Source: Opitutia bacterium | GTDB lineage: Bacteria > Verrucomicrobiota > Verrucomicrobiia > Opitutales > Opitutaceae | DNA: 64,000 nt | Direction: 5' to 3' | Assembly: GCA_947478395.1 (NCBI GenBank) | Contig: CANJVR010000001.1 | Coordinates: 640,001 to 704,000, forward strand | Part shown: one piece after another, positions 1-64,000 of the stretch | Layout: each line of letters begins with the position of its first letter | Position numbering within the stretch: the stretch's first letter is position 1 | Position numbers and translations under genes: made by a program | The notes under the pieces: model-generated | What the model was told of the DNA's origin: nothing | Seen by the model: only the letters and a program-made list of their open reading frames with translations | Databases searched by the model: none

Positions 1-274
1 GCACGGCGCGAAACCCGATGTTGGAAAACATCGCGATGTCCGCCCTCGATATTTCCCCAAGGCCGACCTACCCGCGCATCGTACACCCGCACGATTTCGA
101 ACCGACGCCGATAAACATTATCGCCGCATCCAGCGCATCGCATCACCTGCCGGCATTTCTCCCCGGTGAACAGGCTCTGTATTTTCTTCGGCACGCGGCT
201 TGGTCGTCACGCGCCCGCTCAACCGCCGCCGCATTTTGCGGCTCGTAACTGAATGCCTTACCAGTGAACGAGGA

Positions 275-1183
275 TCATTTCGCCGGCTCAATGTGCACGC
301 TGACGTCGCTGATGGCGTGGCGGCCAGACGCGAGGAGCGCATCTTTCACCGCATGGGCGATATCATGGCCGGCACGCACCGTAAGTTCGCCGTCCACGCG
401 CACCTGGATGTCAACGAGGTGACTTAGCCCGCTCTTGCGCACCCGAACCTTGTCCAGCGCGGCGACTCCCGGCACGGCCAGCGCGAGCGCGCGGACCTCG
501 TTTTCAAAATCCTGTGCGACCGCCGTGTCCATCACGTCGCGGAGCGCCTTGCCGAACATGCCGACGCCGTTGAACGAAATCACGACGCACGCAAAAAGCG
601 CCGCCCAGTCGTCGGCCGTCTCCCAGCCCTTGCCGCCCCACAGCGCAATAACGATACCCACGAAGGCTGCGGCCGAAGTCATCGCATCGGACCAATGGTG
701 CAGCGCCTCGACGCCGAGCGCCGTGCTGCCGACCTCCTCGCCGGCCGCCTCCATCCGGCGCGAGAAAATCATCTTCACCACAATCACGCCCGCTAGCACC
801 AGCAGTGTCCACCACGCCGGACCCTGATGCGGCGTGATGATCTCGTGCACCGCGTAGACTGCGATCCAGCCGGCCATCACGAAAACAAAGAGCGCCACCG
901 CCAGCGCCGCGAGCGGCTCCGCCTTGCCGTGACCGTACGGATGATCCGCATCCGGCGGCCGCGCCGCCACGCGGAAGCCGGCCCACACCAGCGTCGACGA
1001 CAGGATGTCGAGCAACGACTCCGCCCCGTCCGCGATCAAAGCATACGTGTGGCCGAAAACCCCGCCCGCGATCTTGACCGCCGCGAGCGTCGCATTGAGC
1101 GCGATGCCGCGCAGCACGAGCCGCGCGCTGTCGTGGGCGCGCCTCTGCGTGGCGGCGTGTTGGCGGGCGATTGCAGTGGGCAC
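275..1183 (-). CDS. Cation diffusion facilitator (CDF) family transporter, FieF-like
   Basis: 302-aa ORF with ALIADGAESLLD, PPDADHPYGHGKAE, HHWSDAMTS and a C-terminal dimerisation domain (VRVRKSG...VDIQVRVD...HIEP). Confidence 0.92.
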   Translation of the reverse strand: MPTAIARQHAATQRRAHDSARLVLRGIALNATLAAVKIAGGVFGHTYALIADGAESLLDILSSTLVWAGFRVAARPPDADHPYGHGKAEPLAALAVALFVFVMAGWIAVYAVHEIITPHQGPAWWTLLVLAGVIVVKMIFSRRMEAAGEEVGSTALGVEALHHWSDAMTSAAAFVGIVIALWGGKGWETADDWAALFACVVISFNGVGMFGKALRDVMDTAVAQDFENEVRALALAVPGVAALDKVRVRKSGLSHLVDIQVRVDGELTVRAGHDIAHAVKDALLASGRHAISDVSVHIEPAK

Positions 1184-1317
1184 CCCTCCAACTTACGAAT
1201 CCGCGCCAACGCCGCGCGAGACCGGAATCGGCGAACCCACGCAACCGGTAACCGCGGCGCCACCAGCCTCGCGACCTCCGCGTTGACCCGCGTGCCGCGA
1301 CCGTCATCGTGGCGGCC

Positions 1318-1773
1318 ATGGCGGATAATAGCATACTCATCGCGACCGATCCGGTGCGCCAGTTCTCCGTCTTCGTCGAAAATCGGGTTGGCCGGCTGCA
1401 CGAACTGACCGCGCTCCTAAAATCGAACAATGTTCACATTATGGCGATCACGGTGCTGGATTCGACAGACAGCACGATTGTGCGTCTCGTCGTCGACGAT
1501 CCGGACAAAGCCCGCGAGCTCATGGTGAATAATGATTTTCCCTACACCGAATGCCCCGTCCTCGCCGTCGAAATTGCCGATGAATCCGATCTGAAGTCCG
1601 TGCTGGCCGCGCTACTCGAGGCGGAGATCAATATTCATTATATCTACAGCTTTATCAAACGACCCGAAGGTCGCGCCGCTCTCGCCATCAGCGCCGAGGA
1701 TGCCGACACCGCCACGCAGTCACTCGGTCTCCACGGCTTTCGCACGCTGACGCAGAGCGATATTTCGCGATAG
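1318..1773 (+). CDS. Tandem ACT-domain protein
   Basis: QFSVFVENRVGRL and a second ACT-like repeat (LLEAEINIHYIYSF); ATG at 1318 preferred over the upstream GTG. Confidence 0.85.
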   Translation: MADNSILIATDPVRQFSVFVENRVGRLHELTALLKSNNVHIMAITVLDSTDSTIVRLVVDDPDKARELMVNNDFPYTECPVLAVEIADESDLKSVLAALLEAEINIHYIYSFIKRPEGRAALAISAEDADTATQSLGLHGFRTLTQSDISR

Positions 1774-1853
1774 ATGCCGGCTGAAGTCACGCCGGGCTTT
1801 AGCCCGCCGGCTTGACTCGCTCAGAACGCGGCTGAAACGCCGCGCCTTACGCC

Positions 1854-2531
1854 CTAGCCCTTGATCTCGGCCATCTTCTCTCCAGCGAGCTCGTAGATGC
1901 CGGTCAGATAACCGTTCTCGAAGGCCGCGCCAACTTTCAAGGTTCCAAAAAACGAAACCGGCACATCCATGACCACCGGCACCCCCTGCGGAATCCGGAC
2001 AATCACCCAATCATTGATATTGGGAATGGCGCCGAAACAGCACGCCATCTGGTTCGCCATAAGAATAAATTCCGTGCATTTGCCCTTCTCCAATTTCGTC
2101 GGCTGCATGAAACCCGTCACGAGCGCCTTTTTTCCGCTCCAGCTTTTGACTTGGGCCGGAATTTGTTCTTCACCGGTCGGCGGATGCGCCTTCGGATCGG
2201 CAACCGGATCAAACTGCGGCGGCACAAATTTAAAACCGGAAAGACGATCGAAGCCGAGCTTCAGGTAGCCGTTCTCCTTCTCGGGCTCACCCACCGGCTT
2301 AGCCTGAACAGCTTCGGGCGCCGTCACCGCTGATTCAGGAGCGACCGGCAAAGCCAAAACCACTTGTCCTGCTCCAGCGGGACCGGCATCGCCGGACCGC
2401 GCCGCTGCGGCCATCGGGCCGGTGCCGCAACACAATGAATGATCCACCAGCCCCTGCGGAAACAAACCCGCCTGCAACGAAGCTGCCAATACCATCGAAC
2501 CGATGACCAAGGGGAAGGCGCGGGTTTTCAT
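1854..2531 (-). CDS. DUF3299-like exported protein
   Basis: Signal-peptide-like N-terminus from ATG 2531 (MKTRAFPLVIGSMVLAASLQA); GFMQP...EFILM...CCFGAIPNINDW motif. Confidence 0.7.
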   Translation of the reverse strand: MKTRAFPLVIGSMVLAASLQAGLFPQGLVDHSLCCGTGPMAAAARSGDAGPAGAGQVVLALPVAPESAVTAPEAVQAKPVGEPEKENGYLKLGFDRLSGFKFVPPQFDPVADPKAHPPTGEEQIPAQVKSWSGKKALVTGFMQPTKLEKGKCTEFILMANQMACCFGAIPNINDWVIVRIPQGVPVVMDVPVSFFGTLKVGAAFENGYLTGIYELAGEKMAEIKG

Positions 2532-2672
2532 AACGATCCAGACCGTACAGGCGGAACTGCGCTCGTCAAAATATTTACTCATCCTTCGCGGCGCGAAAAA
2601 TCACGGGGATCGAGGAGTCCGGCCAATAAAGTTTCTGGCCGAAGTCCTGCTTCCCGTTAGGGTTCCTCGTTC

Positions 2673-4409
2673 ATGCCCACCGAGCCACTCAACGCCGCCC
2701 GCCTCCCAGGCTACATTGCCCGGGCCCGCCGCGCCCTGTGGCCGGGGCTGACGCTAGCGGTGCTCCGCGCGCTGGCCATTGCACCATGTCCGTTGATCCT
2801 GAAGCACATCATCGATCACGAAGTGCCGACCAGCGATGCTCGGGGAGTTCTACTTTGGAGTAGTCTTTTCGCCGGCCTGATGGGGGTGCACTACCTTGGC
2901 TCAATTCTCGGAGCCCGGCAGCTCGCCCAAGCCCTAGCCCGCTTGATGGTCGAACTCCGCAGCCGGATTTTTTTCCGCCTTCAATTTCTCAGTTTCAGCT
3001 ACCTCGACCGGCAAAAAACCGACCGGCTTGTGTCCAAATATACCAGCGATACACAGGCCATCGAGGCCCTGCTTTCCGCGATCCTGAATCAACTCCTACC
3101 CGCGGTTCTCTACAGTCTCACGATTCTCACCGTCCTCGCCGTGATAAACTGGCGGCTCGCGACGGCATTCCTAGTGACATTGCCGGTGTGGGCCTTCGCG
3201 AAATGGCTTTTTTTCGCGCGACTACAACGCAGCGATCAGGCAGCGCAAATCGCCGAGGCGAAGCTCACGGGAACCGCCAATGAATTTATTTCCGCTCTCC
3301 GACTCGTGCGCAGTCTCGGGGAGGAAAAGCATCTCGAACGCGTGCTCTTCGATCGTAGCGGCGATTTCGCACGCAGTCGGGCGGACCATTCGTGGATGAG
3401 CGCGGGCTTCGCCTCGTTCAGTTACGTTGGCGCCCAGACCATCGCAGCCCTCATCGTCGGCGGCGGCGCTTTGCTCGCCATCCGCGGCCACATGACTCCG
3501 GGGACACTCGTCGCTTTTCTCGCCGCCCTGCCCATGATCCTAGCGCCCGTACGAAGCGCGATCGGCCTGCGCGCCCCTTGGTTCGCCGCGCAGGAAAGCT
3601 ACAAGAAGGTCAAGGAGTTGATCGATTCGCCCTACGTCGAGGACTGGCACGGCGCGCGGCGCGAACAACGGCTCAGCGGCGATCTTGTTTTCGACCGCGT
3701 GGGCTTCACGTATCCCGGAACGGACCATCCGGCCATCCGTAATTTTTCCTTCACCATCCGCCCGGGCGAAACGGTGGCCCTCGTCGGACCGCCAGGCGCC
3801 GGCAAGACCACGCTGACGAATTTGCTCCTCGGGCTCTACGCTCCGACCACTGGTCAGATCGTCATCGACGGAGTGCCGCAGCGCGAATGGGACATGCGGT
3901 GGATCCGTCGCCAGCTCGCCGTCGTAACGCCAGAAAGTATCATGCTCTCCGGCACGATCGAGGAAAACATCCGCTTCGCCCGCTCAGAGGCGACCGACGC
4001 GGAAGTTCGCACCGCGGCCCGGCTCGCGCAGGCCGACGATTTCATCCAGCGCCTGCCGCACGGTTATCTCACCCTCGTGGGCGAACACGGGGTCGCGCTC
4101 ACGGCTGAACAACGCCAGTACCTCGCCATCGCCCGAGCCGCGCTGCGCGATGCACCGATCCTCATCCTCGACGAAGCCACGTCCGCATTGGATTCGGAAA
4201 GCGCCGGGCCCGTTCAACTCGCGCTCGAGCGTCTCGCCGCTGGTCGCACCGTGATCACCCTCGCGCATCGGCTCAGCGCGGTGAAAAAGGCCAGCCGCAT
4301 CGTGCTGCTCGACGGCGGCAACATCATCGACGAGGGCGACTACGCCGCGCTCACCGCGCGGCACGAGAAACGTCGCGAATCCGCGAACCCAGATGTCTCG
4401 TTGGGCTGA
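2673..4409 (+). CDS. ABC exporter, fused TMD-NBD (MsbA/MdlB-like), with degenerate signature and Q-loop
   Basis: Multi-TM N-half, Walker A GPPGAGKTT, Walker B ILILDEAT-SALD, H-loop LAHRL; signature reads LTAEQ. Confidence 0.88.
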   Translation: MPTEPLNAARLPGYIARARRALWPGLTLAVLRALAIAPCPLILKHIIDHEVPTSDARGVLLWSSLFAGLMGVHYLGSILGARQLAQALARLMVELRSRIFFRLQFLSFSYLDRQKTDRLVSKYTSDTQAIEALLSAILNQLLPAVLYSLTILTVLAVINWRLATAFLVTLPVWAFAKWLFFARLQRSDQAAQIAEAKLTGTANEFISALRLVRSLGEEKHLERVLFDRSGDFARSRADHSWMSAGFASFSYVGAQTIAALIVGGGALLAIRGHMTPGTLVAFLAALPMILAPVRSAIGLRAPWFAAQESYKKVKELIDSPYVEDWHGARREQRLSGDLVFDRVGFTYPGTDHPAIRNFSFTIRPGETVALVGPPGAGKTTLTNLLLGLYAPTTGQIVIDGVPQREWDMRWIRRQLAVVTPESIMLSGTIEENIRFARSEATDAEVRTAARLAQADDFIQRLPHGYLTLVGEHGVALTAEQRQYLAIARAALRDAPILILDEATSALDSESAGPVQLALERLAAGRTVITLAHRLSAVKKASRIVLLDGGNIIDEGDYAALTARHEKRRESANPDVSLG

Positions 4410-4447
4410 AAAGAACGGGCGCGGGCTTTAAAATTTGGTTTTCATCT

Positions 4448-4486
4448 CGACCCCGTCGACGGGGCTATCCCCTCGCGACGGGGTCG
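4448..4486. repeat. Inverted repeat / hairpin
   Basis: CGACCCCGTCG...CGACGGGGTCG, a perfect 11-bp inverted repeat downstream of the ABC gene. Confidence 0.6.
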
Positions 4487-4492
4487 GGACCG

Positions 4493-4705
4493 GTGCGAAG
4501 TCAAACGGCCAACCCGCCACCGAGACTCCACTTAATCAGAGAGCGACGCCGAATCGGCGCGTTAAGAATGGCCGACCGCGTGAATTTGAACATCCGGACG
4601 CTTCATGAAATCGAGGCCCGCCAGCCGAATATTCTGGTGACAACGGCCCAGCGGTTGAAGCGAGCCCTGCGCTGCGAATGGACCCGTACTCGGCTGAGGA
4701 ATTAA
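4493..4705 (+). pseudogene. XRE/Cro-C1 family HTH regulator, probably degenerate
   Basis: LHLIRERRRI...MADRVNLNIRTLHEIEARQPNILVTTAQRLKRALRCEW follows the HTH_3 pattern with several consensus positions altered. Confidence 0.55.
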
Positions 4706-4814
4706 CGCCGCGACACACCCCGGGCCGGCTATTGTCGCGCGAAATTTGCTGATTTGCCTAGTCCCAGACTGCGATTGAAATGCGTTTTATTCCTGCTGAG
4801 GTCTGACTCCTCGC

Positions 4815-6011
4815 ATGAATCACCCCGCTTTGCGCGACCTGCTCATCACGTGGGCCAACATTAATTCCGGCAGCGATCACCCCGCGGGACTCGATCACAT
4901 GTGCGCCGCGCTCCGAGCCGAGTTCGCCGCCTTGCCTGGCGCCACCACCGAGGAGATCGCCCTGCCCAACACCCACGCGCGTGCACTCCGCGTTCGCATG
5001 CGACCCGACGCGGCCCGCCAAATTTTACTGAGCGGCCACTACGACACCGTTTACGGCGCGGATCATCCTTTTCAGAGCTGCACGCTGCTCGACGAGGTCA
5101 CGCTGCGAGGCCCGGGCGTTGCGGACATGAAAGGTGGCCTCGTGGTCATGCTCGCCGCGCTGCGCGAATTCGAGCGATCGCCGCACGCCGCTCGCATCGG
5201 CTGGGAAGTGCTGCTGACGCCGGACGAGGAAACGGGGTCGACTTCGTCGGCCGCGCTGCTCGCGGCCACTGCGCCGCGGTTCGCGTTCGCGCTGCTCTTC
5301 GAGCCGGCCCGCGCCAACGGCAACTTGGTGAAGTCGCGCAAAGGCACCGGTATTTTCACCCTCACAGTCCACGGTCGCGCCGCCCACGCGGGGCGCGATC
5401 CCGGCGCCGGCCGCAACGCCATTCTCGCCCTCGCCGAAATTCTGCCGCGGATCGACGCGCTCAATCGCGAACTCGACGGCGTCATGCTGAACGTTGGACG
5501 CATTCATGGCGGCGGCGCGGTCAACATCGTTCCAGATCTCGCCCACGCCGATCTCAATCTCCGCATCACCCGCGCCTCCGACGAAACCGCCGTACGCGCA
5601 CGAATCGGCGACTTAATCGACGCCATCAACCATCGCGAAGGCTATCACGCGGTTCTCACCGGCCAACTCAACCGGCCACCCAAGGAAGCCACCGCCGCCG
5701 AAGAAAACCTTTTCGCCGCGTGGCAAACCTGCGCGGCGGAACTCGGCGTCACACTGGACTGGCAACACGTCGCCGGAGGCAGCGACGGCAATCTGTTCTC
5801 CGCCGCCGGCCTGCCCAACCTCGATGGTCTTGGCCCCGTCGGCGACCACCTGCACAGCGCCGACGAATTTATCCACCTCCCCAGTCTGGCGGAACGCGCC
5901 AAGATCGCCGCCTGCTTCCTCGCTCGCATCGCGGCCGGGGAAATCACCCCGTCCGACCATCCGTCCACAATATCCGCGCCAATCGCCATCAAAACAGTGC
6001 CGCCATGTTAG
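4815..6011 (+). CDS. M20 family metallo-hydrolase (carboxypeptidase G2-like)
   Basis: GHYDTV, GPGVADMKGG, DEETGS, GRAAHAG, GGSDGN and HSADE motifs. Confidence 0.9.
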   Translation: MNHPALRDLLITWANINSGSDHPAGLDHMCAALRAEFAALPGATTEEIALPNTHARALRVRMRPDAARQILLSGHYDTVYGADHPFQSCTLLDEVTLRGPGVADMKGGLVVMLAALREFERSPHAARIGWEVLLTPDEETGSTSSAALLAATAPRFAFALLFEPARANGNLVKSRKGTGIFTLTVHGRAAHAGRDPGAGRNAILALAEILPRIDALNRELDGVMLNVGRIHGGGAVNIVPDLAHADLNLRITRASDETAVRARIGDLIDAINHREGYHAVLTGQLNRPPKEATAAEENLFAAWQTCAAELGVTLDWQHVAGGSDGNLFSAAGLPNLDGLGPVGDHLHSADEFIHLPSLAERAKIAACFLARIAAGEITPSDHPSTISAPIAIKTVPPC

Positions 6012-6125
6012 CCGCGGAATGCGCGGAGCGCGCAGTTGATTTGAACAAAGCCGTCGCGCACAACGCTTCATCGCCCAAAAGGCCGCGAAACAAGACCACA
6101 CCCGCTCTCCCTCCCCTCAATCCCC

Positions 6126-6899
6126 ATGAACAAACTCCTCGGTAAACGTGCGCTCGTCACCGCCGGCGCTCAAGGCATCGGTCTCGCCATCAGCCGCCAA
6201 TTGCTGGCCGCCGGCTGCGATGTCTTCGTTCACTACCATCGGAGCGCGGAAGGTGCCGCTACGCTGGCTGCCGAAGCCGCCACGCTTGGCCGGCGCTTCT
6301 CCAGCGCGAGCGCCGATCTCACATCCACCGAAGGCTGCAATCCGCTCGTGGCCGAGGCGGTGAAATTTCTCGGCGGTCTCGACGTGCTCGTGAACAACGC
6401 TGGTTCGCTCGTGGGACGTCGCTCGCTCCTCGACGCCGAGGACAATTTTTGGGCCGAAGTCATGTCGCTCAACATCGGCAGCGTTCGCCGCGTTTCGCGC
6501 GCTGCGACGCCGGCGCTAATCGAGGCGGCGAAGTCCCGCGGTGGCGCGAGCATCGTCAACCTCTCCTCGCTCGCGGGCCGCAAGGGCGGCCACACCGGCT
6601 CACTGGCGTACGCCACGGCAAAAGGCGCCGTGCTCACGTTCACGCGGGCGCTGTCGAACGAACTGGCCCCGCAAGGCGTGCGCGTGAATGCACTCGCGCC
6701 CGGTTTTATCGCCGGCACTTATTTTCATAACACGCACACCACGGCAGAGGCGGCGAAGGCGAGCATCGCCGGCATTCCAGTAGGCCGCGCCGGGACGGCG
6801 GACGACGTGGCGCGCGCGGCGGTTTTTCTCGCGAGCGAATACGACGGCTTCATCACCGCGGCCACCCTCGATATCAACGGCGGCGTGTACGCGGCGTAG
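6126..6899 (+). CDS. Short-chain dehydrogenase/reductase (SDR)
   Basis: TAGAQGIG Rossmann motif, NNAG, catalytic YATAK, RVNALAPG. Confidence 0.93.
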   Translation: MNKLLGKRALVTAGAQGIGLAISRQLLAAGCDVFVHYHRSAEGAATLAAEAATLGRRFSSASADLTSTEGCNPLVAEAVKFLGGLDVLVNNAGSLVGRRSLLDAEDNFWAEVMSLNIGSVRRVSRAATPALIEAAKSRGGASIVNLSSLAGRKGGHTGSLAYATAKGAVLTFTRALSNELAPQGVRVNALAPGFIAGTYFHNTHTTAEAAKASIAGIPVGRAGTADDVARAAVFLASEYDGFITAATLDINGGVYAA

Positions 6900-6942
6900 C
6901 CGCGCGGTTTCGCGGTTCCGCCCGAGGAGCAAAAACCAAGAT

Positions 6943-7019
6943 GCGGGCGGGGTGCCCTCACCCCGCATCAACGCGGGATAATCTGCGACGGCGCCGCGGG
7001 GTGAGAGCACCCCGCCTAC
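6943..7019. repeat. REP pair / REPIN-like element, family 2, copy 1
   Basis: GCGGGCGGGGTGCCCTCACCCCGC-spacer-GCGGGGTGAGAGCACCCCGCCTAC between convergent genes; similar copies at 31839 and 49139. Confidence 0.75.
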
Positions 7020-7049
7020 AGCGGAACGTTCAGAAACCCCAAATTAAAA

Positions 7050-9176
7050 TTATTCCGGCAGCGCGAACGCCACGTAGGTGTCACCGGATTTCGTGCCGAG
7101 TTTGCCACCGCCACAGGCGATGACGACATATTGGCGACCGTTCACGGAATAGGTCGCCGGCGTCGCGTAGCCGCCGGCCGGCAGCGTCGTTTCCCAAATT
7201 TTTTCTCCGGTCTTCGCGTCGAACGCGCGGAATTTTTCGTCCTTCGTCGCGCCGATGAACAGCACGCCTCCAGCCGTCACGACCGGCCCACCGTAATTTT
7301 CCGCACCCGTCGGCGGAATACCGCGTGCCGTGAGTTCGGAAAATTCTCCCAGCGGTTTGCGCCAGAGATATTCGCCGGTGTTCAAATCGAGCGCATTGAT
7401 CGTGCCCCACGGCGGACGCAGGCCCGGATAGCCGCTGGGATCGAGCAAGCGGTTATAGCCCGTGGTCGCATACGGACTCACCCCCGCGCCCGTGCCCGCG
7501 GGCTCCACTTTGGCCACCGCGCTTTCGCCGGGCGCGGCGGCAACGCCGAGGAGAAAATCCGCGAGCACTCGTTTTTGTTCGTCCGGCAAAAAACCAAACG
7601 ACGGCATCACTCCGCGGCCCGTGCCGAGCAACGCCACGATCGCAGCAGCGTTCGATTTCTGCGCGAGGCCGGTGAGGCTCGCGATATTTTGCGCGGCATT
7701 GCCTTCGCGATTCACGCCGTGACACGACATGCAAAGCTGCGCGTAGAGCGCGGGCGCGGAGCCGGGCTTGGCGTCCGTTTTCGCCGGGACCATGGTCAGC
7801 ACCCAGGCCATCTCGTTGGCATTCACGTAAAGAATCCCGTGCGGATCGACCGCTGCGCCGCCCCACTCCCCGCCCCCGTCGAACCCCGGCAAAATAATTG
7901 TGCCGCGTTCACTGGGCGGATCGAACGGCACGTGGGGGCTTGCCGCGCGGACTTTGGCCAGCACCGCGTCGTGCGCGGCGGGCGTGAGGTCCGTCACTTC
8001 GGCCTCGGTAAAACGCTGGCGCGCAAACGGTGCTGGCTTCAACGGGAACGGCTGCGTGGGCGATGATTTTTCGCCCGCGAGAACCGACTTCGGCACAGGC
8101 TCTTCCCGCCATGGAAACAACGACTCGCCCGTCTCGCGGTTAAAGACCCACACGTGGCCCGACTTGGTCGTCTGGGCGACCGCCGCGATTTTTTTGCCAT
8201 CACGCATCACCTCGCACAATACCGGCGGCGCGGGCAGATCGCGGTCCCAAATGTCGTGGTGCACAAATTGAAAATGCCAGCGGCGTTTCCCGGTCGCAGC
8301 GTCGAGCGCGATGAGACAATTAGCGTAAAGATTGTCGCCGCGCCGGTCACCACCCCAGAAGTCGAAGGCCGTCGAACCCGTCGGCACAAACGCGAGTCCA
8401 CGCTCCTGATCGATCACGAGACCGGCCCACGAATTCGCCCCGCCCGCGGTTTTCCAGGCGTCGGTTGGCCAGGTTTCGGCGCCCGGCTCGCCGGGAAACG
8501 GAATGGTATGGAAAATCCACCGCCGCTGCCCGGTGCGCACATCGTAAGCGCGGATGTGACCGGGCGCCGCGGGCGCCGGACCTTCGCCGACGCGCATCGG
8601 CATGATGATGAGATCGCGAAAAATCGCGCCCGGCGTGTTGGCGGCGAGATAGAGCCCCGTGGTATCACGATCAAGTCCCGCCAGCAGATCAACGCGACCG
8701 CCGTCACCGAAAGAATCGATCACGCGACCGGTCGCCGGATCGACGGCGTAAAGGTAACGCCCCGCGGAAAACATCAGCCGACGCTCGCGCCCCTCGGCCC
8801 ACCACGAAAGACCGCGGCAGAGCCCGCGGTTGGCTTCAGCGAGCGTCGCGGCAAAAGGATTGAAACGCCAGAGCTCACGCCCCGTCGCCGCATCGAGCGC
8901 AAAGAGGAGGAGTTGCGGCGACGTCCCGTAAAGCACGCTGTCGACGACGAGCGGGTTACACTGAATCTGGGAACGGTTGCGCGGATCGGCGTCGCCGGTG
9001 CGAAACGTCCACGCGGGCTGGAGGCGGGCGACGTTGGCCGGCGTGATCTGAGTCAGGGACGAGAAATGCGTGCCGCCCGAGTCGCCGAGATACGCGCCCC
9101 AGTTGGCATCGGCGGCGGCGAAACCATGGGACGTGAAAACAACAACGGCGGATAGGAATGCGAGGTGTGAGCGCAT
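7050..9176 (-). CDS. PQQ-dependent (glucose) dehydrogenase with internal cytochrome c domain
   Basis: Signal peptide, PQQ beta-propeller repeats (ALDAATG..W), HHDIWDRD, GGEWGG, heme motif CMSCH with downstream GVMPSF. Confidence 0.88.
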   Translation of the reverse strand: MRSHLAFLSAVVVFTSHGFAAADANWGAYLGDSGGTHFSSLTQITPANVARLQPAWTFRTGDADPRNRSQIQCNPLVVDSVLYGTSPQLLLFALDAATGRELWRFNPFAATLAEANRGLCRGLSWWAEGRERRLMFSAGRYLYAVDPATGRVIDSFGDGGRVDLLAGLDRDTTGLYLAANTPGAIFRDLIIMPMRVGEGPAPAAPGHIRAYDVRTGQRRWIFHTIPFPGEPGAETWPTDAWKTAGGANSWAGLVIDQERGLAFVPTGSTAFDFWGGDRRGDNLYANCLIALDAATGKRRWHFQFVHHDIWDRDLPAPPVLCEVMRDGKKIAAVAQTTKSGHVWVFNRETGESLFPWREEPVPKSVLAGEKSSPTQPFPLKPAPFARQRFTEAEVTDLTPAAHDAVLAKVRAASPHVPFDPPSERGTIILPGFDGGGEWGGAAVDPHGILYVNANEMAWVLTMVPAKTDAKPGSAPALYAQLCMSCHGVNREGNAAQNIASLTGLAQKSNAAAIVALLGTGRGVMPSFGFLPDEQKRVLADFLLGVAAAPGESAVAKVEPAGTGAGVSPYATTGYNRLLDPSGYPGLRPPWGTINALDLNTGEYLWRKPLGEFSELTARGIPPTGAENYGGPVVTAGGVLFIGATKDEKFRAFDAKTGEKIWETTLPAGGYATPATYSVNGRQYVVIACGGGKLGTKSGDTYVAFALPE

Positions 9177-9238
9177 GGGATGGCTGACGAAGACGAAGTT
9201 CGTCACGCGCGGCGAGACGCGAAGCGGGGATCGCCGAC

Positions 9239-9441
9239 GGTAGGGCGGGTTATCGTTAGAGAGGTTTAACTAAAAGCGTAGCGACTAACGACGTAGCGGC
9301 AGGCGTCCCTGCCTGCCGAAACGAGGACGCCGAATCCGGCAGGCAGGGACGCCTGCCGCTACCCCTAACGGGCACGGAAAAACTTAATCCGCTCTAGCGG
9401 TGGCTGTAGAAACGGCGCGTTAGGGACAACGCGCCCCACCT
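9239..9441. repeat. REP-like inverted pair (family 3) interrupted by a MITE
   Basis: Left arm GGTAGGGCGGGTTATCGTTA/GCG resembles the reverse complement of the right arm (GGTGGGGCGCGTTGTCCCTAACG); the MITE sits at the TA. Confidence 0.6.
9259..9394 (+). mobile_element. MITE-like element family 1, copy A (best preserved, 136 bp)
   Basis: TA|GAGAGGTTTAAC...TTAATCCGCTC|TA; internal palindrome GTAGCGGCAGGCGTCCCTGCCTGCCG...CGGCAGGCAGGGACGCCTGCCGCTAC. Confidence 0.8.
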
Positions 9442-9451
9442 TAAGACGCCC

Positions 9452-10651
9452 TCAGGCGTAACCGCCGCCTTGCTTGATGCCGAGCGCTTGACGGCGCGCG
9501 CGACGATCGGCGGCGGCGGCTTTTTGATAGCCGCTGCGGCGATGCTCGGCGAGCGGATCGGCGGCGAGTTTGTTTGCCTTGCGCCACGCGGCGAGCGCGG
9601 GCGACACATCGGTGAAGAACGCTTTTTTCAATTCGAGCTCAGCGTCGACAACGTTATTTTTCGCCTGCGCCCGGCGAAGTGCGTCGTGGTCAACGAGTGC
9701 GGCTTTCGCGAAAAGCTCCTGGGCCATGATCACAGTCTGGATGGTCGCCTCGATCTTCGGCTTTTCGTTGTGCGACTGGTCGATCATGTAGGCGATTTTC
9801 GGCGCGCGACCGCGATCGGCGGCAAAGAAATGGATCTCGTGAAAAATCCGGAAGACTTGGTACGGATCGATCGAGCCGAGCGTGAGATCGTCATCGGCGT
9901 AGCGACGGTCGTTGAAATGGAAACCGCCGAGCATGTCCTCATCGAGGAGCCACGCAACGATCTGCTCGATGTTCTGCGCGGCGTAGTGATGGCCGGTATC
10001 GACGAGCACCTTGGCGCGCGGACCGGCTTTTTTAGAAAGCAAATACGACATACCCCAGTCGGCCACGTCGGTCGCGTAAAACGCGGGCTCGAACGGTTTG
10101 TATTCCACGAGCATCGTCTGCTTCGGGCCAATCTCTTTGTGCAATGCCTTGAGACATTCCTCGAAGTAGCCTTTGCGCGCGCGGATGCTCGCCTGTCCGG
10201 GATAATTCGTGCCGTCGGCAAACCAGAGGGAAAGATATTCGCTGCCGGTCGCCTGCATGATCGCGACTGAATCGAGACAATGGTCGAGCGCACGCTGGCG
10301 GACGGCCGGATCGTTGTGGCCGAAGGAACCCCACTTGTATTCCTGGTCTTGAAAAAGGTTGGGGTTGATCGATCCGATCTTCACGCCGTGCTTGCGCGCG
10401 AGACGGGCCACCGCTTTCGGATCCTCGCCGGTCTTAAAATCCCACAACACATGAACTGCCACGGTCGGGCAGCAACCGGTCAGCGCATGCACGTGGCCGG
10501 CGTCGGAAAGTTTGTCCCCGAGATCGATGGCAGAGGCATCCTGGAAAAATTTCCCGAAGCGGGTGCCGGTGTCGGCAAAACCCCAGGAGGGCGTCTCGAT
10601 GGCAAAATCACTGAGCGCCTCAATGGCGCGGCGGCGGAGTTTGGGTGTCAT
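9452..10651 (-). CDS. rhaI: L-rhamnose isomerase (RhaI-type, xylose-isomerase-like TIM barrel)
   Basis: ETPSWGFADTGTRF, WFADGTNYPGQ, VEYKPFEP, DTGHH, FHFNDRRYADDDL, MIDQSHN; ATG at 10651 chosen. Confidence 0.85.
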   Translation of the reverse strand: MTPKLRRRAIEALSDFAIETPSWGFADTGTRFGKFFQDASAIDLGDKLSDAGHVHALTGCCPTVAVHVLWDFKTGEDPKAVARLARKHGVKIGSINPNLFQDQEYKWGSFGHNDPAVRQRALDHCLDSVAIMQATGSEYLSLWFADGTNYPGQASIRARKGYFEECLKALHKEIGPKQTMLVEYKPFEPAFYATDVADWGMSYLLSKKAGPRAKVLVDTGHHYAAQNIEQIVAWLLDEDMLGGFHFNDRRYADDDLTLGSIDPYQVFRIFHEIHFFAADRGRAPKIAYMIDQSHNEKPKIEATIQTVIMAQELFAKAALVDHDALRRAQAKNNVVDAELELKKAFFTDVSPALAAWRKANKLAADPLAEHRRSGYQKAAAADRRARRQALGIKQGGGYA

Positions 10652-10851
10652 GATGGAAAGTAGGTTGTGCAACGCACGCCCGACGATGTCAGGCGCGAAA
10701 GTTCCTTGGACAGTCACGATGCCAACGCCACGGCCGCTAAGGACCGATCCGAAAATCCTCGGCCCGTCAGTCAGCCCACCGAGCTGACCGACGACCCGAT
10801 CAATCGAGACCTTGGCTTGCGTCTCAATCACGGCGGGTTGAGATCGGAACG

Positions 10852-11583
10852 GTGGCTCCCCAGAAGCTTTCCGTCATCATCCCGACCTGCAACGAGGCCA
10901 CCACGCTCGCCGAGATCATTGCGCGGGTCCGCGCAACCGGGCTGGTCGACGAAATCATCGTCGTGGATGATGGTTCAACGGATGATTCGCCCGCGATTTT
11001 GACGCGCCTAGAAAACGCATCGTCGCCGCGCCTGCGGCTCCTGCGCCATGCGCGCCGGAGCGGAAAAGGCGCCGCGGTGCGCAGCGGTCTTGCCATTGTG
11101 ACCGGTGAACTCGTCCTGATTCAGGACGCCGATCTGGAATACGATCCCGCGGATTACGCTGCCCTGCTGGCGCCGTTTTCCGCAGCGGAAGTCCAGGCGG
11201 TTTATGGCTCAAGAAATCTGCGGGTGAATCCACGTTCGAGCGGCGCGTTTTATTGGGGCGGGCGATTGCTGAGTTGGGTGACCAACCGTTTGTACGGCTC
11301 GCGTCTCACCGATGAAGCCACCGGGTACAAGGTCGTGCGCGCCGCGCTGCTGCGCGACCTCGGCCTGGTCGAAAGCGGTTTTGAGTTTTGTCCTGAGGTC
11401 ACGGCCAAACTCATCCGTCGCGGCGTGCCCATTCACGAAGTACCGATCACGTACCGGCCCCGTACGCGGGCCGCGGGGAAAAAAATCCGCTGGCACGACG
11501 GCATTACGGCCATCTGGACGCTGATAAAATATCGCGGCGCGAATGGCCGGCCAAAAATCGCAGACCGACCGGAGTCATCCTGA
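10852..11583 (+). CDS. GT2 glycosyltransferase, dolichol/polyprenyl-phosphate mannose synthase-like
   Basis: VIIPTCNE, VVDDGSTD, GKGAAV, IQDADLEYDP, LTDEATGYK, EVPITYRPR...GKKI. Confidence 0.9.
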   Translation: MAPQKLSVIIPTCNEATTLAEIIARVRATGLVDEIIVVDDGSTDDSPAILTRLENASSPRLRLLRHARRSGKGAAVRSGLAIVTGELVLIQDADLEYDPADYAALLAPFSAAEVQAVYGSRNLRVNPRSSGAFYWGGRLLSWVTNRLYGSRLTDEATGYKVVRAALLRDLGLVESGFEFCPEVTAKLIRRGVPIHEVPITYRPRTRAAGKKIRWHDGITAIWTLIKYRGANGRPKIADRPESS

Positions 11584-11742
11584 AATGATCAACCACGGGT
11601 TGCACGAATCATACCGATCGCGAGTCTCCGGAATACCCCGGGCTTTCACCTCACGGAGTAACAGGTTGCCGCGGAACCTTTCCATTCTCCCCTCTCTCGC
11701 CGTGCCATTTGGGTTCACATTGAGCTGCGCTGCTTCCGGGTT

Positions 11743-14244
11743 ATGGCGATAACGAGTCATCGCCGAGCGCGCTCCCGCCGGTTTCATTTTCTCGTTTGGC
11801 TTTCGGCTTTTGCCGTGGTGATCAGCTACGTCGTTTGGGATTCGGTCGCGCAGAGCCAGCATCTTTTGGAAACGAGCGGCCAATATGGTGTCGCCGTCGA
11901 CGCGCCCGCGATCGATCCGCATTCGGCCACGGGCTACGAACTCGGACGCCGCTCGTTGCTGCTGCCCGCCGGCGAGGCGGACACCGCACATTGGATCATG
12001 CAAACGCAGTCGATGATCGATCGCGGCGAGTGGCGGATCCGACATGTCGACTACGACAACGCTCCGCGCGGTCGTGAGGTACACTGGGCGATGCCCTTCC
12101 ACGCATGGCTGGCTGGGCTGGCCTGGATCGATCGCATCGTTTCGGACCGCCCGGCCGGTATTGCCGTCGAACGCGCCACGCTCCTGTCCGGCCCGGTCAT
12201 GCTCGCATTACTGCTGCTCGGACTCATGCCGTTTTTGAGCCGGAAATTCTCAACGATCGCGGCGGTGCTGGTCGCCATCGGTACCGTAACCACGTTTACG
12301 TTCTACCTCGATTTCATGCCGGCGCGGGCGGATCACCACGGACTCGCGATTATCTGCGGTTTATTCGTCGTGCTCTGCCTGGCGGCCGGTTCTTCGTTCG
12401 CGCCCCGTGTCGGAGCAAATCAAACGTCGGGCGCTGAAGATGAAATTCGCTCCGCGCGCTGGTGGTTTGCCGCATCGGGGCTGGCGGGTGGGCTGGGCTT
12501 GTGGGTGAGCGCCGCCACGACGGTACCGCTACTCGTCGGAGTAGGGCTCGGCCTGCTCAGCGGCGGTTGGATCGCGCGTCGTGCACCGGGATCACTGACC
12601 TGGATGAGGGTGCCGGGGTTGTGGCGGACCTGGGGCTGGGTCGGCGGCGGCACGAGCCTCGTCGCCTACACCATCGAATATTTCCCCAATTCCGCGGGTA
12701 TGCGGTTGGAGGTAAATCATCCGCTGTACGCCGCCGCCTGGGTCGGCGCCGGCGAACTGCTGCGCGCGGCGGTGATCGCGATGAACGCCGGGACCAAGAC
12801 ACTTTCTCGGCGTGATCTGAGCACCGCGACGGTGGCGGCCGGTTTGGTCACGCTTCTGCCGCTGGCTATATTCTTCACGGGAGAAAAAACATTCACGGTG
12901 TCAGATCCCTTCATCTGGCAATTACACTCGCGCTACATTTCAGAGTTTCAAAGCTTGGGCCGAAACTTCGCGGAGAAAGGCATTCATTGGGCAACCCTGG
13001 ACCTTTGCGGGCCCATGCTGTTCTTGATTCCGCCCATCGTTCTCCTGTTTCGGTCGGGCCCGTCGCGCGCGGTAAAAGCAGAACTTCTCCTCGTGGCCGT
13101 GCCGGCCTGGTTGGCGTGGGCGATGGGATGGAATCAGGTGCGCTGGCTCAGTTTGGCCTACGCGATGTCAGTGCCAGGGCTCGCGCTTTTCTTCCGCGCG
13201 CTCGAGGCCGAAAGCGGTGACGCGCGAAGGCGCCAGGTCGTCGCGTGGGCGGCGGCCTGCGGATTACTGATGCTTCCCGGCGCCATGAGCGCCGTGCAAC
13301 GAACCCTCACCAGTGCCGAATCCACCGCGACTGAGATTCGCCGCCTCGCAGAGCGCGATGTGGCGCACTGGTTGCGACTGCGCGGCGGTCCGGACCGCAC
13401 TGTCGTGGCGGCGGCGCCCATGCCGACGACGCGGCTGATTTCCGAAGGCGGGATGGCCGGATTGGGCACGCTCTATTGGGAAAATGCCGAAGGGCTCAAA
13501 AATACCGCGGCCCTTTTTGCCGCGAGCTCACCCGAGACGGCACGGGCTATGGTGCAACGACTCGGCGTGACTCACATCGTACTCTTTTCGTGGGACGCCT
13601 TCGAGATCACGTTGGCGAAACTCTATCGCGGCCTGCCGGAAAGCGCGCCGATCCCGCCGGATCTGTTCATCGCGAACCTGCTCGCCTCACCGCTGCCCCC
13701 GGCGTGGTTGCGGCCGGTCCCGTTTAAATTGCCAAATCACCCGTCGCTCACTGGGGCGCAGGTCCGTATCTGGGAAATTACGCCCGACCAATCGCCGGCG
13801 GAAGTCGCCGCTCACGCCGCGAACTATTATCTCGAGCTGGGCACGCCGGGTGTGAGCGCGACGTTCGCACCGCTGCTGGAAGGATTCGGCAACGACCTCG
13901 CCGCCACAGTCATGCGCGCAGCTCTCGCGGCGCGCGAACGGGACGGAGCCCGCTTCTCAGCCGCGCTCCAACCCGTGATGGCGCTCCTGCCCCGCGCCGG
14001 GACGCTCGCGCCCGAGGATCACGTTCATCTCGTGACGGTGCTCGCGATCGCGCAGCAAGCGGATCGGGCGCGCGAGCAATTGCAGGCGTGCATGAGAAAA
14101 ATCGACGAACGCAACCTGCGCCATTTCAGTACGGGTGCATTGACCGACTTGCTCGAGTTGTCGGCAGCATTGCAGGTGCCGCTGCCGAGCCCCGCGCTGC
14201 AACGACTGGCGGAAAAACTCGTGCCGCCGGCGAAGCGAAAATAG
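11743..14244 (+). CDS. AglB/STT3-like GT-C membrane glycosyltransferase lacking WWDYG
   Basis: Many TM helices; EADTAHW...DYDNAPRGREVHW, RADHHGL, YISEFQSL, QVRW, VAHWLR and ALFAASSPETARAMVQRLGVTHIV follow the AglB motif order. Confidence 0.68.
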   Translation: MAITSHRRARSRRFHFLVWLSAFAVVISYVVWDSVAQSQHLLETSGQYGVAVDAPAIDPHSATGYELGRRSLLLPAGEADTAHWIMQTQSMIDRGEWRIRHVDYDNAPRGREVHWAMPFHAWLAGLAWIDRIVSDRPAGIAVERATLLSGPVMLALLLLGLMPFLSRKFSTIAAVLVAIGTVTTFTFYLDFMPARADHHGLAIICGLFVVLCLAAGSSFAPRVGANQTSGAEDEIRSARWWFAASGLAGGLGLWVSAATTVPLLVGVGLGLLSGGWIARRAPGSLTWMRVPGLWRTWGWVGGGTSLVAYTIEYFPNSAGMRLEVNHPLYAAAWVGAGELLRAAVIAMNAGTKTLSRRDLSTATVAAGLVTLLPLAIFFTGEKTFTVSDPFIWQLHSRYISEFQSLGRNFAEKGIHWATLDLCGPMLFLIPPIVLLFRSGPSRAVKAELLLVAVPAWLAWAMGWNQVRWLSLAYAMSVPGLALFFRALEAESGDARRRQVVAWAAACGLLMLPGAMSAVQRTLTSAESTATEIRRLAERDVAHWLRLRGGPDRTVVAAAPMPTTRLISEGGMAGLGTLYWENAEGLKNTAALFAASSPETARAMVQRLGVTHIVLFSWDAFEITLAKLYRGLPESAPIPPDLFIANLLASPLPPAWLRPVPFKLPNHPSLTGAQVRIWEITPDQSPAEVAAHAANYYLELGTPGVSATFAPLLEGFGNDLAATVMRAALAARERDGARFSAALQPVMALLPRAGTLAPEDHVHLVTVLAIAQQADRAREQLQACMRKIDERNLRHFSTGALTDLLELSAALQVPLPSPALQRLAEKLVPPAKRK

Positions 14245-14345
14245 CGCGGCTTAAGTTTCTCCGTCGCCTTTGAGTGTAGCGGCCGGCGTCTCTGCCTGCC
14301 CGGTTAGGCGAAGTCGATAGCGGGCACGTTTTGGTTAAACCGCTT
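14244..14345 (-). mobile_element. MITE-like family 1, copy B (one hairpin arm missing)
   Basis: Minus strand TA|AAGCGGTTTAACCAAAACG...GGCAGGCAGAGACGCCGGCCGCTAC...GGAGAAACTTAAGCCGCGC|TA fills the whole gap between two convergent stop codons. Confidence 0.75.
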
Positions 14346-16558
14346 TAACGCGGCGTCGCGGGTAATTTTTCCAACATCGCGCGCGCAGCAGTGAATCCCG
14401 GATCAATTTTCAGCGCATCCTCAAAGCGCGCGCGTGCCTCGGGCCAACGTCCGGCCACCAGCAGCGCGTAACCAACATTGTAGTGGACCCGCGGATCGGC
14501 GGGACGCAGACGCAGCGCCGTCTCATAATGCGCGAGCGCTTCGGCACTGCGTTTCGCGTCGAGCAACGCGAGCGCGAGATTCGTGTGCGTTTCGGGCGCA
14601 TCGGGGCGGAGACGAACCGCTTGCTCCAGCTGGGCAATACCGTCGGTCAGCTTCCCCGTCTGGGCGAGCGCGATGCCGAGATTGAGGTGCGCATCGGCGT
14701 GGGCGGGATCGAGCCGGATGACCTCGGCGTACTGCGCCAGCGCCTCGTCCGTCCGACCGCTGCGCGCGAGAGCCTGCGCGAGATTGAAATGCGCCGCCGG
14801 CCAACCGGGCCGAAGGTGCAGCGCGGCGGTAAAATGCTCGATCGCCGCGGGCATGGAATTCGTCTGGAGCAGCGCCACGCCCCAATTGCTCTGGGCCTCG
14901 GCGTGCTGGGGATCGCCCTGCACGGCCAGCGCGTAATGTTCGATCGCCTCCGTCCAACGCCCGAGTGCCGCCAACGCCACCCCGAGTTGAAACTGTGCCT
15001 CGGCGGGAGCAGGATCGTAACGGATCGCCGCGGCAAAATGCGGGACCGCCTCCTGCGCCCGATCCAGTTTCATCAGCACGATTCCGAGATTAAGCTGCGC
15101 GTTGAAATAATACGGTAGGATGCGGACTGCCTCCGACAGAGGGGCGACGGCCTCGGCGAGTCGGCCGGTTTTCATCCAGGCGAGCCCGAGGTTGTAGTGC
15201 ACATGCGCATCGGAGGCGTCGAGGCGGAGCGATTCACGATAATGCGCGATGGCCTCGTCGAGTCGTTCGCTGCGATAAAGAATCAGGCCGAGGTTGCTAT
15301 GGGCGCGGGCATTGTCGGGACGCTTGGCCAGCGTGTCCTCCCACAAGCGCCGTTCGTCGCCATAGACCGCGTTTCGTCGCACCGTCATGACTCCCGCCGC
15401 GAGCGCGAGAACGGCGCTCGCCACGAGAAACGTGCGCGGTGGCCACCACCTCGCCGCCGCACCCAGTGCGAGCGCCACTGCGCCGGCCAGAGAAAGGTAA
15501 AGCCGGTGCTCTACGATCATCTGCAGCGCACCGGGCACGACACTGGTCGGCGCCAGCAGAGCGAAAAACCACGCTCCGCAAAATCCTACGATGGGCGCGC
15601 GCCACAACGCCACGACGGTGGCGCCCACCAACACCAGCACCGGAACGGACCACCCCGCGGCGGCAGCCAGAGCGGGAGGCGAAATTTTCCCGTAATCGAA
15701 AACCGACGGATGCGGCCAGACGACCAAACCCACATAGCGGGTGATCGCCTCGAATTGTGTGAGCCAGTAACCGGTCCACGAAACGCCGATGTCGAAGCCA
15801 ACGGTGCCGCCGCGATTCCCCCCTGTTTCGGCCAAAAGAATGGCCAGCGGCACCCACGTCGCCGCGAGCAGGAGCAGCGGCCAGCGATGACGTTGCCATG
15901 CCGCCGCGAAACCGCCGCTGACAAACGTTCGATCATAAAGCAGGATGAGCAACGGAGCGAGCGCCGTGACTTCCTTCGTGCCCACGCCCAACAGGCACGC
16001 GAGAAATGAAACCGTCCACCATCGCCACGGCTGCGACGAATCCACGCCGCGAATGAACGCATAGAGCGTAAGCAAAAAAAACAGCCCCATCAGCGATTCG
16101 GCGCGCTGCACGAGATACGTCACGGATTCGGTTTGCAGCGGGTGCAAGGTCCAGAGCGCCGCGATCGCCCACGCGACCGGCAAAGCACTGGACCGGAATC
16201 GCGCGGCGAGCGCCGGACGCAACAGTGTGCGCCGCACAATGCCGAACAAGGCGAGCCCGGCGAGCGTGTGGATTAAAAGATTAAACGCGTGATAGCTCCA
16301 GACGTTCGGTCCGCTGATCGCGTAGTTGATCGCGAGCGTGAGATTAAGGATGGGCCGGCCGCTCACCGTGAAGCCCCAACCCGCCGGCGGTGAGAGCGGG
16401 CCACTCAAAGGCCACAGCTGGCGGATCGTGGGGTTGTCCGCGATGGAAGCCACGTCGTCGAAGTGAAACGGAACGCGGAAGGTGTTCGCATAAGCTGCGA
16501 CCGCCGCGACGACGATCGTCAACGCCGCCAGCCGTAGTGCTCGATGACCGGGATTCAA
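14345..16558 (-). CDS. TMTC-like GT-C transferase with C-terminal TPR array
   Basis: PFHFDD, GRPILNLTLAINY, YHAFNLLIH, LHPLQTESVTYLVQRAE, GTKE, EHRLYL, then repeated TPRs (AHxNLG); TTG start uncertain. Confidence 0.85.
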   Translation of the reverse strand: MNPGHRALRLAALTIVVAAVAAYANTFRVPFHFDDVASIADNPTIRQLWPLSGPLSPPAGWGFTVSGRPILNLTLAINYAISGPNVWSYHAFNLLIHTLAGLALFGIVRRTLLRPALAARFRSSALPVAWAIAALWTLHPLQTESVTYLVQRAESLMGLFFLLTLYAFIRGVDSSQPWRWWTVSFLACLLGVGTKEVTALAPLLILLYDRTFVSGGFAAAWQRHRWPLLLLAATWVPLAILLAETGGNRGGTVGFDIGVSWTGYWLTQFEAITRYVGLVVWPHPSVFDYGKISPPALAAAAGWSVPVLVLVGATVVALWRAPIVGFCGAWFFALLAPTSVVPGALQMIVEHRLYLSLAGAVALALGAAARWWPPRTFLVASAVLALAAGVMTVRRNAVYGDERRLWEDTLAKRPDNARAHSNLGLILYRSERLDEAIAHYRESLRLDASDAHVHYNLGLAWMKTGRLAEAVAPLSEAVRILPYYFNAQLNLGIVLMKLDRAQEAVPHFAAAIRYDPAPAEAQFQLGVALAALGRWTEAIEHYALAVQGDPQHAEAQSNWGVALLQTNSMPAAIEHFTAALHLRPGWPAAHFNLAQALARSGRTDEALAQYAEVIRLDPAHADAHLNLGIALAQTGKLTDGIAQLEQAVRLRPDAPETHTNLALALLDAKRSAEALAHYETALRLRPADPRVHYNVGYALLVAGRWPEARARFEDALKIDPGFTAARAMLEKLPATPR

Positions 16559-16893
16559 CCGGCAGATTTTGCGAAGCGCGTGGCGTGTGAGTCAACGCAG
16601 CGGGATGCCGCTCGTCGCAGGAAAAACCACGACCTATGGCGGGTCGGCGAAAGACCCAAAGGCGATTGAACCGCTAAAGGGATTAGCCAACGGGCGAATC
16701 TACGACGACCGGTTCAGCCAATCGCCTCCAGTGCCCGTGACTGAGGCGGGTGATCCCTGCCGGGGTTTATCCTGGAGAAATCTTCCGCGCGGGTCGGACG
16801 CCCAGCCCTGACTGCGCAGGCGATCAGCCGAAGCCGCTGATCAGAAGGTTTTCTCATCGGGAAAATTCGATCAGCGATTCCCAACCGGACTTT

Positions 16894-16955
16894 GAACGGT
16901 TTAATCAGAAACGTAGCCGCTACACCAAACGGCCATGGAAGAACTTAAAATGCGG
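16894..16955 (+). mobile_element. MITE-like family 1, copy C (entire hairpin missing)
   Basis: GAACGGTTTAATCAGAAACGTAGCCGCTAC joined directly to ACCAAACGGCCATGGAAGAACTTAAAAT, i.e. both flanks of copy A without the core. Confidence 0.6.
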
Positions 16956-16979
16956 CAGGAGCTGTTTCGACGAGCCAAC

Positions 16980-19031
16980 CTACCGCGGCCGGGTCGGTCC
17001 CTGTAATTCAAGCGCGCGGGCAAGGTTTTCCTGAACCGCCCGGTCCTCGGGCCGCTCCTTTAGAATTCGGCGATATTGGAGGATGGCGGCCTCGGTGCGG
17101 CCGCTCACGAGGAGCGCATTGGCGAGGTTATTTCGCGCGGCCAGATAACCCGGGGCGAGATCCGTTGCCCGTTCGTAGTGACCGATCGCCGTCGGAAAAT
17201 CTCCGCCGGCCGCCGCCAGATTTCCGAGGAAGTAGAGCAACTCGGGGTAATCGGCCTTAAGTTTCAGCGCCCGCTCAGCCGCGCGGCGCGCCGCCGCTGG
17301 ATCACCTTGTTGCTGCAAGGCGTGCGCGAGCGCATACCACGTTTCAACGCGATTCGGGTCGAGTTCGGCGGCGTTCTTCAACTGCTCGATCGCTGGCGCC
17401 AGCCGCTTCATTTTCAGCCAGGTCGCACCGAGCGCCGCATGAATATCGGCGGCGTCCGGGTCGAGACGAAGCGCAGCTTCATAGTGCACCGCGGCATCTG
17501 CCGATCGGCCAAGACGGTCGAGCAGATAACCCAGATTGACCTCGGCATCGGCGCGCTTGGGATTGAACCGAATGGCTGCTTCGTAAGCCACTACAGCCTC
17601 GTCGGCCGCAGCGGTTTTTTCGAGCAACTGCCCCAGGTTGTAGTAAGCGGACGCGTAACGCGGATCGAGACGCAGCGCGGTCGCGAAATGGGTGCGCGCT
17701 TCCTCATTGCGCCCTGCGGTGAAAAGATAGGCGCCGAGATTGTTATGCGCCCGGGCGCTTGCCGGATTTTTGCGGATCACGTCCTCCCACAACCCCTGCG
17801 GCGAACGATAGTCGAAATTGCGCACCGCCGTGGTGATGCCCAACGCGAGCGCGACGCCCAGCGCCCCAACGCGGACCGTTGCAGCGGACATCGAGAATAA
17901 CCCCAGTGCGCCGAGCGCGATTACCGCGGCGAGCGGAAGGTACATGCGATGCTCGACCATCGCATCAGCGACGGGCACCACGCTGGACGTCGGAGCCAGT
18001 ATCACAAAAAACCACGCGCCCAGAAATCCCAGCATCGGCCGACGAACAAGCAGATAGATGGTCGCAGCCAAAAGCCCGAGCAGGACAAAGGCTTGGGGCC
18101 AGACTTCATTCAGACCCGTGGCGAGCCGGAGATTGTGATCGAAGATCAACGGGTGCGGCCACACCGCGAGTTTCAGGTAAGCGAGGATGACCTGACACTG
18201 GGTCAGCGCGTAATTCCAGGCACTCATACCGGTTTCAAATCCCGCCGTGCCTCCGCGTCCGCCCGAAGCTTTCATCAAACCGAGCAGCAAAAGCCACGTG
18301 CTCATCAACGCTCCATAAAACCAACGCCGGCGCTGCCACACCTCGCGCCAGGTCGCAGCGACAAACGTCCGATCGTAGAGCATCACCACGAGAGGCGCGG
18401 TCACCATCACCTCCTTGCAACCCATTCCAGTCAGACAGGCAACGAAGGCCGTGCCCTGCCATCGCCCCGGGTGGGCCGCGTCGATCGACCGGACAAAAAA
18501 ATACAGCGTAAGCAGGTAGCAAAGCCCCATCAGTGACTCGACCCGCTGCACGAGATAGGTCACGGACTCCGTTTGGAGTGGATGAAGGCTCCACCAGCCC
18601 GCAATCACGAGGGCCAGCACCACCGCCCGATCGCCCCAGCGCGCGAGCAACACGGGCCGCAGCAGCGTGCGGCGCACGAGGCCGAACAACGTTAAACCTG
18701 CGAGCAGGTGGATCAGGAGATTGACCGCGTGATAACTCCAAAGCGCGGAGCCACTGATCGCATAATTCAGAGCGAGGGTCAGGTTGGGAACGGGCCGGCC
18801 CGAGAGCGTTCCGCCTTGGGGACCGATGGCGACGAGGAATAAATCCCAACGCGTGAGATCGCGGATTGTGGGGTTGTTCGCGATGCCGGGAATGTCATCG
18901 AAAACGAGCGCGCCATTAAAACTGGTGGCGTACGCCAAAACGGTGACGGCGATCAGCAGCCGTGCGGACCACTTTACAGAACCCTGCGCGCCTAACGAAT
19001 AATTCCAAAACGGTAGGGGTCGTGGCACCAT
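16980..19031 (-). CDS. TMTC-like GT-C transferase with C-terminal TPR array (paralog)
   Basis: LVFDD, GRPVPNLTLALNY, YHAVNLLIH, LHPLQTESVTYLVQRVE, GCKE, EHRMYL and TPRs; clearly paralogous to 14345-16558. Confidence 0.85.
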   Translation of the reverse strand: MVPRPLPFWNYSLGAQGSVKWSARLLIAVTVLAYATSFNGALVFDDIPGIANNPTIRDLTRWDLFLVAIGPQGGTLSGRPVPNLTLALNYAISGSALWSYHAVNLLIHLLAGLTLFGLVRRTLLRPVLLARWGDRAVVLALVIAGWWSLHPLQTESVTYLVQRVESLMGLCYLLTLYFFVRSIDAAHPGRWQGTAFVACLTGMGCKEVMVTAPLVVMLYDRTFVAATWREVWQRRRWFYGALMSTWLLLLGLMKASGGRGGTAGFETGMSAWNYALTQCQVILAYLKLAVWPHPLIFDHNLRLATGLNEVWPQAFVLLGLLAATIYLLVRRPMLGFLGAWFFVILAPTSSVVPVADAMVEHRMYLPLAAVIALGALGLFSMSAATVRVGALGVALALGITTAVRNFDYRSPQGLWEDVIRKNPASARAHNNLGAYLFTAGRNEEARTHFATALRLDPRYASAYYNLGQLLEKTAAADEAVVAYEAAIRFNPKRADAEVNLGYLLDRLGRSADAAVHYEAALRLDPDAADIHAALGATWLKMKRLAPAIEQLKNAAELDPNRVETWYALAHALQQQGDPAAARRAAERALKLKADYPELLYFLGNLAAAGGDFPTAIGHYERATDLAPGYLAARNNLANALLVSGRTEAAILQYRRILKERPEDRAVQENLARALELQGPTRPR

Positions 19032-19093
19032 CGCGTTTGAGCGATAAATTAATTCTAACGGGTCTCAAACTCGAATTCCGCCGCAGGAGGGCC

Positions 19094-19129
19094 AAAAAAA
19101 TGCACTCCCGCCAAAGGCAGGAGTGCATT
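19094..19129 (-). terminator. Intrinsic terminator after TonB-dependent receptor 1
   Basis: A7 then TGCACTCCCGCC-AAA-GGCAGGAGTGCA on the + strand, giving a hairpin plus U-tract on the minus strand. Confidence 0.8.
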
Positions 19130-19173
19130 GAAAGGAAACAGCGGTTTAAGCGCTGCGCAGAGCTCGACGTAAC

Positions 19174-22100
19174 TTACAGGTCGAAGGTCGTCGTGACGAA
19201 CCAGACCCGCGGATCTTTGATGCGATATTGAGCGGGCGAGCCATCGGCATTGAAGAGAATCGCCTGGAGGCCACCCTTTTCCATGACGTCGCGCACATTG
19301 AACTGAACTTTCATCCGAGTCTTATCGTTGAAGATCTTCCTCTGATACGAGAGGGTGAGATCGATGTGCGTCTCGGCCGGGAGGTAGATCGGACGGCCCA
19401 GATCAGGATAAACGATCGAAGCGTCTACCGCGGTCGGATGGGCATAGCGGGCGGGATTCGTTTCGCCGAAATAACCGGCGACGGCTTTATCCTGCCAGCG
19501 CACGCTGCCACCGACGCCGAAGCCCTTGAGGGGACCATTCGTGAAGTTGTAGTTCGTCAGGAAATTTGCGCTCCATTCGCGCAGATTCGCCTGCTTGGCG
19601 CCTTCTTGAGAGGTCAGCTGATAGAGACCTGGTTCGACGATGCTGTTGTAGGTCGCGTGAGCGGAACCCGTCTGGCCGGTCGTGTTAGAACCCGCATCAC
19701 CACTAAAACCATAGCCTTCCCAGTAGTTGCCGAGGTACATCTTGTTGCCGTTGCTCAGCGTGTAGATCGTTTGGAGATCTGGCGCGGCCATCTTTTCCCA
19801 CATCGGCTTGCGATAAGCGATCCAGCTGGTGAGTTCGCGCAGTGCTTTTTGGTACGTCGCGAACTGCTGACCCACCGTCACCTTCATCGTCCAACTGCGG
19901 GTCGGATTATAGGTGAGCTGCAATTCTTTACCCTTCGAGATGTTCGTCGCCGTGCCCTGCGGCCCGCCGAAGACCGGCCAGCGCTCGTCCAAGTTGAAGG
20001 GCAATCCCCACAACGTTTGGATTTGATTGGCCATCGCCTGCGTGAGCGGATGGGTCGTGTTATTATCGAAATCGGTCGCGGCCGGATCTTCACCGTTGCG
20101 AATGCGGACAACCTTACGCGCCCAGTCCAAACCGGAACTGTTATCGATACGCACCGTGCGGCCTGTGACCGTGCTCGCGATCGCCTGGGGCGAATTCTCA
20201 TCCGTGCTTTCGAACCAGTTCAGACGAGCAACAAGCTTGTTGTTAAACAAACTGATGCCGACGCCGTAGTCCTTGCCGTGACCTTGCGGTTTGCCGAGGG
20301 GCGTACCGAAGAAGTCGTATTGGATCGAAGGGGGCGCATTGAAGTTGTTGGACGTGTTATAGTGGAAATCGAGGCCGCGGATGATACTCGCGACCGTGCT
20401 GCCCTTATCCACTGCGCGATCGATTGGCGCCCAGTTGACGAAAGGACGTACCACAGCGCCTTGGGTCTTGGTGCTACCCTCAACATAGAAGGGGGTACCC
20501 AGGATTTCGGCATAAGCGTCGGTACCGAAACCTTGCGGGTAGAGAACGCCCGTTGCTGGCTGCGGACCCTTCTGGCGAATTTTGATCTTATCGTTGCGCC
20601 AACCGAACGTCGGGAGCAAACGATCCTGCCAGAGATAGCCCTGCCACGAGAAGCTGCGGGAATCGAGTTGCTTCCAAGTAATGCCGTTCGCGTTGCCCGC
20701 GTAGAAGGCATTGTTGTGGAAACTCATCTCCGAGTTGCTGTAGGACGAGGTATTCCAGTTATAGAAGCGCATCGGAGCGTGATCCACTCCGCCGAATCCA
20801 GGCGCACCGGGAGCAGCAATACCCTGCGTAACGGTGCCGTTCGAGCCCTTGCCGAGATAGTAGTAACGAGCGAGCGTCGCACTGCCAGACCAGTTGAATG
20901 CTGCTCCAGTTGTGGCTGCCGCCGGCAGGAAGCGCGGGTCGCCGCCGTCCAAGGACAGGCGATAGCGCAGGTTATCCAATTTATCAGTCTGGCGGCTACC
21001 CAAACCAGAGAACCGATGGCGGCCCAAGAAGCGGGTCCAGCCTTCGTTTTTCTTGAAGTTGAGTTCATACGCCACGACCGCGCGCAGATTATTATTGATT
21101 TCAGGACGGGAGAAATCGTCGGCCTGCCAATCCTGGACGTACGGCGAACCGAAATACGGATTCGGCGAGCCGTCCAAGAGCTTGGAGTTGGTATCGACGA
21201 ACAGACGAAGATTATCGTTAACCTGTCCTAGGCCGTAATGATTGCGCTCCTGCATTTCCTGGCGGAACCAGCCGAAATCGACGTTCAGGTTGGGCAAGAT
21301 TTCCTGTTGGAATTGGATATTGAACGTCTTGGCGTCCTGCGAACCGTAGTTCGCGCCTTGGATATTATATTTGGTCCAGTCGTAGATGGACTTGTCGGTC
21401 ACGCCGACTTCGTACCAGGTGCCGTATTGCGTCGCGCCCGTGCTAGCTGGGGGCCGCGGCGTCTGCAGCAATGCTGAGGTCGTGTAACGCGCCGAAGCAG
21501 CCAGCCACTGAGCGGCGGTGCGGTTAGCGGCGAGGGGAGCTGCATAGGTATTTAATGGGGCGGTGGTTGCGCCAGCGCCGGACAATGCGCTATCAACCCA
21601 GAAATCGACGAGTGCGCCTTGGTCGTAGCGGATGCGCTGGCGGCCAGGGATCGTGATACCGGGAATATAGAAGGCCGACGTCGTGCCACTGATTGCACCA
21701 TCACCAACCGGGGAAACTGCGGTCGACACAAACCGTGGATCGCGGCTGTCAACCAAGTAGGGCCCACGCGTCTGGCCAGCCTGCGCGCCGGATGTAAACG
21801 TGACCGTTTGGGTCGTGGGATCCCAGGCCGGACGCCCGGCGTTGACCCAAGGTGTAACGATGTCGGTCGGCTCACCGAAATTGGGACGATTGTTATCGTT
21901 GTGGTAGCGTTCGAAGGAGGCCGTGATCTTCGTCTTGCCGTTGGCGAATGGCTTGTAGGTCAGAGCCGCCGTCGCGCGTTTGTAGATATCGGACGACGGT
22001 TTCCGTTGGAAACCGCGGTGATCGTCGAGGACTGCGGCGTACAAAGCGACCCTGGTGCCGAGCGGAACATTCACCCCGAGGCTGGCGCGCCAAGCGCCAA

Positions 22101-22863
22101 AACTGCCGAAGCGGGCCGAGACCGTCGTGTGATTTTGGTTCAACACTGCCTCGCTGGTCGATTGATTGACGATACCCGAGGCGCCACCGGCGCCGAAGAG
22201 CATCGAGTTCGGACCGCGGCTGATTTCAACCGAGTTCGTGTTGTAGGTATCGAAAGCCAGACGCGAAATCGTGGGATAATTATTCTGCGCTGTATCGGCC
22301 GCGCCCAAGCCGCGTACGCGATTCGCCGTCGCGATGCCAAAAGGAATGCCATCGTCGTTGCTGTAGCCGCCGATACCATCGCGCGCCGCGCCACGATTCA
22401 CGAGACTCGGCGTATAAGTGGCGGCGCCTTCCGTGTTCGATTCGAACAGGAAGATGTCGTTGATATCGAGCGCGCCCGTATCTTCGATCTGCTGTTTCGT
22501 AACGACCGTGATCGAGGCGGCGAGATCGCCGACGTTCGTGTTCAGGCGGCTGCCGAAAAGGGTATTCTGGGCGTAGTAACCAGAATCCTTCTCCGAAGAG
22601 ACGGTGAACGGAGAAAGTTCAACGACGCCAGAATTGGCATCTGCCCCAGTTGCCGTCGCACTCGCAGCTTTCGCTTGGTCCGCCTGCATGGCGGCAACTT
22701 CGTCAGCGTCGAGCTTGCCGTTTTTGTTTTTGTCGTACTGCGCGAGATTCTTCGCGGTGTCAGCGGCGGGCGCGCTCTGCGCCCACAGCGTGGCCGATGC
22801 CGTCAGAAGGCACAGCGGCAGTAATGCACGCCGTGTTTTCCGTGATAGGGGAGTCGATTTCAT
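19174..22863 (-). CDS. TonB-dependent receptor with N-terminal EF-hand-like loop
   Basis: Signal peptide, VVELSPFTV TonB-box-like segment, plug motif VEISRGPNSMLFG, C-terminal TTTFDL. Confidence 0.9.
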   Translation of the reverse strand: MKSTPLSRKTRRALLPLCLLTASATLWAQSAPAADTAKNLAQYDKNKNGKLDADEVAAMQADQAKAASATATGADANSGVVELSPFTVSSEKDSGYYAQNTLFGSRLNTNVGDLAASITVVTKQQIEDTGALDINDIFLFESNTEGAATYTPSLVNRGAARDGIGGYSNDDGIPFGIATANRVRGLGAADTAQNNYPTISRLAFDTYNTNSVEISRGPNSMLFGAGGASGIVNQSTSEAVLNQNHTTVSARFGSFGAWRASLGVNVPLGTRVALYAAVLDDHRGFQRKPSSDIYKRATAALTYKPFANGKTKITASFERYHNDNNRPNFGEPTDIVTPWVNAGRPAWDPTTQTVTFTSGAQAGQTRGPYLVDSRDPRFVSTAVSPVGDGAISGTTSAFYIPGITIPGRQRIRYDQGALVDFWVDSALSGAGATTAPLNTYAAPLAANRTAAQWLAASARYTTSALLQTPRPPASTGATQYGTWYEVGVTDKSIYDWTKYNIQGANYGSQDAKTFNIQFQQEILPNLNVDFGWFRQEMQERNHYGLGQVNDNLRLFVDTNSKLLDGSPNPYFGSPYVQDWQADDFSRPEINNNLRAVVAYELNFKKNEGWTRFLGRHRFSGLGSRQTDKLDNLRYRLSLDGGDPRFLPAAATTGAAFNWSGSATLARYYYLGKGSNGTVTQGIAAPGAPGFGGVDHAPMRFYNWNTSSYSNSEMSFHNNAFYAGNANGITWKQLDSRSFSWQGYLWQDRLLPTFGWRNDKIKIRQKGPQPATGVLYPQGFGTDAYAEILGTPFYVEGSTKTQGAVVRPFVNWAPIDRAVDKGSTVASIIRGLDFHYNTSNNFNAPPSIQYDFFGTPLGKPQGHGKDYGVGISLFNNKLVARLNWFESTDENSPQAIASTVTGRTVRIDNSSGLDWARKVVRIRNGEDPAATDFDNNTTHPLTQAMANQIQTLWGLPFNLDERWPVFGGPQGTATNISKGKELQLTYNPTRSWTMKVTVGQQFATYQKALRELTSWIAYRKPMWEKMAAPDLQTIYTLSNGNKMYLGNYWEGYGFSGDAGSNTTGQTGSAHATYNSIVEPGLYQLTSQEGAKQANLREWSANFLTNYNFTNGPLKGFGVGGSVRWQDKAVAGYFGETNPARYAHPTAVDASIVYPDLGRPIYLPAETHIDLTLSYQRKIFNDKTRMKVQFNVRDVMEKGGLQAILFNADGSPAQYRIKDPRVWFVTTTFDL

Positions 22864-23004
22864 AGTTCAGATCGGGGGTGTGGTGTTAGGGAAGATGAGA
22901 GGCCATCGCTGCCAAAGCAGCAGCAACGACTGTTTCCAAATGGCGGGGAAATTTACAAGAATGGGATAACTAACCTCCCAAAACCAAACGGAATAAAAGG
23001 CTGG

Positions 23005-23015
23005 GCAACCGTTGC
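23005..23015. promoter_or_regulatory. Possible LacI-family-type operator palindrome
   Basis: GCAAC-C-GTTGC about 140 nt upstream of the TBDR1 start. Confidence 0.3.
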
Positions 23016-23121
23016 AGGATCGGACGGTCCGAAAGGTGGTCGCAGCAGTATTCGGGAGCGGTCTTTAGCCACGTCGACGTCATGATCGGAAAGTGGCCCT
23101 CCGGTTTAGAACCTCAGCCTT

Positions 23122-23255
23122 CAGCGTTGAACCAAAACGTTGTCGGCTAATGACGTAGCGGCAGGCGTCCCTTCCTGCCGAAATGATGCGCCGAACCCGG
23201 CCGGCACCGACGCATCCCTCGGTCCAAGATGGGGATCGAACAATCTCAACTGCCC
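23122..23255 (+). mobile_element. MITE-like family 1, copy D (degenerate)
   Basis: GTTGAACCAAAACGTTGTCGGCTAATGACGTAGCGGCAGGCGTCCCTTCCTGCCGAAA...CCGAACCCGGCCGGC matches copy A; right half decayed. Confidence 0.7.
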
Positions 23256-23275
23256 TTGCGGGTCGAAATAGGCCA

Positions 23276-23308
23276 AAAAAAGGCCCTCCGCTTTTGACGG
23301 AGGGCCTT
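23276..23308 (-). terminator. Intrinsic terminator after TonB-dependent receptor 2
   Basis: A-run followed by GGCCCTCCG-loop-CGGAGGGCC, about 20 nt downstream of the stop. Confidence 0.85.
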
Positions 23309-23327
23309 GGAAGACGATCGGGGACGA

Positions 23328-26300
23328 TTACAAATCGAACGTCGCCGTGAAGATGAACTGGCGCGGATCGACGATACGGAAGCGCCAAGGCGTTCCGTCA
23401 GGATTAACCGCCGTGGGCTGAAGACGACCGCTCTCGTTTACGTTGTTCACGTTAACTTGGAAACGGGTTCCGATGCGATTGTTGAACAGCTTGGTGCGGT
23501 ACGTGGCCAAGATGTTGGCATTGCCCGTCGCTTTGTCGTAAATGGGCTTGGTTCTGTCCAGCGTGCGAACAACGCCGTCGGAATCAGCCGGACCCGCGAG
23601 ATAGCCGATCGCGCCTCGGCTGGCCCAGCGATAAGAACCACCGACGGAAACATTCTTAAGCCAATTGTTGTTTACCAAGCCACCCAGCCCGGCCAGCTGG
23701 AAGTTCGTAATGAAGTTCGCCGAGTATTCACGGGTCTGGGGCTTTTTCTTGCCCTGGGTCGTGATCGCCAGATTGAGCGGCGTCTGGATGTTGGCCGTGT
23801 AATAATCAACCGGGCGGCCGTTCGAGCCCTGGGTCGTGGTCCACCATAACGTTCCGTCGGGGGAACGGACCGTCGTCCAAAGCGGCAGGCGGAGATCAAT
23901 ATACTTCTGAATGAACAGCGAGATATTCGTATCGATCGCCTCCTGCTTGTTGCCCGTCACCTTGAGGGTCCAATACCGGGTGGGGTTAAGGTTGATTTCC
24001 AACTCATAACCCCGGGAAATCGCGTCGCTCGCGTCCCCGAACGTTTTGCCCCCGGCATTATTGATAAAGTCGAATGAATAGCCAATCTGCTTGGCGGCTG
24101 CGGTCTGCGCCTGTTCGAGCGTCAGGTTTGGATTGAGCTGCTGCTGCCAGCCAGTCGCTGCATCGTAGAGATTGAACGTCAGGTTCTGGCCGCCGGGATG
24201 GAAATCCATGCCGAGGACGCGCGTTGCGATCGTGCCGGTGCCGGCGCGGGTGTGGAATTGCGTCGTCTGATGATGGGTCAGCCGCATCGAAAACTTATTC
24301 GTGTAGTTGACCGTGATTCCGTACTCTTCGGCCACCGATGTCGGATTGGGCAATTGGTCGAGGAAGAGGTTATAGGCAACGTCCGCGGGCCGGAAGGTAT
24401 TGGAGCGGCTGAAGTTGAAGTTCGTGCCACGGATCAATTCCGCGATAAAACTGCCGGCGCCCGAACGCTCGTTGGCGATGCGATCGATGAAGGGGATAGC
24501 GCGGAACGGTTTTACGACGAGCCCCTTTGTCCGGGTTGTACCCTGAAGGTACTTCTTATTCTGGCCGAAACGGTCGAGCTCACTCGTGTCGTAGAAACCG
24601 TTGTACAGCGCGATAGGGAGATTGTCCTGGGTATTCGTGCGATCAACGCGGAGACCGAGCGTCGTAACAAAACGTCCATCCAACCAGAAATCCTGCGCGC
24701 TGGCGCCCAGCGTGCGAATCACGCGCTTTTGTTTATTTTGGGAGAAATAGATTTCCTGGATCGTCGCGTCCTCGCCCGTGACCCATTTGTTGGCCGTAGT
24801 GCTGAAATAAGATCCGGCACCTTTCACAAAACCGTTGGGATTGGTGGGACCAGGATTGCCGTATTCCACGCCGCCAGCCGGCGTTTTGCCGTAATAATAG
24901 AGCGGATAGAAGAGCGCGCTATTGACCGCGGTGAAATTCGAAGTCGGAAGCGGACTCGTGATGGCAGATCCGATGAAATTGGGGTTGTCCACGACCGAAT
25001 CATGGAAGCGGAGTCCGCTCGGCGCCGAGAATTTCGTGCTCGTTTCGCCATAGCCAGCCCAGCGGTGCGTGCCGAGCCATTTCTTCCATCCGGACTCCCG
25101 GACAAAATCAATTTGGAGCGCCGTTTGGGCCCGGTAGCTGTCCGAGAACAACGGATATTTGAAGACCTGCGGGGCTAGGCCGCCGATGAATGGGCGCAGG
25201 AAGAACGGATTGATCCGTTGGTCAACGAGGCGGAGATTCGTGTCCACCTCCAACACGGCCGGAACACCATCCTGCTGGGCGATGAATTGGCGGCGCGAAT
25301 CTTCCTGCTCTTCCCGGCGCCAAGCCGCGTTAAAGTCGAGGCGGGCATTTTTGACCTGGAAAATTTCCTGCTCGAGGCTGACGTTGAAGATCTTCGCCGA
25401 CATGATCTGACGATTGGGCGCACTGATGTTGACGCTGGTGTAATCGTAGATCGCTCGATCCGTGGTACCGGGGAGCGTGTAGAGAGGGCCAGCGGCGCTG
25501 ACGCCCGCACTTTGGGTGAATTGGTCCACCGCGGAAGGCGTATTGTTCGGCTGGCCACCCCGCATGAAAAAGTGGATTTGGCCGTCGTCGATGTACTGGA
25601 CATCACGGGCGTTGGAACTGCCCAGCAGGGAAATACCCGCGGGGACGTTGTTCGTCATCGTGGTGATGGCGGGCTGCAGCACGCCGTTGATGGTGAATCT
25701 CTGTGAGAGATTATCGTAGGTCGGGCTGCCGTTGGCCTTCCAGTTCGTAATCGTGTCGCGCGGCGTCACGGCGTTGGCGCGCTGCGCAAACTCGTGAAAC
25801 ATCTCGAAGGAACCGTTGATGCGGGTCGTCCGGAAAGGATTGAACGCGAGGGCGAACTGCTGACGGTTGGTGCGGTCGACCGAAGGCTTCCGTTGGTAGC
25901 CGACTTCGTTGTACACCGCGGAGAAGCGGAACCCGAGTTTGTTGCGAATGATCGGGCGATTCAGATCGATGCTGAAACGAAAGCCGCCGACGCTATCAAC
26001 CCGGGATGAAACGCTGGTGATCGCACGGCTGAGATTGCCGCGGCTTTGGTTGAGATTCACCGTGCCGCCAGCATCACTCAAGCCAGCGGTCGTTGAGTTG
26101 GGGCCACGGGCGATTTCAACGCTATCAAGATTGTACGGATCGATTGGGATGCTGCTGCTGGCCTCGAAGCCGCCAACGAGGATGCCAGCCTGCGCCAGAC
26201 CGCGGATACGATTAGCGCCGGTAGGATTGCCGGAAACGTTATCGTAGTTGCCACGGCCGTCATTGGTCGGATCCGTGAATTGCGCCGTACCCTCGGTGCC

Positions 26301-26744
26301 GACTTCGAATTGAAAAATGTCGTTGATATCGAGCGCCGCCGTATCGAGCAACTGCTCCTTGGTGACGACGGTCATCGAACTCGCGATATCCTCGAGCTTA
26401 GAGTTCAGACGAGTGCCGGACAGCGTGCTGGATGCCGCATAACCTTTGTCGTCTGCCCCGCTGACCTCGAAAGGGGAAAGCACCGTGACGTCTTTCGCCG
26501 TTTCCGCAGCGGAGGGCGCGGCGGTCTTCTCGATCGCCGCCGCTTCCTCTTTCGTAAGAGGCTTGGCCGGGTCCTTCTTCACAGCGGCGGGGGTGGCCGC
26601 AGCCGGGGACGTCTGGCCCGGTACTGCGGGCGTTGGCGTCGGGGCAACAGCATCAGCGCCACGCAGCGAAACAAAGGCCAAACATGCGGGCAACAGCGTC
26701 GCACGGGGCAAATAGCCAAGACGGGAGATCCAATTTGGTTTCAT
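23328..26744 (-). CDS. TonB-dependent receptor
   Basis: ATG 26744 (MKPNWISR...), TVLSPFEV, VEIARGPNS, C-terminal TATFDL; paralog of 19174-22863. Confidence 0.9.
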   Translation of the reverse strand: MKPNWISRLGYLPRATLLPACLAFVSLRGADAVAPTPTPAVPGQTSPAAATPAAVKKDPAKPLTKEEAAAIEKTAAPSAAETAKDVTVLSPFEVSGADDKGYAASSTLSGTRLNSKLEDIASSMTVVTKEQLLDTAALDINDIFQFEVGTEGTAQFTDPTNDGRGNYDNVSGNPTGANRIRGLAQAGILVGGFEASSSIPIDPYNLDSVEIARGPNSTTAGLSDAGGTVNLNQSRGNLSRAITSVSSRVDSVGGFRFSIDLNRPIIRNKLGFRFSAVYNEVGYQRKPSVDRTNRQQFALAFNPFRTTRINGSFEMFHEFAQRANAVTPRDTITNWKANGSPTYDNLSQRFTINGVLQPAITTMTNNVPAGISLLGSSNARDVQYIDDGQIHFFMRGGQPNNTPSAVDQFTQSAGVSAAGPLYTLPGTTDRAIYDYTSVNISAPNRQIMSAKIFNVSLEQEIFQVKNARLDFNAAWRREEQEDSRRQFIAQQDGVPAVLEVDTNLRLVDQRINPFFLRPFIGGLAPQVFKYPLFSDSYRAQTALQIDFVRESGWKKWLGTHRWAGYGETSTKFSAPSGLRFHDSVVDNPNFIGSAITSPLPTSNFTAVNSALFYPLYYYGKTPAGGVEYGNPGPTNPNGFVKGAGSYFSTTANKWVTGEDATIQEIYFSQNKQKRVIRTLGASAQDFWLDGRFVTTLGLRVDRTNTQDNLPIALYNGFYDTSELDRFGQNKKYLQGTTRTKGLVVKPFRAIPFIDRIANERSGAGSFIAELIRGTNFNFSRSNTFRPADVAYNLFLDQLPNPTSVAEEYGITVNYTNKFSMRLTHHQTTQFHTRAGTGTIATRVLGMDFHPGGQNLTFNLYDAATGWQQQLNPNLTLEQAQTAAAKQIGYSFDFINNAGGKTFGDASDAISRGYELEINLNPTRYWTLKVTGNKQEAIDTNISLFIQKYIDLRLPLWTTVRSPDGTLWWTTTQGSNGRPVDYYTANIQTPLNLAITTQGKKKPQTREYSANFITNFQLAGLGGLVNNNWLKNVSVGGSYRWASRGAIGYLAGPADSDGVVRTLDRTKPIYDKATGNANILATYRTKLFNNRIGTRFQVNVNNVNESGRLQPTAVNPDGTPWRFRIVDPRQFIFTATFDL

Positions 26745-26925
26745 GAAAATAAAGGCAGCGAACAGCTTGGGTGGTGAATCAGACGGTTGGTGGTACGAAT
26801 GGATCCGCGCGTGGTCAGCGGCGAACCCGATGGGGCAAGGTAAATACGAACTCAAAGAACTACTTTTAATCGCAGGTCCGGAGAAACTCCGCGTCTACGG
26901 ACAGTCTTACTGGTCAATAGCCGTG

Positions 26926-28596
26926 TCAGAATTTAAGCAGCGTCACGTCCCCCGGCGGCGCGACGCGCGGCTGCACGTTCCGGAGAAGAACAAAGGCGGC
27001 CACGACCAAGACGCCACAGACCCCGATCAGCCAGTCGCCGTGTTCGACATAGAAACTCTGCCGGCCGATCCAACGGGCGTCACGAGTCACGTTTTCCGCC
27101 CCGGTGCCCCGGAAATAGACGCTCGCTCGCTCGTCGAGCGTCGTGAAGCGGACGTTGCCAAACTCGTCGATCCAACCACTCCAGCCGCCGTTGCCACAGC
27201 GGAGCACGGGGCGACGCATTTCAACCGCACGCAAAACCGAGTGCGCCATGTGCTGATAGGCGGCCGCGCCCTCCCCGTACCAGGCATCGTTGGTGAGCAC
27301 CGCAAGCACGTCGCTGCCAGCCCGGACACTCGCCCGCGCCAACGTTGGAAAAATATCTTCGTAGCAGATCAAAGTACCGACGGTGACCTGTGCGCCGCGC
27401 AACGTCATCACCAGCGGGGACGAATCCGGACCGGTTTGAAAATCATCGCCGACGGGCACGAATTTCTTGAGCCACCCAAAGACGGGGCGCATCGGCACAT
27501 ACTCGCCAAACGGCACGAGGTGACGTTTGGCGTAATAAACAGACGAAAGACCAAGGTCGGGCGTGACCAAAAACGCCCCATTAAACCATTGTTCGCCCGG
27601 CTGCCCGGCCTGCTCGATCGCGATCGAGCCGAGCAACAATGGCGTCCGGGCCCGCTTCGCCAGGCTCTCGACGAATCCACGCACATCATTGTTGCCGCGC
27701 ACCGCCCAAGGCGTCACCGCCTCCGGCCACAGGATGAGATCCGACCGCGAGCTGGCGGCAGCGAGCGTCGTCTTTTCCAAAACATCGAGAATCCCCGGCC
27801 CCTTCAACGGGTCCCATTTTACATCCTGCGGAATATACGGCTGCACAAAGGCAATCCGGGCAAGCGGCACCGTAAACCGGCCGCGATTGAAGGTCTCCTG
27901 GACGTGAATGCTCAGGCACACCAACAGCAAAAACAGAGCGAGGAAAAATTCCTGGCTACGTTTGTTGAGTCCGGTCGCTCCTTCGCGAAACAACCGGTGC
28001 GCATAAGCGGCAAATCCGAGATTCATCGCGACCAAAACAAATGACACGCCCCCCTGCCCCGTATACGCAGCGATTTGCAGGACGCTGATCCGCTCCCACT
28101 GGCTCGCCGCCAAGGGCAACCACGGAAACCCTGTTAACAGCCACGTCCGCGACCATTCGACCACAGTCCACGCCCCTGCCAGCGCGAGCAACACGAAGAG
28201 CCGTTCCATCGTCGGCCGTCCGATCATGCGCGGCATGGTCCACCACACCGCCAGAAACCAGACACCCACCCACGCCCCCACCACGGGCCCGAGGAGAAAC
28301 AAACCCACCCACGTCACATGGTGTAGCCAGCCCAGTAAGATGGTCCACGTCACCGCCTGCGCAGCGAACATCGTCCACGCGAAAAGTTTCAACCGCGGCC
28401 GCGTGTACGCCCAAAAAATCGCCGGCACGAAACACGCGTAGGCAAACTCCGGCGCCTTGAACGGCGGAAACGCCATCACCGTCAGCACAATGGTGAAAAC
28501 AAACACCGTCGCCGCCGCGACCATCTCGGCGTGACGCTGCCAAAACGTCGGCCGCGGGGCATAGGGATCGGAAACGCTCACGTCAGGGGACGGCAT
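26926..28596 (-). CDS. lnt: Apolipoprotein N-acyltransferase
   Basis: GFPW, catalytic triad motifs WPEA, YAKRHLVPFGEY and ICYED; TNDAWY; start position uncertain. Confidence 0.93.
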   Translation of the reverse strand: MPSPDVSVSDPYAPRPTFWQRHAEMVAAATVFVFTIVLTVMAFPPFKAPEFAYACFVPAIFWAYTRPRLKLFAWTMFAAQAVTWTILLGWLHHVTWVGLFLLGPVVGAWVGVWFLAVWWTMPRMIGRPTMERLFVLLALAGAWTVVEWSRTWLLTGFPWLPLAASQWERISVLQIAAYTGQGGVSFVLVAMNLGFAAYAHRLFREGATGLNKRSQEFFLALFLLLVCLSIHVQETFNRGRFTVPLARIAFVQPYIPQDVKWDPLKGPGILDVLEKTTLAAASSRSDLILWPEAVTPWAVRGNNDVRGFVESLAKRARTPLLLGSIAIEQAGQPGEQWFNGAFLVTPDLGLSSVYYAKRHLVPFGEYVPMRPVFGWLKKFVPVGDDFQTGPDSSPLVMTLRGAQVTVGTLICYEDIFPTLARASVRAGSDVLAVLTNDAWYGEGAAAYQHMAHSVLRAVEMRRPVLRCGNGGWSGWIDEFGNVRFTTLDERASVYFRGTGAENVTRDARWIGRQSFYVEHGDWLIGVCGVLVVAAFVLLRNVQPRVAPPGDVTLLKF

Positions 28597-28735
28597 GAAA
28601 CGCTCAACGTCGACCAAGCCGGAGCTTCCCACAAGGCTGAAGGCGCAATGGCCCATCGCGCGAAGGCTGAGCGCGGCATGAGCAAGGTCGCGCTGGAACT
28701 TCCGCGCCCGGAGGTCACGCCTCTACCGCCGTCGC

Positions 28736-31735
28736 TCACGCCCCGTGGCAATTCTTGAATTTTTTGCCGCTGCCGCAGTGGCACGGATCGTTGCGGCCGA
28801 CCTTCGGCGCGTCGCGACGGATCGTGATTTTCGGCAGCTGAATTTCCGCCGGCGCTTCCATCGGCGCCGTGCTGGTCGAACCACCCGTCGTAACCGAGGT
28901 CGAGATCTGTGGCGCCGCGGTCGGCGGCGTATCGGAAGGGCCCACCGCGCGCACCGTGCGACTGAGCAACGCCAGCATGTTCTCAAAGCTCTCAATGTTC
29001 GACGCACTGCGGAACAGCCCGGTGCAGATTTGCAGCCGCACGTTGTTCATCAGCTCCTCGAAATATTTGTACGCCTCGCTCTTGTACTCCACCAGCGGAT
29101 CTTTCTGGCCGTAGCTGCGGAGGCCCACCGATTGCCGGAGATTTTCCATCTCGGTGAGATGTTCCTGCCAGTGGTGGTCGATGGCGTTAATGACGACGTA
29201 ACGCTCCAGCGCGCCCAGCGCCTCCGCCACCTCGACCGACTCCTTCACCGCGTAGGCGTTTTTGATTTTCTCAACGAGGGTCGCGGTCAACGCGTCGACA
29301 TCGTCGCCCGTCAGCTCCGTGGCGGCGATGCTGATGGGGAAATGGGTGTTGAGCCAGCCGACGAGGCTTTCGGTGCCCGACGCCGTCGCCCCGCCCTTTT
29401 CGCCGAAGCCGGCGACAGCGAGGCGCAGGGCGATTTCCTCGGCGACTTGCTCGAAGATGATGTCTTTCGGGCGGTCGGCGTGGATCGCCGCGTTGCGAAT
29501 CCCGTAGACCACTTCGCGCTGTTGGTTGAGCACGTCGTCGTACTGCAACAGGCGTTTGCGCACGGAGAAATTCTGCTGCTCGACTTTTTTCTGCGCGCTT
29601 TCAATCGAGCGATTGAGCCACGGATGCTCGAGTTCCTCGCCATCTTTCATCGAGCCTTCCATCAGGCGCGACGCGAGATTGCCCTGCAGGAAAAGCCGCA
29701 TGAGCTCGTCCTCGAGCGACAGGAAAAATTTAGTGAGACCCGGATCGCCCTGACGCGAACAACGGCCACGCAACTGACGGTCGATGCGACGCGACTGGTG
29801 GCGCTCGGTGCCCACGACCATCAGGCCGCCGAGATCGCGCACCCCTTCGCCGAGTTTGATGTCGGTGCCGCGGCCGGCCATGTTGGTGGCGATGGTCACC
29901 GCGCCGCGCTGACCGGCCCGCGTGACGATCTCGGCTTCCTGCTGGTGAAACTTGGCGTTGAGGACGGAGTGGATCACGCCGGCCCGTTTCAACATGCGTG
30001 AAAGCACCTCGGACGATTCGACGCTCACGGTACCGACGAGCACAGGCTGGCCGCGCGCATTGGCCTCGGAGATTTCCTTCACCACCGCGTTGAACTTGTC
30101 GCGGCGCGTTTTAAAAATGGAGTCGTTCCGGTCGACCCGGATGCAAGGCTGGTTGGTCGGAATTACCTGCACCGCGAGCCGGTAGATGTCCTGAAACTCG
30201 GTGGCCTCGGTCTCAGCCGTGCCGGTCATGCCCGCGAGCTTCTCGTACATGCGGAAGTAATTCTGAATCGTGATCGTGGCGTACGTGCGGGTCTCACGCT
30301 CGATCATGACGTTTTCCTTGGCCTCGACGGCTTGGTGCAGGCCGTCGGACCAACGCCGGCCGGGCATGACGCGCCCGGTGTTTTCATCGACGATCATGAC
30401 CTTGCCTTCCTGGACGACGTACTCGACGTCGCGCTCGTAGAGCGAATAGGCGCGGAGCAGCTGGGAAATCGCGTGGATCTCCTCGGAGACCTCGGCGTAG
30501 CGGTTTTGCGCCGCGAGCTTCAAGGCCTCGCGCTCCTCGGGCGTGTGCTTCGTATCCTTGTCGAGATCGGAAAATTCGGTGGCGAGATCGGGCAGTACGA
30601 ACGCGTCGGCGTTATCGGGTCGGAGCTGCTTGCGCCCGATCTCGGTGAGATCGGCCTGATGCTGACGTTCGTCGACGACGTAGAGGAGATCTTCCTTGAG
30701 CTTGTAGAGTTCGTCCTTGTTGAGGTCGGAGTTGAGGTCGGTCTCGACCTTGTCGAGCAGCTTGCGCAAGGCCGGGGTCTCGAAGAGGCGCAGGAGGAGC
30801 TTGTTGTTGGGCGCGCCCATTTTCACCTGCAGCATTTTCCGGGCGGCGAGATCGCGGTCGTCGGGCTTCACGTCTGGTTTTTCCAGAATCGCGGCCGCTT
30901 CGGACACGAGTCGGTTACAGAGGCGGGCCTGATCGTTGACCAGGCGCTCGATCGGCGGCTTGATGCGGGAGAAAGGCTGTTCGCGTTCGATCGGGGCGGG
31001 GCCGGAAATGATCAACGGCGTGCGCGCCTCGTCGACTAGGATGGAGTCGATTTCGTCCACGATGCAGAACCAATGATCGCGCTGGACCTGGTCTTCCTTG
31101 CGCGTGGCCATGCCATTGTCGCGGAGGTAATCGAAGCCGAACTCGCTCGCTGTGCCGTAAGTGATATCGCGGCCGTACATATCGCGGCGCAAGTCGGGCG
31201 ACATCTGCTGCTGGATACAGCCGACGGTGATGCCGAGAAAGTTGTAGAGATGCCCCATCCACTCGGAGTCGCGGCGGGCCAGGTAATCGTTGACGGTGAC
31301 GAGCTGCGTGTTCCGGCCGACCAACGCGTTCAGGTAAAGCGGGAGGGTGGAGACGAGCGTCTTGCCTTCGCCGGTGGCCATTTCGGCGATTTTGCCCTCA
31401 TGAATGGCGATGCCGCCGATGAGCTGCACGTCGAAGTGCACCATATCCCATCTCAACTCGTGCTCGCAGACCAACGCCGTCCGACCCACGAGCCGGCGCG
31501 CGGCGTTTTTTACCGTGGCGAACGCCTCGGGGAGAATCGCCTCAAGGGCCGCGTGTTTATCGGTGGCCGCGGCGAGGCGGGCACGAAATTCGTCGGTCTT
31601 GGCGCGCAGCTGATCATCGGTGAGCGTCTGGTAGGATTTCTCGAGCTCGTTGATGCGTGCGACGATGGGACGACACTTCTCGATAAATTTCCTATAGTGA
31701 CGGCCGGAAAAACGTTTGAAGAGAAGCGAGAGCAT
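28736..31735 (-). CDS. secA: Preprotein translocase ATPase SecA
   Basis: [45 protein letters not shown]-terminal [19 protein letters not shown]. Confidence 0.99.
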
Positions 31736-31838
31736 GAAAGGGCTGAGACGGTAGGCGCGGCCGATGCCTTGGCAAATGGCAAATGGGGGAAAGCGCCGCG
31801 GGAGCGTTGTCCGTCAGCCCGGCCCTCCATTCTCCAAC

Positions 31839-31912
31839 GTGGGGCGGCCCCCACCCCGCATTAACGTGCGATAATTTGCGACGTCGCTGCCGGGTGAGGG
31901 CACCCCGCCTAC
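31839..31912. repeat. REP pair family 2, copy 2
   Basis: ...CACCCCGCATTAACGTGCGATAATTTGCGACG...CGGGTGAGGGCACCCCGCCTAC; both arms and spacer resemble 6943-7019. Confidence 0.7.
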
Positions 31913-31942
31913 GTCCGATCTAGCGCCGACAAAGCGATCCGA

Positions 31943-32872
31943 CTAAACCTGCGTCTTGAAGTACTCGATCGTGCGCCTGAGACCTTCTTCGAGGGGAACG
32001 GTCGGCGCCCAGCCGTTCAGGTATTTCTGCGCGAGCGTGATATCAGGGCGGCGCTGCTTCGGATCATCAGCGGGTAGCGGGCGATGAACGAGCTTCGAAG
32101 GGCCGCCGACCAGTTTCAGCGTGAGTTCGGCGAGTTGTTTCATCGTGAACTCGCCGGGATTACCAATATTGATCGGGCCGACCGTCGCGGTCTGGGTCAT
32201 GAGGCGCAGGAAGCCCTCGATCAAATCATCCACGTAACAGAAGGAACGCGTCTGGCTGCCGTCGCCGTAAATGGTGATGTCTTCGCCCTTGAGCGCTTGC
32301 ACGATGAAGTTCGAAACGACGCGCCCGTCGTTCGGGTGCATGCGCGGTCCGTAGGTGTTGAAGATGCGGACCACGCGGATATCGACTTTGTTTTCGCGGT
32401 GGTAGTCGAAGAAGAGCGTCTCGGCGCAGCGCTTGCCCTCGTCGTAACAGGAGCGTTTGCCGATGGGATTCACGTTGCCCCAATAGCTCTCGGGCTGCGG
32501 ATGGAGCGCCGGATCGCCGTACACTTCGCTTGTGCTCGCCTGAAACACGCGAGCTTTCACGCGCTTCGCGAGACCGAGACAGTTAATCGCGCCAACGACG
32601 GACGTCTTCGTCGTCTTGATCGGATTGAACTGGTAGTGCGGCGGGGACGCGGGGCAGGCGAGATTGTAGATCTGGTCGACCTCAAACTTGAACGGGTCAA
32701 TCACGTCGTGACGGACGAACTCGAATTTCGGATTACCGAGGAGATGCGCGATGTTCTGTTTTCGGCCAGTGAAGAGATTGTCGATGACGATGACCTCGTG
32801 GCCATCCTTCAGCAGGCGATCACTCAAGTGTGAACCGAGAAAGCCGGCGCCGCCAGTGATGAGAATGCGCAT
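31943..32872 (-). CDS. UDP-glucuronate decarboxylase (UDP-xylose synthase-like)
   Basis: [40 protein letters not shown]. Confidence 0.92.
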
Positions 32873-32962
32873 GATGAAAATAGAAGAGGAGCCGCCGCGA
32901 AAATAAAAGCCTGAATCCAGTCGGGGTGCATCGGGACCTCGGAGCCCGATCTAAAATTGTCC

Positions 32963-33098
32963 TGAATCGGAGGTTTTTCCGGAGCCATTTGGGGTCGCGG
33001 CAGGCGTCTCTGCCGGTGGGCTTCGACGGCCTCGTTTTCGGCCGGCGGGGACGCCTGCCTCTACGTCGTGAGCGGCTACGCTTTGGGTCAAACGCCCC
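32963..33098 (-). mobile_element. MITE-like family 1, copy E
   Basis: Begins inside the tgt TAG stop: TA|GGGGCGTTTGACCCAAAGCGTAGCCGCTCACGACGTAGAGGCAGGCGTCCC... Confidence 0.72.
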
Positions 33099-34252
33099 TA
33101 GGCCACACCCGCAATCCGGGCCGCGGCTCCGGCTTCGTAGCGCTCCACCCACGCCCGGTGCCACGTTGCGTAGTCTCCGGCTTCAAGGTGGACGCGCGCC
33201 TGACTCATCAGATCGAGGTAGAAATGCAGATTGTGCAAAGTGCAGAGCGTCGCCGCGAGCATCTCACCGGAAACGGTGAGATGGCGGAGATAAGCCCGCG
33301 AAAAATTCCGACACGTGTAATTGTCGAGGCCTTCGACGATGGGCCGCGGATCGGCGCGATATTTTTCGTTCTTCAGATTGATCGGGCCATCGGGCGTGAA
33401 AACGAGCCCATTGCGGGCGACGCGCGAGGGCAGCACGCAGTCGAACATGTCCACGCCGAGCGCGACCATCTTCAACAACTGCGGCGGCGTCCCGAGTCCC
33501 ATCGTATAACGCGGCTTGTCCGACGGCAGAAACGGCGTCGTCGCTCCCACCTGTTTCAACATTTCCGGCTCCGGTTCGCCGACGCTCACGCCGCCGACCG
33601 CGTAGCCGGGAAAATCCAGCGACGCCAGCGACTCCGCCGCTTCGCGCCGCAGATCGTCGAACGTCGAACCTTGCACGATCGCAAAGACATGGTGGCCGTT
33701 CGCGAGAAATCCGCTGTCCGTGGCGATCTGTTTACACTGCCGCGCCCAGCGGAAACTCCGCGCCACGGCCGTCGCACACGCGTCGCGTTCACACGGCCAC
33801 GGCGGGCACTCGTCGATCACCATCGCGATGTCGCTGCCGAGATTTTGCTGGATGCCCATGACCTCGCGCGGCCCGAGAAATAATTTCGCGCCGTCCAGAT
33901 GCGATTGAAAGGCGACGCCGTCGTCCCGGATCTCCCGCAGCTTCGCCAGCGAGAAAACCTGAAACCCGCCGCTGTCCGTGAGAATCGGACCATCCCAGCC
34001 CATGAACGCGTGCAGCCCGCCCAACTCGCGCACGAGTTCAGAAGTGGGGCGCAGATTGAGATGGTAGGTGTTGCCCAAAATAATCTGCGCGCCGATTTCT
34101 CGCAGGTGCGCCGGGGTAAGCGACTTTACCGTACCCTGCGTGCCAACCGGCATGAAGATCGGCGTCTCGATCGTGCCATGTCTCGTGCGCAAACGTCCGC
34201 GCCGCGCGGCGGTGACTGTATCAGTCGACAAAAGCTGGAAGTGATCGGGCAT
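33098..34252 (-). CDS. tgt: Queuine/preQ1 tRNA-ribosyltransferase
   Basis: TPIFMPVGT, NTYHL, TDSGGFQVFSL, DEC, GGVSVGE, DMFDCVLP. Confidence 0.97.
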   Translation of the reverse strand: MPDHFQLLSTDTVTAARRGRLRTRHGTIETPIFMPVGTQGTVKSLTPAHLREIGAQIILGNTYHLNLRPTSELVRELGGLHAFMGWDGPILTDSGGFQVFSLAKLREIRDDGVAFQSHLDGAKLFLGPREVMGIQQNLGSDIAMVIDECPPWPCERDACATAVARSFRWARQCKQIATDSGFLANGHHVFAIVQGSTFDDLRREAAESLASLDFPGYAVGGVSVGEPEPEMLKQVGATTPFLPSDKPRYTMGLGTPPQLLKMVALGVDMFDCVLPSRVARNGLVFTPDGPINLKNEKYRADPRPIVEGLDNYTCRNFSRAYLRHLTVSGEMLAATLCTLHNLHFYLDLMSQARVHLEAGDYATWHRAWVERYEAGAAARIAGVA

Positions 34253-34369
34253 CGGCGAAGCGACGAGCATCGACGATTGGCCGCCCAACATCCAATCTTG
34301 ATTTTTCATCGGCACCGCCGCGCTTGACCCGGCGAGCCAATCAACAACCTATCTTGCCCCAAACCCACC

Positions 34370-34936
34370 GTGCTGCTCGTCATCGACAACTACGATTCGT
34401 TTACCTTCAACCTCGTCCAATATTTTGGGCAGCTGGGGGTGGAACAGCGCATTTTTCGCAATAACGAGATCACGCCGGCCGAAGCTATCGCGCTCAAACC
34501 CGACCGCGTACTGCTGTCGCCAGGGCCATGTTCCCCGCGCGAAGCGGGCGTCACGCTGGACATGATCAAGGCCTTCGCCGGCGTTAAGCCCATCTTAGGT
34601 GTGTGCTTGGGGCACCAGTCGATCGGTCATTATTTCGGCGGCAACGTCGTCCGCGCCGGGCGGCTCATGCACGGCAAGACCTCGCCGATCCTGCACAAGG
34701 ATACCGACGTTTTTAAGGGCATGCCGCAAGGCTTTGCCGCCACGCGCTATCACTCGCTGCTGATCGAGCGCGCCACGTTTCCGGCCGAATTGGAAATCAC
34801 CGCCGAGACCGCCGAGGGCGAAGTGATGGGATTACGCCACCGCGCCCTGCCCATCTGGGGCGTGCAATTTCACCCGGAGTCGATCGCGACCGACGGCGGA
34901 ATGAACATCCTGAAAAACTTTTTGTCGCTCAACTGA
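34370..34936 (+). CDS. trpG: Anthranilate/aminodeoxychorismate synthase component II (glutamine amidotransferase)
   Basis: [30 protein letters not shown]; trpG versus pabA cannot be resolved. Confidence 0.9.
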
Positions 34937-34940
34937 TCCC

Positions 34941-35408
34941 ATGCGCTGCCCCAAATGCACCTCGATCGAGGACAAGGTCATGGACTCCCGCATCAGCAAG
35001 GAGGGATCTACGATCCGCCGGCGGCGCGAATGCCTGGAATGCGGCCACCGCTATAGCACGACCGAAACTGTTCTGCGCGACGGCATGGTGGTGATCAAAC
35101 GCGATGGCCGCCGCGAAGAATTCGATCGCGAAAAACTCATGCACGCCGTGCGCGCCGCCTGCCACAAACGCCCGGTCGATCTCGAACAAATCGGTATGCT
35201 GGTCGAAGACGTGATCGACTCCGTCGAAGCGCAATTCGACACCGAGATTCCCTCGCGCGCGCTCGGCCAAGGCGTGATGCAACGCCTGCGCAACATCGAC
35301 CAGGTCTCGTACGTTCGCTTCGCCAGCGTCTACAAGGAATTCCGGGACGTCACCGAGTTCGTCGAGGAGATCAGTGCGCTCGGAAACCCGAAGCCGGAGA
35401 ACCGGTGA
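34941..35408 (+). CDS. nrdR: Transcriptional repressor NrdR
   Basis: MRCPKC...RRRRECLEC Zn ribbon, ATP cone, YVRFASVY. Confidence 0.97.
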   Translation: MRCPKCTSIEDKVMDSRISKEGSTIRRRRECLECGHRYSTTETVLRDGMVVIKRDGRREEFDREKLMHAVRAACHKRPVDLEQIGMLVEDVIDSVEAQFDTEIPSRALGQGVMQRLRNIDQVSYVRFASVYKEFRDVTEFVEEISALGNPKPENR

Positions 35409-35518
35409 AGCGCACCCGTTGTTTCCGGGAGGGCGGTCGCGCTCCCCATCGGAAACCCTTCCTGAATCGCCTCGCGGGCTCGGACGACGGGTTCATCGGC
35501 GAATCCTAGCATTTCAAA

Positions 35519-36025
35519 ATGCCCGCCCGCTCTCGTGACGACCTGCGTCGGCTGCACTTCATCAACGAGCTCTTCGCGCACACCACGGGCCGCGATCTTT
35601 ATCTCGCCGAACAAATCAAGACGGCGATCACGTTCAGTCTGACGGAACTCGAACAGCAGACCGCGGCACACCCGGAGTTTGCCGCCACGTTCGATGTCGC
35701 CTTCAACGCCGCCGCTTCCCGGTTGCTCGCTAAATTTTTCTCGGAGCGGCCGAGCCACGGTTTTTTCCATTGGGACGCCGCTGGCACGCCGCACGCCTCC
35801 ACCCCGCTTTTCACGCGGGCGGAAATCATGAGCGGACTGAAGCAGCTCGCGCCTTTCCGGGAGTCGACGCTACTCGTCACGAACCTCCGCCCCGCCCTGC
35901 TCCCGCCGGAGAAACGGGCCACCCCCCGCCGCCTGCGCGACTACACCGAAGCCCTCGCCTTTATCCGCGATCTCGCCGCCGCCCGCACGGCCCGCAGCGC
36001 CAATCTGCAGCTGCTGTTTTTGTAG
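35519..36025 (+). CDS. Hypothetical protein
   Basis: 168-aa ATG-started ORF with protein-like composition, co-oriented between nrdR and the HIT gene. Confidence 0.7.
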   Translation: MPARSRDDLRRLHFINELFAHTTGRDLYLAEQIKTAITFSLTELEQQTAAHPEFAATFDVAFNAAASRLLAKFFSERPSHGFFHWDAAGTPHASTPLFTRAEIMSGLKQLAPFRESTLLVTNLRPALLPPEKRATPRRLRDYTEALAFIRDLAAARTARSANLQLLFL

Positions 36026-36126
36026 CCCACGGATCACACCGAGCACGCGCAAAAGGGAATGAGCGGCGATCCGGCTCGGGCATTTCCTCATCCACTTTCT
36101 TCCGTGTATTCCGCGTGTTCCGGGGG
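36026..36126. repeat. Inverted arrays of degenerate 9-mers (CACGGAATA-like)
   Basis: CCCACGGATCACACCGAGCACGCGCAA ... TTCCGTGTATTCCGCGTGTTCCGGGGG. Confidence 0.55.
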
Positions 36127-36141
36127 CAACTTCTCCCAGCC

Positions 36142-36483
36142 ATGGTAAAAACGCTTTTCCAAAAAATTATCGACCGCGAGATCCCCGCCAAAATCGAGCA
36201 TGAGGACGATCTCTGCATCGTGCTCCACGATATCCAGCCGCAGGCGCCCGTTCACCTGCTCATCATTCCGAAAAAGCCCATTCCACGCGTGGGTGAAGCC
36301 ATACCCGCCGACCAAGCCATCCTCGGCCATTTGCTGCTCACGGCCGGTACCCTCGCGAAAAAGCTCAATCTAGCGCGCGGCTTCCGTCTCGTGATCAACC
36401 ACGGCCCCGACGCCACCGAGTCTGTGCCGCATCTCCACGTCCACCTGCTCGCTCAACGTCAGCTGACCTGGCCCCCGGGTTGA
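36142..36483 (+). CDS. HIT family nucleotide-binding protein (HinT-like)
   Basis: TLFQKIIDREIPA, DIQPQAPVHLLIIPK, histidine triad HLHVHLL; ATG 36142. Confidence 0.93.
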   Translation: MVKTLFQKIIDREIPAKIEHEDDLCIVLHDIQPQAPVHLLIIPKKPIPRVGEAIPADQAILGHLLLTAGTLAKKLNLARGFRLVINHGPDATESVPHLHVHLLAQRQLTWPPG

Positions 36484-36641
36484 AAGCCTGCCGAAGAACG
36501 CTCAGCCCGTGGGTGATCACGCTGGCCTCCACCGATTTTATGCGGACCAGAACTGCCGGAACGCCCCGTCGTTTCATTTCGCGGCGGAACAATCCACCGT
36601 TGGTCCGGATCCTATGCGGCCGGCCCCTTTCGCTCCGTAGC

Positions 36642-38993
36642 ATGTTTTTTCCCACGCATTCTTTCCGACGTCTGGTCGTTCTGTTGGGCTGCACGGCGTC
36701 GCTTCTGACCGCACAACCCGCCAGCCGGTCCCGCAACCCGCCCGCCCAGCCCACGCCCGCCAACACGGCACCGACGCTGACTCCGCCGGAGCTAAAACTC
36801 GTCGCCCAATTTGATCGGGACGGCGACCAGCGCCTCGATGCGACGGAGAGGCAGGCCGCCCGCGCTTACCTCGCGCAACATCCCGAACCCCTCCCCGCCC
36901 CGACCGCGAATCGTCCTATCCTCGATGAACCATTCGCCCTCGAACCCAGCCGGCCCGGCGAAAAAATTACGCCCGCGCAAGTCGCAACGTTGGCCGAAAG
37001 GCCGCTCTATGATCCCGCCACGTTGCGCACCGTTTTTCTGGAATTCGATTCCGCCGATTGGGAAGCGCAACTCACCGACTTCGCCCGCACCGATGTGCGC
37101 GTTCCGGCGCGCCTCACCGTGGACGGCCAGAGTTACCCGGCCATCGGCGTGGGCTTTCAACCACTCCCTGCGGGCACGTCTTTTCCCTTAGGCTACAAGC
37201 GAACCCTCTCGCTCGCGTTGGATTTTTCCCGCAGCGAGGCGCGCCTCGGTGGAGAACGCACTTTGCAACTCGAAGACGCGCGCACCGATCCGACCCTCGT
37301 GCGGAGCATACTCTATCGCCAGATCGCCCGCGATTATCTGCCGACGCCGCAGGCCAACTTCGTCCGCGTGGTCATCAATGGCGAATCGTGGGGCATCTAT
37401 GTGAGCACGCAGCCATTCGACGACGAGTTCCTCCGCGAAAACTTCGGCTCGGTCGCCGGTGCGCGCTGGATTGCGTCCGGCCAGGGAAATTTCGCCTACC
37501 TTGGCGACGATCCTGCGCCCTATCGCAATCGCTACCGCATGCTTTCGCGCGACGATCCCGCCGCATGGGCCCGCTTGATCCAGCTTTGCAAAACGCTCGA
37601 CCAAACGCCGCTGTCGGAACTCGAGAACGCGCTAAAGCCGCAGCTCGATGTCGACCGCGCCCTCCGGTTTCTCGCTCTCGAAACCGCCCTCATGAATCAG
37701 GGAGGCTACACCGACGGCGGACGCGGCTACGGTATTTACCTCGATCCCAAAGGGCACTTCCAAGTCATCCCACTCGCCACCGAATCGAGTTTCCAACTGC
37801 ACGCGGCCCATGAGTTCGTCAACGAGCCGCGCGGTCGCCCCGGCCGAAAAACACCTCCGTCGCCCAACGATCCCGCGCCGCCCAAGGCCCCGGCTGAAAT
37901 CCCGGTGCCGCCCAAAGCCACGCCAAATGGAACGCCCGGCGAGTATCCGCGCCAGAGCGGCACCGACCTCGCGCTGCTGCTGAGCTACAGTTTCGTCAAC
38001 AAGGTCGATCGCAACGGCGACCTCACGCTGAGCCGGGAGGAATGGCTGGATTTCGCCCGAGCGTGGTTTCTCGTCATCGACGAGAATTACGCCGGCGAAA
38101 TTACCCTGACCCAATTCACGGCCAGCGTTCGGTATCTGATCGCCCCGCCGTCGATGCGGAATCCGAAGGTCCAACAAACATTTTCCGGCGACGACGCGGC
38201 GGCTCAGATCGCCGGCGATCTTTGGCGCGCGATGGCGCCGCACCGCCGGGAAGACCGCGTGGACCGCGATGAATTCGTCGCGTCGTTCGCCGCGTGGTTC
38301 AGCACATGGAGCGATCCGAAAATTCCCCAGCTCACCCAGCCGGTGCTGCAACGCGCGTTCGAGCGCCTCTTTTCCCGCTCGGTCTTTCAAGCCGATCAAC
38401 TCTACGTCAAGCAAGGCGCTGGCGCGGTGCGCGACGATGCAGGCGGCCCCGAGACCCGCGGCGGGCGGGGTGGCCGCGGCAGCAGCGACGGAGGCGGTGG
38501 CTTCAGTGTCGGCGGAGGACTCTCCGCTCTCGGTGGGCTGGTAGGCTTGGGGCCGGACGGTCTTCGAATCGGTCGCGGCCGCGGTGGTCGCGGTGGCGGC
38601 GGCGCAGATGCGGGTCGCGTGCTCGAGACCTACTACGAACCACTCGATCCCCTCGGTCCGCTGCAGGATCCGGAAAATATTCTCTTCATCAAGCTACTCG
38701 CGGCGCCGTCGTTGCGCGCGCGTTACCTCAGCTACGTTCGCGCGATCGCGGACCAGTGGCTCACATGGCAACGCCTCGGCCCAATTGCGAAAGCAGCGCA
38801 GGCGATCGTCACCGAAGACGTGAAACGCGAGACCCACACTCCGAACAGCTACATCCGCTTTGTGCAGAATCTGGATCAGGATACGTCCCCGGGAAACGGG
38901 TTGAAACGTGACTCCACCGAAGCGCCGAACTTGAAAGCGTTCATCGAGGAACGCCGCGTTTACCTGCAACAGCATACAGCGCCGAATGGGTGA
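36642..38993 (+). CDS. CotH-kinase-like exported protein with EF-hand loops and Gly/Arg-rich insert, degenerate active site
   Basis: Signal peptide, LYDPATLRTVFLEF, ANFVRVVINGESWGIY, LDVDRALRFLA, EF-like DRDGDQRLDATE and DRNGDLTLSREE. Confidence 0.75.
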   Translation: MFFPTHSFRRLVVLLGCTASLLTAQPASRSRNPPAQPTPANTAPTLTPPELKLVAQFDRDGDQRLDATERQAARAYLAQHPEPLPAPTANRPILDEPFALEPSRPGEKITPAQVATLAERPLYDPATLRTVFLEFDSADWEAQLTDFARTDVRVPARLTVDGQSYPAIGVGFQPLPAGTSFPLGYKRTLSLALDFSRSEARLGGERTLQLEDARTDPTLVRSILYRQIARDYLPTPQANFVRVVINGESWGIYVSTQPFDDEFLRENFGSVAGARWIASGQGNFAYLGDDPAPYRNRYRMLSRDDPAAWARLIQLCKTLDQTPLSELENALKPQLDVDRALRFLALETALMNQGGYTDGGRGYGIYLDPKGHFQVIPLATESSFQLHAAHEFVNEPRGRPGRKTPPSPNDPAPPKAPAEIPVPPKATPNGTPGEYPRQSGTDLALLLSYSFVNKVDRNGDLTLSREEWLDFARAWFLVIDENYAGEITLTQFTASVRYLIAPPSMRNPKVQQTFSGDDAAAQIAGDLWRAMAPHRREDRVDRDEFVASFAAWFSTWSDPKIPQLTQPVLQRAFERLFSRSVFQADQLYVKQGAGAVRDDAGGPETRGGRGGRGSSDGGGGFSVGGGLSALGGLVGLGPDGLRIGRGRGGRGGGGADAGRVLETYYEPLDPLGPLQDPENILFIKLLAAPSLRARYLSYVRAIADQWLTWQRLGPIAKAAQAIVTEDVKRETHTPNSYIRFVQNLDQDTSPGNGLKRDSTEAPNLKAFIEERRVYLQQHTAPNG

Positions 38994-39118
38994 AGCGCGC
39001 TTTCGCGCTATCTCAGATTGGAAACTCGAGATCGCCGATTTCAGATTCAGCGGTCGCGGAGCTGACCGCGGACGCTGGGCCGGCCAAGCGATCGGCCCTT
39101 CATCCCGCGCAACCGCCC

Positions 39119-40243
39119 CTAACTCCGCGCCTCGAACGCACCATCCACACGTTTCGCCACGGCGCGTTTCAACTCCAGCATCATCAGCACCGCCGAGATT
39201 TGCGCCGCCGTCAGTCCGGTCTGTTCCGCCAGCGCATCCGGCGTGAGCAACGCCCCGCCCGCAAAACACGCGAACACCTTCGCCTCATCCGCCGTGAGAT
39301 TGGCCGGCGTTCCCTCCGGCGTGCCGGGTTTTGCGGGGATCGGGGACGGGCGTAATCCATCGAGGTAGTTCAACTCGCCCAACACATCGTCCACGCTCGT
39401 CAGCAAAGTCGCCCCGTCGCGGATCAACTGATGGCACCCAGCACTCGTCGATTGATCGATCCGACCCGGGACCGCGAAAAGCAACCGCCCCTGCTCGCCC
39501 GCAAAGCGCGCCGTGATCATCGCGCCGCCATCGACATCGCTCTCGACCACGATCGTCGCTTCGCACATGCCCGCAACAATGCGGTTGCGCATGGCAAACG
39601 ACTGACGGTCGGCGCGCCGCCCAAACGGAAATTCCGACAAAACCGCGCCGCTCTCCTCGATCTTTCTATACAGCTGCAAATTTTCGGGCGGATAAACGAG
39701 GTCGATGCCGTTACCCAACACCGCCGCGGTTTTTCCACCCACCGAAAGCGCGCCCTCATGCGCCGCGGTGTCGATGCCGCGCGCCAATCCACTGACGACG
39801 CAAAACCCCAGTCTCGCCAGTTCCGCGCCGAGTTTCTTCGCCGTGGCCTGACCATACAAAGTCGTCCGCCGCGAGCCGATGATCGCGATGCAGGGCTGAG
39901 AAAAATCATAGTGCCCTTTGCGATAAAGCGTGATCGGCGGGTCCGAAATTTCGCGCAGCAATTTCGGATAGGCGGGATCGCGGCCGGTGAGAAAATCCGC
40001 CCCGCTCTGCGCGAGCCGGGCTTCTTCTCGCGCCAGATCGAAGTGCTCCCGCCATCCCGCCAACGTCGCGCTGATGACCGAGCCGACTCCCTTCACGCCT
40101 TCGAGCCGACGGCGCTCCGTGCGAAATATTTCCCGAGGATCGCCGCCGAGTTCATCGAGTAGCCGGTTGAGCGTGATCGGCCCGATGTTCGGCAGCGCAT
40201 TTAAGACCAAAAATGCCTGCCGCTCGGTTAACTCATCGCTCAT
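39119..40243 (-). CDS. dprA: DNA-processing protein DprA
   Basis: IAIIGSR, VVSGLARGIDTAAH, RNRIVAG, AVPGRID, C-terminal winged helix; ATG overlaps the upstream TGA. Confidence 0.95.
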   Translation of the reverse strand: MSDELTERQAFLVLNALPNIGPITLNRLLDELGGDPREIFRTERRRLEGVKGVGSVISATLAGWREHFDLAREEARLAQSGADFLTGRDPAYPKLLREISDPPITLYRKGHYDFSQPCIAIIGSRRTTLYGQATAKKLGAELARLGFCVVSGLARGIDTAAHEGALSVGGKTAAVLGNGIDLVYPPENLQLYRKIEESGAVLSEFPFGRRADRQSFAMRNRIVAGMCEATIVVESDVDGGAMITARFAGEQGRLLFAVPGRIDQSTSAGCHQLIRDGATLLTSVDDVLGELNYLDGLRPSPIPAKPGTPEGTPANLTADEAKVFACFAGGALLTPDALAEQTGLTAAQISAVLMMLELKRAVAKRVDGAFEARS

Positions 40244-41736
40244 GCCGGCGACTCTCGTAGTGCGTCCGGCAAAAAGTCCAGCAGCTGCGTCGTCATCACC
40301 GCCGTTTGCCCGTGCGCCCGGGCCAGCGCATCTGCCGCGCGCCCATGCCACTCTACGCCACGACTCGCCGCGAGCAGCGGATCCGACGGCGTCTGAGCGA
40401 GCAATCCGCCGACTAAACCCGCCAGCAAATCGCCGCTGCCGCCGCGCGCCAGCACCGGCCCTCCCGCCAGGCTGTGGTAAGTTTCTTGGCCTGCACGGAT
40501 CCGCGTGATCGGGCCCTTCAGTACGACGGTCGCGCCTGTACTAGCGGCAAATTCTTGCAAGGTCGCCCCGGCCGCGATCCGCGCGAATTCGCCGGCGTGC
40601 GGCGTAAGCACCCGCGGCGCCCCGCCCGCGCGCACGATCTCGGGTTGCAACGCATCAGCGTCGATGACGAGCGGAACGGGTGACGTCGTCACCATCGCTT
40701 TGACCAGCGCGCGGGTCTCAGCTTCGCACCCGAGACCCGGTCCGATCACGAGCGCGCTGGCCCGCGCGATGCGCTCGTTCCATAAATGTTGTCCCTCAAG
40801 CGCGAGACCGCCGCCCGGTGTTTCCGGCCAGCCGACCCACATGGCCTCCGGCGCGCGGGCGGCAAACGCCGGCACGAGAAACTCCGGGACAAACGCCGTC
40901 ACCAAACCCGCGCCGCTGCGCAGCGCGGAGAGCACCGACATCAGCACCGCGCCCGGATAATTTATCGAACCGCCTACGATAAAAACGTGGCCGTGCGTCC
41001 GCTTGTCGGACCGTGAAGCCCGCAACGCCGCCAGCGGACCGAGCAGCGCGGGCGTGAGCACGCGATCGAGCGCGGGAACGTTTTTCTCCTCAAAAAATCC
41101 GAGATCGAGATAGCGCAGGCGACCGGCGTTCGCGCAGTCGAGCACCGGTGATTTCACGATGCCGGTGGCGTAGGTGAAATCGGCGCGAAACGCGTCCGGC
41201 GCATCGAGTCCGCTCGGCAAATCCACGGCGGCACGCAGACGGACGGGCAAAGCGTTGGCGCGCCGCAAAACTTCCGAGGAGCGCGCGTCGAGCGGCGGGC
41301 GAAATTGAAAACCGAAAACTCCGTCGAGACTGAGATCGTAGCGTGGGAGGGCAGCCGCGCCTCCACGATTCACCCGTTCGCGTCCAAAATGAACGAGGTC
41401 CCGCCACGCCCGGCGCGCGAGCGGTCGCAGCGCACGTTCACCGAAAACAAATTCCACGTCGGCGGTGGCGGCGGGGAATTTTTCGAGGATCGCGCGGGTC
41501 GCGAGCAAGGCATCGCCGCCGTTATGGCCCTTGCCGACTAGCACCAGCACGCGCGCCTCGGACGGAAACCGGCCGATTTCCTGGAAATCCTGCAGCACGG
41601 CCCCCGCGAGCGCGCGGCCGGCTTGCTGCATGGCGGTCCACTCGAAGGCTTCGTTGGCGCCAAACCGTTTCAGCTCGAAGGCGCCAGCTTCGGCGCACGA
41701 CAGGATCGGATGACTCGCGGACAGCGAAATGCTCAC
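40240..41736 (-). CDS. nnr: Bifunctional NAD(P)HX epimerase/dehydratase
   Basis: GKGHNGGD, AVDLPSG, GPGLG, IDADAL, TPHAGEF, GGSGDLLAG; GTG start overlaps the upstream stop. Confidence 0.9.
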   Translation of the reverse strand: MSISLSASHPILSCAEAGAFELKRFGANEAFEWTAMQQAGRALAGAVLQDFQEIGRFPSEARVLVLVGKGHNGGDALLATRAILEKFPAATADVEFVFGERALRPLARRAWRDLVHFGRERVNRGGAAALPRYDLSLDGVFGFQFRPPLDARSSEVLRRANALPVRLRAAVDLPSGLDAPDAFRADFTYATGIVKSPVLDCANAGRLRYLDLGFFEEKNVPALDRVLTPALLGPLAALRASRSDKRTHGHVFIVGGSINYPGAVLMSVLSALRSGAGLVTAFVPEFLVPAFAARAPEAMWVGWPETPGGGLALEGQHLWNERIARASALVIGPGLGCEAETRALVKAMVTTSPVPLVIDADALQPEIVRAGGAPRVLTPHAGEFARIAAGATLQEFAASTGATVVLKGPITRIRAGQETYHSLAGGPVLARGGSGDLLAGLVGGLLAQTPSDPLLAASRGVEWHGRAADALARAHGQTAVMTTQLLDFLPDALRESPA

Positions 41737-42287
41737 TTCGGATCGACCGGCGGCTTCGCGCCCGGTGCGGGAATATTTTTCTGCGCCGCTTCGGCGAGCG
41801 CGCGGAAGGTGAGTTGATTGCGCTCCTTCAGCCACTCGTCACGCCGAGCCTGAGTCTCGGTGAATTGAAACGGCGCATTGGGTTTCACGTCGTGGGTGAG
41901 CACCGGACGCGTCAGTCGAGGAATCGAGCGAAAGTAGAAACTCCCTCCCGAGCGCATCACCTCATAAAAATCGGAGTAACTCTTATTGTCGCCGTTCCAC
42001 ATCGCGACCTCGGTGATGTCGTTCGCCCATATCGCGGAGTCGCTCCATTCGGCGAACACGTTTTCGACCAGTGAGAGACGGGCCAGTGTCAGGGGTGGCG
42101 CCGCGGGCGGCGGAACGGGAGGGAGGAGTGGAGCGGCGGGCGGCGCGGGATGGGGCAACGCGAGCACGAACAACGCGCCCAGCACGAAGCCGAGCATCGC
42201 CCAAGAAGGTGCCATCGAAGGTTTCGCCCGCCGCAAGGGGCGCGCGTTTTCGTCCGGCACGTTTTCATCGCTCACGTCGTCACTCAT
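41733..42287 (-). CDS. Hypothetical membrane-anchored protein
   Basis: One TM segment (WAMLGFVLGALFVLAL), Pro-rich linker, translationally coupled between acpS and nnr. Confidence 0.75.
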   Translation of the reverse strand: MSDDVSDENVPDENARPLRRAKPSMAPSWAMLGFVLGALFVLALPHPAPPAAPLLPPVPPPAAPPLTLARLSLVENVFAEWSDSAIWANDITEVAMWNGDNKSYSDFYEVMRSGGSFYFRSIPRLTRPVLTHDVKPNAPFQFTETQARRDEWLKERNQLTFRALAEAAQKNIPAPGAKPPVDPK

Positions 42288-42296
42288 CGGGAAACG

Positions 42297-42716
42297 TTAG
42301 GCCGGAACTCCGTGCTTTACCAGTGCGGCCACGGCCATCGCGGCCGTGTCGGTGTGCGAGAGACTGACGAGAACGTGCGTGGCGCCGATGTGCGCGAGCA
42401 GGGCCTGCGCTTTTTCGTCAAGGCGCACGAGCGGCTCGGCTCGCTCACCGTGGTAGATCGACATGGACTTCCAACCTAGTTCGGCGCCGATACCGGTGGT
42501 GAACGTTTTCGAAATGGCCTCTTTGGCCGCCCAACGCGCTGCGTAGTGCTGATACGGATGGGGTTTCCCAGCGCAGTAGGCGCGTTCCTCGGCGGTAAAG
42601 ATACGATCGAGGAAACGTTCGCCGTGCCGCTCGAGCACCTCGCGAATGCGGTTCACCTCGACGATGTCGCATCCGAGACCGAGCAAAATGCCGCCGGGAG
42701 GGAGAGAAAGGTTCAT
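42297..42716 (-). CDS. acpS: Holo-ACP synthase
   Basis: GLGCDIVE, RIFTAEE, ARWAAKEAISK, VSLSHT. Confidence 0.95.
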   Translation of the reverse strand: MNLSLPPGGILLGLGCDIVEVNRIREVLERHGERFLDRIFTAEERAYCAGKPHPYQHYAARWAAKEAISKTFTTGIGAELGWKSMSIYHGERAEPLVRLDEKAQALLAHIGATHVLVSLSHTDTAAMAVAALVKHGVPA

Positions 42717-42835
42717 CGATGAGAGCGACGAGTAGTGAGTAGCGAGTAGCGGACAGAAATCCAGCAAGGATCGCGCCCGCCAAGGTGGAGACGGTGCCTC
42801 CGCTCCCCGAGGTCGCAATGCCACCCTGAACGCCC

Positions 42836-42971
42836 GAGCGGATTAAATTTTCCCGTGGCCGTTGCGGGTAGCGGCCGTCGTCTCTGCCAGCCGGGTTCGG
42901 CCTCCTCGTTTCGGCCGGCATGGACACCTGCCGCGGCCTGGTTAGCCGCTACGCTTTTGGTTGAACCCTAC
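42836..42971 (-). mobile_element. MITE-like family 1, copy F (136 bp)
   Basis: Begins in the pdxJ TAG stop: TA|GTAGGGTTCAACCAAAAGCGTAGCGGCTAAC...GCCGCTACCCGCAACGGCCACGGGAAAATTTAATCCGCTC. Confidence 0.78.
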
Positions 42972-43714
42972 TAGCCGTTCATCCGAGCCCGCATTTCCCG
43001 CACCGCTTCCTCGATGCCGGTGAATAGGGCGCGACTGATGATGCTGTGGCCGATGTTGAGCTCGTGTAAATGGGGCAGCGTTCGCACCTCGGAAATGTTC
43101 ACGTAATTGATCCCGTGGCCGGCATTGACCACCAGGCCGCGGTCGTGCGCGTGAACGCAACCGAGCCGGAGACGCTGGAATTCCGCCGCGCGCTGGGACC
43201 CGTAGTACGCGTTGGCGTAGGCTCCGGTATGAAGTTCGACCCACGGCGCGCGTACCGCCGCGGATGCCTCGATGGCGGCTTCATCGGGATCGATGAACAA
43301 ACTCGTCACGATGCCGGCGGCCGTCATCGCGTCGACGCAGGCTCGAATTTTTTCCTTCTGCCCCACCACGTTGAGCCCGCCCTCGGTCGTGACCTCTTCA
43401 CGACTTTCGGGCACCAGGCAAACGGAGTCGGGTTTCAACTTCAGGGCGAAGTCGATCATCCAGGGCGTGCAGGCCATTTCCAAATTCAGCCGGGTAGAAA
43501 TCGTTTCGCGCGTGCGCCAGACATCGCGCTCCTGAATGTGGCGCCGGTCCTCGCGCAGATGAATCGTGATCCCATCGGCGCCCGCGCGTGCGCAGAGCAC
43601 GGCGAGAGCGACAGGATCGGGCTCGACCGCTTGGGCGACCGTCGCCGGAGCCTCGCGATAACGCGCCTGCCGTACGGTGGCACAATGGTCGATGTTGACG
43701 CCGAGAAGAAGCAT
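42971..43714 (-). CDS. pdxJ: Pyridoxine 5'-phosphate synthase
   Basis: [40 protein letters not shown]. Confidence 0.97.
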
Positions 43715-44174
43715 GGTGGAGGGAGAATAGACGGCAGAGGCCATAAATGGGCAGGATGAAATCCGATCCCACCGCCACCCACCAGCAGCAGAATCGCCAC
43801 CGGTCTCAATGGATCGGCGGCGACTTTTCGCGAACGGCGTTCAAATCGAACGCCGGCCGTGCGCCGCACGACGGTTACGGCTGTTCGTAGATTTCAATCA
43901 GGCCCGCAATGGAGCTGGGACGTGGTGCCGCCGGTGGTGGCGAGATGGGGCAGAGCCGTAAACGGCGCCGGACTGACGGTCTGAGCCGACACGCTGAGTA
44001 CGGTCAGGCCCACGCCTAGCGCTCGAAATGAAAACAGCCGAAGACGGCTACTTTTGCTGCGCAGAAGAAACGGGATCGATGGCGCTTTTCGCCCGGGAGC
44101 GGCCAAGGCGAGGATTGTTAAATGCCGCGATTTAATTTCCGCTCTGACCCAATTACCGATAAATTCCTGATAAC

Positions 44175-44891
44175 ATGGCGCCTGCCAAAACCAAACCAGA
44201 GAACCTGATCGTCAATATTGTGTGCAATATTGTGGTGCCGACATTGGTGCTGCAAAAATTGAGCGGAGATAACCGGCTCGGGCCGCTCTTGGCGCTGGTG
44301 GTAGCGCTGATATTCCCCTTGGGCTACGGCGCATACGATTTTTTGCGGCGGCGCCGGACCAATTTTATTTCGGTGGTCGGTCTCCTGAGCGTGTTGCTGA
44401 CCGGCGGACTCGGTTTGATGAAACTCGATGGCTTTTGGTTCGCGGTCAAAGACGGCGCCCTGCCCGCCCTCATCGGCATCGCCGTCCTGGCATCGATGAA
44501 AGCCAAGGAGCCGGTGGTTCACGAGTTGATCTACAACCCGCAGGTCATCGACGTGGATCGCGTCGACGCCGCGCTCCGCGCCCGGGGTGCCCAGGCGGCC
44601 TTTGCCGAACTCATGCGGAAATCGAGCTATCTGATCGCAGCCGCGATGCTCATCAGCGGCGCGCTTAATTTCAGTTTCGCCCGGTTGATCATCCGGAGCG
44701 CTCCCGGCACTGAGGCGTTCAACCAGGAACTGGCCAAGATGCACTGGGTCAGTCTGCTGGGGCTGTCGCTGCCCTCGATGGCGATGATGATGTATGCGCT
44801 CTGGAAATTGCTGAAGGGACTCGAAGGCCTGAGTGGTTTGACGATGGATGAGATTCTCCGTCAGCCCCCCGAGAAGAAACCCGCCGCCTAA
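44175..44891 (+). CDS. VC0807-like integral membrane protein
   Basis: ENLIVNIVCNIVVP, ALIFPLGYG, WFAVKDGALP, FNQELAKM; several TM helices. Confidence 0.75.
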   Translation: MAPAKTKPENLIVNIVCNIVVPTLVLQKLSGDNRLGPLLALVVALIFPLGYGAYDFLRRRRTNFISVVGLLSVLLTGGLGLMKLDGFWFAVKDGALPALIGIAVLASMKAKEPVVHELIYNPQVIDVDRVDAALRARGAQAAFAELMRKSSYLIAAAMLISGALNFSFARLIIRSAPGTEAFNQELAKMHWVSLLGLSLPSMAMMMYALWKLLKGLEGLSGLTMDEILRQPPEKKPAA

Positions 44892-45025
44892 GCAGTTTCA
44901 CCCAAAGTGTCACCGCCAACGCCGTAGCAGCAGGCGTCCCTGCCGGCCGAAAAGAGGGCGCCGAACCCGGCAGGCCGAGACGCCTGCCGCGACCCAAAAC
45001 GGCCAAGGAAAAACTCAAACCGCCC
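44891..45025 (+). mobile_element. MITE-like family 1, copy G
   Basis: Begins in the TAA stop: TA|AGCAGTTTCACCCAAAGTG...GTAGCAGCAGGCGTCCCTGCCGGCCG...CGGCAGGCCGAGACGCCTGCCGCGAC...GGAAAAACTCAAACCGCCC. Confidence 0.78.
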
Positions 45026-45066
45026 CAGCTAAATCGAGCCGCGACGCGACCTCAGTCGCTCCGCCC

Positions 45067-46365
45067 TCAAGCCCGCTGTCCGATCGGCAAGTATTCCCGT
45101 TTCACCGGACCAGCATAGATCTGGCGCGGCCGATAAATACGACCTTTCGGATTCGCGGCGACTTCGCGCCAGTTTGCGATCCAGCCCGGGGAGCGGCCAA
45201 TGGCGAAAATAACCGTGAACATGTTCACCGGAATTCCGAGTGCGCGCATAATGATGCCGCTGTAGAAATCGACGTTCGGGTAAAGTTTGCGGGCGAGAAA
45301 ATACTCATCCTTCAATGCCGCCTGCTCGAGGTTTTTGGCGATCGCGAGCAGCGGGTCGTTGATCCCGAGTTTAGCGAGGACATCATCACAGGCCTTGCCG
45401 ATGATCTTCGCGCGGGGATCGAAGTTCTTGTAGACCGCGTGGCCGAAGCCCATCAAGCGGTTCGATTTGCTGCCCGATTTCGCCGCCGCGATGAAGCGCG
45501 TGCCATCGTCGCCTTCGGCATGGATGGACTCGAGCATTTGCATGACGGCCGTGTTCGCCCCGCCATGCAGCGGGCCGGAGAGCGCACAGATGCCGGCCGA
45601 GAGCGAAGTAAACAAATTGGCCGCACTGGAGCCGACCATGCGCACCGTCGACGTCGAGCAATTCTGCTCGTGATCGGCGTGGAGCAGAAGGAGGAGATTG
45701 AGCGCCTTCGCGATCTCCGGCTCCGCCACGTAATCTTTGTACGGCTCCGAAAACATCATGTGCAGGAAGTTTTCGCAGAACGGCAGCTCCTGCTTCGGAA
45801 AAATATAAGGCAGGCCTTTTTGGTAGCGATAGATCATCGCCCCAATGGTGCGGATTTTCGAGATCGCCATCGCCGCGGCCAGGTCGAAATTATTCAAGTC
45901 TTTCTCAAAACTGTTCGTCGCGAGATGCGGGTAGTGGGCGGCGAGTGAGGCGACGATCGAGGATAACATCGCCATCGGCGGCGCGTCTTTGGGAAAGCCC
46001 TCAAAAATCCGCTGCATCTGCGTTTCGACCGCGGCATTCTGCCGCAGCCGCAGCCCGAATTCCTTGCGTTGAGCCGCATTCGGCAGTTCGCCGTAAATGA
46101 CCAAGTACGCCGTCTCGACGTAATCGCTCTGCGCCGCCAGCTGCTCGATCGGATAACCGCGATGACGCAGGATGCCGCTTTCGCCGTCGAGATAAGTGAT
46201 CTGACTTTCGCACGAGCCGGTGTTGCCGTAGCCTTGGTCGTAAGCGATGTAGCCCGAGGCCGTGCGCAGCGCGCGGGTATCGACCGCCCTCTCACCCTCG
46301 GTGCCGACGATCACGGGTAGGGGGTATTCTTTATCGTCGATTTTCAGCGAGGCATTGGTGGCCAT
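45067..46365 (-). CDS. gltA: Citrate synthase
   Basis: [57 protein letters not shown]. Confidence 0.97.
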
Positions 46366-46461
46366 TTCCGCCGAGGGAAACTAAAACCAGACGGCTTGCA
46401 AAACAAAGATCGTCCACGCCCGTACGGCCGCCCGGAAATAAGGTCAGGCCTCGGCTGCTAT

Positions 46462-46482
46462 AAAAAAACCGCGAGGCGGTTT
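46462..46482 (-). terminator. Intrinsic terminator-like hairpin between hisH and gltA
   Basis: AAAAAAACCGC-GAG-GCGGTTT on +, giving a hairpin plus U-tract on the minus strand. Confidence 0.55.
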
Positions 46483-46804
46483 CAGACCGCAATCCTTCGG
46501 CTCAGCTTGCGCGTGGAAGTAAAACAAAAGGAGAACCGCTGATCGGATTTTCCCAACGGGAAAAATCTTTGACCGGCGGCTTCCGCTGATCGGCCGGCGT
46601 ATCGAGCCCGTGGCGTCCGCCCGTCGCAGTCGATTTTACCCAGGCTAAAATCGACCAAGATCACCCGCCGCGCTCATTAGATCCGAAGGCGATGAGCCGC
46701 AGAGATTTTGTCGGCTCGCCCATTGGCGAATCCCATTAGCGTTTCAATTTCCCCAGGTGTATTTCGGAATCAAACCCTGGCTGCTACCGCGCCCCGAGAT
46801 AAAT

Positions 46805-47443
46805 TCACGCTCCGGCCGCGACCGCCGCAAAATTCCCATAGATCTGCAGGCCCTTTGCCTGGCTTTTTTCCGGGTGAAACTGCGTGGCGAACATCCGGCC
46901 CCGTCCGACGGCCGCGCAAAAAACTCCGCCGTAGTCGCACTCTCCGAGCACCAGCGCCGGATCCGTCGGAACGCAGTGAAAACTATGTACGAAATAAAAT
47001 GCCTCACGATCCACCGCGAGCCCGGCCGCCAGCGGCGAACGCGGCTGCACAAAGCGCACCGTGTTCCAGCCCATATGCGGAATCTTGAATTCGGGCGGAC
47101 GGCGAAATCGCTGCACCTTGCCGGGCAAAATTCCGAGGCCCGTGACGTCGCCCTCCTCGGAATGCTCGAACAGCGCCTGCATGCCGAGGCAAACCCCGAG
47201 GAACGGCCGGTCCGCCGCGATCCACTCGCGCACCGTCGCATCGAGTCGCGTCGCGCGCAGCGCCGCGACGCAATCGCGCAGCGCGCCGACGCCGGGCAGC
47301 ACCAGTCCGGTCGCCCCACTCGCCGCCACGTCCGCCGGTGTATGCACCACGCGCGGCGCAGCACCGACGGCCTCAAGGGCCTTCGTGACGCTGCGCAGAT
47401 TGCAGATTCCGTTGTCGATAACGGCGATGACGGGAGCAGACAT
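46805..47443 (-). CDS. hisH: Imidazole glycerol phosphate synthase glutaminase subunit
   Basis: NLRSV, LPGVG, GVCLGMQ, PHMGWN, YFVHSF, QFHPEKS. Confidence 0.96.
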   Translation of the reverse strand: MSAPVIAVIDNGICNLRSVTKALEAVGAAPRVVHTPADVAASGATGLVLPGVGALRDCVAALRATRLDATVREWIAADRPFLGVCLGMQALFEHSEEGDVTGLGILPGKVQRFRRPPEFKIPHMGWNTVRFVQPRSPLAAGLAVDREAFYFVHSFHCVPTDPALVLGECDYGGVFCAAVGRGRMFATQFHPEKSQAKGLQIYGNFAAVAAGA

Positions 47444-47509
47444 GGCGCGCCAACGTAGCGCTCCCCGCGCCCGGCGCTAGTCCGAAAATTTTGGCCGAAG
47501 GCACCTCAT

Positions 47510-47957
47510 ATGCTCAGCCAAAATCAGGTCGAGTTAACCGCGCATCGTGCCGCCCACGCCCACCCGAACTATTTTCCCCGCCGCCTTCCCGCGGGCCGCG
47601 TCCGCAATCGGCCGGGGCGCTACCCCCGCGCTCGCCCCCAGGCCCTCGCCGTACACCGGCCAGCCCGCGCTCAACGACGGCGCCACGCTTATCAGCCGCA
47701 ACGAAAACCCGTTCAACGTTTCGCCCGAGGCAGCGGAGCGGGCGAAGGCCACCATCGAGGCCACGAATTATTACAGCCCCAACGATGTCGCCAAACCCGC
47801 AGCGGTGCTCGTGGAGAAAAAGGGCGTGCCCAGGATTTATATTTTGCCCACGTCCGGCTGCGGTCCGGTTTTAATGCTGACCGCCTGGGCCGACCCGAAA
47901 CTCGGCGTGAGCGTTGTCACCGTCGCCCTGCGATTCTTCACGGGAGCTCTACCCTGA
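47510..47957 (+). pseudogene. Truncated, frameshifted class I/II (HisC-like) aminotransferase remnant
   Basis: ISRNENPFNVSPEA...TNYYS...EKKGVPRIYILPTSGCGPVL matches the N-terminal part of the family; stops long before the PLP lysine. Confidence 0.6.
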
Positions 47958-48115
47958 TCATTGGGGCCACTGGTCGCCGCTGTCGGTCGGGCTGGCGCTC
48001 AAATTTGTCGGCGGCGCGACGCCCGCGTTGCAGGCCGCTGCGACTCGGTCCCCAAAACGAGCGACGCCGGACGGGCACGTTAAGGATCACGCGCCCTGCC
48101 TGGTGAAAATGCCCG

Positions 48116-49006
48116 TTAGCCTTGCTGCTTCTTGAAAAATTCCAGCGTGCGTTTCCACGAAAGTTCAGCCGCCGTTTTGTCGAAACGTGGGGTCGTGTCG
48201 TTGTGAAAGCCGTGGTTCACCTCAGGATAAATATGCACCTGGTACGACACGGAGGCCGCCTTCAAAGCGGCTTCGTAAGCCGGCCAGCCGGCATTCACGC
48301 GCGTGTCCAATCCCGCGTAGTGCAGCAAGAGCGCGCCCTTGATTTTCGCTGCGTTCTCCGGCGACGGTTGGCCGCCATAATAGGGCGCGGACGCCTTGAC
48401 GATTTCGGGCAGGCGCCACGCGAGCGTGTTAGCCATCCCGCCGCCGAAGCAGAATCCCGTGACGGCCATGAAGCCGTTGCAGTCGGCGTGCGTGTGCAGG
48501 AATTGGGTGGCAGCGACGAAATCCTCGGTGATCTTTTTCCCGTCGAGCTTCCGTTGCATCGCAACGCCTTCCTCGTCGGTGCCGGGATAGCCGCCGAGCG
48601 GATAGAGGGCGTCGGGCGCGAATGCCACGTAGCCTTCGAGCGCGAGTCGGCGCGCGACGTCCTCGATGTAGGGATTCAGCCCACGGTTTTCGTGCACGAC
48701 AATGACCCCGGGAAGCTTCCCTTTGGCCGCGCTGGGTTTGGCAAAAAGACCGCGCATTTCACCACTGCCGTCGGGCGAAGCGTATTTCACGTACTCGGAC
48801 TTAACCCGGGCGTCTTCCTTTGGCACTTGAACAGCCAAGGCATAATTGGGGCTCATCATCTCGAGCAACGCCACCGCCGTCAGTCCGCCGACGGCGAACT
48901 TCGCCGCCCGTTCGAGAAATGTCCGGCGGTCGATGTGCCCGTGGGCATAAAAATCGTAGAGATAAAGCAGCTCCTGATCGAATTCCTGGGCGGTCTTGCG
49001 TTCCAT
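48116..49006 (-). CDS. Dienelactone hydrolase family protein (YghX-like)
   Basis: YDFYAHGHIDRRTFL, HENRGLNP, GFCFGG nucleophile, HGFHNDTTPR. Confidence 0.92.
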   Translation of the reverse strand: MERKTAQEFDQELLYLYDFYAHGHIDRRTFLERAAKFAVGGLTAVALLEMMSPNYALAVQVPKEDARVKSEYVKYASPDGSGEMRGLFAKPSAAKGKLPGVIVVHENRGLNPYIEDVARRLALEGYVAFAPDALYPLGGYPGTDEEGVAMQRKLDGKKITEDFVAATQFLHTHADCNGFMAVTGFCFGGGMANTLAWRLPEIVKASAPYYGGQPSPENAAKIKGALLLHYAGLDTRVNAGWPAYEAALKAASVSYQVHIYPEVNHGFHNDTTPRFDKTAAELSWKRTLEFFKKQQG

Positions 49007-49138
49007 GGTCGGTACAGCGATTGGGGTTGGAGAAGCAGTCGGGACGGCTAAGAAACAGCCGCCCGCGCGATCGCAGTCAAACGGGAATCGAAACGGTTAA
49101 GGACGTTAACGCCGGGACCCTTCTGAAGTTGGGAAAAC

Positions 49139-49214
49139 GCGGGCTGGGTCCCCCTCACCCCGCATGAGCGCAACATCATCTGCGCCGTCGCGGTGGAGTG
49201 GATGCACCCGCCTC
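49139..49214. repeat. REP pair family 2, copy 3 (degenerate)
   Basis: GCGGGCTGGGTCCCCCTCACCCCGCATGAGCGC...ATCTGCG...GCACCCGCCT. Confidence 0.55.
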
Positions 49215-49224
49215 AATCCCTTTT

Positions 49225-50253
49225 CTACCCCGCGCTCGATGTCGCCCAGAGGTTGATGTCGCCGTCCTTCGCGTACCGGTCAATCGCCACGAGCTCATCG
49301 GTCGAGAAATTGAGATTCTGTAAAGCGCCCACGCAGTCGTCGACCTGCGCGACCTTACTCGCACCGATCAATGCGGACGTCACCTGCGGACTCCGCAACA
49401 CCCACGCGATCGCCATCTGCGCCAGCGTCTGGCCGCGGGCTTGCGCGAGATCGTTTAGGGCGCGGATGTTCGCCAGATTTTCCGCGGAGAGCAGCGTCGG
49501 ACTGAGCGAGCTATTCGCCTTCATGCGACTATCCGCCGGCTGGCCGGCGAGGTACTTGGTCGTCAACATCCCCTGTGCCAGCGGCGAGAATGCGATGCAG
49601 CCGATGCCCTGCGCTTCCAGCGTCGGCAAAAGTCCGTCGCTCTCGACCCAGCGATTCAGCATCGAGTAACTCGGCTGATGAATCAGGCAACGGTGGCCGA
49701 ATTCCTTGAGCAACGCTTGAGCCTCCTGCGTGCGGCGGCTGTTGTAGGACGAGACGCCGACGTACAGCGCCTTCCCGGACTCCAGCGCTTTGGCCAATGC
49801 GCCCATGGTTTCATCGAGCGGTGTAGCCGGATCGAAACGGTGCGAATAAAAAATATCCACGTAATCGAGACCCATGCGTTGAAGGCTCTGGTCGAGGCTC
49901 GCGGTGAGATATTTCCGACTGCCCCACTCGCCGTACGGGCCCGGCCACATCCGGTAGCCGGCTTTGGTGGAGATGATGAGTTCGTCACGCAGTCCGGCGA
50001 AATCAGTGCGCAGAATTTCACCGAAGTTGCGCTCGGCCGATCCGGCGGGCGGTCCGTAATTGTTCGCGAGATCGAAATGCGTGATGCCCAGGTCGAAGGC
50101 CCGGCGGCACATCGCCCGCGTATTTTCGGTCGGCGCCGTTCCGCCGAAATTGTGCCACAAGCCGAGCGAAAGTGCGGGCAGCTTGAGCCCACTCTTTCCA
50201 CACGTGCGATAGATCATCGATCCGTAACGATTCTCGGCGGGGCTATAACTCAT
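49225..50253 (-). CDS. mgrA: Aldo/keto reductase, L-glyceraldehyde 3-phosphate reductase (Gpr/MgrA-like)
   Basis: SLGLWHNFG, FDLANNYGPP, ISTKAGY, MWPGPYGEWGSRKY, HQPSYSM, FSPLAQG. Confidence 0.9.
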   Translation of the reverse strand: MSYSPAENRYGSMIYRTCGKSGLKLPALSLGLWHNFGGTAPTENTRAMCRRAFDLGITHFDLANNYGPPAGSAERNFGEILRTDFAGLRDELIISTKAGYRMWPGPYGEWGSRKYLTASLDQSLQRMGLDYVDIFYSHRFDPATPLDETMGALAKALESGKALYVGVSSYNSRRTQEAQALLKEFGHRCLIHQPSYSMLNRWVESDGLLPTLEAQGIGCIAFSPLAQGMLTTKYLAGQPADSRMKANSSLSPTLLSAENLANIRALNDLAQARGQTLAQMAIAWVLRSPQVTSALIGASKVAQVDDCVGALQNLNFSTDELVAIDRYAKDGDINLWATSSAG

Positions 50254-50750
50254 AGCCGTCACGTATCGCGCGACTCCGGTGGCCCAACAAGCCTGTTTCA
50301 GCCAGCCGGTCCAGACCCGCGCCGCCCATTCGATGTGACGACTCCATCCGCGCTGAAATAAATTCCCGCGAAAGGCCGAGCGAAACCTATTGCGTTACCC
50401 TCGGCCGACGTGACGCCACGCGGCGCTTTGCGGGCCACAAAATTTTTCCGGGGTTGCGGAGCGGCTATAGTTCATCCGCCGCCGCGGCACGATTTTGCCG
50501 GCAAGGGCTGCGCGCCAACGGGCGGACCCCTCGCGCTCGGGGCGAAACGCACGGGCCGATCGAGGAGTCGCCGGGACTCGTGTCGCCGCAGCAAGAATAC
50601 GAACGTCGCACCATGACGCGATGCGTCCATCCGGGAAACGTTTCCAGCGACGCGCGATCAAAGCTGCCCCGCGTCGCTTCAGCGACCCGGTCTATCCACC
50701 GCTCGAGTATCAATTCCACGCTGAACCCACCACCAGGATCAGACTCGCAC

Positions 50751-51668
50751 TCAAGGTTCGAGCCCCAGCAGGCGAGCCGGATTTCGCCGCACCATTAAAT
50801 CCACTTCGCGGTCCGTCAGGCCTCCGGTCTTGAGCGCGGAGATAAACGTCCGCAGCCCGTCCGTGTGCAGTGGCGCGTTTGTCTGGCCCATGTCCGAAGA
50901 CACGAGAAAGTGCTCCGCGCCGACCGCCTGCACTGCGCTTACACAATCGCTGACGGGAACGCCCTGTCCAACTGGCGCAGGCAGATGCGTCAACCAGGTG
51001 AATTCCATCACAACGCCCAATGCGGCCAGCTGTTTCATTTGCTCGAGTGCGGCCCGTGTCGTATCGGACAGCACATGCGTCGCCAGCAGCCGCTTGACCC
51101 CCGCGGCCCGCGCCGCCTTGAAAATAATCAGGGCTTCCTCCGCGGACGAGTGGCCCGACGCTAGGATAAGATCGTTAGCCGCGATCACTTCGAAAATCTC
51201 CTTCAATGCCGGCACCGGTTGCCCATCTTTCACCACGGAGACGAACGGGCGGGCCGCTTTTGAAAAGCGCACTTGGTTTTCCGCGTCGAACGTCGGAAGC
51301 CAGACGATTTTTCCACGGTGTCCTTCGATCTGAATCATTCGCTGCACGGCTTCCGCGTTGAGCCCGCCGTTGGAAAAATTCAGCACCACGCCACCAAAAA
51401 CATCGATGCCGCCGACCTCCTGCATGGCCAGTTGCGCGAGGGCTGCGGTACCGAGGAAATGATTTTTCAACACCACCCCGCGCATACCCGCCGCGCGCGC
51501 CTGCCGCACCACGGCAAAGCTGTTCAGCGAACGGCCCACGGTGTCCGGTCCCGAATGACTGTGAAAATCCACGACGCCGGCCAGCACGTTGGCTTCCACA
51601 GGAGCATCCGCCGCGCGCAAAGAGACGCCGGCCAGCAACGAAATAAAGAGGGGGAAAAAGAATCGCAT
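50751..51668 (-). CDS. Exported amidohydrolase-fold metalloprotein (DUF6282-like)
   Basis: Signal peptide, DFHSHSGPD, VLKNH, WLPT, ASGH, SSDMGQ. Confidence 0.75.
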   Translation of the reverse strand: MRFFFPLFISLLAGVSLRAADAPVEANVLAGVVDFHSHSGPDTVGRSLNSFAVVRQARAAGMRGVVLKNHFLGTAALAQLAMQEVGGIDVFGGVVLNFSNGGLNAEAVQRMIQIEGHRGKIVWLPTFDAENQVRFSKAARPFVSVVKDGQPVPALKEIFEVIAANDLILASGHSSAEEALIIFKAARAAGVKRLLATHVLSDTTRAALEQMKQLAALGVVMEFTWLTHLPAPVGQGVPVSDCVSAVQAVGAEHFLVSSDMGQTNAPLHTDGLRTFISALKTGGLTDREVDLMVRRNPARLLGLEP

Positions 51669-51860
51669 CGCGGGGTTGCAGGAGCTTCGTGGCCGAGGGC
51701 CCACACGCAAGATCGGGCGATCGATCCCCGTCGGGATCCATCCATCACCGCATCGCGCCGCGCGGGCAATGCTTCGCAGAACGCTACAAGTAAACAATCT
51801 GCACCCGGTAATGTCGCCGGGCTTCAACGGCCATTAACCGCGTTTCCCCTCCGGCTCCTC

Positions 51861-52331
51861 CTATCCTTTCGCTTCCGGCTTCGGCGGACCGAAATTGCCG
51901 CTCTCCGCGGCGTACACAAAACCTTCGGTCACGCTCTTGAGTTCTTCCCAACGGGCCCGGATTTTTTTCGCTTCCTCCCTGGTGATGATATTGTCCGCCG
52001 AGGACATCGCGATCGTCGCCAACATGTCGGCGAACTCCTGCACAATCCCGTTTGTCATGGGAATGAGCGGCTGATGGGGCGCCAGATTCTGCGGATTACG
52101 GATGAAAAACCCTCCCGCTTGCTCCGCCACCCATTGGGCGATGCTCGCGTCGTGCGTGCTGCGAATGAGCTGCCCCACGCGGTCGAGCGGATTGTTCGCC
52201 CCGCTGCCAATATCATCCTCCGGCGATTCCGCCCATTTGTAGATCAAGGAGAGCGACAGTTGGAGGTCGGCGCTGATCTGCTTCGCGCTCGTCTTCTTGA
52301 GCACCTCCCGGATCACTTCGTGCGATTGCAT
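51861..52331 (-). CDS. Phage regulatory CII-like / HTH-containing protein
   Basis: MQSHEVIREV...SAKQISADLQLSLSLIYKWAE...NPLDR...DNIITREEAKKIR. Confidence 0.6.
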   Translation of the reverse strand: MQSHEVIREVLKKTSAKQISADLQLSLSLIYKWAESPEDDIGSGANNPLDRVGQLIRSTHDASIAQWVAEQAGGFFIRNPQNLAPHQPLIPMTNGIVQEFADMLATIAMSSADNIITREEAKKIRARWEELKSVTEGFVYAAESGNFGPPKPEAKG

Positions 52332-52550
52332 GACGCCGGCGAGCCTGCCGGGGCGATGAGGCCGCGCAACATTGTAAGTGATCCCGGGCCGCAAAACCGT
52401 TTTCGATCCTGCCTCTCCATTGGCGACCACGCGCGCCATGCGATCATTTCGGCCATGGGTTTGAACTCGGGTCGGTGGTGAAAGCCGGGGCTATTCTTGA
52501 CCGACCGACAAGACTGCCGGCCATTAGACCGACCGCCCCATTGCAGTACC

Positions 52551-52584
52551 AGAGCCTGAACTTACGCTCAGGCCCTCTTTTTTT
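52551..52584 (+). terminator. Terminator-like hairpin in the sucC leader
   Basis: AGAGCCTGA-ACTTACGC-TCAGGCCCTC followed by T7, about 55 nt before the sucC ATG, with no + strand gene upstream. Confidence 0.55.
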
Positions 52585-52638
52585 CGTGCGTTGTCCAGCT
52601 GGCCTCTGGCTAACTGCGGGTTCCGTTTTCACTTTCCC

Positions 52639-53820
52639 ATGAATATCCACGAGTATCAGGCCAAGGCTCTCTTCGAAAAATTTGGGGTTCCGGTACCCAA
52701 AGGCGCGACCGCGACGAAGCCCGAAGAATTTATCACCGCCCTCGCCAGCCTGCCCGAAGGCCCGACCATGGTGAAATCCCAGATCCACGCCGGCGGCCGC
52801 GGCAAGGGCACGTTCACCGACGGCTTCAAAGGCGGCGTGAAATTCTGCAAGACCAAGGCCGACGCCCTCGACATGGCCGGAAAGATGCTCGGCAACACCC
52901 TCGTCACCGCGCAAACCGGCCCCGCCGGACGCAAGGTGCAGACGATCTATTTCACCGTCGCGAGCGACATCAAGAAGGAGTACTACCTCGCGATTCTTCT
53001 CGACCGTGCCACCTCGCAGCCGGTGATCGTCGCCTCGACCGAGGGCGGCATGGACATCGAGAAAGTGGCCCACGACACGCCCGAGAAACTTTTCAAGATC
53101 TTCGTCGATCCCGCCTACGGCCTCGCGGATTTCCAAGTACGCGAACTCCTCTTTAAACTCGCCCTGACCGGCGCCGAGGCGAAGAACGCCGCGAAACTCA
53201 TCCGCGCGCTCTACACGATGTACTGGGAAACCGATGCCGCGATGATCGAGGTTAATCCGCTCATCACCACGCCGACCGGTGAAGTCCTCGCGCTCGACGC
53301 CAAGGTCTCTTTCGACTCCAACGCCCTCTATCGTCACCCCGCCATCGTCAGCCTGCGCGACCTCAACGAGGAAGACCCGAAGGAAATCGCCGCGTCGAAA
53401 TTCTCGCTGAGCTACATCGCGCTCGACGGCAACATCGCCTGCCTCGTTAACGGCGCCGGCCTCGCGATGAGTACGATGGACATCATCCAGCACTTCGGCG
53501 GCACGCCGGCCAACTTCTTGGACGTCGGCGGCGGCGCCTCGAAGGACCAGGTTATTGCGGCGTTCAAGATCATCCTCGGCGACGCCAACGTGAAGGGCAT
53601 TCTCGTGAATATTTTTGGCGGCATCATGGACTGCAACGTGATCGCGACCGGCATCGTCGAAGCGGTAAAGGAAGTGGGACTCAAGCTACCGCTCGTCGTC
53701 CGCCTGGAAGGCAACAACGTCGCTGCCGGCAAAGCCACCCTCGCCGCCTCCGGCCTCGCGCTCGTCTCGGGCGATACCATGGCCGACGCCGCCCAGAAAA
53801 TCGTGAAACTGGTCGCCTGA
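52639..53820 (+). CDS. sucC: Succinyl-CoA synthetase beta subunit
   Basis: MNIHEYQAK, QIHAGGRGKG, NGAGLAM, NFLDVGGGA, RLEG. Confidence 0.98.
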   Translation: MNIHEYQAKALFEKFGVPVPKGATATKPEEFITALASLPEGPTMVKSQIHAGGRGKGTFTDGFKGGVKFCKTKADALDMAGKMLGNTLVTAQTGPAGRKVQTIYFTVASDIKKEYYLAILLDRATSQPVIVASTEGGMDIEKVAHDTPEKLFKIFVDPAYGLADFQVRELLFKLALTGAEAKNAAKLIRALYTMYWETDAAMIEVNPLITTPTGEVLALDAKVSFDSNALYRHPAIVSLRDLNEEDPKEIAASKFSLSYIALDGNIACLVNGAGLAMSTMDIIQHFGGTPANFLDVGGGASKDQVIAAFKIILGDANVKGILVNIFGGIMDCNVIATGIVEAVKEVGLKLPLVVRLEGNNVAAGKATLAASGLALVSGDTMADAAQKIVKLVA

Positions 53821-53909
53821 AAAATTTCGCCGGAGGCCACCGAGAAAACAGAGGGTTTCGTATCCGCACCTATCTCCGTTTCCTCCTGCAGAAAACCAAC
53901 CCGATCCCC

Positions 53910-54062
53910 GTGATTATCCACGTCAAAAAATTCGCGTTCGTCTGTCATCCCGTCGCGGACATCGCAGGCGCCCGCGAATTCCACGAAGGGCGGCTCGCCC
54001 TCAAGCTTGGTACGCAGATCGAGTTCGCCCCCGGCCGCCACCCGCGCAACGCCACCGCCTAA
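53910..54062 (+). pseudogene. VOC/glyoxalase family N-terminal remnant
   Basis: Own translation from GTG 53910: MIIHVKKFAFVCHPVADIAGAREFHEGRLALKLGTQIEFAPGRHPRNATA-stop (50 aa). Confidence 0.6.
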
Positions 54063-54124
54063 ACCCGCGGCCGAACGTCCAACCTACTCACTAATTACCA
54101 CCCGCTACTCGCTCCTTTCCAAAA

Positions 54125-55048
54125 ATGTCCATCCTCATCACCCCCGAAACGAAGATTCTCGTTCAAGGCATCACCGGCGACTTCGGCGGCCGCCACGCCA
54201 AACTCTCCCTCGACTACGGCACCCAGCTCGTCGCCGGCGTCACGCCCGGCAAGGGCGGCCAGTTCTTCGAACACGGCGCGCATAAGGTGCCGATCTTCAA
54301 CTCCGTCGCCGAAGCGGTCGCCGCCACCCGTGCGACGGTCGCCGTCGTCTATGTTCCACCGCCATTCGCGGCCGACGCCATCCTCGAAGGCGTTGCGGCC
54401 CGACTCGACCTGGTGGTCGCCATCACGGAGGGAATTCCGATCAAGGATATGATCCGCGTGAAGCGCGCGATGCAGGGAGCCAAGACCCGGCTCGTAGGCC
54501 CAAACTGTCCTGGCATCGTCACACCCGGTACCGGCAAAGACTCCAGCGGCGGCTGCCGGATCGGCATCGCGCCGGGTTACATTCACAAGAAGGGCCACGT
54601 CGGCGTCGTTTCCCGCTCTGGCACTCTGACCTACGAGGCGGTCTTCCAACTGACGTCGAAAGGTATCGGCCAATCGACCGCCGTCGGCATCGGCGGCGAC
54701 CCCGTTAACGGCACGAGCCACCTCGATGTTATCAAGCTTTTCAACGAAGACCCCGACACGCATGCGATCATCCTCATCGGTGAAATCGGCGGCAACGCCG
54801 AGGTCGAAGCCGCGCGCTGGATCAAGGCGAACTGCAAGAAACCGGTCGCCGGATTCATTGCCGGCGCAACGGCCCCTGCCGGTCGCCGGATGGGCCACGC
54901 CGGCGCAATCGTCGGCGGCGCAGAGGACACGGCCGCAGCGAAGATCGCTGTCTTCAAAGAGTGCGGCATCGAAGTCGCCGCGACGCCAAGCGACATGGCC
55001 GATGCTTTGCTCCGCGCAGCGAAAGCAAAGGGCGTGACGCTCTCCTGA
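54125..55048 (+). CDS. sucD: Succinyl-CoA synthetase alpha subunit
   Basis: [35 protein letters not shown] phosphohistidine motif. Confidence 0.98.
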
Positions 55049-55547
55049 GATCACGCGCGTTGACGCCCAACGCGCTTTCGCGGCCGCCGATACCACTTGC
55101 GGCCCAACTCCTTGATTTCCGGCAAGGCGGGAATCGTTCGTGACCCAGTAAATGGCCGGCTTCCGCGAGCGCCGGCTCTGTCGGCGCCGGAGTCTCGTCT
55201 CCGCACGGATGGGGTCTGCTTGCTGCGCTCGTGCCACTGATCGTCGGCGCTACGCAAACTTCACCATCGGCCCGCATGCCCGCTTAGTTAATCGCCGAAA
55301 TCTTCACGCGTTGAAAGATCGCGCGGAGTGCCTTTCGCCAGCCCCGCCGCCCGTTTGCCCACGCGCCCGACGACGGACTTTTATGGGCTGGCTTAACGCT
55401 CAGCGACCGCGCGGCTCTTGCGCAAAACGGGCCTGGAGGAAGACCCACCAACTGTCGGCCGAATGCGGCTGGTTGCTCCCCAACAAAAATCGCATCGCGC
55501 CGTCCGCAGCCTTGCCTCTCCTCTGGCGCTTCTCCTTAACCATTTTC

Positions 55548-56579
55548 ATGCGCTCCACCCCTCGCATCCTCCTCGCCACGCTTTGCGTGTGCCTCTCCGC
55601 CTCGTTCGTCCGCGCCCACGCGCCGGCGGTCGATATGCTCGAAGCCGCCAAAGCGTTCCTCGGCAAACTTTCGCCCGCCCAAAAAGCCAAGGCGACCTAC
55701 GCGCTCACCGATGCCGAGCGGGAAAATTGGAATTTCGTGCCCATCGCCCGCCAGGGCCTGCCGTTCAAGGAAATGAGCGCGGAACAGCACGACCTCGCCG
55801 CCGCCCTCCTCCGCACCGGCCTAGGCCAACGTGGCATCGTCCGCGCCGAAGCCATCATGGCGATGGAGCTCGTCCTAAAAGAACTCGAGAACAACCAGCC
55901 CGCGGGCCGGCGGGATCCGACGAATTATTTCACGACCATTTTCGGCGAGCCTTCCGCGGACAAGTCCTGGGGCTGGCGCTTCGAGGGCCACCATCTTTCC
56001 TTCAATTTCACTGTCGTCGACGGCTCACACGTATTTTTCACCCCGTCGTTTATCGGCAGCAATCCCGGCGAGGTCATGGCCGGACCCCGCAAAGGCGAAC
56101 GCGTCCTCGGCGAAGAGGAAGATCTCGGACTCGCGCTCATCAATTCACTGGACGAAGCGCAGCGCAAAATCGCCGTCTTCGATGCGAAGGCCCCCGGCGA
56201 AATCATCACGACCAACAAACATCGCGTCGATCCGCTCTCGCCCGCCGGGATCGCCGCCGCCCAGTTACAGCCGGCGCAGAAAGCTAAACTGCTCGAACTG
56301 GTGAAAGTTTATCTCAGCCGCTGCCGCACCGAGATCGCCGATGCCGAATTCGCGTCCATCTCGGCTGCCGGCCTGGACAAGATTACCTTCGCCTGGGCCG
56401 GCGGTTTTGCCCGTGGTGTCGGCACTTATTACCGCGTCCAAGGGCCGACGTTTCTCATCGAATTCGATAACACCCAGAACAACGCCAACCACATCCACAC
56501 GACGTTGCGCGATTTCAAGGGCGACTTCGGCCACGACCTCCTCGCCGAACATTACGCCAAGGAACATCCCGCCAAATGA
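55548..56579 (+). CDS. DUF3500-like exported protein
   Basis: Signal peptide from ATG 55548, WNFVP, WGWRFEGHHLS, YYRVQGP, NHIHT. Confidence 0.82.
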   Translation: MRSTPRILLATLCVCLSASFVRAHAPAVDMLEAAKAFLGKLSPAQKAKATYALTDAERENWNFVPIARQGLPFKEMSAEQHDLAAALLRTGLGQRGIVRAEAIMAMELVLKELENNQPAGRRDPTNYFTTIFGEPSADKSWGWRFEGHHLSFNFTVVDGSHVFFTPSFIGSNPGEVMAGPRKGERVLGEEEDLGLALINSLDEAQRKIAVFDAKAPGEIITTNKHRVDPLSPAGIAAAQLQPAQKAKLLELVKVYLSRCRTEIADAEFASISAAGLDKITFAWAGGFARGVGTYYRVQGPTFLIEFDNTQNNANHIHTTLRDFKGDFGHDLLAEHYAKEHPAK

Positions 56580-56789
56580 TGAGGCGGCCGCGTTTCTGAC
56601 GCAGAACCTCAAAAATCGAGGACCCGACGAAATGGTCGCCCGCAGATTTACATTCGGAACACGAACGAATCGGTTTTAACCGGCCGATTCCGCCAAACGG
56701 GCCGGGGGGCCGCCGCGATGGATCGGAAGCAAACCCGGATGTGAGCGGTCACTATCCAGGACCAGCAAATCAGAACGCCCCCGAAGACC

Positions 56790-56818
56790 AGCCGATCTGA
56801 AGCCCAGATCGGCTTTTT
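56790..56818 (+). terminator. Intrinsic terminator
   Basis: AGCCGATCTG-AAGCC-CAGATCGGCT followed by a T-run, between convergent genes. Confidence 0.75.
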
Positions 56819-56921
56819 GCTTTCCCTCGGTGCATGGAGCGACCGCCCGCAGACTCCGGCCTAATTCACCGGGCCGTGGCCGCACCGACTGGTTGGACGG
56901 CGGTCGATAGTAGCGGCCCAT

Positions 56922-58382
56922 TTATACCAACCGACAAGGCAGCAACGCCGCGTCCTGCATGCCGTGGATGATCTTTTTGTCCGGCGGGCAGAATGTCGCG
57001 AGTGCGCCCGACAGCAGGGCTTGGCCACCGACGATAAAATAATACGGACAAAGCCGCAGCCGCCCCGCGCGAAGCGTGGCTTCGGCAGCCCCGGGAGCGC
57101 GGGCGCCCTCGCCCACTTCGGCCTCAATGCGGCCGGAGGCGGCCGCGCTCCCAGGATAGAGGCGATGCTCGATCCGGCGCGGCTTCTTATAGGCTTGGAG
57201 CAGGTGTAGATTCATCGGCGCGAACTCGATCGCGCGTTCGATGCCCTGTTGCCATTCTTCGCGGGAACAGTCGCTGCCCAACACCACGCTCCGCGCGCCC
57301 CAGGCCGTTTCATGGTAGCCGGAAATTTTGATAATCAGATCGCGCTCTTTTTGCGTGGCTGCCGCCAGGTCACGCCAATCGCTGAGCGCGCGGCCGGCGA
57401 CGCGGGGCGCGTCCAAAACCGCGCCCGGCGGCAAAGGGGCGGAATCCATAATCCACGACGGCGGGATGAGCGACCGAAGGATTTTTAACGCTGATGCGCT
57501 GAGCGACTCCGCCCAATAGTCGGCGAGCAGATGGTGGTGGAACAAGCCGAAGGCGAGTTTCTCCTCCTGAAAGGGCCGCATCGGCGGCGCGATGACGACC
57601 TCGCCCGCCGCCCACGCTTCGAAGAAGAATCGTTCCGTGGAAAGGTTAGCCAGATCGAAGAGTTCGAAGAAGCGATAGATGATGTCGATTTTCTCCGGAT
57701 TGCCGTCGGCATCGAAGAACAACGCATTTTCGAGTGGGAAAATATCCTCGGGCTTAAGGCAAAACACCCGGTGACCGAGCAATTGAAGTTGATGCGCGAG
57801 CCAGTTCATCTCCGGCCGGTAAGTCGCCGCCTCCTCGCTCACAACCAGCGCGATGAGCGGATTGCGTTCCGCCGGCCGCAACGCCGCGAGCGAAGCGTGA
57901 AAATTTCTGATCATCGCATCGCTGGCCCCGAGAATGGCGCCGCGGGCGTCCGCGCTCCCATACAGCCGGTTCAAAAACGCGGTCAACCCGATGCCGCCTG
58001 GCACCGAATCCAATTCCGTCATGACGAAGCCATCATCCGTCAGCAAAAGGTCGGGCCGGAGGACCGTCGGAAAAAGGCCGCGATTTTTCGGATCGCGCGC
58101 GTGGGCGATCAGGTGGGCCGGTTTGCCGCGGTCGAGATAGTCAGCCACCCACGGCGCGAGCAGCGGCTTGTTGCGGAGAAGATTTTTCCCTGCGACCGAC
58201 CGCAGATAAAGCGTTTCCAAGGCCTGGTGAAATTCCAGACAAGCGGGGCCAATGGCCTCGAGTTGCGCGAGTTGATCGGCGGTGATCGGCCACGCGTCGG
58301 GAGAAAGCTGCCAGGACTTATCCTCGAAAAGCGATTGCGCGGCAAACGCGGCGCGGAGGTGTTCGAAGGACAGGTCGGGCAT
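56922..58382 (-). CDS. Glutathionylspermidine-synthase-like / circularly permuted ATP-grasp-like protein
   Basis: VLRPDLLL...MTELDSVPGGIG, DIIYRFFELFD, EEK, IIKISG...WGARSV, RLRLCPYY. Confidence 0.65.
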   Translation of the reverse strand: MPDLSFEHLRAAFAAQSLFEDKSWQLSPDAWPITADQLAQLEAIGPACLEFHQALETLYLRSVAGKNLLRNKPLLAPWVADYLDRGKPAHLIAHARDPKNRGLFPTVLRPDLLLTDDGFVMTELDSVPGGIGLTAFLNRLYGSADARGAILGASDAMIRNFHASLAALRPAERNPLIALVVSEEAATYRPEMNWLAHQLQLLGHRVFCLKPEDIFPLENALFFDADGNPEKIDIIYRFFELFDLANLSTERFFFEAWAAGEVVIAPPMRPFQEEKLAFGLFHHHLLADYWAESLSASALKILRSLIPPSWIMDSAPLPPGAVLDAPRVAGRALSDWRDLAAATQKERDLIIKISGYHETAWGARSVVLGSDCSREEWQQGIERAIEFAPMNLHLLQAYKKPRRIEHRLYPGSAAASGRIEAEVGEGARAPGAAEATLRAGRLRLCPYYFIVGGQALLSGALATFCPPDKKIIHGMQDAALLPCRLV

Positions 58383-58394
58383 GATTCAGGACAA

Positions 58395-58483
58395 AGAGGC
58401 CAGAAGCCAGAGGCCAGATGCCAGAAAATGCAATTGAGCGAAGCCGTTGTTCGGCGTTTTTCGGCCCCTGACTTCTGGCTTCT
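58395..58483. repeat. Inverted arrays of 7-mers (AGAGGCC/AGAAGCC)
   Basis: AGAGGCC AGAAGCC AGAGGCC AGATGCC on the left; reverse complement AGAAGCC AGAAGTC AGGGGCC on the right. Confidence 0.6.
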
Positions 58484-58487
58484 TCGA

Positions 58488-59631
58488 TTACTCTTCCATC
58501 TGGATGTCCTTATTCCGATGCCGCGGACAGCCCGCGCGGAGCCACGCGTTGACGAAACGATCTAGGTCGCCGTCCAATACGCCCTGGGTGTCGCTGGTGC
58601 TGATACCGGTGCGAAGATCTTTCACCATTTGATAGGGCTGCAAAACATAACTCCGGATCTGCGCGCCAAAGCCGATCTCGCCTTTCTCACCGTAAAATTT
58701 GTCCATTTCGGCGCGTTGCTCGTCCTGCTTGCGCTCGTAAAGCCGGGCCTTGAGGACGTTCATCGCGGTGGCCTTGTTCTTAATTTGGGAGCGCTCGTTT
58801 TGGCAGACGACCACCACCCCAGTCGGAATGTGCGTGAGGCGCACGGCGGAGTCCGTGGTGTTGACGCCTTGGCCGCCCTTGCCGGACGAACGGTAAACAT
58901 CGGTACGGATTTCGTCCTCGGGGATCTCGATGACGATTTCATCCGTAATTTCGGCGACGACATCGACGGCGCAAAACGACGTATGCCGGCGCTTGTTCGA
59001 ATCGAAGGGGCTGATGCGCACGAGGCGGTGGACCCCGCGCTCCGCTTTGGCGTAGCCGTAGGCGTTTTCGCCCTTGATGAGGATGGTGGCCTTGCTGATG
59101 CCGGCGGTGTCTCCGGGCTGCACATCCATGAGTTCGACGCCGAAGCCGCGGCGCTCGGCCCAGCGCGAATACATGCGGAACATGAGGTCGGCCCAGTCGT
59201 TCGCCTCGGTGCCACCCGCGCCAGATTGGATCGAAAAGATCGCGTTGCTACGGTCGAACTGCCCGGTGAGGAACGAGGCGATTTCAAGCGCATCGAGCTC
59301 CTCCGTGAGCGCGACGACCGAACCGGCCAGTTCCTTGTCGTAGGCTTCCTGGGCCGCGGCGTCCTCGCCCGTGATGAGCTCGAGCATCACCGCAATATCG
59401 TCGAGTTTTTTCTGGTACGCGACGACCGGCAGCACCGCCTTCTTCAGGCCGTTCAGTTTCCCAATGTGCTTTTGAGCCCGCTCGTTGTTATTCCAGAAAT
59501 CCGGCACGCCCATCTGGGCGTCCATCGCCTCGATTTCCCGCTGCTTTTGGTCGACGTCAAAGAAACCTCCATAGATGCCCGGCGCGCTTCTTGATGGATT
59601 CGACTTGGTTGAGGTTTTCGATGGAGATCAT
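58488..59631 (-). CDS. prfB: Peptide chain release factor 2, decoded by programmed +1 frameshift
   Basis: 24-codon ORF1 ([24 protein letters not shown]) ends CTT TGA C; second frame has GAGGTE, SPF and GGQ motifs. Confidence 0.97.
59556..59571 (-). promoter_or_regulatory. RF2 +1 frameshift cassette
   Basis: Minus strand TGGAGG-TTT-CTT-TGA-C: internal SD, 3-nt spacer, slippery CTT-T and UGA stop. Confidence 0.95.
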
Positions 59632-59677
59632 GGCAGAAGGGTCATGGCCGCAAACTGCAGCCAAGGGCGCAAGAATG

Positions 59678-59709
59678 AAAAAGGCCGCGGACCGAAGTCC
59701 CGCGGCCTT
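59678..59709 (-). terminator. Intrinsic terminator after the DUF4870-like gene
   Basis: AAAAAGGCCGCGG-loop-CCGCGGCCTT. Confidence 0.75.
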
Positions 59710-59732
59710 GTCTGCAAAAAAGAAATGCCAAA

Positions 59733-60107
59733 TCAGGTGAACGCGCCACCAAACCATTTCTGATAATGCCCGCCCATCACGGGCACGGGTTTCATCTGGC
59801 CGTTGGCCGCGGCCACGAAGCCCATGATCAGCATGACCAACAGGGAAAGGCCAAAGAGCGGCCAGACCAAGATCATGATAAAATTAACGAACGGAATAAA
59901 CGTGATGATCAGGCCGGGCACCCAAAACGCGACGGCGGTGATAAAAAGGCCCAGGGCTTGGCGCAGATGAAACGAACCGAGCGCGGTTTTTTTGCTACCG
60001 TGCATGACGAGCGCGATGATGAATCCGACGGCGGTGATGTAGCTGAGGATGGCGACGGTGCGATCCTCGGCGACTGGCGCTGCGGGGGGAATTCCAGTGG
60101 TGGACAT
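59733..60107 (-). CDS. DUF4870-like small membrane protein
   Basis: EDRTVAILSY, FHLRQALGL, AANGQMKPVP; three TM segments. Confidence 0.82.
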   Translation of the reverse strand: MSTTGIPPAAPVAEDRTVAILSYITAVGFIIALVMHGSKKTALGSFHLRQALGLFITAVAFWVPGLIITFIPFVNFIMILVWPLFGLSLLVMLIMGFVAAANGQMKPVPVMGGHYQKWFGGAFT

Positions 60108-60236
60108 AAAGGTTGAAGGCGGGACTGGAGCGCGAATCTCGTGCCGGGAAACCGGAGGGCAGCGGCCATACCCTCCTTCTCCGGAAACAAAGCCCAATTT
60201 GTAGGCGGAGTGCCGAAATTCAATTCCGCTTGCGGC

Positions 60237-61172
60237 TCAGCTGCGGAGCGTGCCCGCGGCCTGCTCGGCGAGGAAACTGGCGTACGTCTTTTCCACGCCT
60301 GCGCGCAGGGCGATTTTTGCACGCCAGCCCAATCCCGCCAAGCGTGATACATCCATGAGTTTCCGCGGCGTGCCGTCCGGCTTCGTCGCGTCCCACACAA
60401 TTTTTCCACCGAACCCCGTCACCGCCGCAACGGTCTCGGTCAGTTCGCGAATCGTGACGTCGGTGCCCGTCCCGACATTGATCCAATCGGGCGGATTATC
60501 GAGCCCCAGGAGAAATGCGCAGGCCTCAGCGAGGTCATCGACATGGAGGAACTCGCGCTTCGGCGTGCCACTGCCCCAGGCGACCACCTCCGGGCTGCCT
60601 GTTTTTTTCGCTTCGTGAAATTTCCGGATCAGCGCCGGCATGACATGTGAATTTTGCAGATGATAGTTGTCGCCCGGTCCGTAAAGGTTGGTCGGCATTG
60701 CCGAGTGGAACAGCACGCCGTGCTGCTTCCGGTACGCTTGCGCGAGTTTGAGGCCCGTGATCTTGGCGATGGCGTAGGCCTCGTTGGTCGGTTCGAGCGG
60801 CCCGGTCAGCAAGCAATCCTCGGGCATCGGTTGCGGGGCATGCTTCGGGTAAATGCACGAGCTGCCGAGGAAGAGCAGGCGATTCACGCCGGCGCGGTAG
60901 GCGCCGTGAATCGTGTTCGTCGCAATCGCGAGATTCTCGTAAAGAAAATCGGCCGGATAAATGTTGTTGGCGTGAATGCCGCCGACCTTGGCCGCGGCGA
61001 TGATCGCGACCTCCGGCCGCTCCGAGGCGTAAAAAGCGTCGACCGCGCTCGACGAGTTCAGGTCCAGTTCGCTGCGGGTGCGCAGCACCAATTCGACCCC
61101 CGGCTCCTTCGAAAAGCGGCGGACCAGCGCGCGCCCGACCATGCCGTTGTGACCTGCGATAAAGAGTTTCAT
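60237..61172 (-). CDS. fcl: GDP-L-fucose synthase
   Basis: [43 protein letters not shown]. Confidence 0.96.
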
Positions 61173-61266
61173 GGAAAAAGGTGCGGCCAAGGAGCGTGGC
61201 CGGCCGATAGAAGACGAAGATTTTCCCTACTCGCAATTACCCCGCCCATCATCGCGTTTTAGTCGC

Positions 61267-62283
61267 TTAGGGCTTAGGCAACGCGGCGATCTGCGCCTCC
61301 CGTTTAGCGAGCTCAAGATCGGCCTCGGTCATGATTTTCACGAGCTCCTTGAATTTGGTTTTTGGCTCCCAACCGAGCTGGCGCTTCGCTTTCGCGGGAT
61401 CGCCGATGAGGAGCTCGACCTCGGCCGGCCGCTCGTAGCGCGCGTCGTATTTCACGTATTTCTCCCAGTCGAGATTCAGCAGGCCAAACGTTTCCTGAAT
61501 AAACTCCTTAACCGTATGCGTCTCATTCGTCGCGACCACATAGTCGTCGGGTTTATCCTGCTGCAGCATGACCCACATCATCTCGACATATTCCTTCGCG
61601 TAACCCCAGTCCCGACGCGCGTCGAGGTTGCCCATGAACAATGAATCTTGCAGCCCGAGTTTGATGCGGGTCGCCGCGCGCGTGATCTTGCGGGTCACGA
61701 ACGTCTCGCCCCGGCGCGGGCTCTCGTGGTTGAAGAGAATACCGTTCGAGGCGTGAAGATTGTAGCTTTCGCGGTAGTTCACCGTGAGCCAGTAGGCGTA
61801 CATTTTCGCGCAACCGTACGGTGAACGCGGCCAGAAGGGCGTCGTTTCGGTCTGCGGCACTTCCTGCACTTTGCCGAACATTTCTGACGACGATGCTTGG
61901 TAGAAACGGCATTTTTTTACGAGACCCGCCTCGCGGATCGCCTCAAGAATGCGCACCGAACCGAGGCCCACGACGTCGCCGGTGTACTCTGGGATATCGA
62001 ACGACACGCGCACGTGCGATTGCGCGCCGAGATTATAGATCTCATCCGGCTGGAGCTCGTAAAGCAGCTTCACCATCTGCACCGAATCGGCGAGGTCGCC
62101 GTAGTGGAGATGAAGCCGCACGCCATTGACGTGAGGATCGCGGTAAAGGTGGTCGATGCGGCTCGTGTTGAACGTCGAAGCGCGGCGGATCACACCGTGG
62201 ACCTCGTAGCCTTTTTGCAGCAACAACTCAGCAAGATATGAACCGTCTTGACCGGTGATGCCGGTGATAAGTGCTTTTTTCAT
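61267..62283 (-). CDS. gmd: GDP-mannose 4,6-dehydratase
   Basis: [38 protein letters not shown]. Confidence 0.98.
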
Positions 62284-62438
62284 GCAGGCGGAGAAACGCT
62301 ACCGACCGCGTCACCGCCACCGCAAGTCTCCAAATCTGACCAGCCCAACGTGCGCCGCGATCGCCTTGCCGAAGACAAACGGCCGGCGCGGCATCTCGGG
62401 CATTGACGCCAATTTTGCCGGTTTGTTTCCTGTTCGTC

Positions 62439-63179
62439 ATGCATGTGACCAAACCCGTCGTGCCCGGCGTGAAATACAAACGCATCATCCTGAAGCTCTC
62501 CGGCGAGGTGCTGCGCGGCGGGAAGTCGGGCGACCCCATCGACGCTGCCACGCTCGAGAAAACCTGCAGTCAGGTAAAAGAGATTGCTGATCTAGGCGTC
62601 GAGGTGTGCGTGGTCATCGGCGGCGGCAACATCTTCCGCGGCCTCACCGGCGCGCAGCGCGGCGTCGACCGCACCACCGGCGACTACATGGGCATGCTTG
62701 CCACTGTCATCAACGCCCTCGCCCTGATGGACTGCCTGGAAAAAATGGGGGTCACCACCCGGGTCCAAAGCGCGATCCCGATGAACCAGATTGCCGAGCC
62801 ATTCATCCTCCGCCGCGCCATGCGCCACCTCGAAAAGGGGCGGGTCGTGATCTTCGCCGCCGGCACCGGCAATCCGTACTTTTCCACCGACACCACCGCG
62901 GCCCTCCGTGCCTCTGAGTTGCACGCCGACATCATCATGAAGGCCACGAAGGTCGACGGCATCTACGACAAGGATCCGAAGAAGTTTCCCGACGCGGTTA
63001 AGTATGACCAGATCACGTTTATCGACGCCCTGAAGCAGCGGCTCAACGTCATGGACTCGACCGCGTTTTCGCTGTGTCTCGACAATAATGTTCCCATCCT
63101 CGTGTTCGACCTCAACGACGAGCACGCCATCCGCAAAGCCGTCCTCGGCGAAAAAATCGGCACGCTCGTCAAGAGCTGA
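62439..63179 (+). CDS. pyrH: UMP kinase
   Basis: [37 protein letters not shown]. Confidence 0.98.
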
Positions 63180-63240
63180 ACGCTCGTCCTCGTTGGCCGC
63201 CCGTTAAAATCGCGACTCCAAAAAACAAAAACTTCCTCCC

Positions 63241-63786
63241 ATGTCCTCCCCTTTCCTTTCAGAAGCCCAGGCCAAGATGAAAAAAGCCGTGGACCATACG
63301 CTCCACGAATTCAGCGCCATTCATACCGGCAAAGCCACGCCCGCGATGGTCGAGACGATCATGGTCGAGGCTTATGGCCAGAACACCCCGCTCAAACAGT
63401 GCGCCGCCATCAGCACGCCCGACGCGCGGCTCATTCAAATCCAGCCGTGGGACGTCAGCCTGATTAAATCCATCCTCAAGGGCGTTCAGGAGGCCAATCT
63501 CGGTTTCAATCCCATCCCCGACGGGAAAATCATCCGCATTCCACTCCCTGAAATGAGCCGTGAACGCCGGCAGGAATTCGTCAAGACCGCCCACCGTCTC
63601 GCGGAGGAAGGTCGCGTTCACGTGCGCAACGCCCGCCGCGACATCCTGGAGACAGTCAAAAAAGCCAAGCTGCCCGAGGACGAGTCGAAGCGCCTCGAAA
63701 AAGACATTCAAGCCGCGACGGACGCCGCGATCAAAAGCATCGGCGACCATCTCGCGCACAAAGAAAAAGACCTGCTCACCGTTTGA
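63241..63786 (+). CDS. frr: Ribosome recycling factor
   Basis: HTGKATP, IQPWD, ERRQEFVK, VRNARRD; follows pyrH. Confidence 0.97.
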   Translation: MSSPFLSEAQAKMKKAVDHTLHEFSAIHTGKATPAMVETIMVEAYGQNTPLKQCAAISTPDARLIQIQPWDVSLIKSILKGVQEANLGFNPIPDGKIIRIPLPEMSRERRQEFVKTAHRLAEEGRVHVRNARRDILETVKKAKLPEDESKRLEKDIQAATDAAIKSIGDHLAHKEKDLLTV

Positions 63787-63868
63787 GCCGGAATCGGACC
63801 GGAGCTCACCAGGTCTGCGCAGAAATCACGCCGACGTTTTCCTCGCTCCGCTCCCTCCGTTATCTCCA

Positions 63869-64000
63869 GTGAAAATCTCCGGGCAGAATTCCGTTCCGCG
63901 ACGAGTGGTCGTCAAACTCGGCACCGGCGTGCTCACGACCGGCATCGGCCAGCTCGACCTCGCGCGACTTTCCGATCTCGCCGCCCAACTCGCCGCCCTC
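63869..64000 (+). CDS. proB: Glutamate 5-kinase, 5' part (runs off the window)
   Basis: Own translation from GTG 63869: VKISGQNSVPRRVVVKLGTGVLTTGIGQLDLARL... Confidence 0.78.
   Translation, partial: MKISGQNSVPRRVVVKLGTGVLTTGIGQLDLARLSDLAAQLAAL

Follow-up and report, generated by a model that had tools for sequence, protein, structure and literature searches.

The forward-strand gene at positions 11743–14244 of the window (the whole analysed stretch of DNA, 64,000 nucleotides) encodes P0001, an 833-aa membrane protein with a predicted GT-C fold of the AglB/STT3 type. It belongs to the intact-site subfamily A of a large bacterial family that has no name and that, judging from profile alignments and a structural model, is related to archaeal AglB. 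We propose, with a probability of about 0.6, that P0001 is an active, AglB-derived, metal-dependent enzyme of the inner membrane that would take its sugar from a polyprenyl-phosphate carrier and attach it to exported proteins, unconstrained by the +2 Ser/Thr rule. The literature calls the WWD motif strictly conserved among STT3-type enzymes and, in the form WWDXG, essential, and the motif is seen as the reason why N-glycans sit on N-x-S/T. Hundreds of single-subunit proteins that keep the AglB centre without WWD make it testable whether an amide or another acceptor can be glycosylated without the +2 anchor, and raise the question of what sets acceptor specificity once this anchor is gone. If correct, the proposal would show how an AglB-type enzyme can move to new acceptor chemistry, as happened in DPY19, and might provide glycoengineering with a transferase that obeys another site rule.

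The reading frame starts with ATG and contains zero internal stops. With the single protein as query, no family was matched in Pfam and no match was obtained among PDB sequences; TIGR04154 (archaeal STT3) matched weakly (E 0.0073, 14.7 bits; cut-off 450), and neither it nor PF02516 reaches its curated cut-off in P0001. A profile of the membrane part also gave no PDB match, and the profile of the periplasmic "dome" reached AfAglB-S2 at E 0.015. Despite these single-sequence misses, the homology to AglB is real on profile and model grounds: the family profile aligned by hhalign to 73 WWDYG-bearing AglB/STT3 proteins with a probability of 98. PF02516 was detected at E ≤ 0.05 in 20 of 59 family members, and 10/59 relatives pass its cut-off on their N-terminal part. 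The AlphaFold model of P0001 (pLDDT 96.0, pTM 0.94) has A. fulgidus AglB as its top Foldseek match (E 4.2e-11), and of the best 27 matches listed, which extend to E 1.2e-3, all but one TPR complex are GT-C enzymes. P0001 displays the multi-pass membrane fold, first-loop acidic residue and polyprenyl-phosphate groove of the GT-C superfamily, and its GT-C membrane core is followed, as in oligosaccharyltransferases (OSTs), by an OST-type C-terminal globular domain.

The model superposes on AfAglB with Z 20.3 and rmsd 4.3 over 599 residues, at 12% sequence identity. The nearest solved folds of the model are all protein-modifying enzymes (AglB 20.3, DPY19 19.7, STT3 18–19.5, PglB 14.5), ahead of the lipid- and glycan-modifying ones (ALG12 14.2, ArnT 14.0, AftA 11.1, AftD 10.8). 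The dome (residues 528–682, positions 13324–13788, forward strand; model pLDDT 92.7) has an OST-type core, and when it is compared alone the ranking follows the same order as for the whole chain (AfAglB-S2 14.2, AglB-L 13.0, STT3 12.6, DPY19 11.7, AftD 7.2). This bears on an alternative in which P0001 is an active GT-C enzyme with a sugar or lipid acceptor, which would either extend a protein sugar placed by TMTC-like enzymes or, in the manner of ArnT, AftD and ALG enzymes, modify a glycan or glycolipid of the envelope. An enzyme with a non-peptide acceptor could afford to lose the entire +2 pocket, clustering of family loci with 2–4 TMTC-like enzymes fits a priming-plus-extension pathway, and the dome core is shared with arabinosyltransferases, according to PMC10154233. 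On the other hand, both fold comparisons rank GT-Cs that act on lipids or glycans below the protein-modifying ones and the peptide-binding I-x-E strand is kept, and we regard this alternative as rather unlikely.

The preliminary description of this gene had listed its AglB-like motifs, and our arithmetic agrees with its frame, motifs and positions (D80 at 11980, D197-H-H at 12331, Y398-I-S-E401 at 12934–12945, R467 at 13141); by hhalign, the D, DHH, E and R fall on active-site residues of AglB. All motifs below lie on the forward strand. The first-loop catalytic Asp, D80 (11980–11982), corresponds to AfAglB Asp47 (posterior 0.94) and is kept in 121/121 close homologues. It is followed at 34 residues, matching the D47–H81 spacing of AfAglB, by H114 of the loop D105-N-x-P-x-G-R-E-V-H114-W115 (12055–12087); H114 stands where AfAglB has His81, close to the phosphate site, and is conserved in 197/200 sequences. 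The motif D197-H198-H199 (12331–12339) aligns with D161-H162-H163, the metal motif of AfAglB in PMC8342417, with a posterior of 1.0, and D197 is conserved in 191/200. The equivalent of TIXE/SVSE in EL5 is Y398-I-S-E401-F402 (12934–12948), with E401 on the AglB Glu (posterior 0.84), I399 conserved in 223/260, and the Thr of TIXE replaced by Y/H/F in the family. Finally, R467 of R467-W468 (13141–13146) corresponds to the phosphate-binding Arg426 of AfAglB and Arg471 of CeDPY19 (posterior 0.92); it is present in 200/200 sequences, and W468 in 199/200. Thus, the four catalytic elements of an OST, namely the first-loop Asp, the second DXD (D-H-H in AglB), the TIXE/SVSE Glu and the phosphate Arg, are all found, with posteriors of 0.84–1.0. 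Of 266 homologues, 200 keep the catalytic set, as do a further 26 distant members; all 26 retain D80, W115, D197, H198, E401, R467 and W-E-N, while H199 and H114 are altered in 4/26.

By analogy with AglB and PglB, Mn2+ would be held by D80, D197 and H199 together with E401, and the donor phosphate by R467 and H114, with the polyprenyl-phosphate-linked sugar being transferred in the periplasm onto an exported protein. The acceptor peptide might lie along the I-x-E401 strand. The acceptor group could be, at roughly even odds within this reading, an Asn amide, which we favour over a plausible but lower-rated Ser/Thr hydroxyl because the D80/E401 pair, which engages the amide in AglB, is kept.

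The preliminary description had placed the sequence VVAAAPMPTT (V554–T563, 13402–13431) where WWDYG should be, and this is borne out, the exact register being A558-P559-M560-P561-T562 (13414–13428). With the motif left in, the posterior of this register is about 0.1; after masking of seven motif columns, it is gapless with confidence 7–8. The AglB set was selected by the exact WWDYG pattern, hence the low AglB posteriors in the dome. The family pattern at this place is small-P-x-x-T, where positions 558, 560 and 561 vary freely and the entropy of the segment is 2.5–3.2 bits. Trp is found at 556–562 in 0/260 intact-site sequences (a count that includes some genes twice), WWD occurs anywhere in 0/26 distant members, and T/S stands at 562 in 231/260. 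The segment is therefore variable at the sequence level, with no other conserved pocket in its stead. Near residue 621, at the DK/MI place, the conserved Lys is absent (E/A/T/V); alignment posteriors there are only 0.2–0.4, so an MI-type residue is possible. P0001 is predicted to work like AglB and yet falls outside the OSTs, because WWD and apparently the DK lysine are lost.

According to PMC8342417 and PMC10859629, the acceptor peptide backbone is bound by TIXE and the +2 Ser/Thr by WWD. An ordinary N-x-S/T oligosaccharyltransferase that reads the +2 hydroxyl by other residues, e.g., T562 or the YWEN loop, would agree with the intact AglB-type centre, with the frequent T/S at 562, with the lack of any PF02516 match in the source genome (98.8% complete), and with the 1–6 sequons found per neighbouring PEP-CTERM protein. 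We nevertheless hold it to be improbable, as both W and D of the strictly conserved, essential motif are gone and sequons are not clearly enriched: S/T occupies N+2 in 21/71 cases in neighbouring proteins against a background of 0.24 (13–19/71 at control offsets), and in 71/388 cases in neighbouring receptors against 0.17.

The family has two motifs of its own, which the preliminary description had passed over, as it had the missing DK lysine. The loop L322-E-V-N-H-P327 (12706–12723), probably EL4, is family-specific, with a posterior to AglB of only 0.3 (E323 conserved in 199/200, N325 in 197/200, H326 in 195/200). The invariant T576-L-Y-W-E-N581 (13468–13485) occupies the DGGK/DNxT loop (W579 in 197/200, E580 in 199/200, N581 in 198/200), and its W-E-N is present in 26/26 distant members. 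Near-invariance extends to columns that played no part in defining the subfamily (R467, E323, W468, E580, N581, H114, W579 and D197; 191–200 of 200). The YWEN and LEVNHP loops might supply the new specificity.

Compared with AglB-L and AglB-S2 of A. fulgidus (GT66; PDB 7E9S, 3WAK, 5GMY, 3VU0), P0001 is thus alike in fold, in dome (Z 13–14.2) and in catalytic residues (first-loop Asp, His at +34, D-H-H, EL5 Glu, phosphate Arg), whereas it is bacterial, lacks WWDYG and apparently the DK lysine, has the TIXE Thr replaced, carries YWEN at the DGGK loop together with the extra LEVNHP loop, and ends in a TPR-like tail where AglB has its beta-rich peripheral domain. With STT3 and PglB it shares the GT-C membrane core and dome, and N581 aligns with the Asn column after the DNxT motif; it differs from them in having D-H-H rather than D-x-E/D-x-D and in the absent WWD pocket.

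Loss of WWD itself has a precedent in CeDPY19 (GT98; PDB 7ZLG–7ZLI), a tryptophan C-mannosyltransferase that combines an STT3-type fold with a new acceptor. A DPY19-like tryptophan C-glycosyltransferase is nonetheless a quite improbable description of P0001. Its whole-chain Z to CeDPY19 (19.7) ties with that to AglB, a score of 0.98 was obtained for an Atlas cluster in which 62% of members are Dpy19, and bacterial Dpy19 look-alikes also end in TPRs. Moreover, W579-E580 aligns without gaps to the F/Y-E of the bacterial Dpy19-like family, and hence W579 to CeDPY19 Tyr578, the residue stacking on the indole of the acceptor; W579 also aligns with Thr/Gln of AfAglB-type proteins. Of the DPY19 aromatic groove (Tyr395, Phe401, Pro576, Tyr578), Pro576 is matched by Leu, and posteriors in EL5 are about 0.1. 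Against this, hhalign links the membrane part to AglB with 98% probability and to Dpy19-like proteins with 0.4%, a negligible similarity, and the dome with 94–96% against 46%. DPY19 is metal-independent according to the literature and has no metal site, whereas the family keeps D80 and D-H-H; the Dpy19 family PF10034 matches 0/59 members, against 20/59 for PF02516, and nothing in the source genome; and neighbouring receptors contain one WxxW in 5178 residues. An AglB membrane part joined to a dome of DPY19 type, an idea prompted by high posteriors against the Dpy19-like proteins, was ruled out by a region-wise hhalign control.

The "extra helical tail" of the preliminary description corresponds to residues 685–833 (13795–14241, forward strand), which are TPR-like by fold comparison (E 2e-6 to designed TPRs). 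The tail is covered in 170/201 intact-site rows and is not a general substitute for WWD, because 24/26 distant members lack it.

Upstream on the same strand lies a GT2 glycosyltransferase of the polyprenyl-phosphate-sugar synthase type (10852–11583; PF00535 E 2e-31; best NCBIfam match AglJ, below cut-off), a possible maker of the donor. It is not a fixed partner: GT2 genes adjoin at 1/6 close loci and at 2/19 intact-site loci without a TMTC-like neighbour. On the reverse strand follow a convergent TMTC-like membrane glycosyltransferase with TPRs (14345–16558; DD, RP and KExxT motifs), a second one (16980–19031), and a TonB-dependent receptor (19174–22863; Plug PF07715), a candidate acceptor. 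PMT_2 matched 3/13 TMTC-like N-terminal domains, that of 14345–16558 not among them, and the Atlas PMT_2 cluster score of the latter is 0.97. The source genome has only six TMTC-like genes in 3.3 Mb. The O-mannosyltransferases TMTC1-4 and TMEM260 belong to another GT-C subclass, characterised by a DD motif and 11 membrane helices; in the P0001 family the TPR tail is optional.

TMTC-like genes adjoin 6/6 close and 11/20 distant loci, in clades kept apart by the tree, and such a neighbour is missing at 19 further intact-site loci. A TonB-dependent receptor occurs at 5/6 close loci and PEP-CTERM genes in 8/20 distant ones. The source genome has no exosortase and no convincing PEP-CTERM protein, which rejects the latter as acceptor there and indicates that no single acceptor class spans the family. 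TMTC-like neighbours might act on the same exported proteins, i.e., the TonB-dependent receptor here and PEP-CTERM proteins in distant relatives; this step and donor synthesis by the upstream GT2 are among the most tentative of the scheme. No clear enrichment of sequons or WxxW was seen in neighbouring proteins, no pgl-type locus was seen around the gene, and scans for promoters and terminators gave nothing above chance.

The preliminary description treated the gene as an isolated peculiarity; instead, it is one member of a family present in 77/151 genomes of the source's bacterial family, though related genomes do not count as independent samples. With a distant AglB-like protein as seed, a search yielded five matches only, and a plasmid search gave none. 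No paper specific to the family was found in the literature covered, most subscription journals being outside the scope; supplementary trees or networks (e.g., PMC10584680, PMC4973528) may hold its sequences.

Could P0001 be inactive, whether as a decaying copy or as a scaffold without catalysis? The gene is found in 0/4 other genomes of the genus, and the closest sister clade (the derived subfamily B) has lost the catalytic residues. However, P0001 has an intact frame and 14/14 signature residues checked, which are near-invariant in sequences down to about 30% identity. A single decaying copy, the alternative raised in the preliminary description, is excluded by the frame and the family-wide conservation, WWD being absent at that site from every member examined and the catalytic set kept by the intact-site and distant members; inactivity in any form is highly improbable. 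The other suggestion made there, that the enzyme is active but follows another acceptor rule, is our best reading on sequence and model evidence; neither of the two checks named there as able to refute it did so.

FG-GAP/ASPIC genes adjoin the derived clade at 36/37 loci, which also have TonB receptors. Loci of this kind are a carbohydrate-type setting, a point in favour of the sugar or lipid acceptor. A wider scenario, which we put forward as speculative, is that a Verrucomicrobiota AglB lineage became a sequon-independent protein N-glycosyltransferase within a multi-enzyme periplasmic platform with TMTC-like enzymes for surface proteins, and gave rise to a catalytically dead clade that has up to 6 copies in a genome and was recruited into TonB-receptor/FG-GAP-ASPIC loci. 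Together, the intact clade and its degenerate sister form a natural control pair. Long B frames (1483–2071 aa) are not fusions: they have no Pfam domain and overlap FG-GAP/ASPIC genes on the other strand. A heterodimer of active A and inactive B subunits also found no support. The source genome has A alone, and in five single-contig genomes, with no more than six candidates scored in each, all classified matches belong to B (6/6 in G071, 4/4 in G133, 3/3 in G034, 2/2 in G021 and 1/1 in G111).

The open reading frame at 11743–14244 (+) is intact, with 833 codons, and every motif that the preliminary description had claimed for it was found in its place. On its own, the protein is hardly recognised by family libraries: as a single query it has no match in Pfam or in a PDB sequence search, and it scores 14.7 bits against TIGR04154 (cut-off 450). 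The gene is single-copy in its 3.3-Mb genome (98.8% complete), in which PF02516 has no match.

A structure model built from 150 homologues (pLDDT 96.0, pTM 0.94) has A. fulgidus AglB as its best Foldseek match (E 4.2e-11) and superposes on AglB with Z 20.3 (rmsd 4.3) over 599 residues. By Z-score, AglB and DPY19 tie as nearest folds of the model (CeDPY19, 19.7), followed by STT3 (18–19.5), Pmt4 (14.9), PglB (14.5), ALG12 (14.2), ArnT (14.0), AftA (11.1), and AftD (10.8). The periplasmic C-terminal domain (dome, residues 528–682), folded separately, yields Z-scores of 14.2 with AfAglB-S2, 13.0 with AglB-L, 12.6 with STT3, 11.7 with DPY19, and 7.2 with AftD. The extra helical C-terminal tail described earlier is present (685–833) and TPR-like, but it is not a family-wide feature, being absent in 24 of 26 distant members.

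Searches found 745 proteins (best 120 used) and 1129 representatives at 50% identity (best 150 used). Homologues with four or all of the five marker residues were assigned to subfamily A and the others to subfamily B, partial sequences being set aside; among the matches listed, 266 distinct homologues comprise 200 A, 55 B, and 11 partial sequences. Columns unused in this sorting are nearly invariant in A: R467 (200/200), E323, W468, and E580 (199/200), N581 (198/200), H114, N325, and W579 (197/200), and D197 (191/200). All 26 distant members (20 loci) keep D80, W115, D197, H198, E401, R467, and W-E-N, while H199 and H114 are each changed in four. The most divergent ones (L286–L288, 626–655 aa) have D-H-E for D-H-H and a degenerate LEVNHP loop, and keep YWEN. 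Named homologues among the matches listed mostly bear the label Opitutaceae, and Atlas clusters mostly Verrucomicrobiota; the family was found in 77 of 151 genomes of its own bacterial family, in 0 of 4 other genomes of its genus, and, phylum-wide, in 42 of 401.

The canonical AglB/STT3 set came from named genomes searched for DNA that could encode WWDYG (best 80 of 120 stretches, 73 usable). The intact-site family aligns with it in hhalign at probability 98, placing D80 on the first Asp of AglB (posterior 0.94), D197-H-H on the second DXD (1.0), E401 on the TIXE Glu (0.84), and R467 on the Arg (0.92), which bears out the proposed retention of the catalytic motifs. The AfAglB equivalents are Asp47, Asp161-His162-His163, Glu360, and Arg426, and His81 lies close to the phosphate (PMC8342417); the D80–H114 spacing equals that of D47–H81. 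T576-L-Y-W-E-N581 aligns with the DGGK/DNxT loop, and the family alignment has no conserved Lys near the putative DK position. Beyond the fold, residue mapping, and conservation demonstrated here, the roles in metal and phosphate binding would follow from AglB.

In the alignment, A558-P-M-P-T562 takes the place of WWDYG. Posteriors for this segment are low (about 0.1), since every member of the canonical set was selected for having WWDYG; masking these columns leaves the register A558–T562 unchanged and free of gaps, at probability 96. According to PMC10859629, WWD is strictly conserved and binds the +2 Ser/Thr. None of 260 subfamily A rows (some genes counted twice) has Trp at 556–562, so that the loss noted for this copy extends to the family, and positions 558, 560, and 561 have entropies of 2.5–3.2 bits in the same rows. 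WWD occurs at other places in 2 of 200 A proteins and in none of the distant members. Taken with the kept motifs, the variable, Trp-free site points to a single early loss of the pocket, unreplaced in place, LEVNHP (322–327) and YWEN (578–581) having been fixed meanwhile. The protein is probably AglB-like in its working and lies outside AglB by the WWD test. Literature searches of main texts found no description of the family; the accessible text of PMC4973528 does not mention it, that of PMC12229607 gives only variants of the form WWDXG for bacterial enzymes that have been characterised, and many hypothetical prokaryotic proteins have been linked to STT3/PglB (PMC10584680). This WWD-less AglB-like family is real, conserved, and uncharacterised.

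DPY19 illustrates that an STT3 fold can lose WWD and change its acceptor (PMC10154233; PMC6801728). Through a bacterial Dpy19-like family (L071–L100, alignment A4; E 7e-23 to CeDPY19), whose F/Y-E pair lines up with W579-E580, the latter can be related to CeDPY19 Tyr578, which belongs to the groove for the acceptor Trp (PMC10154233). Tryptophan C-glycosylation by the focal protein is nevertheless decidedly improbable, and the neighbouring receptors contain a single WxxW in 5178 residues. In a region-wise control, the membrane part aligns at 98% to AglB versus 0.4% to the Dpy19-like set, and the dome at 94–96% versus 46%; DPY19 lacks the metal motif, whereas the focal family keeps it. Both points mark the family, by sequence, as still AglB-derived.

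The Dpy19-like proteins, found in 80 of 401 phylum genomes (50 over the Pfam cut-off), have invariant residues on CeDPY19 Glu71, Arg471, and Pro576, an aromatic residue at Tyr578, and a TPR tail, and are putative tryptophan C-glycosyltransferases. One genome of the focal gene's bacterial family carries a distinct AglB-like gene (L129:6697–9201, −; 5 database matches), which lies inside a glycosyltransferase/ABC-exporter cluster and has the AglB peripheral domain, D-H-H, and a single Trp at the apparent WWDYG site. WWDNG STT3-like genes of one genus of the phylum (L102–L104) are the sole WWD bearers among ORFs picked from 28 PF02516 matches.

We favor, with a probability of about 60%, an active Mn2+-dependent GT-C enzyme that glycosylates exported proteins, taking the sugar from a polyprenyl-phosphate carrier. 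The GT-C core with its AglB-type residues would hold Mn2+ and the donor phosphate, and the sugar would move without reading of the +2 Ser/Thr. A peptide acceptor is suggested by the closest structures, by retention of the I-x-E strand, and by the neighbouring genes, with a slight preference for Asn over Ser/Thr; a glycan or lipid in its place is conceivable, if rather unlikely. A TPR module suffices for acceptor recognition in TMEM260 (bioRxiv 10.64898/2026.03.17.711096), and the tail of the focal protein may act similarly.

Upstream of the focal gene, on the same strand, is a GT2 gene of the type that makes polyprenyl-phosphate sugars; two TMTC-like genes (membrane part plus TPRs) and two TonB-dependent receptor genes point towards the focal gene from the other side. 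The TMTC-like label is based on DD, RP, and KExxT motifs (criteria from PMC7801869), PMT_2 matches in 3 of 13 such domains, and an Atlas match. In 12–20 kb stretches hand-chosen from match lists (also used for B), six close A loci contain TMTC-like genes (6/6), TonB-dependent receptors (5/6), and GT2 (1/6); other A loci have no TMTC-like genes (0/19). TMTC-like genes are present at 11 of the 20 distant loci and a PEP-CTERM gene at eight, in four cases immediately upstream in the same orientation. Glycosylation is suspected for PEP-CTERM proteins, which are often rich in Ser and Thr (bioRxiv 10.1101/2023.06.07.544157); the focal genome has no exosortase match. N-x-S/T shows no clear enrichment in the PEP-CTERM proteins of the distant loci (21/71 versus 0.24) or TonB-dependent receptors (71/388 versus 0.17), and an ordinary sequon, read by the focal protein in another way, is improbable.

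Small PEP-CTERM proteins of 212–234 aa adjoin one or two intact-site genes and TMTC-like genes (L273–L276, L278, L291, L292), and four of these distant loci have a cyclophilin-domain gene. The two receptors of the window are in tandem (19174–26855, −), each followed by a terminator-like site, a long hairpin plus T (19129–19099 and 23308–23280, −); hence separate transcription of the TMTC-like genes is possible. A third close TMTC-like gene (C7:31498–33558) lies among five GT2 matches in a region (C7:24000–75000) that is possibly the main glycosylation cluster of the genome. In the window, a PQQ-dependent dehydrogenase that includes a cytochrome c domain and, just upstream, an L-rhamnose isomerase-like gene together span 7050–10831 (−) and are not conserved beside family genes.

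Subfamily B keeps structural residues (W617 and R538 in 105/105 rows, G584 in 104/105) and scatters at D80, E401, and R467 in the same 105 rows. It probably comprises catalytically degenerate paralogues, a candidate pseudo-glycosyltransferase clade; for the focal protein, which retains these three residues, inactivity is very improbable. In trees that omit the five sorting columns, 47 of 49 B sequences form a single clade (support 0.80, root unresolved), and in the locus-only tree 44 of 44 form one clade (0.68) within A, grouped with the clade of the focal gene (1.0). Derivation of B from A is therefore likely rather than proven, the outgroup of the first tree being placed by 186 mapped columns. 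B reaches six copies per genome and, among the candidates classified, occurs without A in five single-contig genomes. FG-GAP/ASPIC-UnbV genes are present at 36 of 37 B loci and TonB-dependent receptors at 29 of 37; the adjoining FG-GAP/ASPIC-UnbV genes encode about 1200 aa (L036, L051–L059, L062–L068, L070, L253–L270, L272). One intact-site gene (L271) has the same FG-GAP/ASPIC and receptor surroundings as B.
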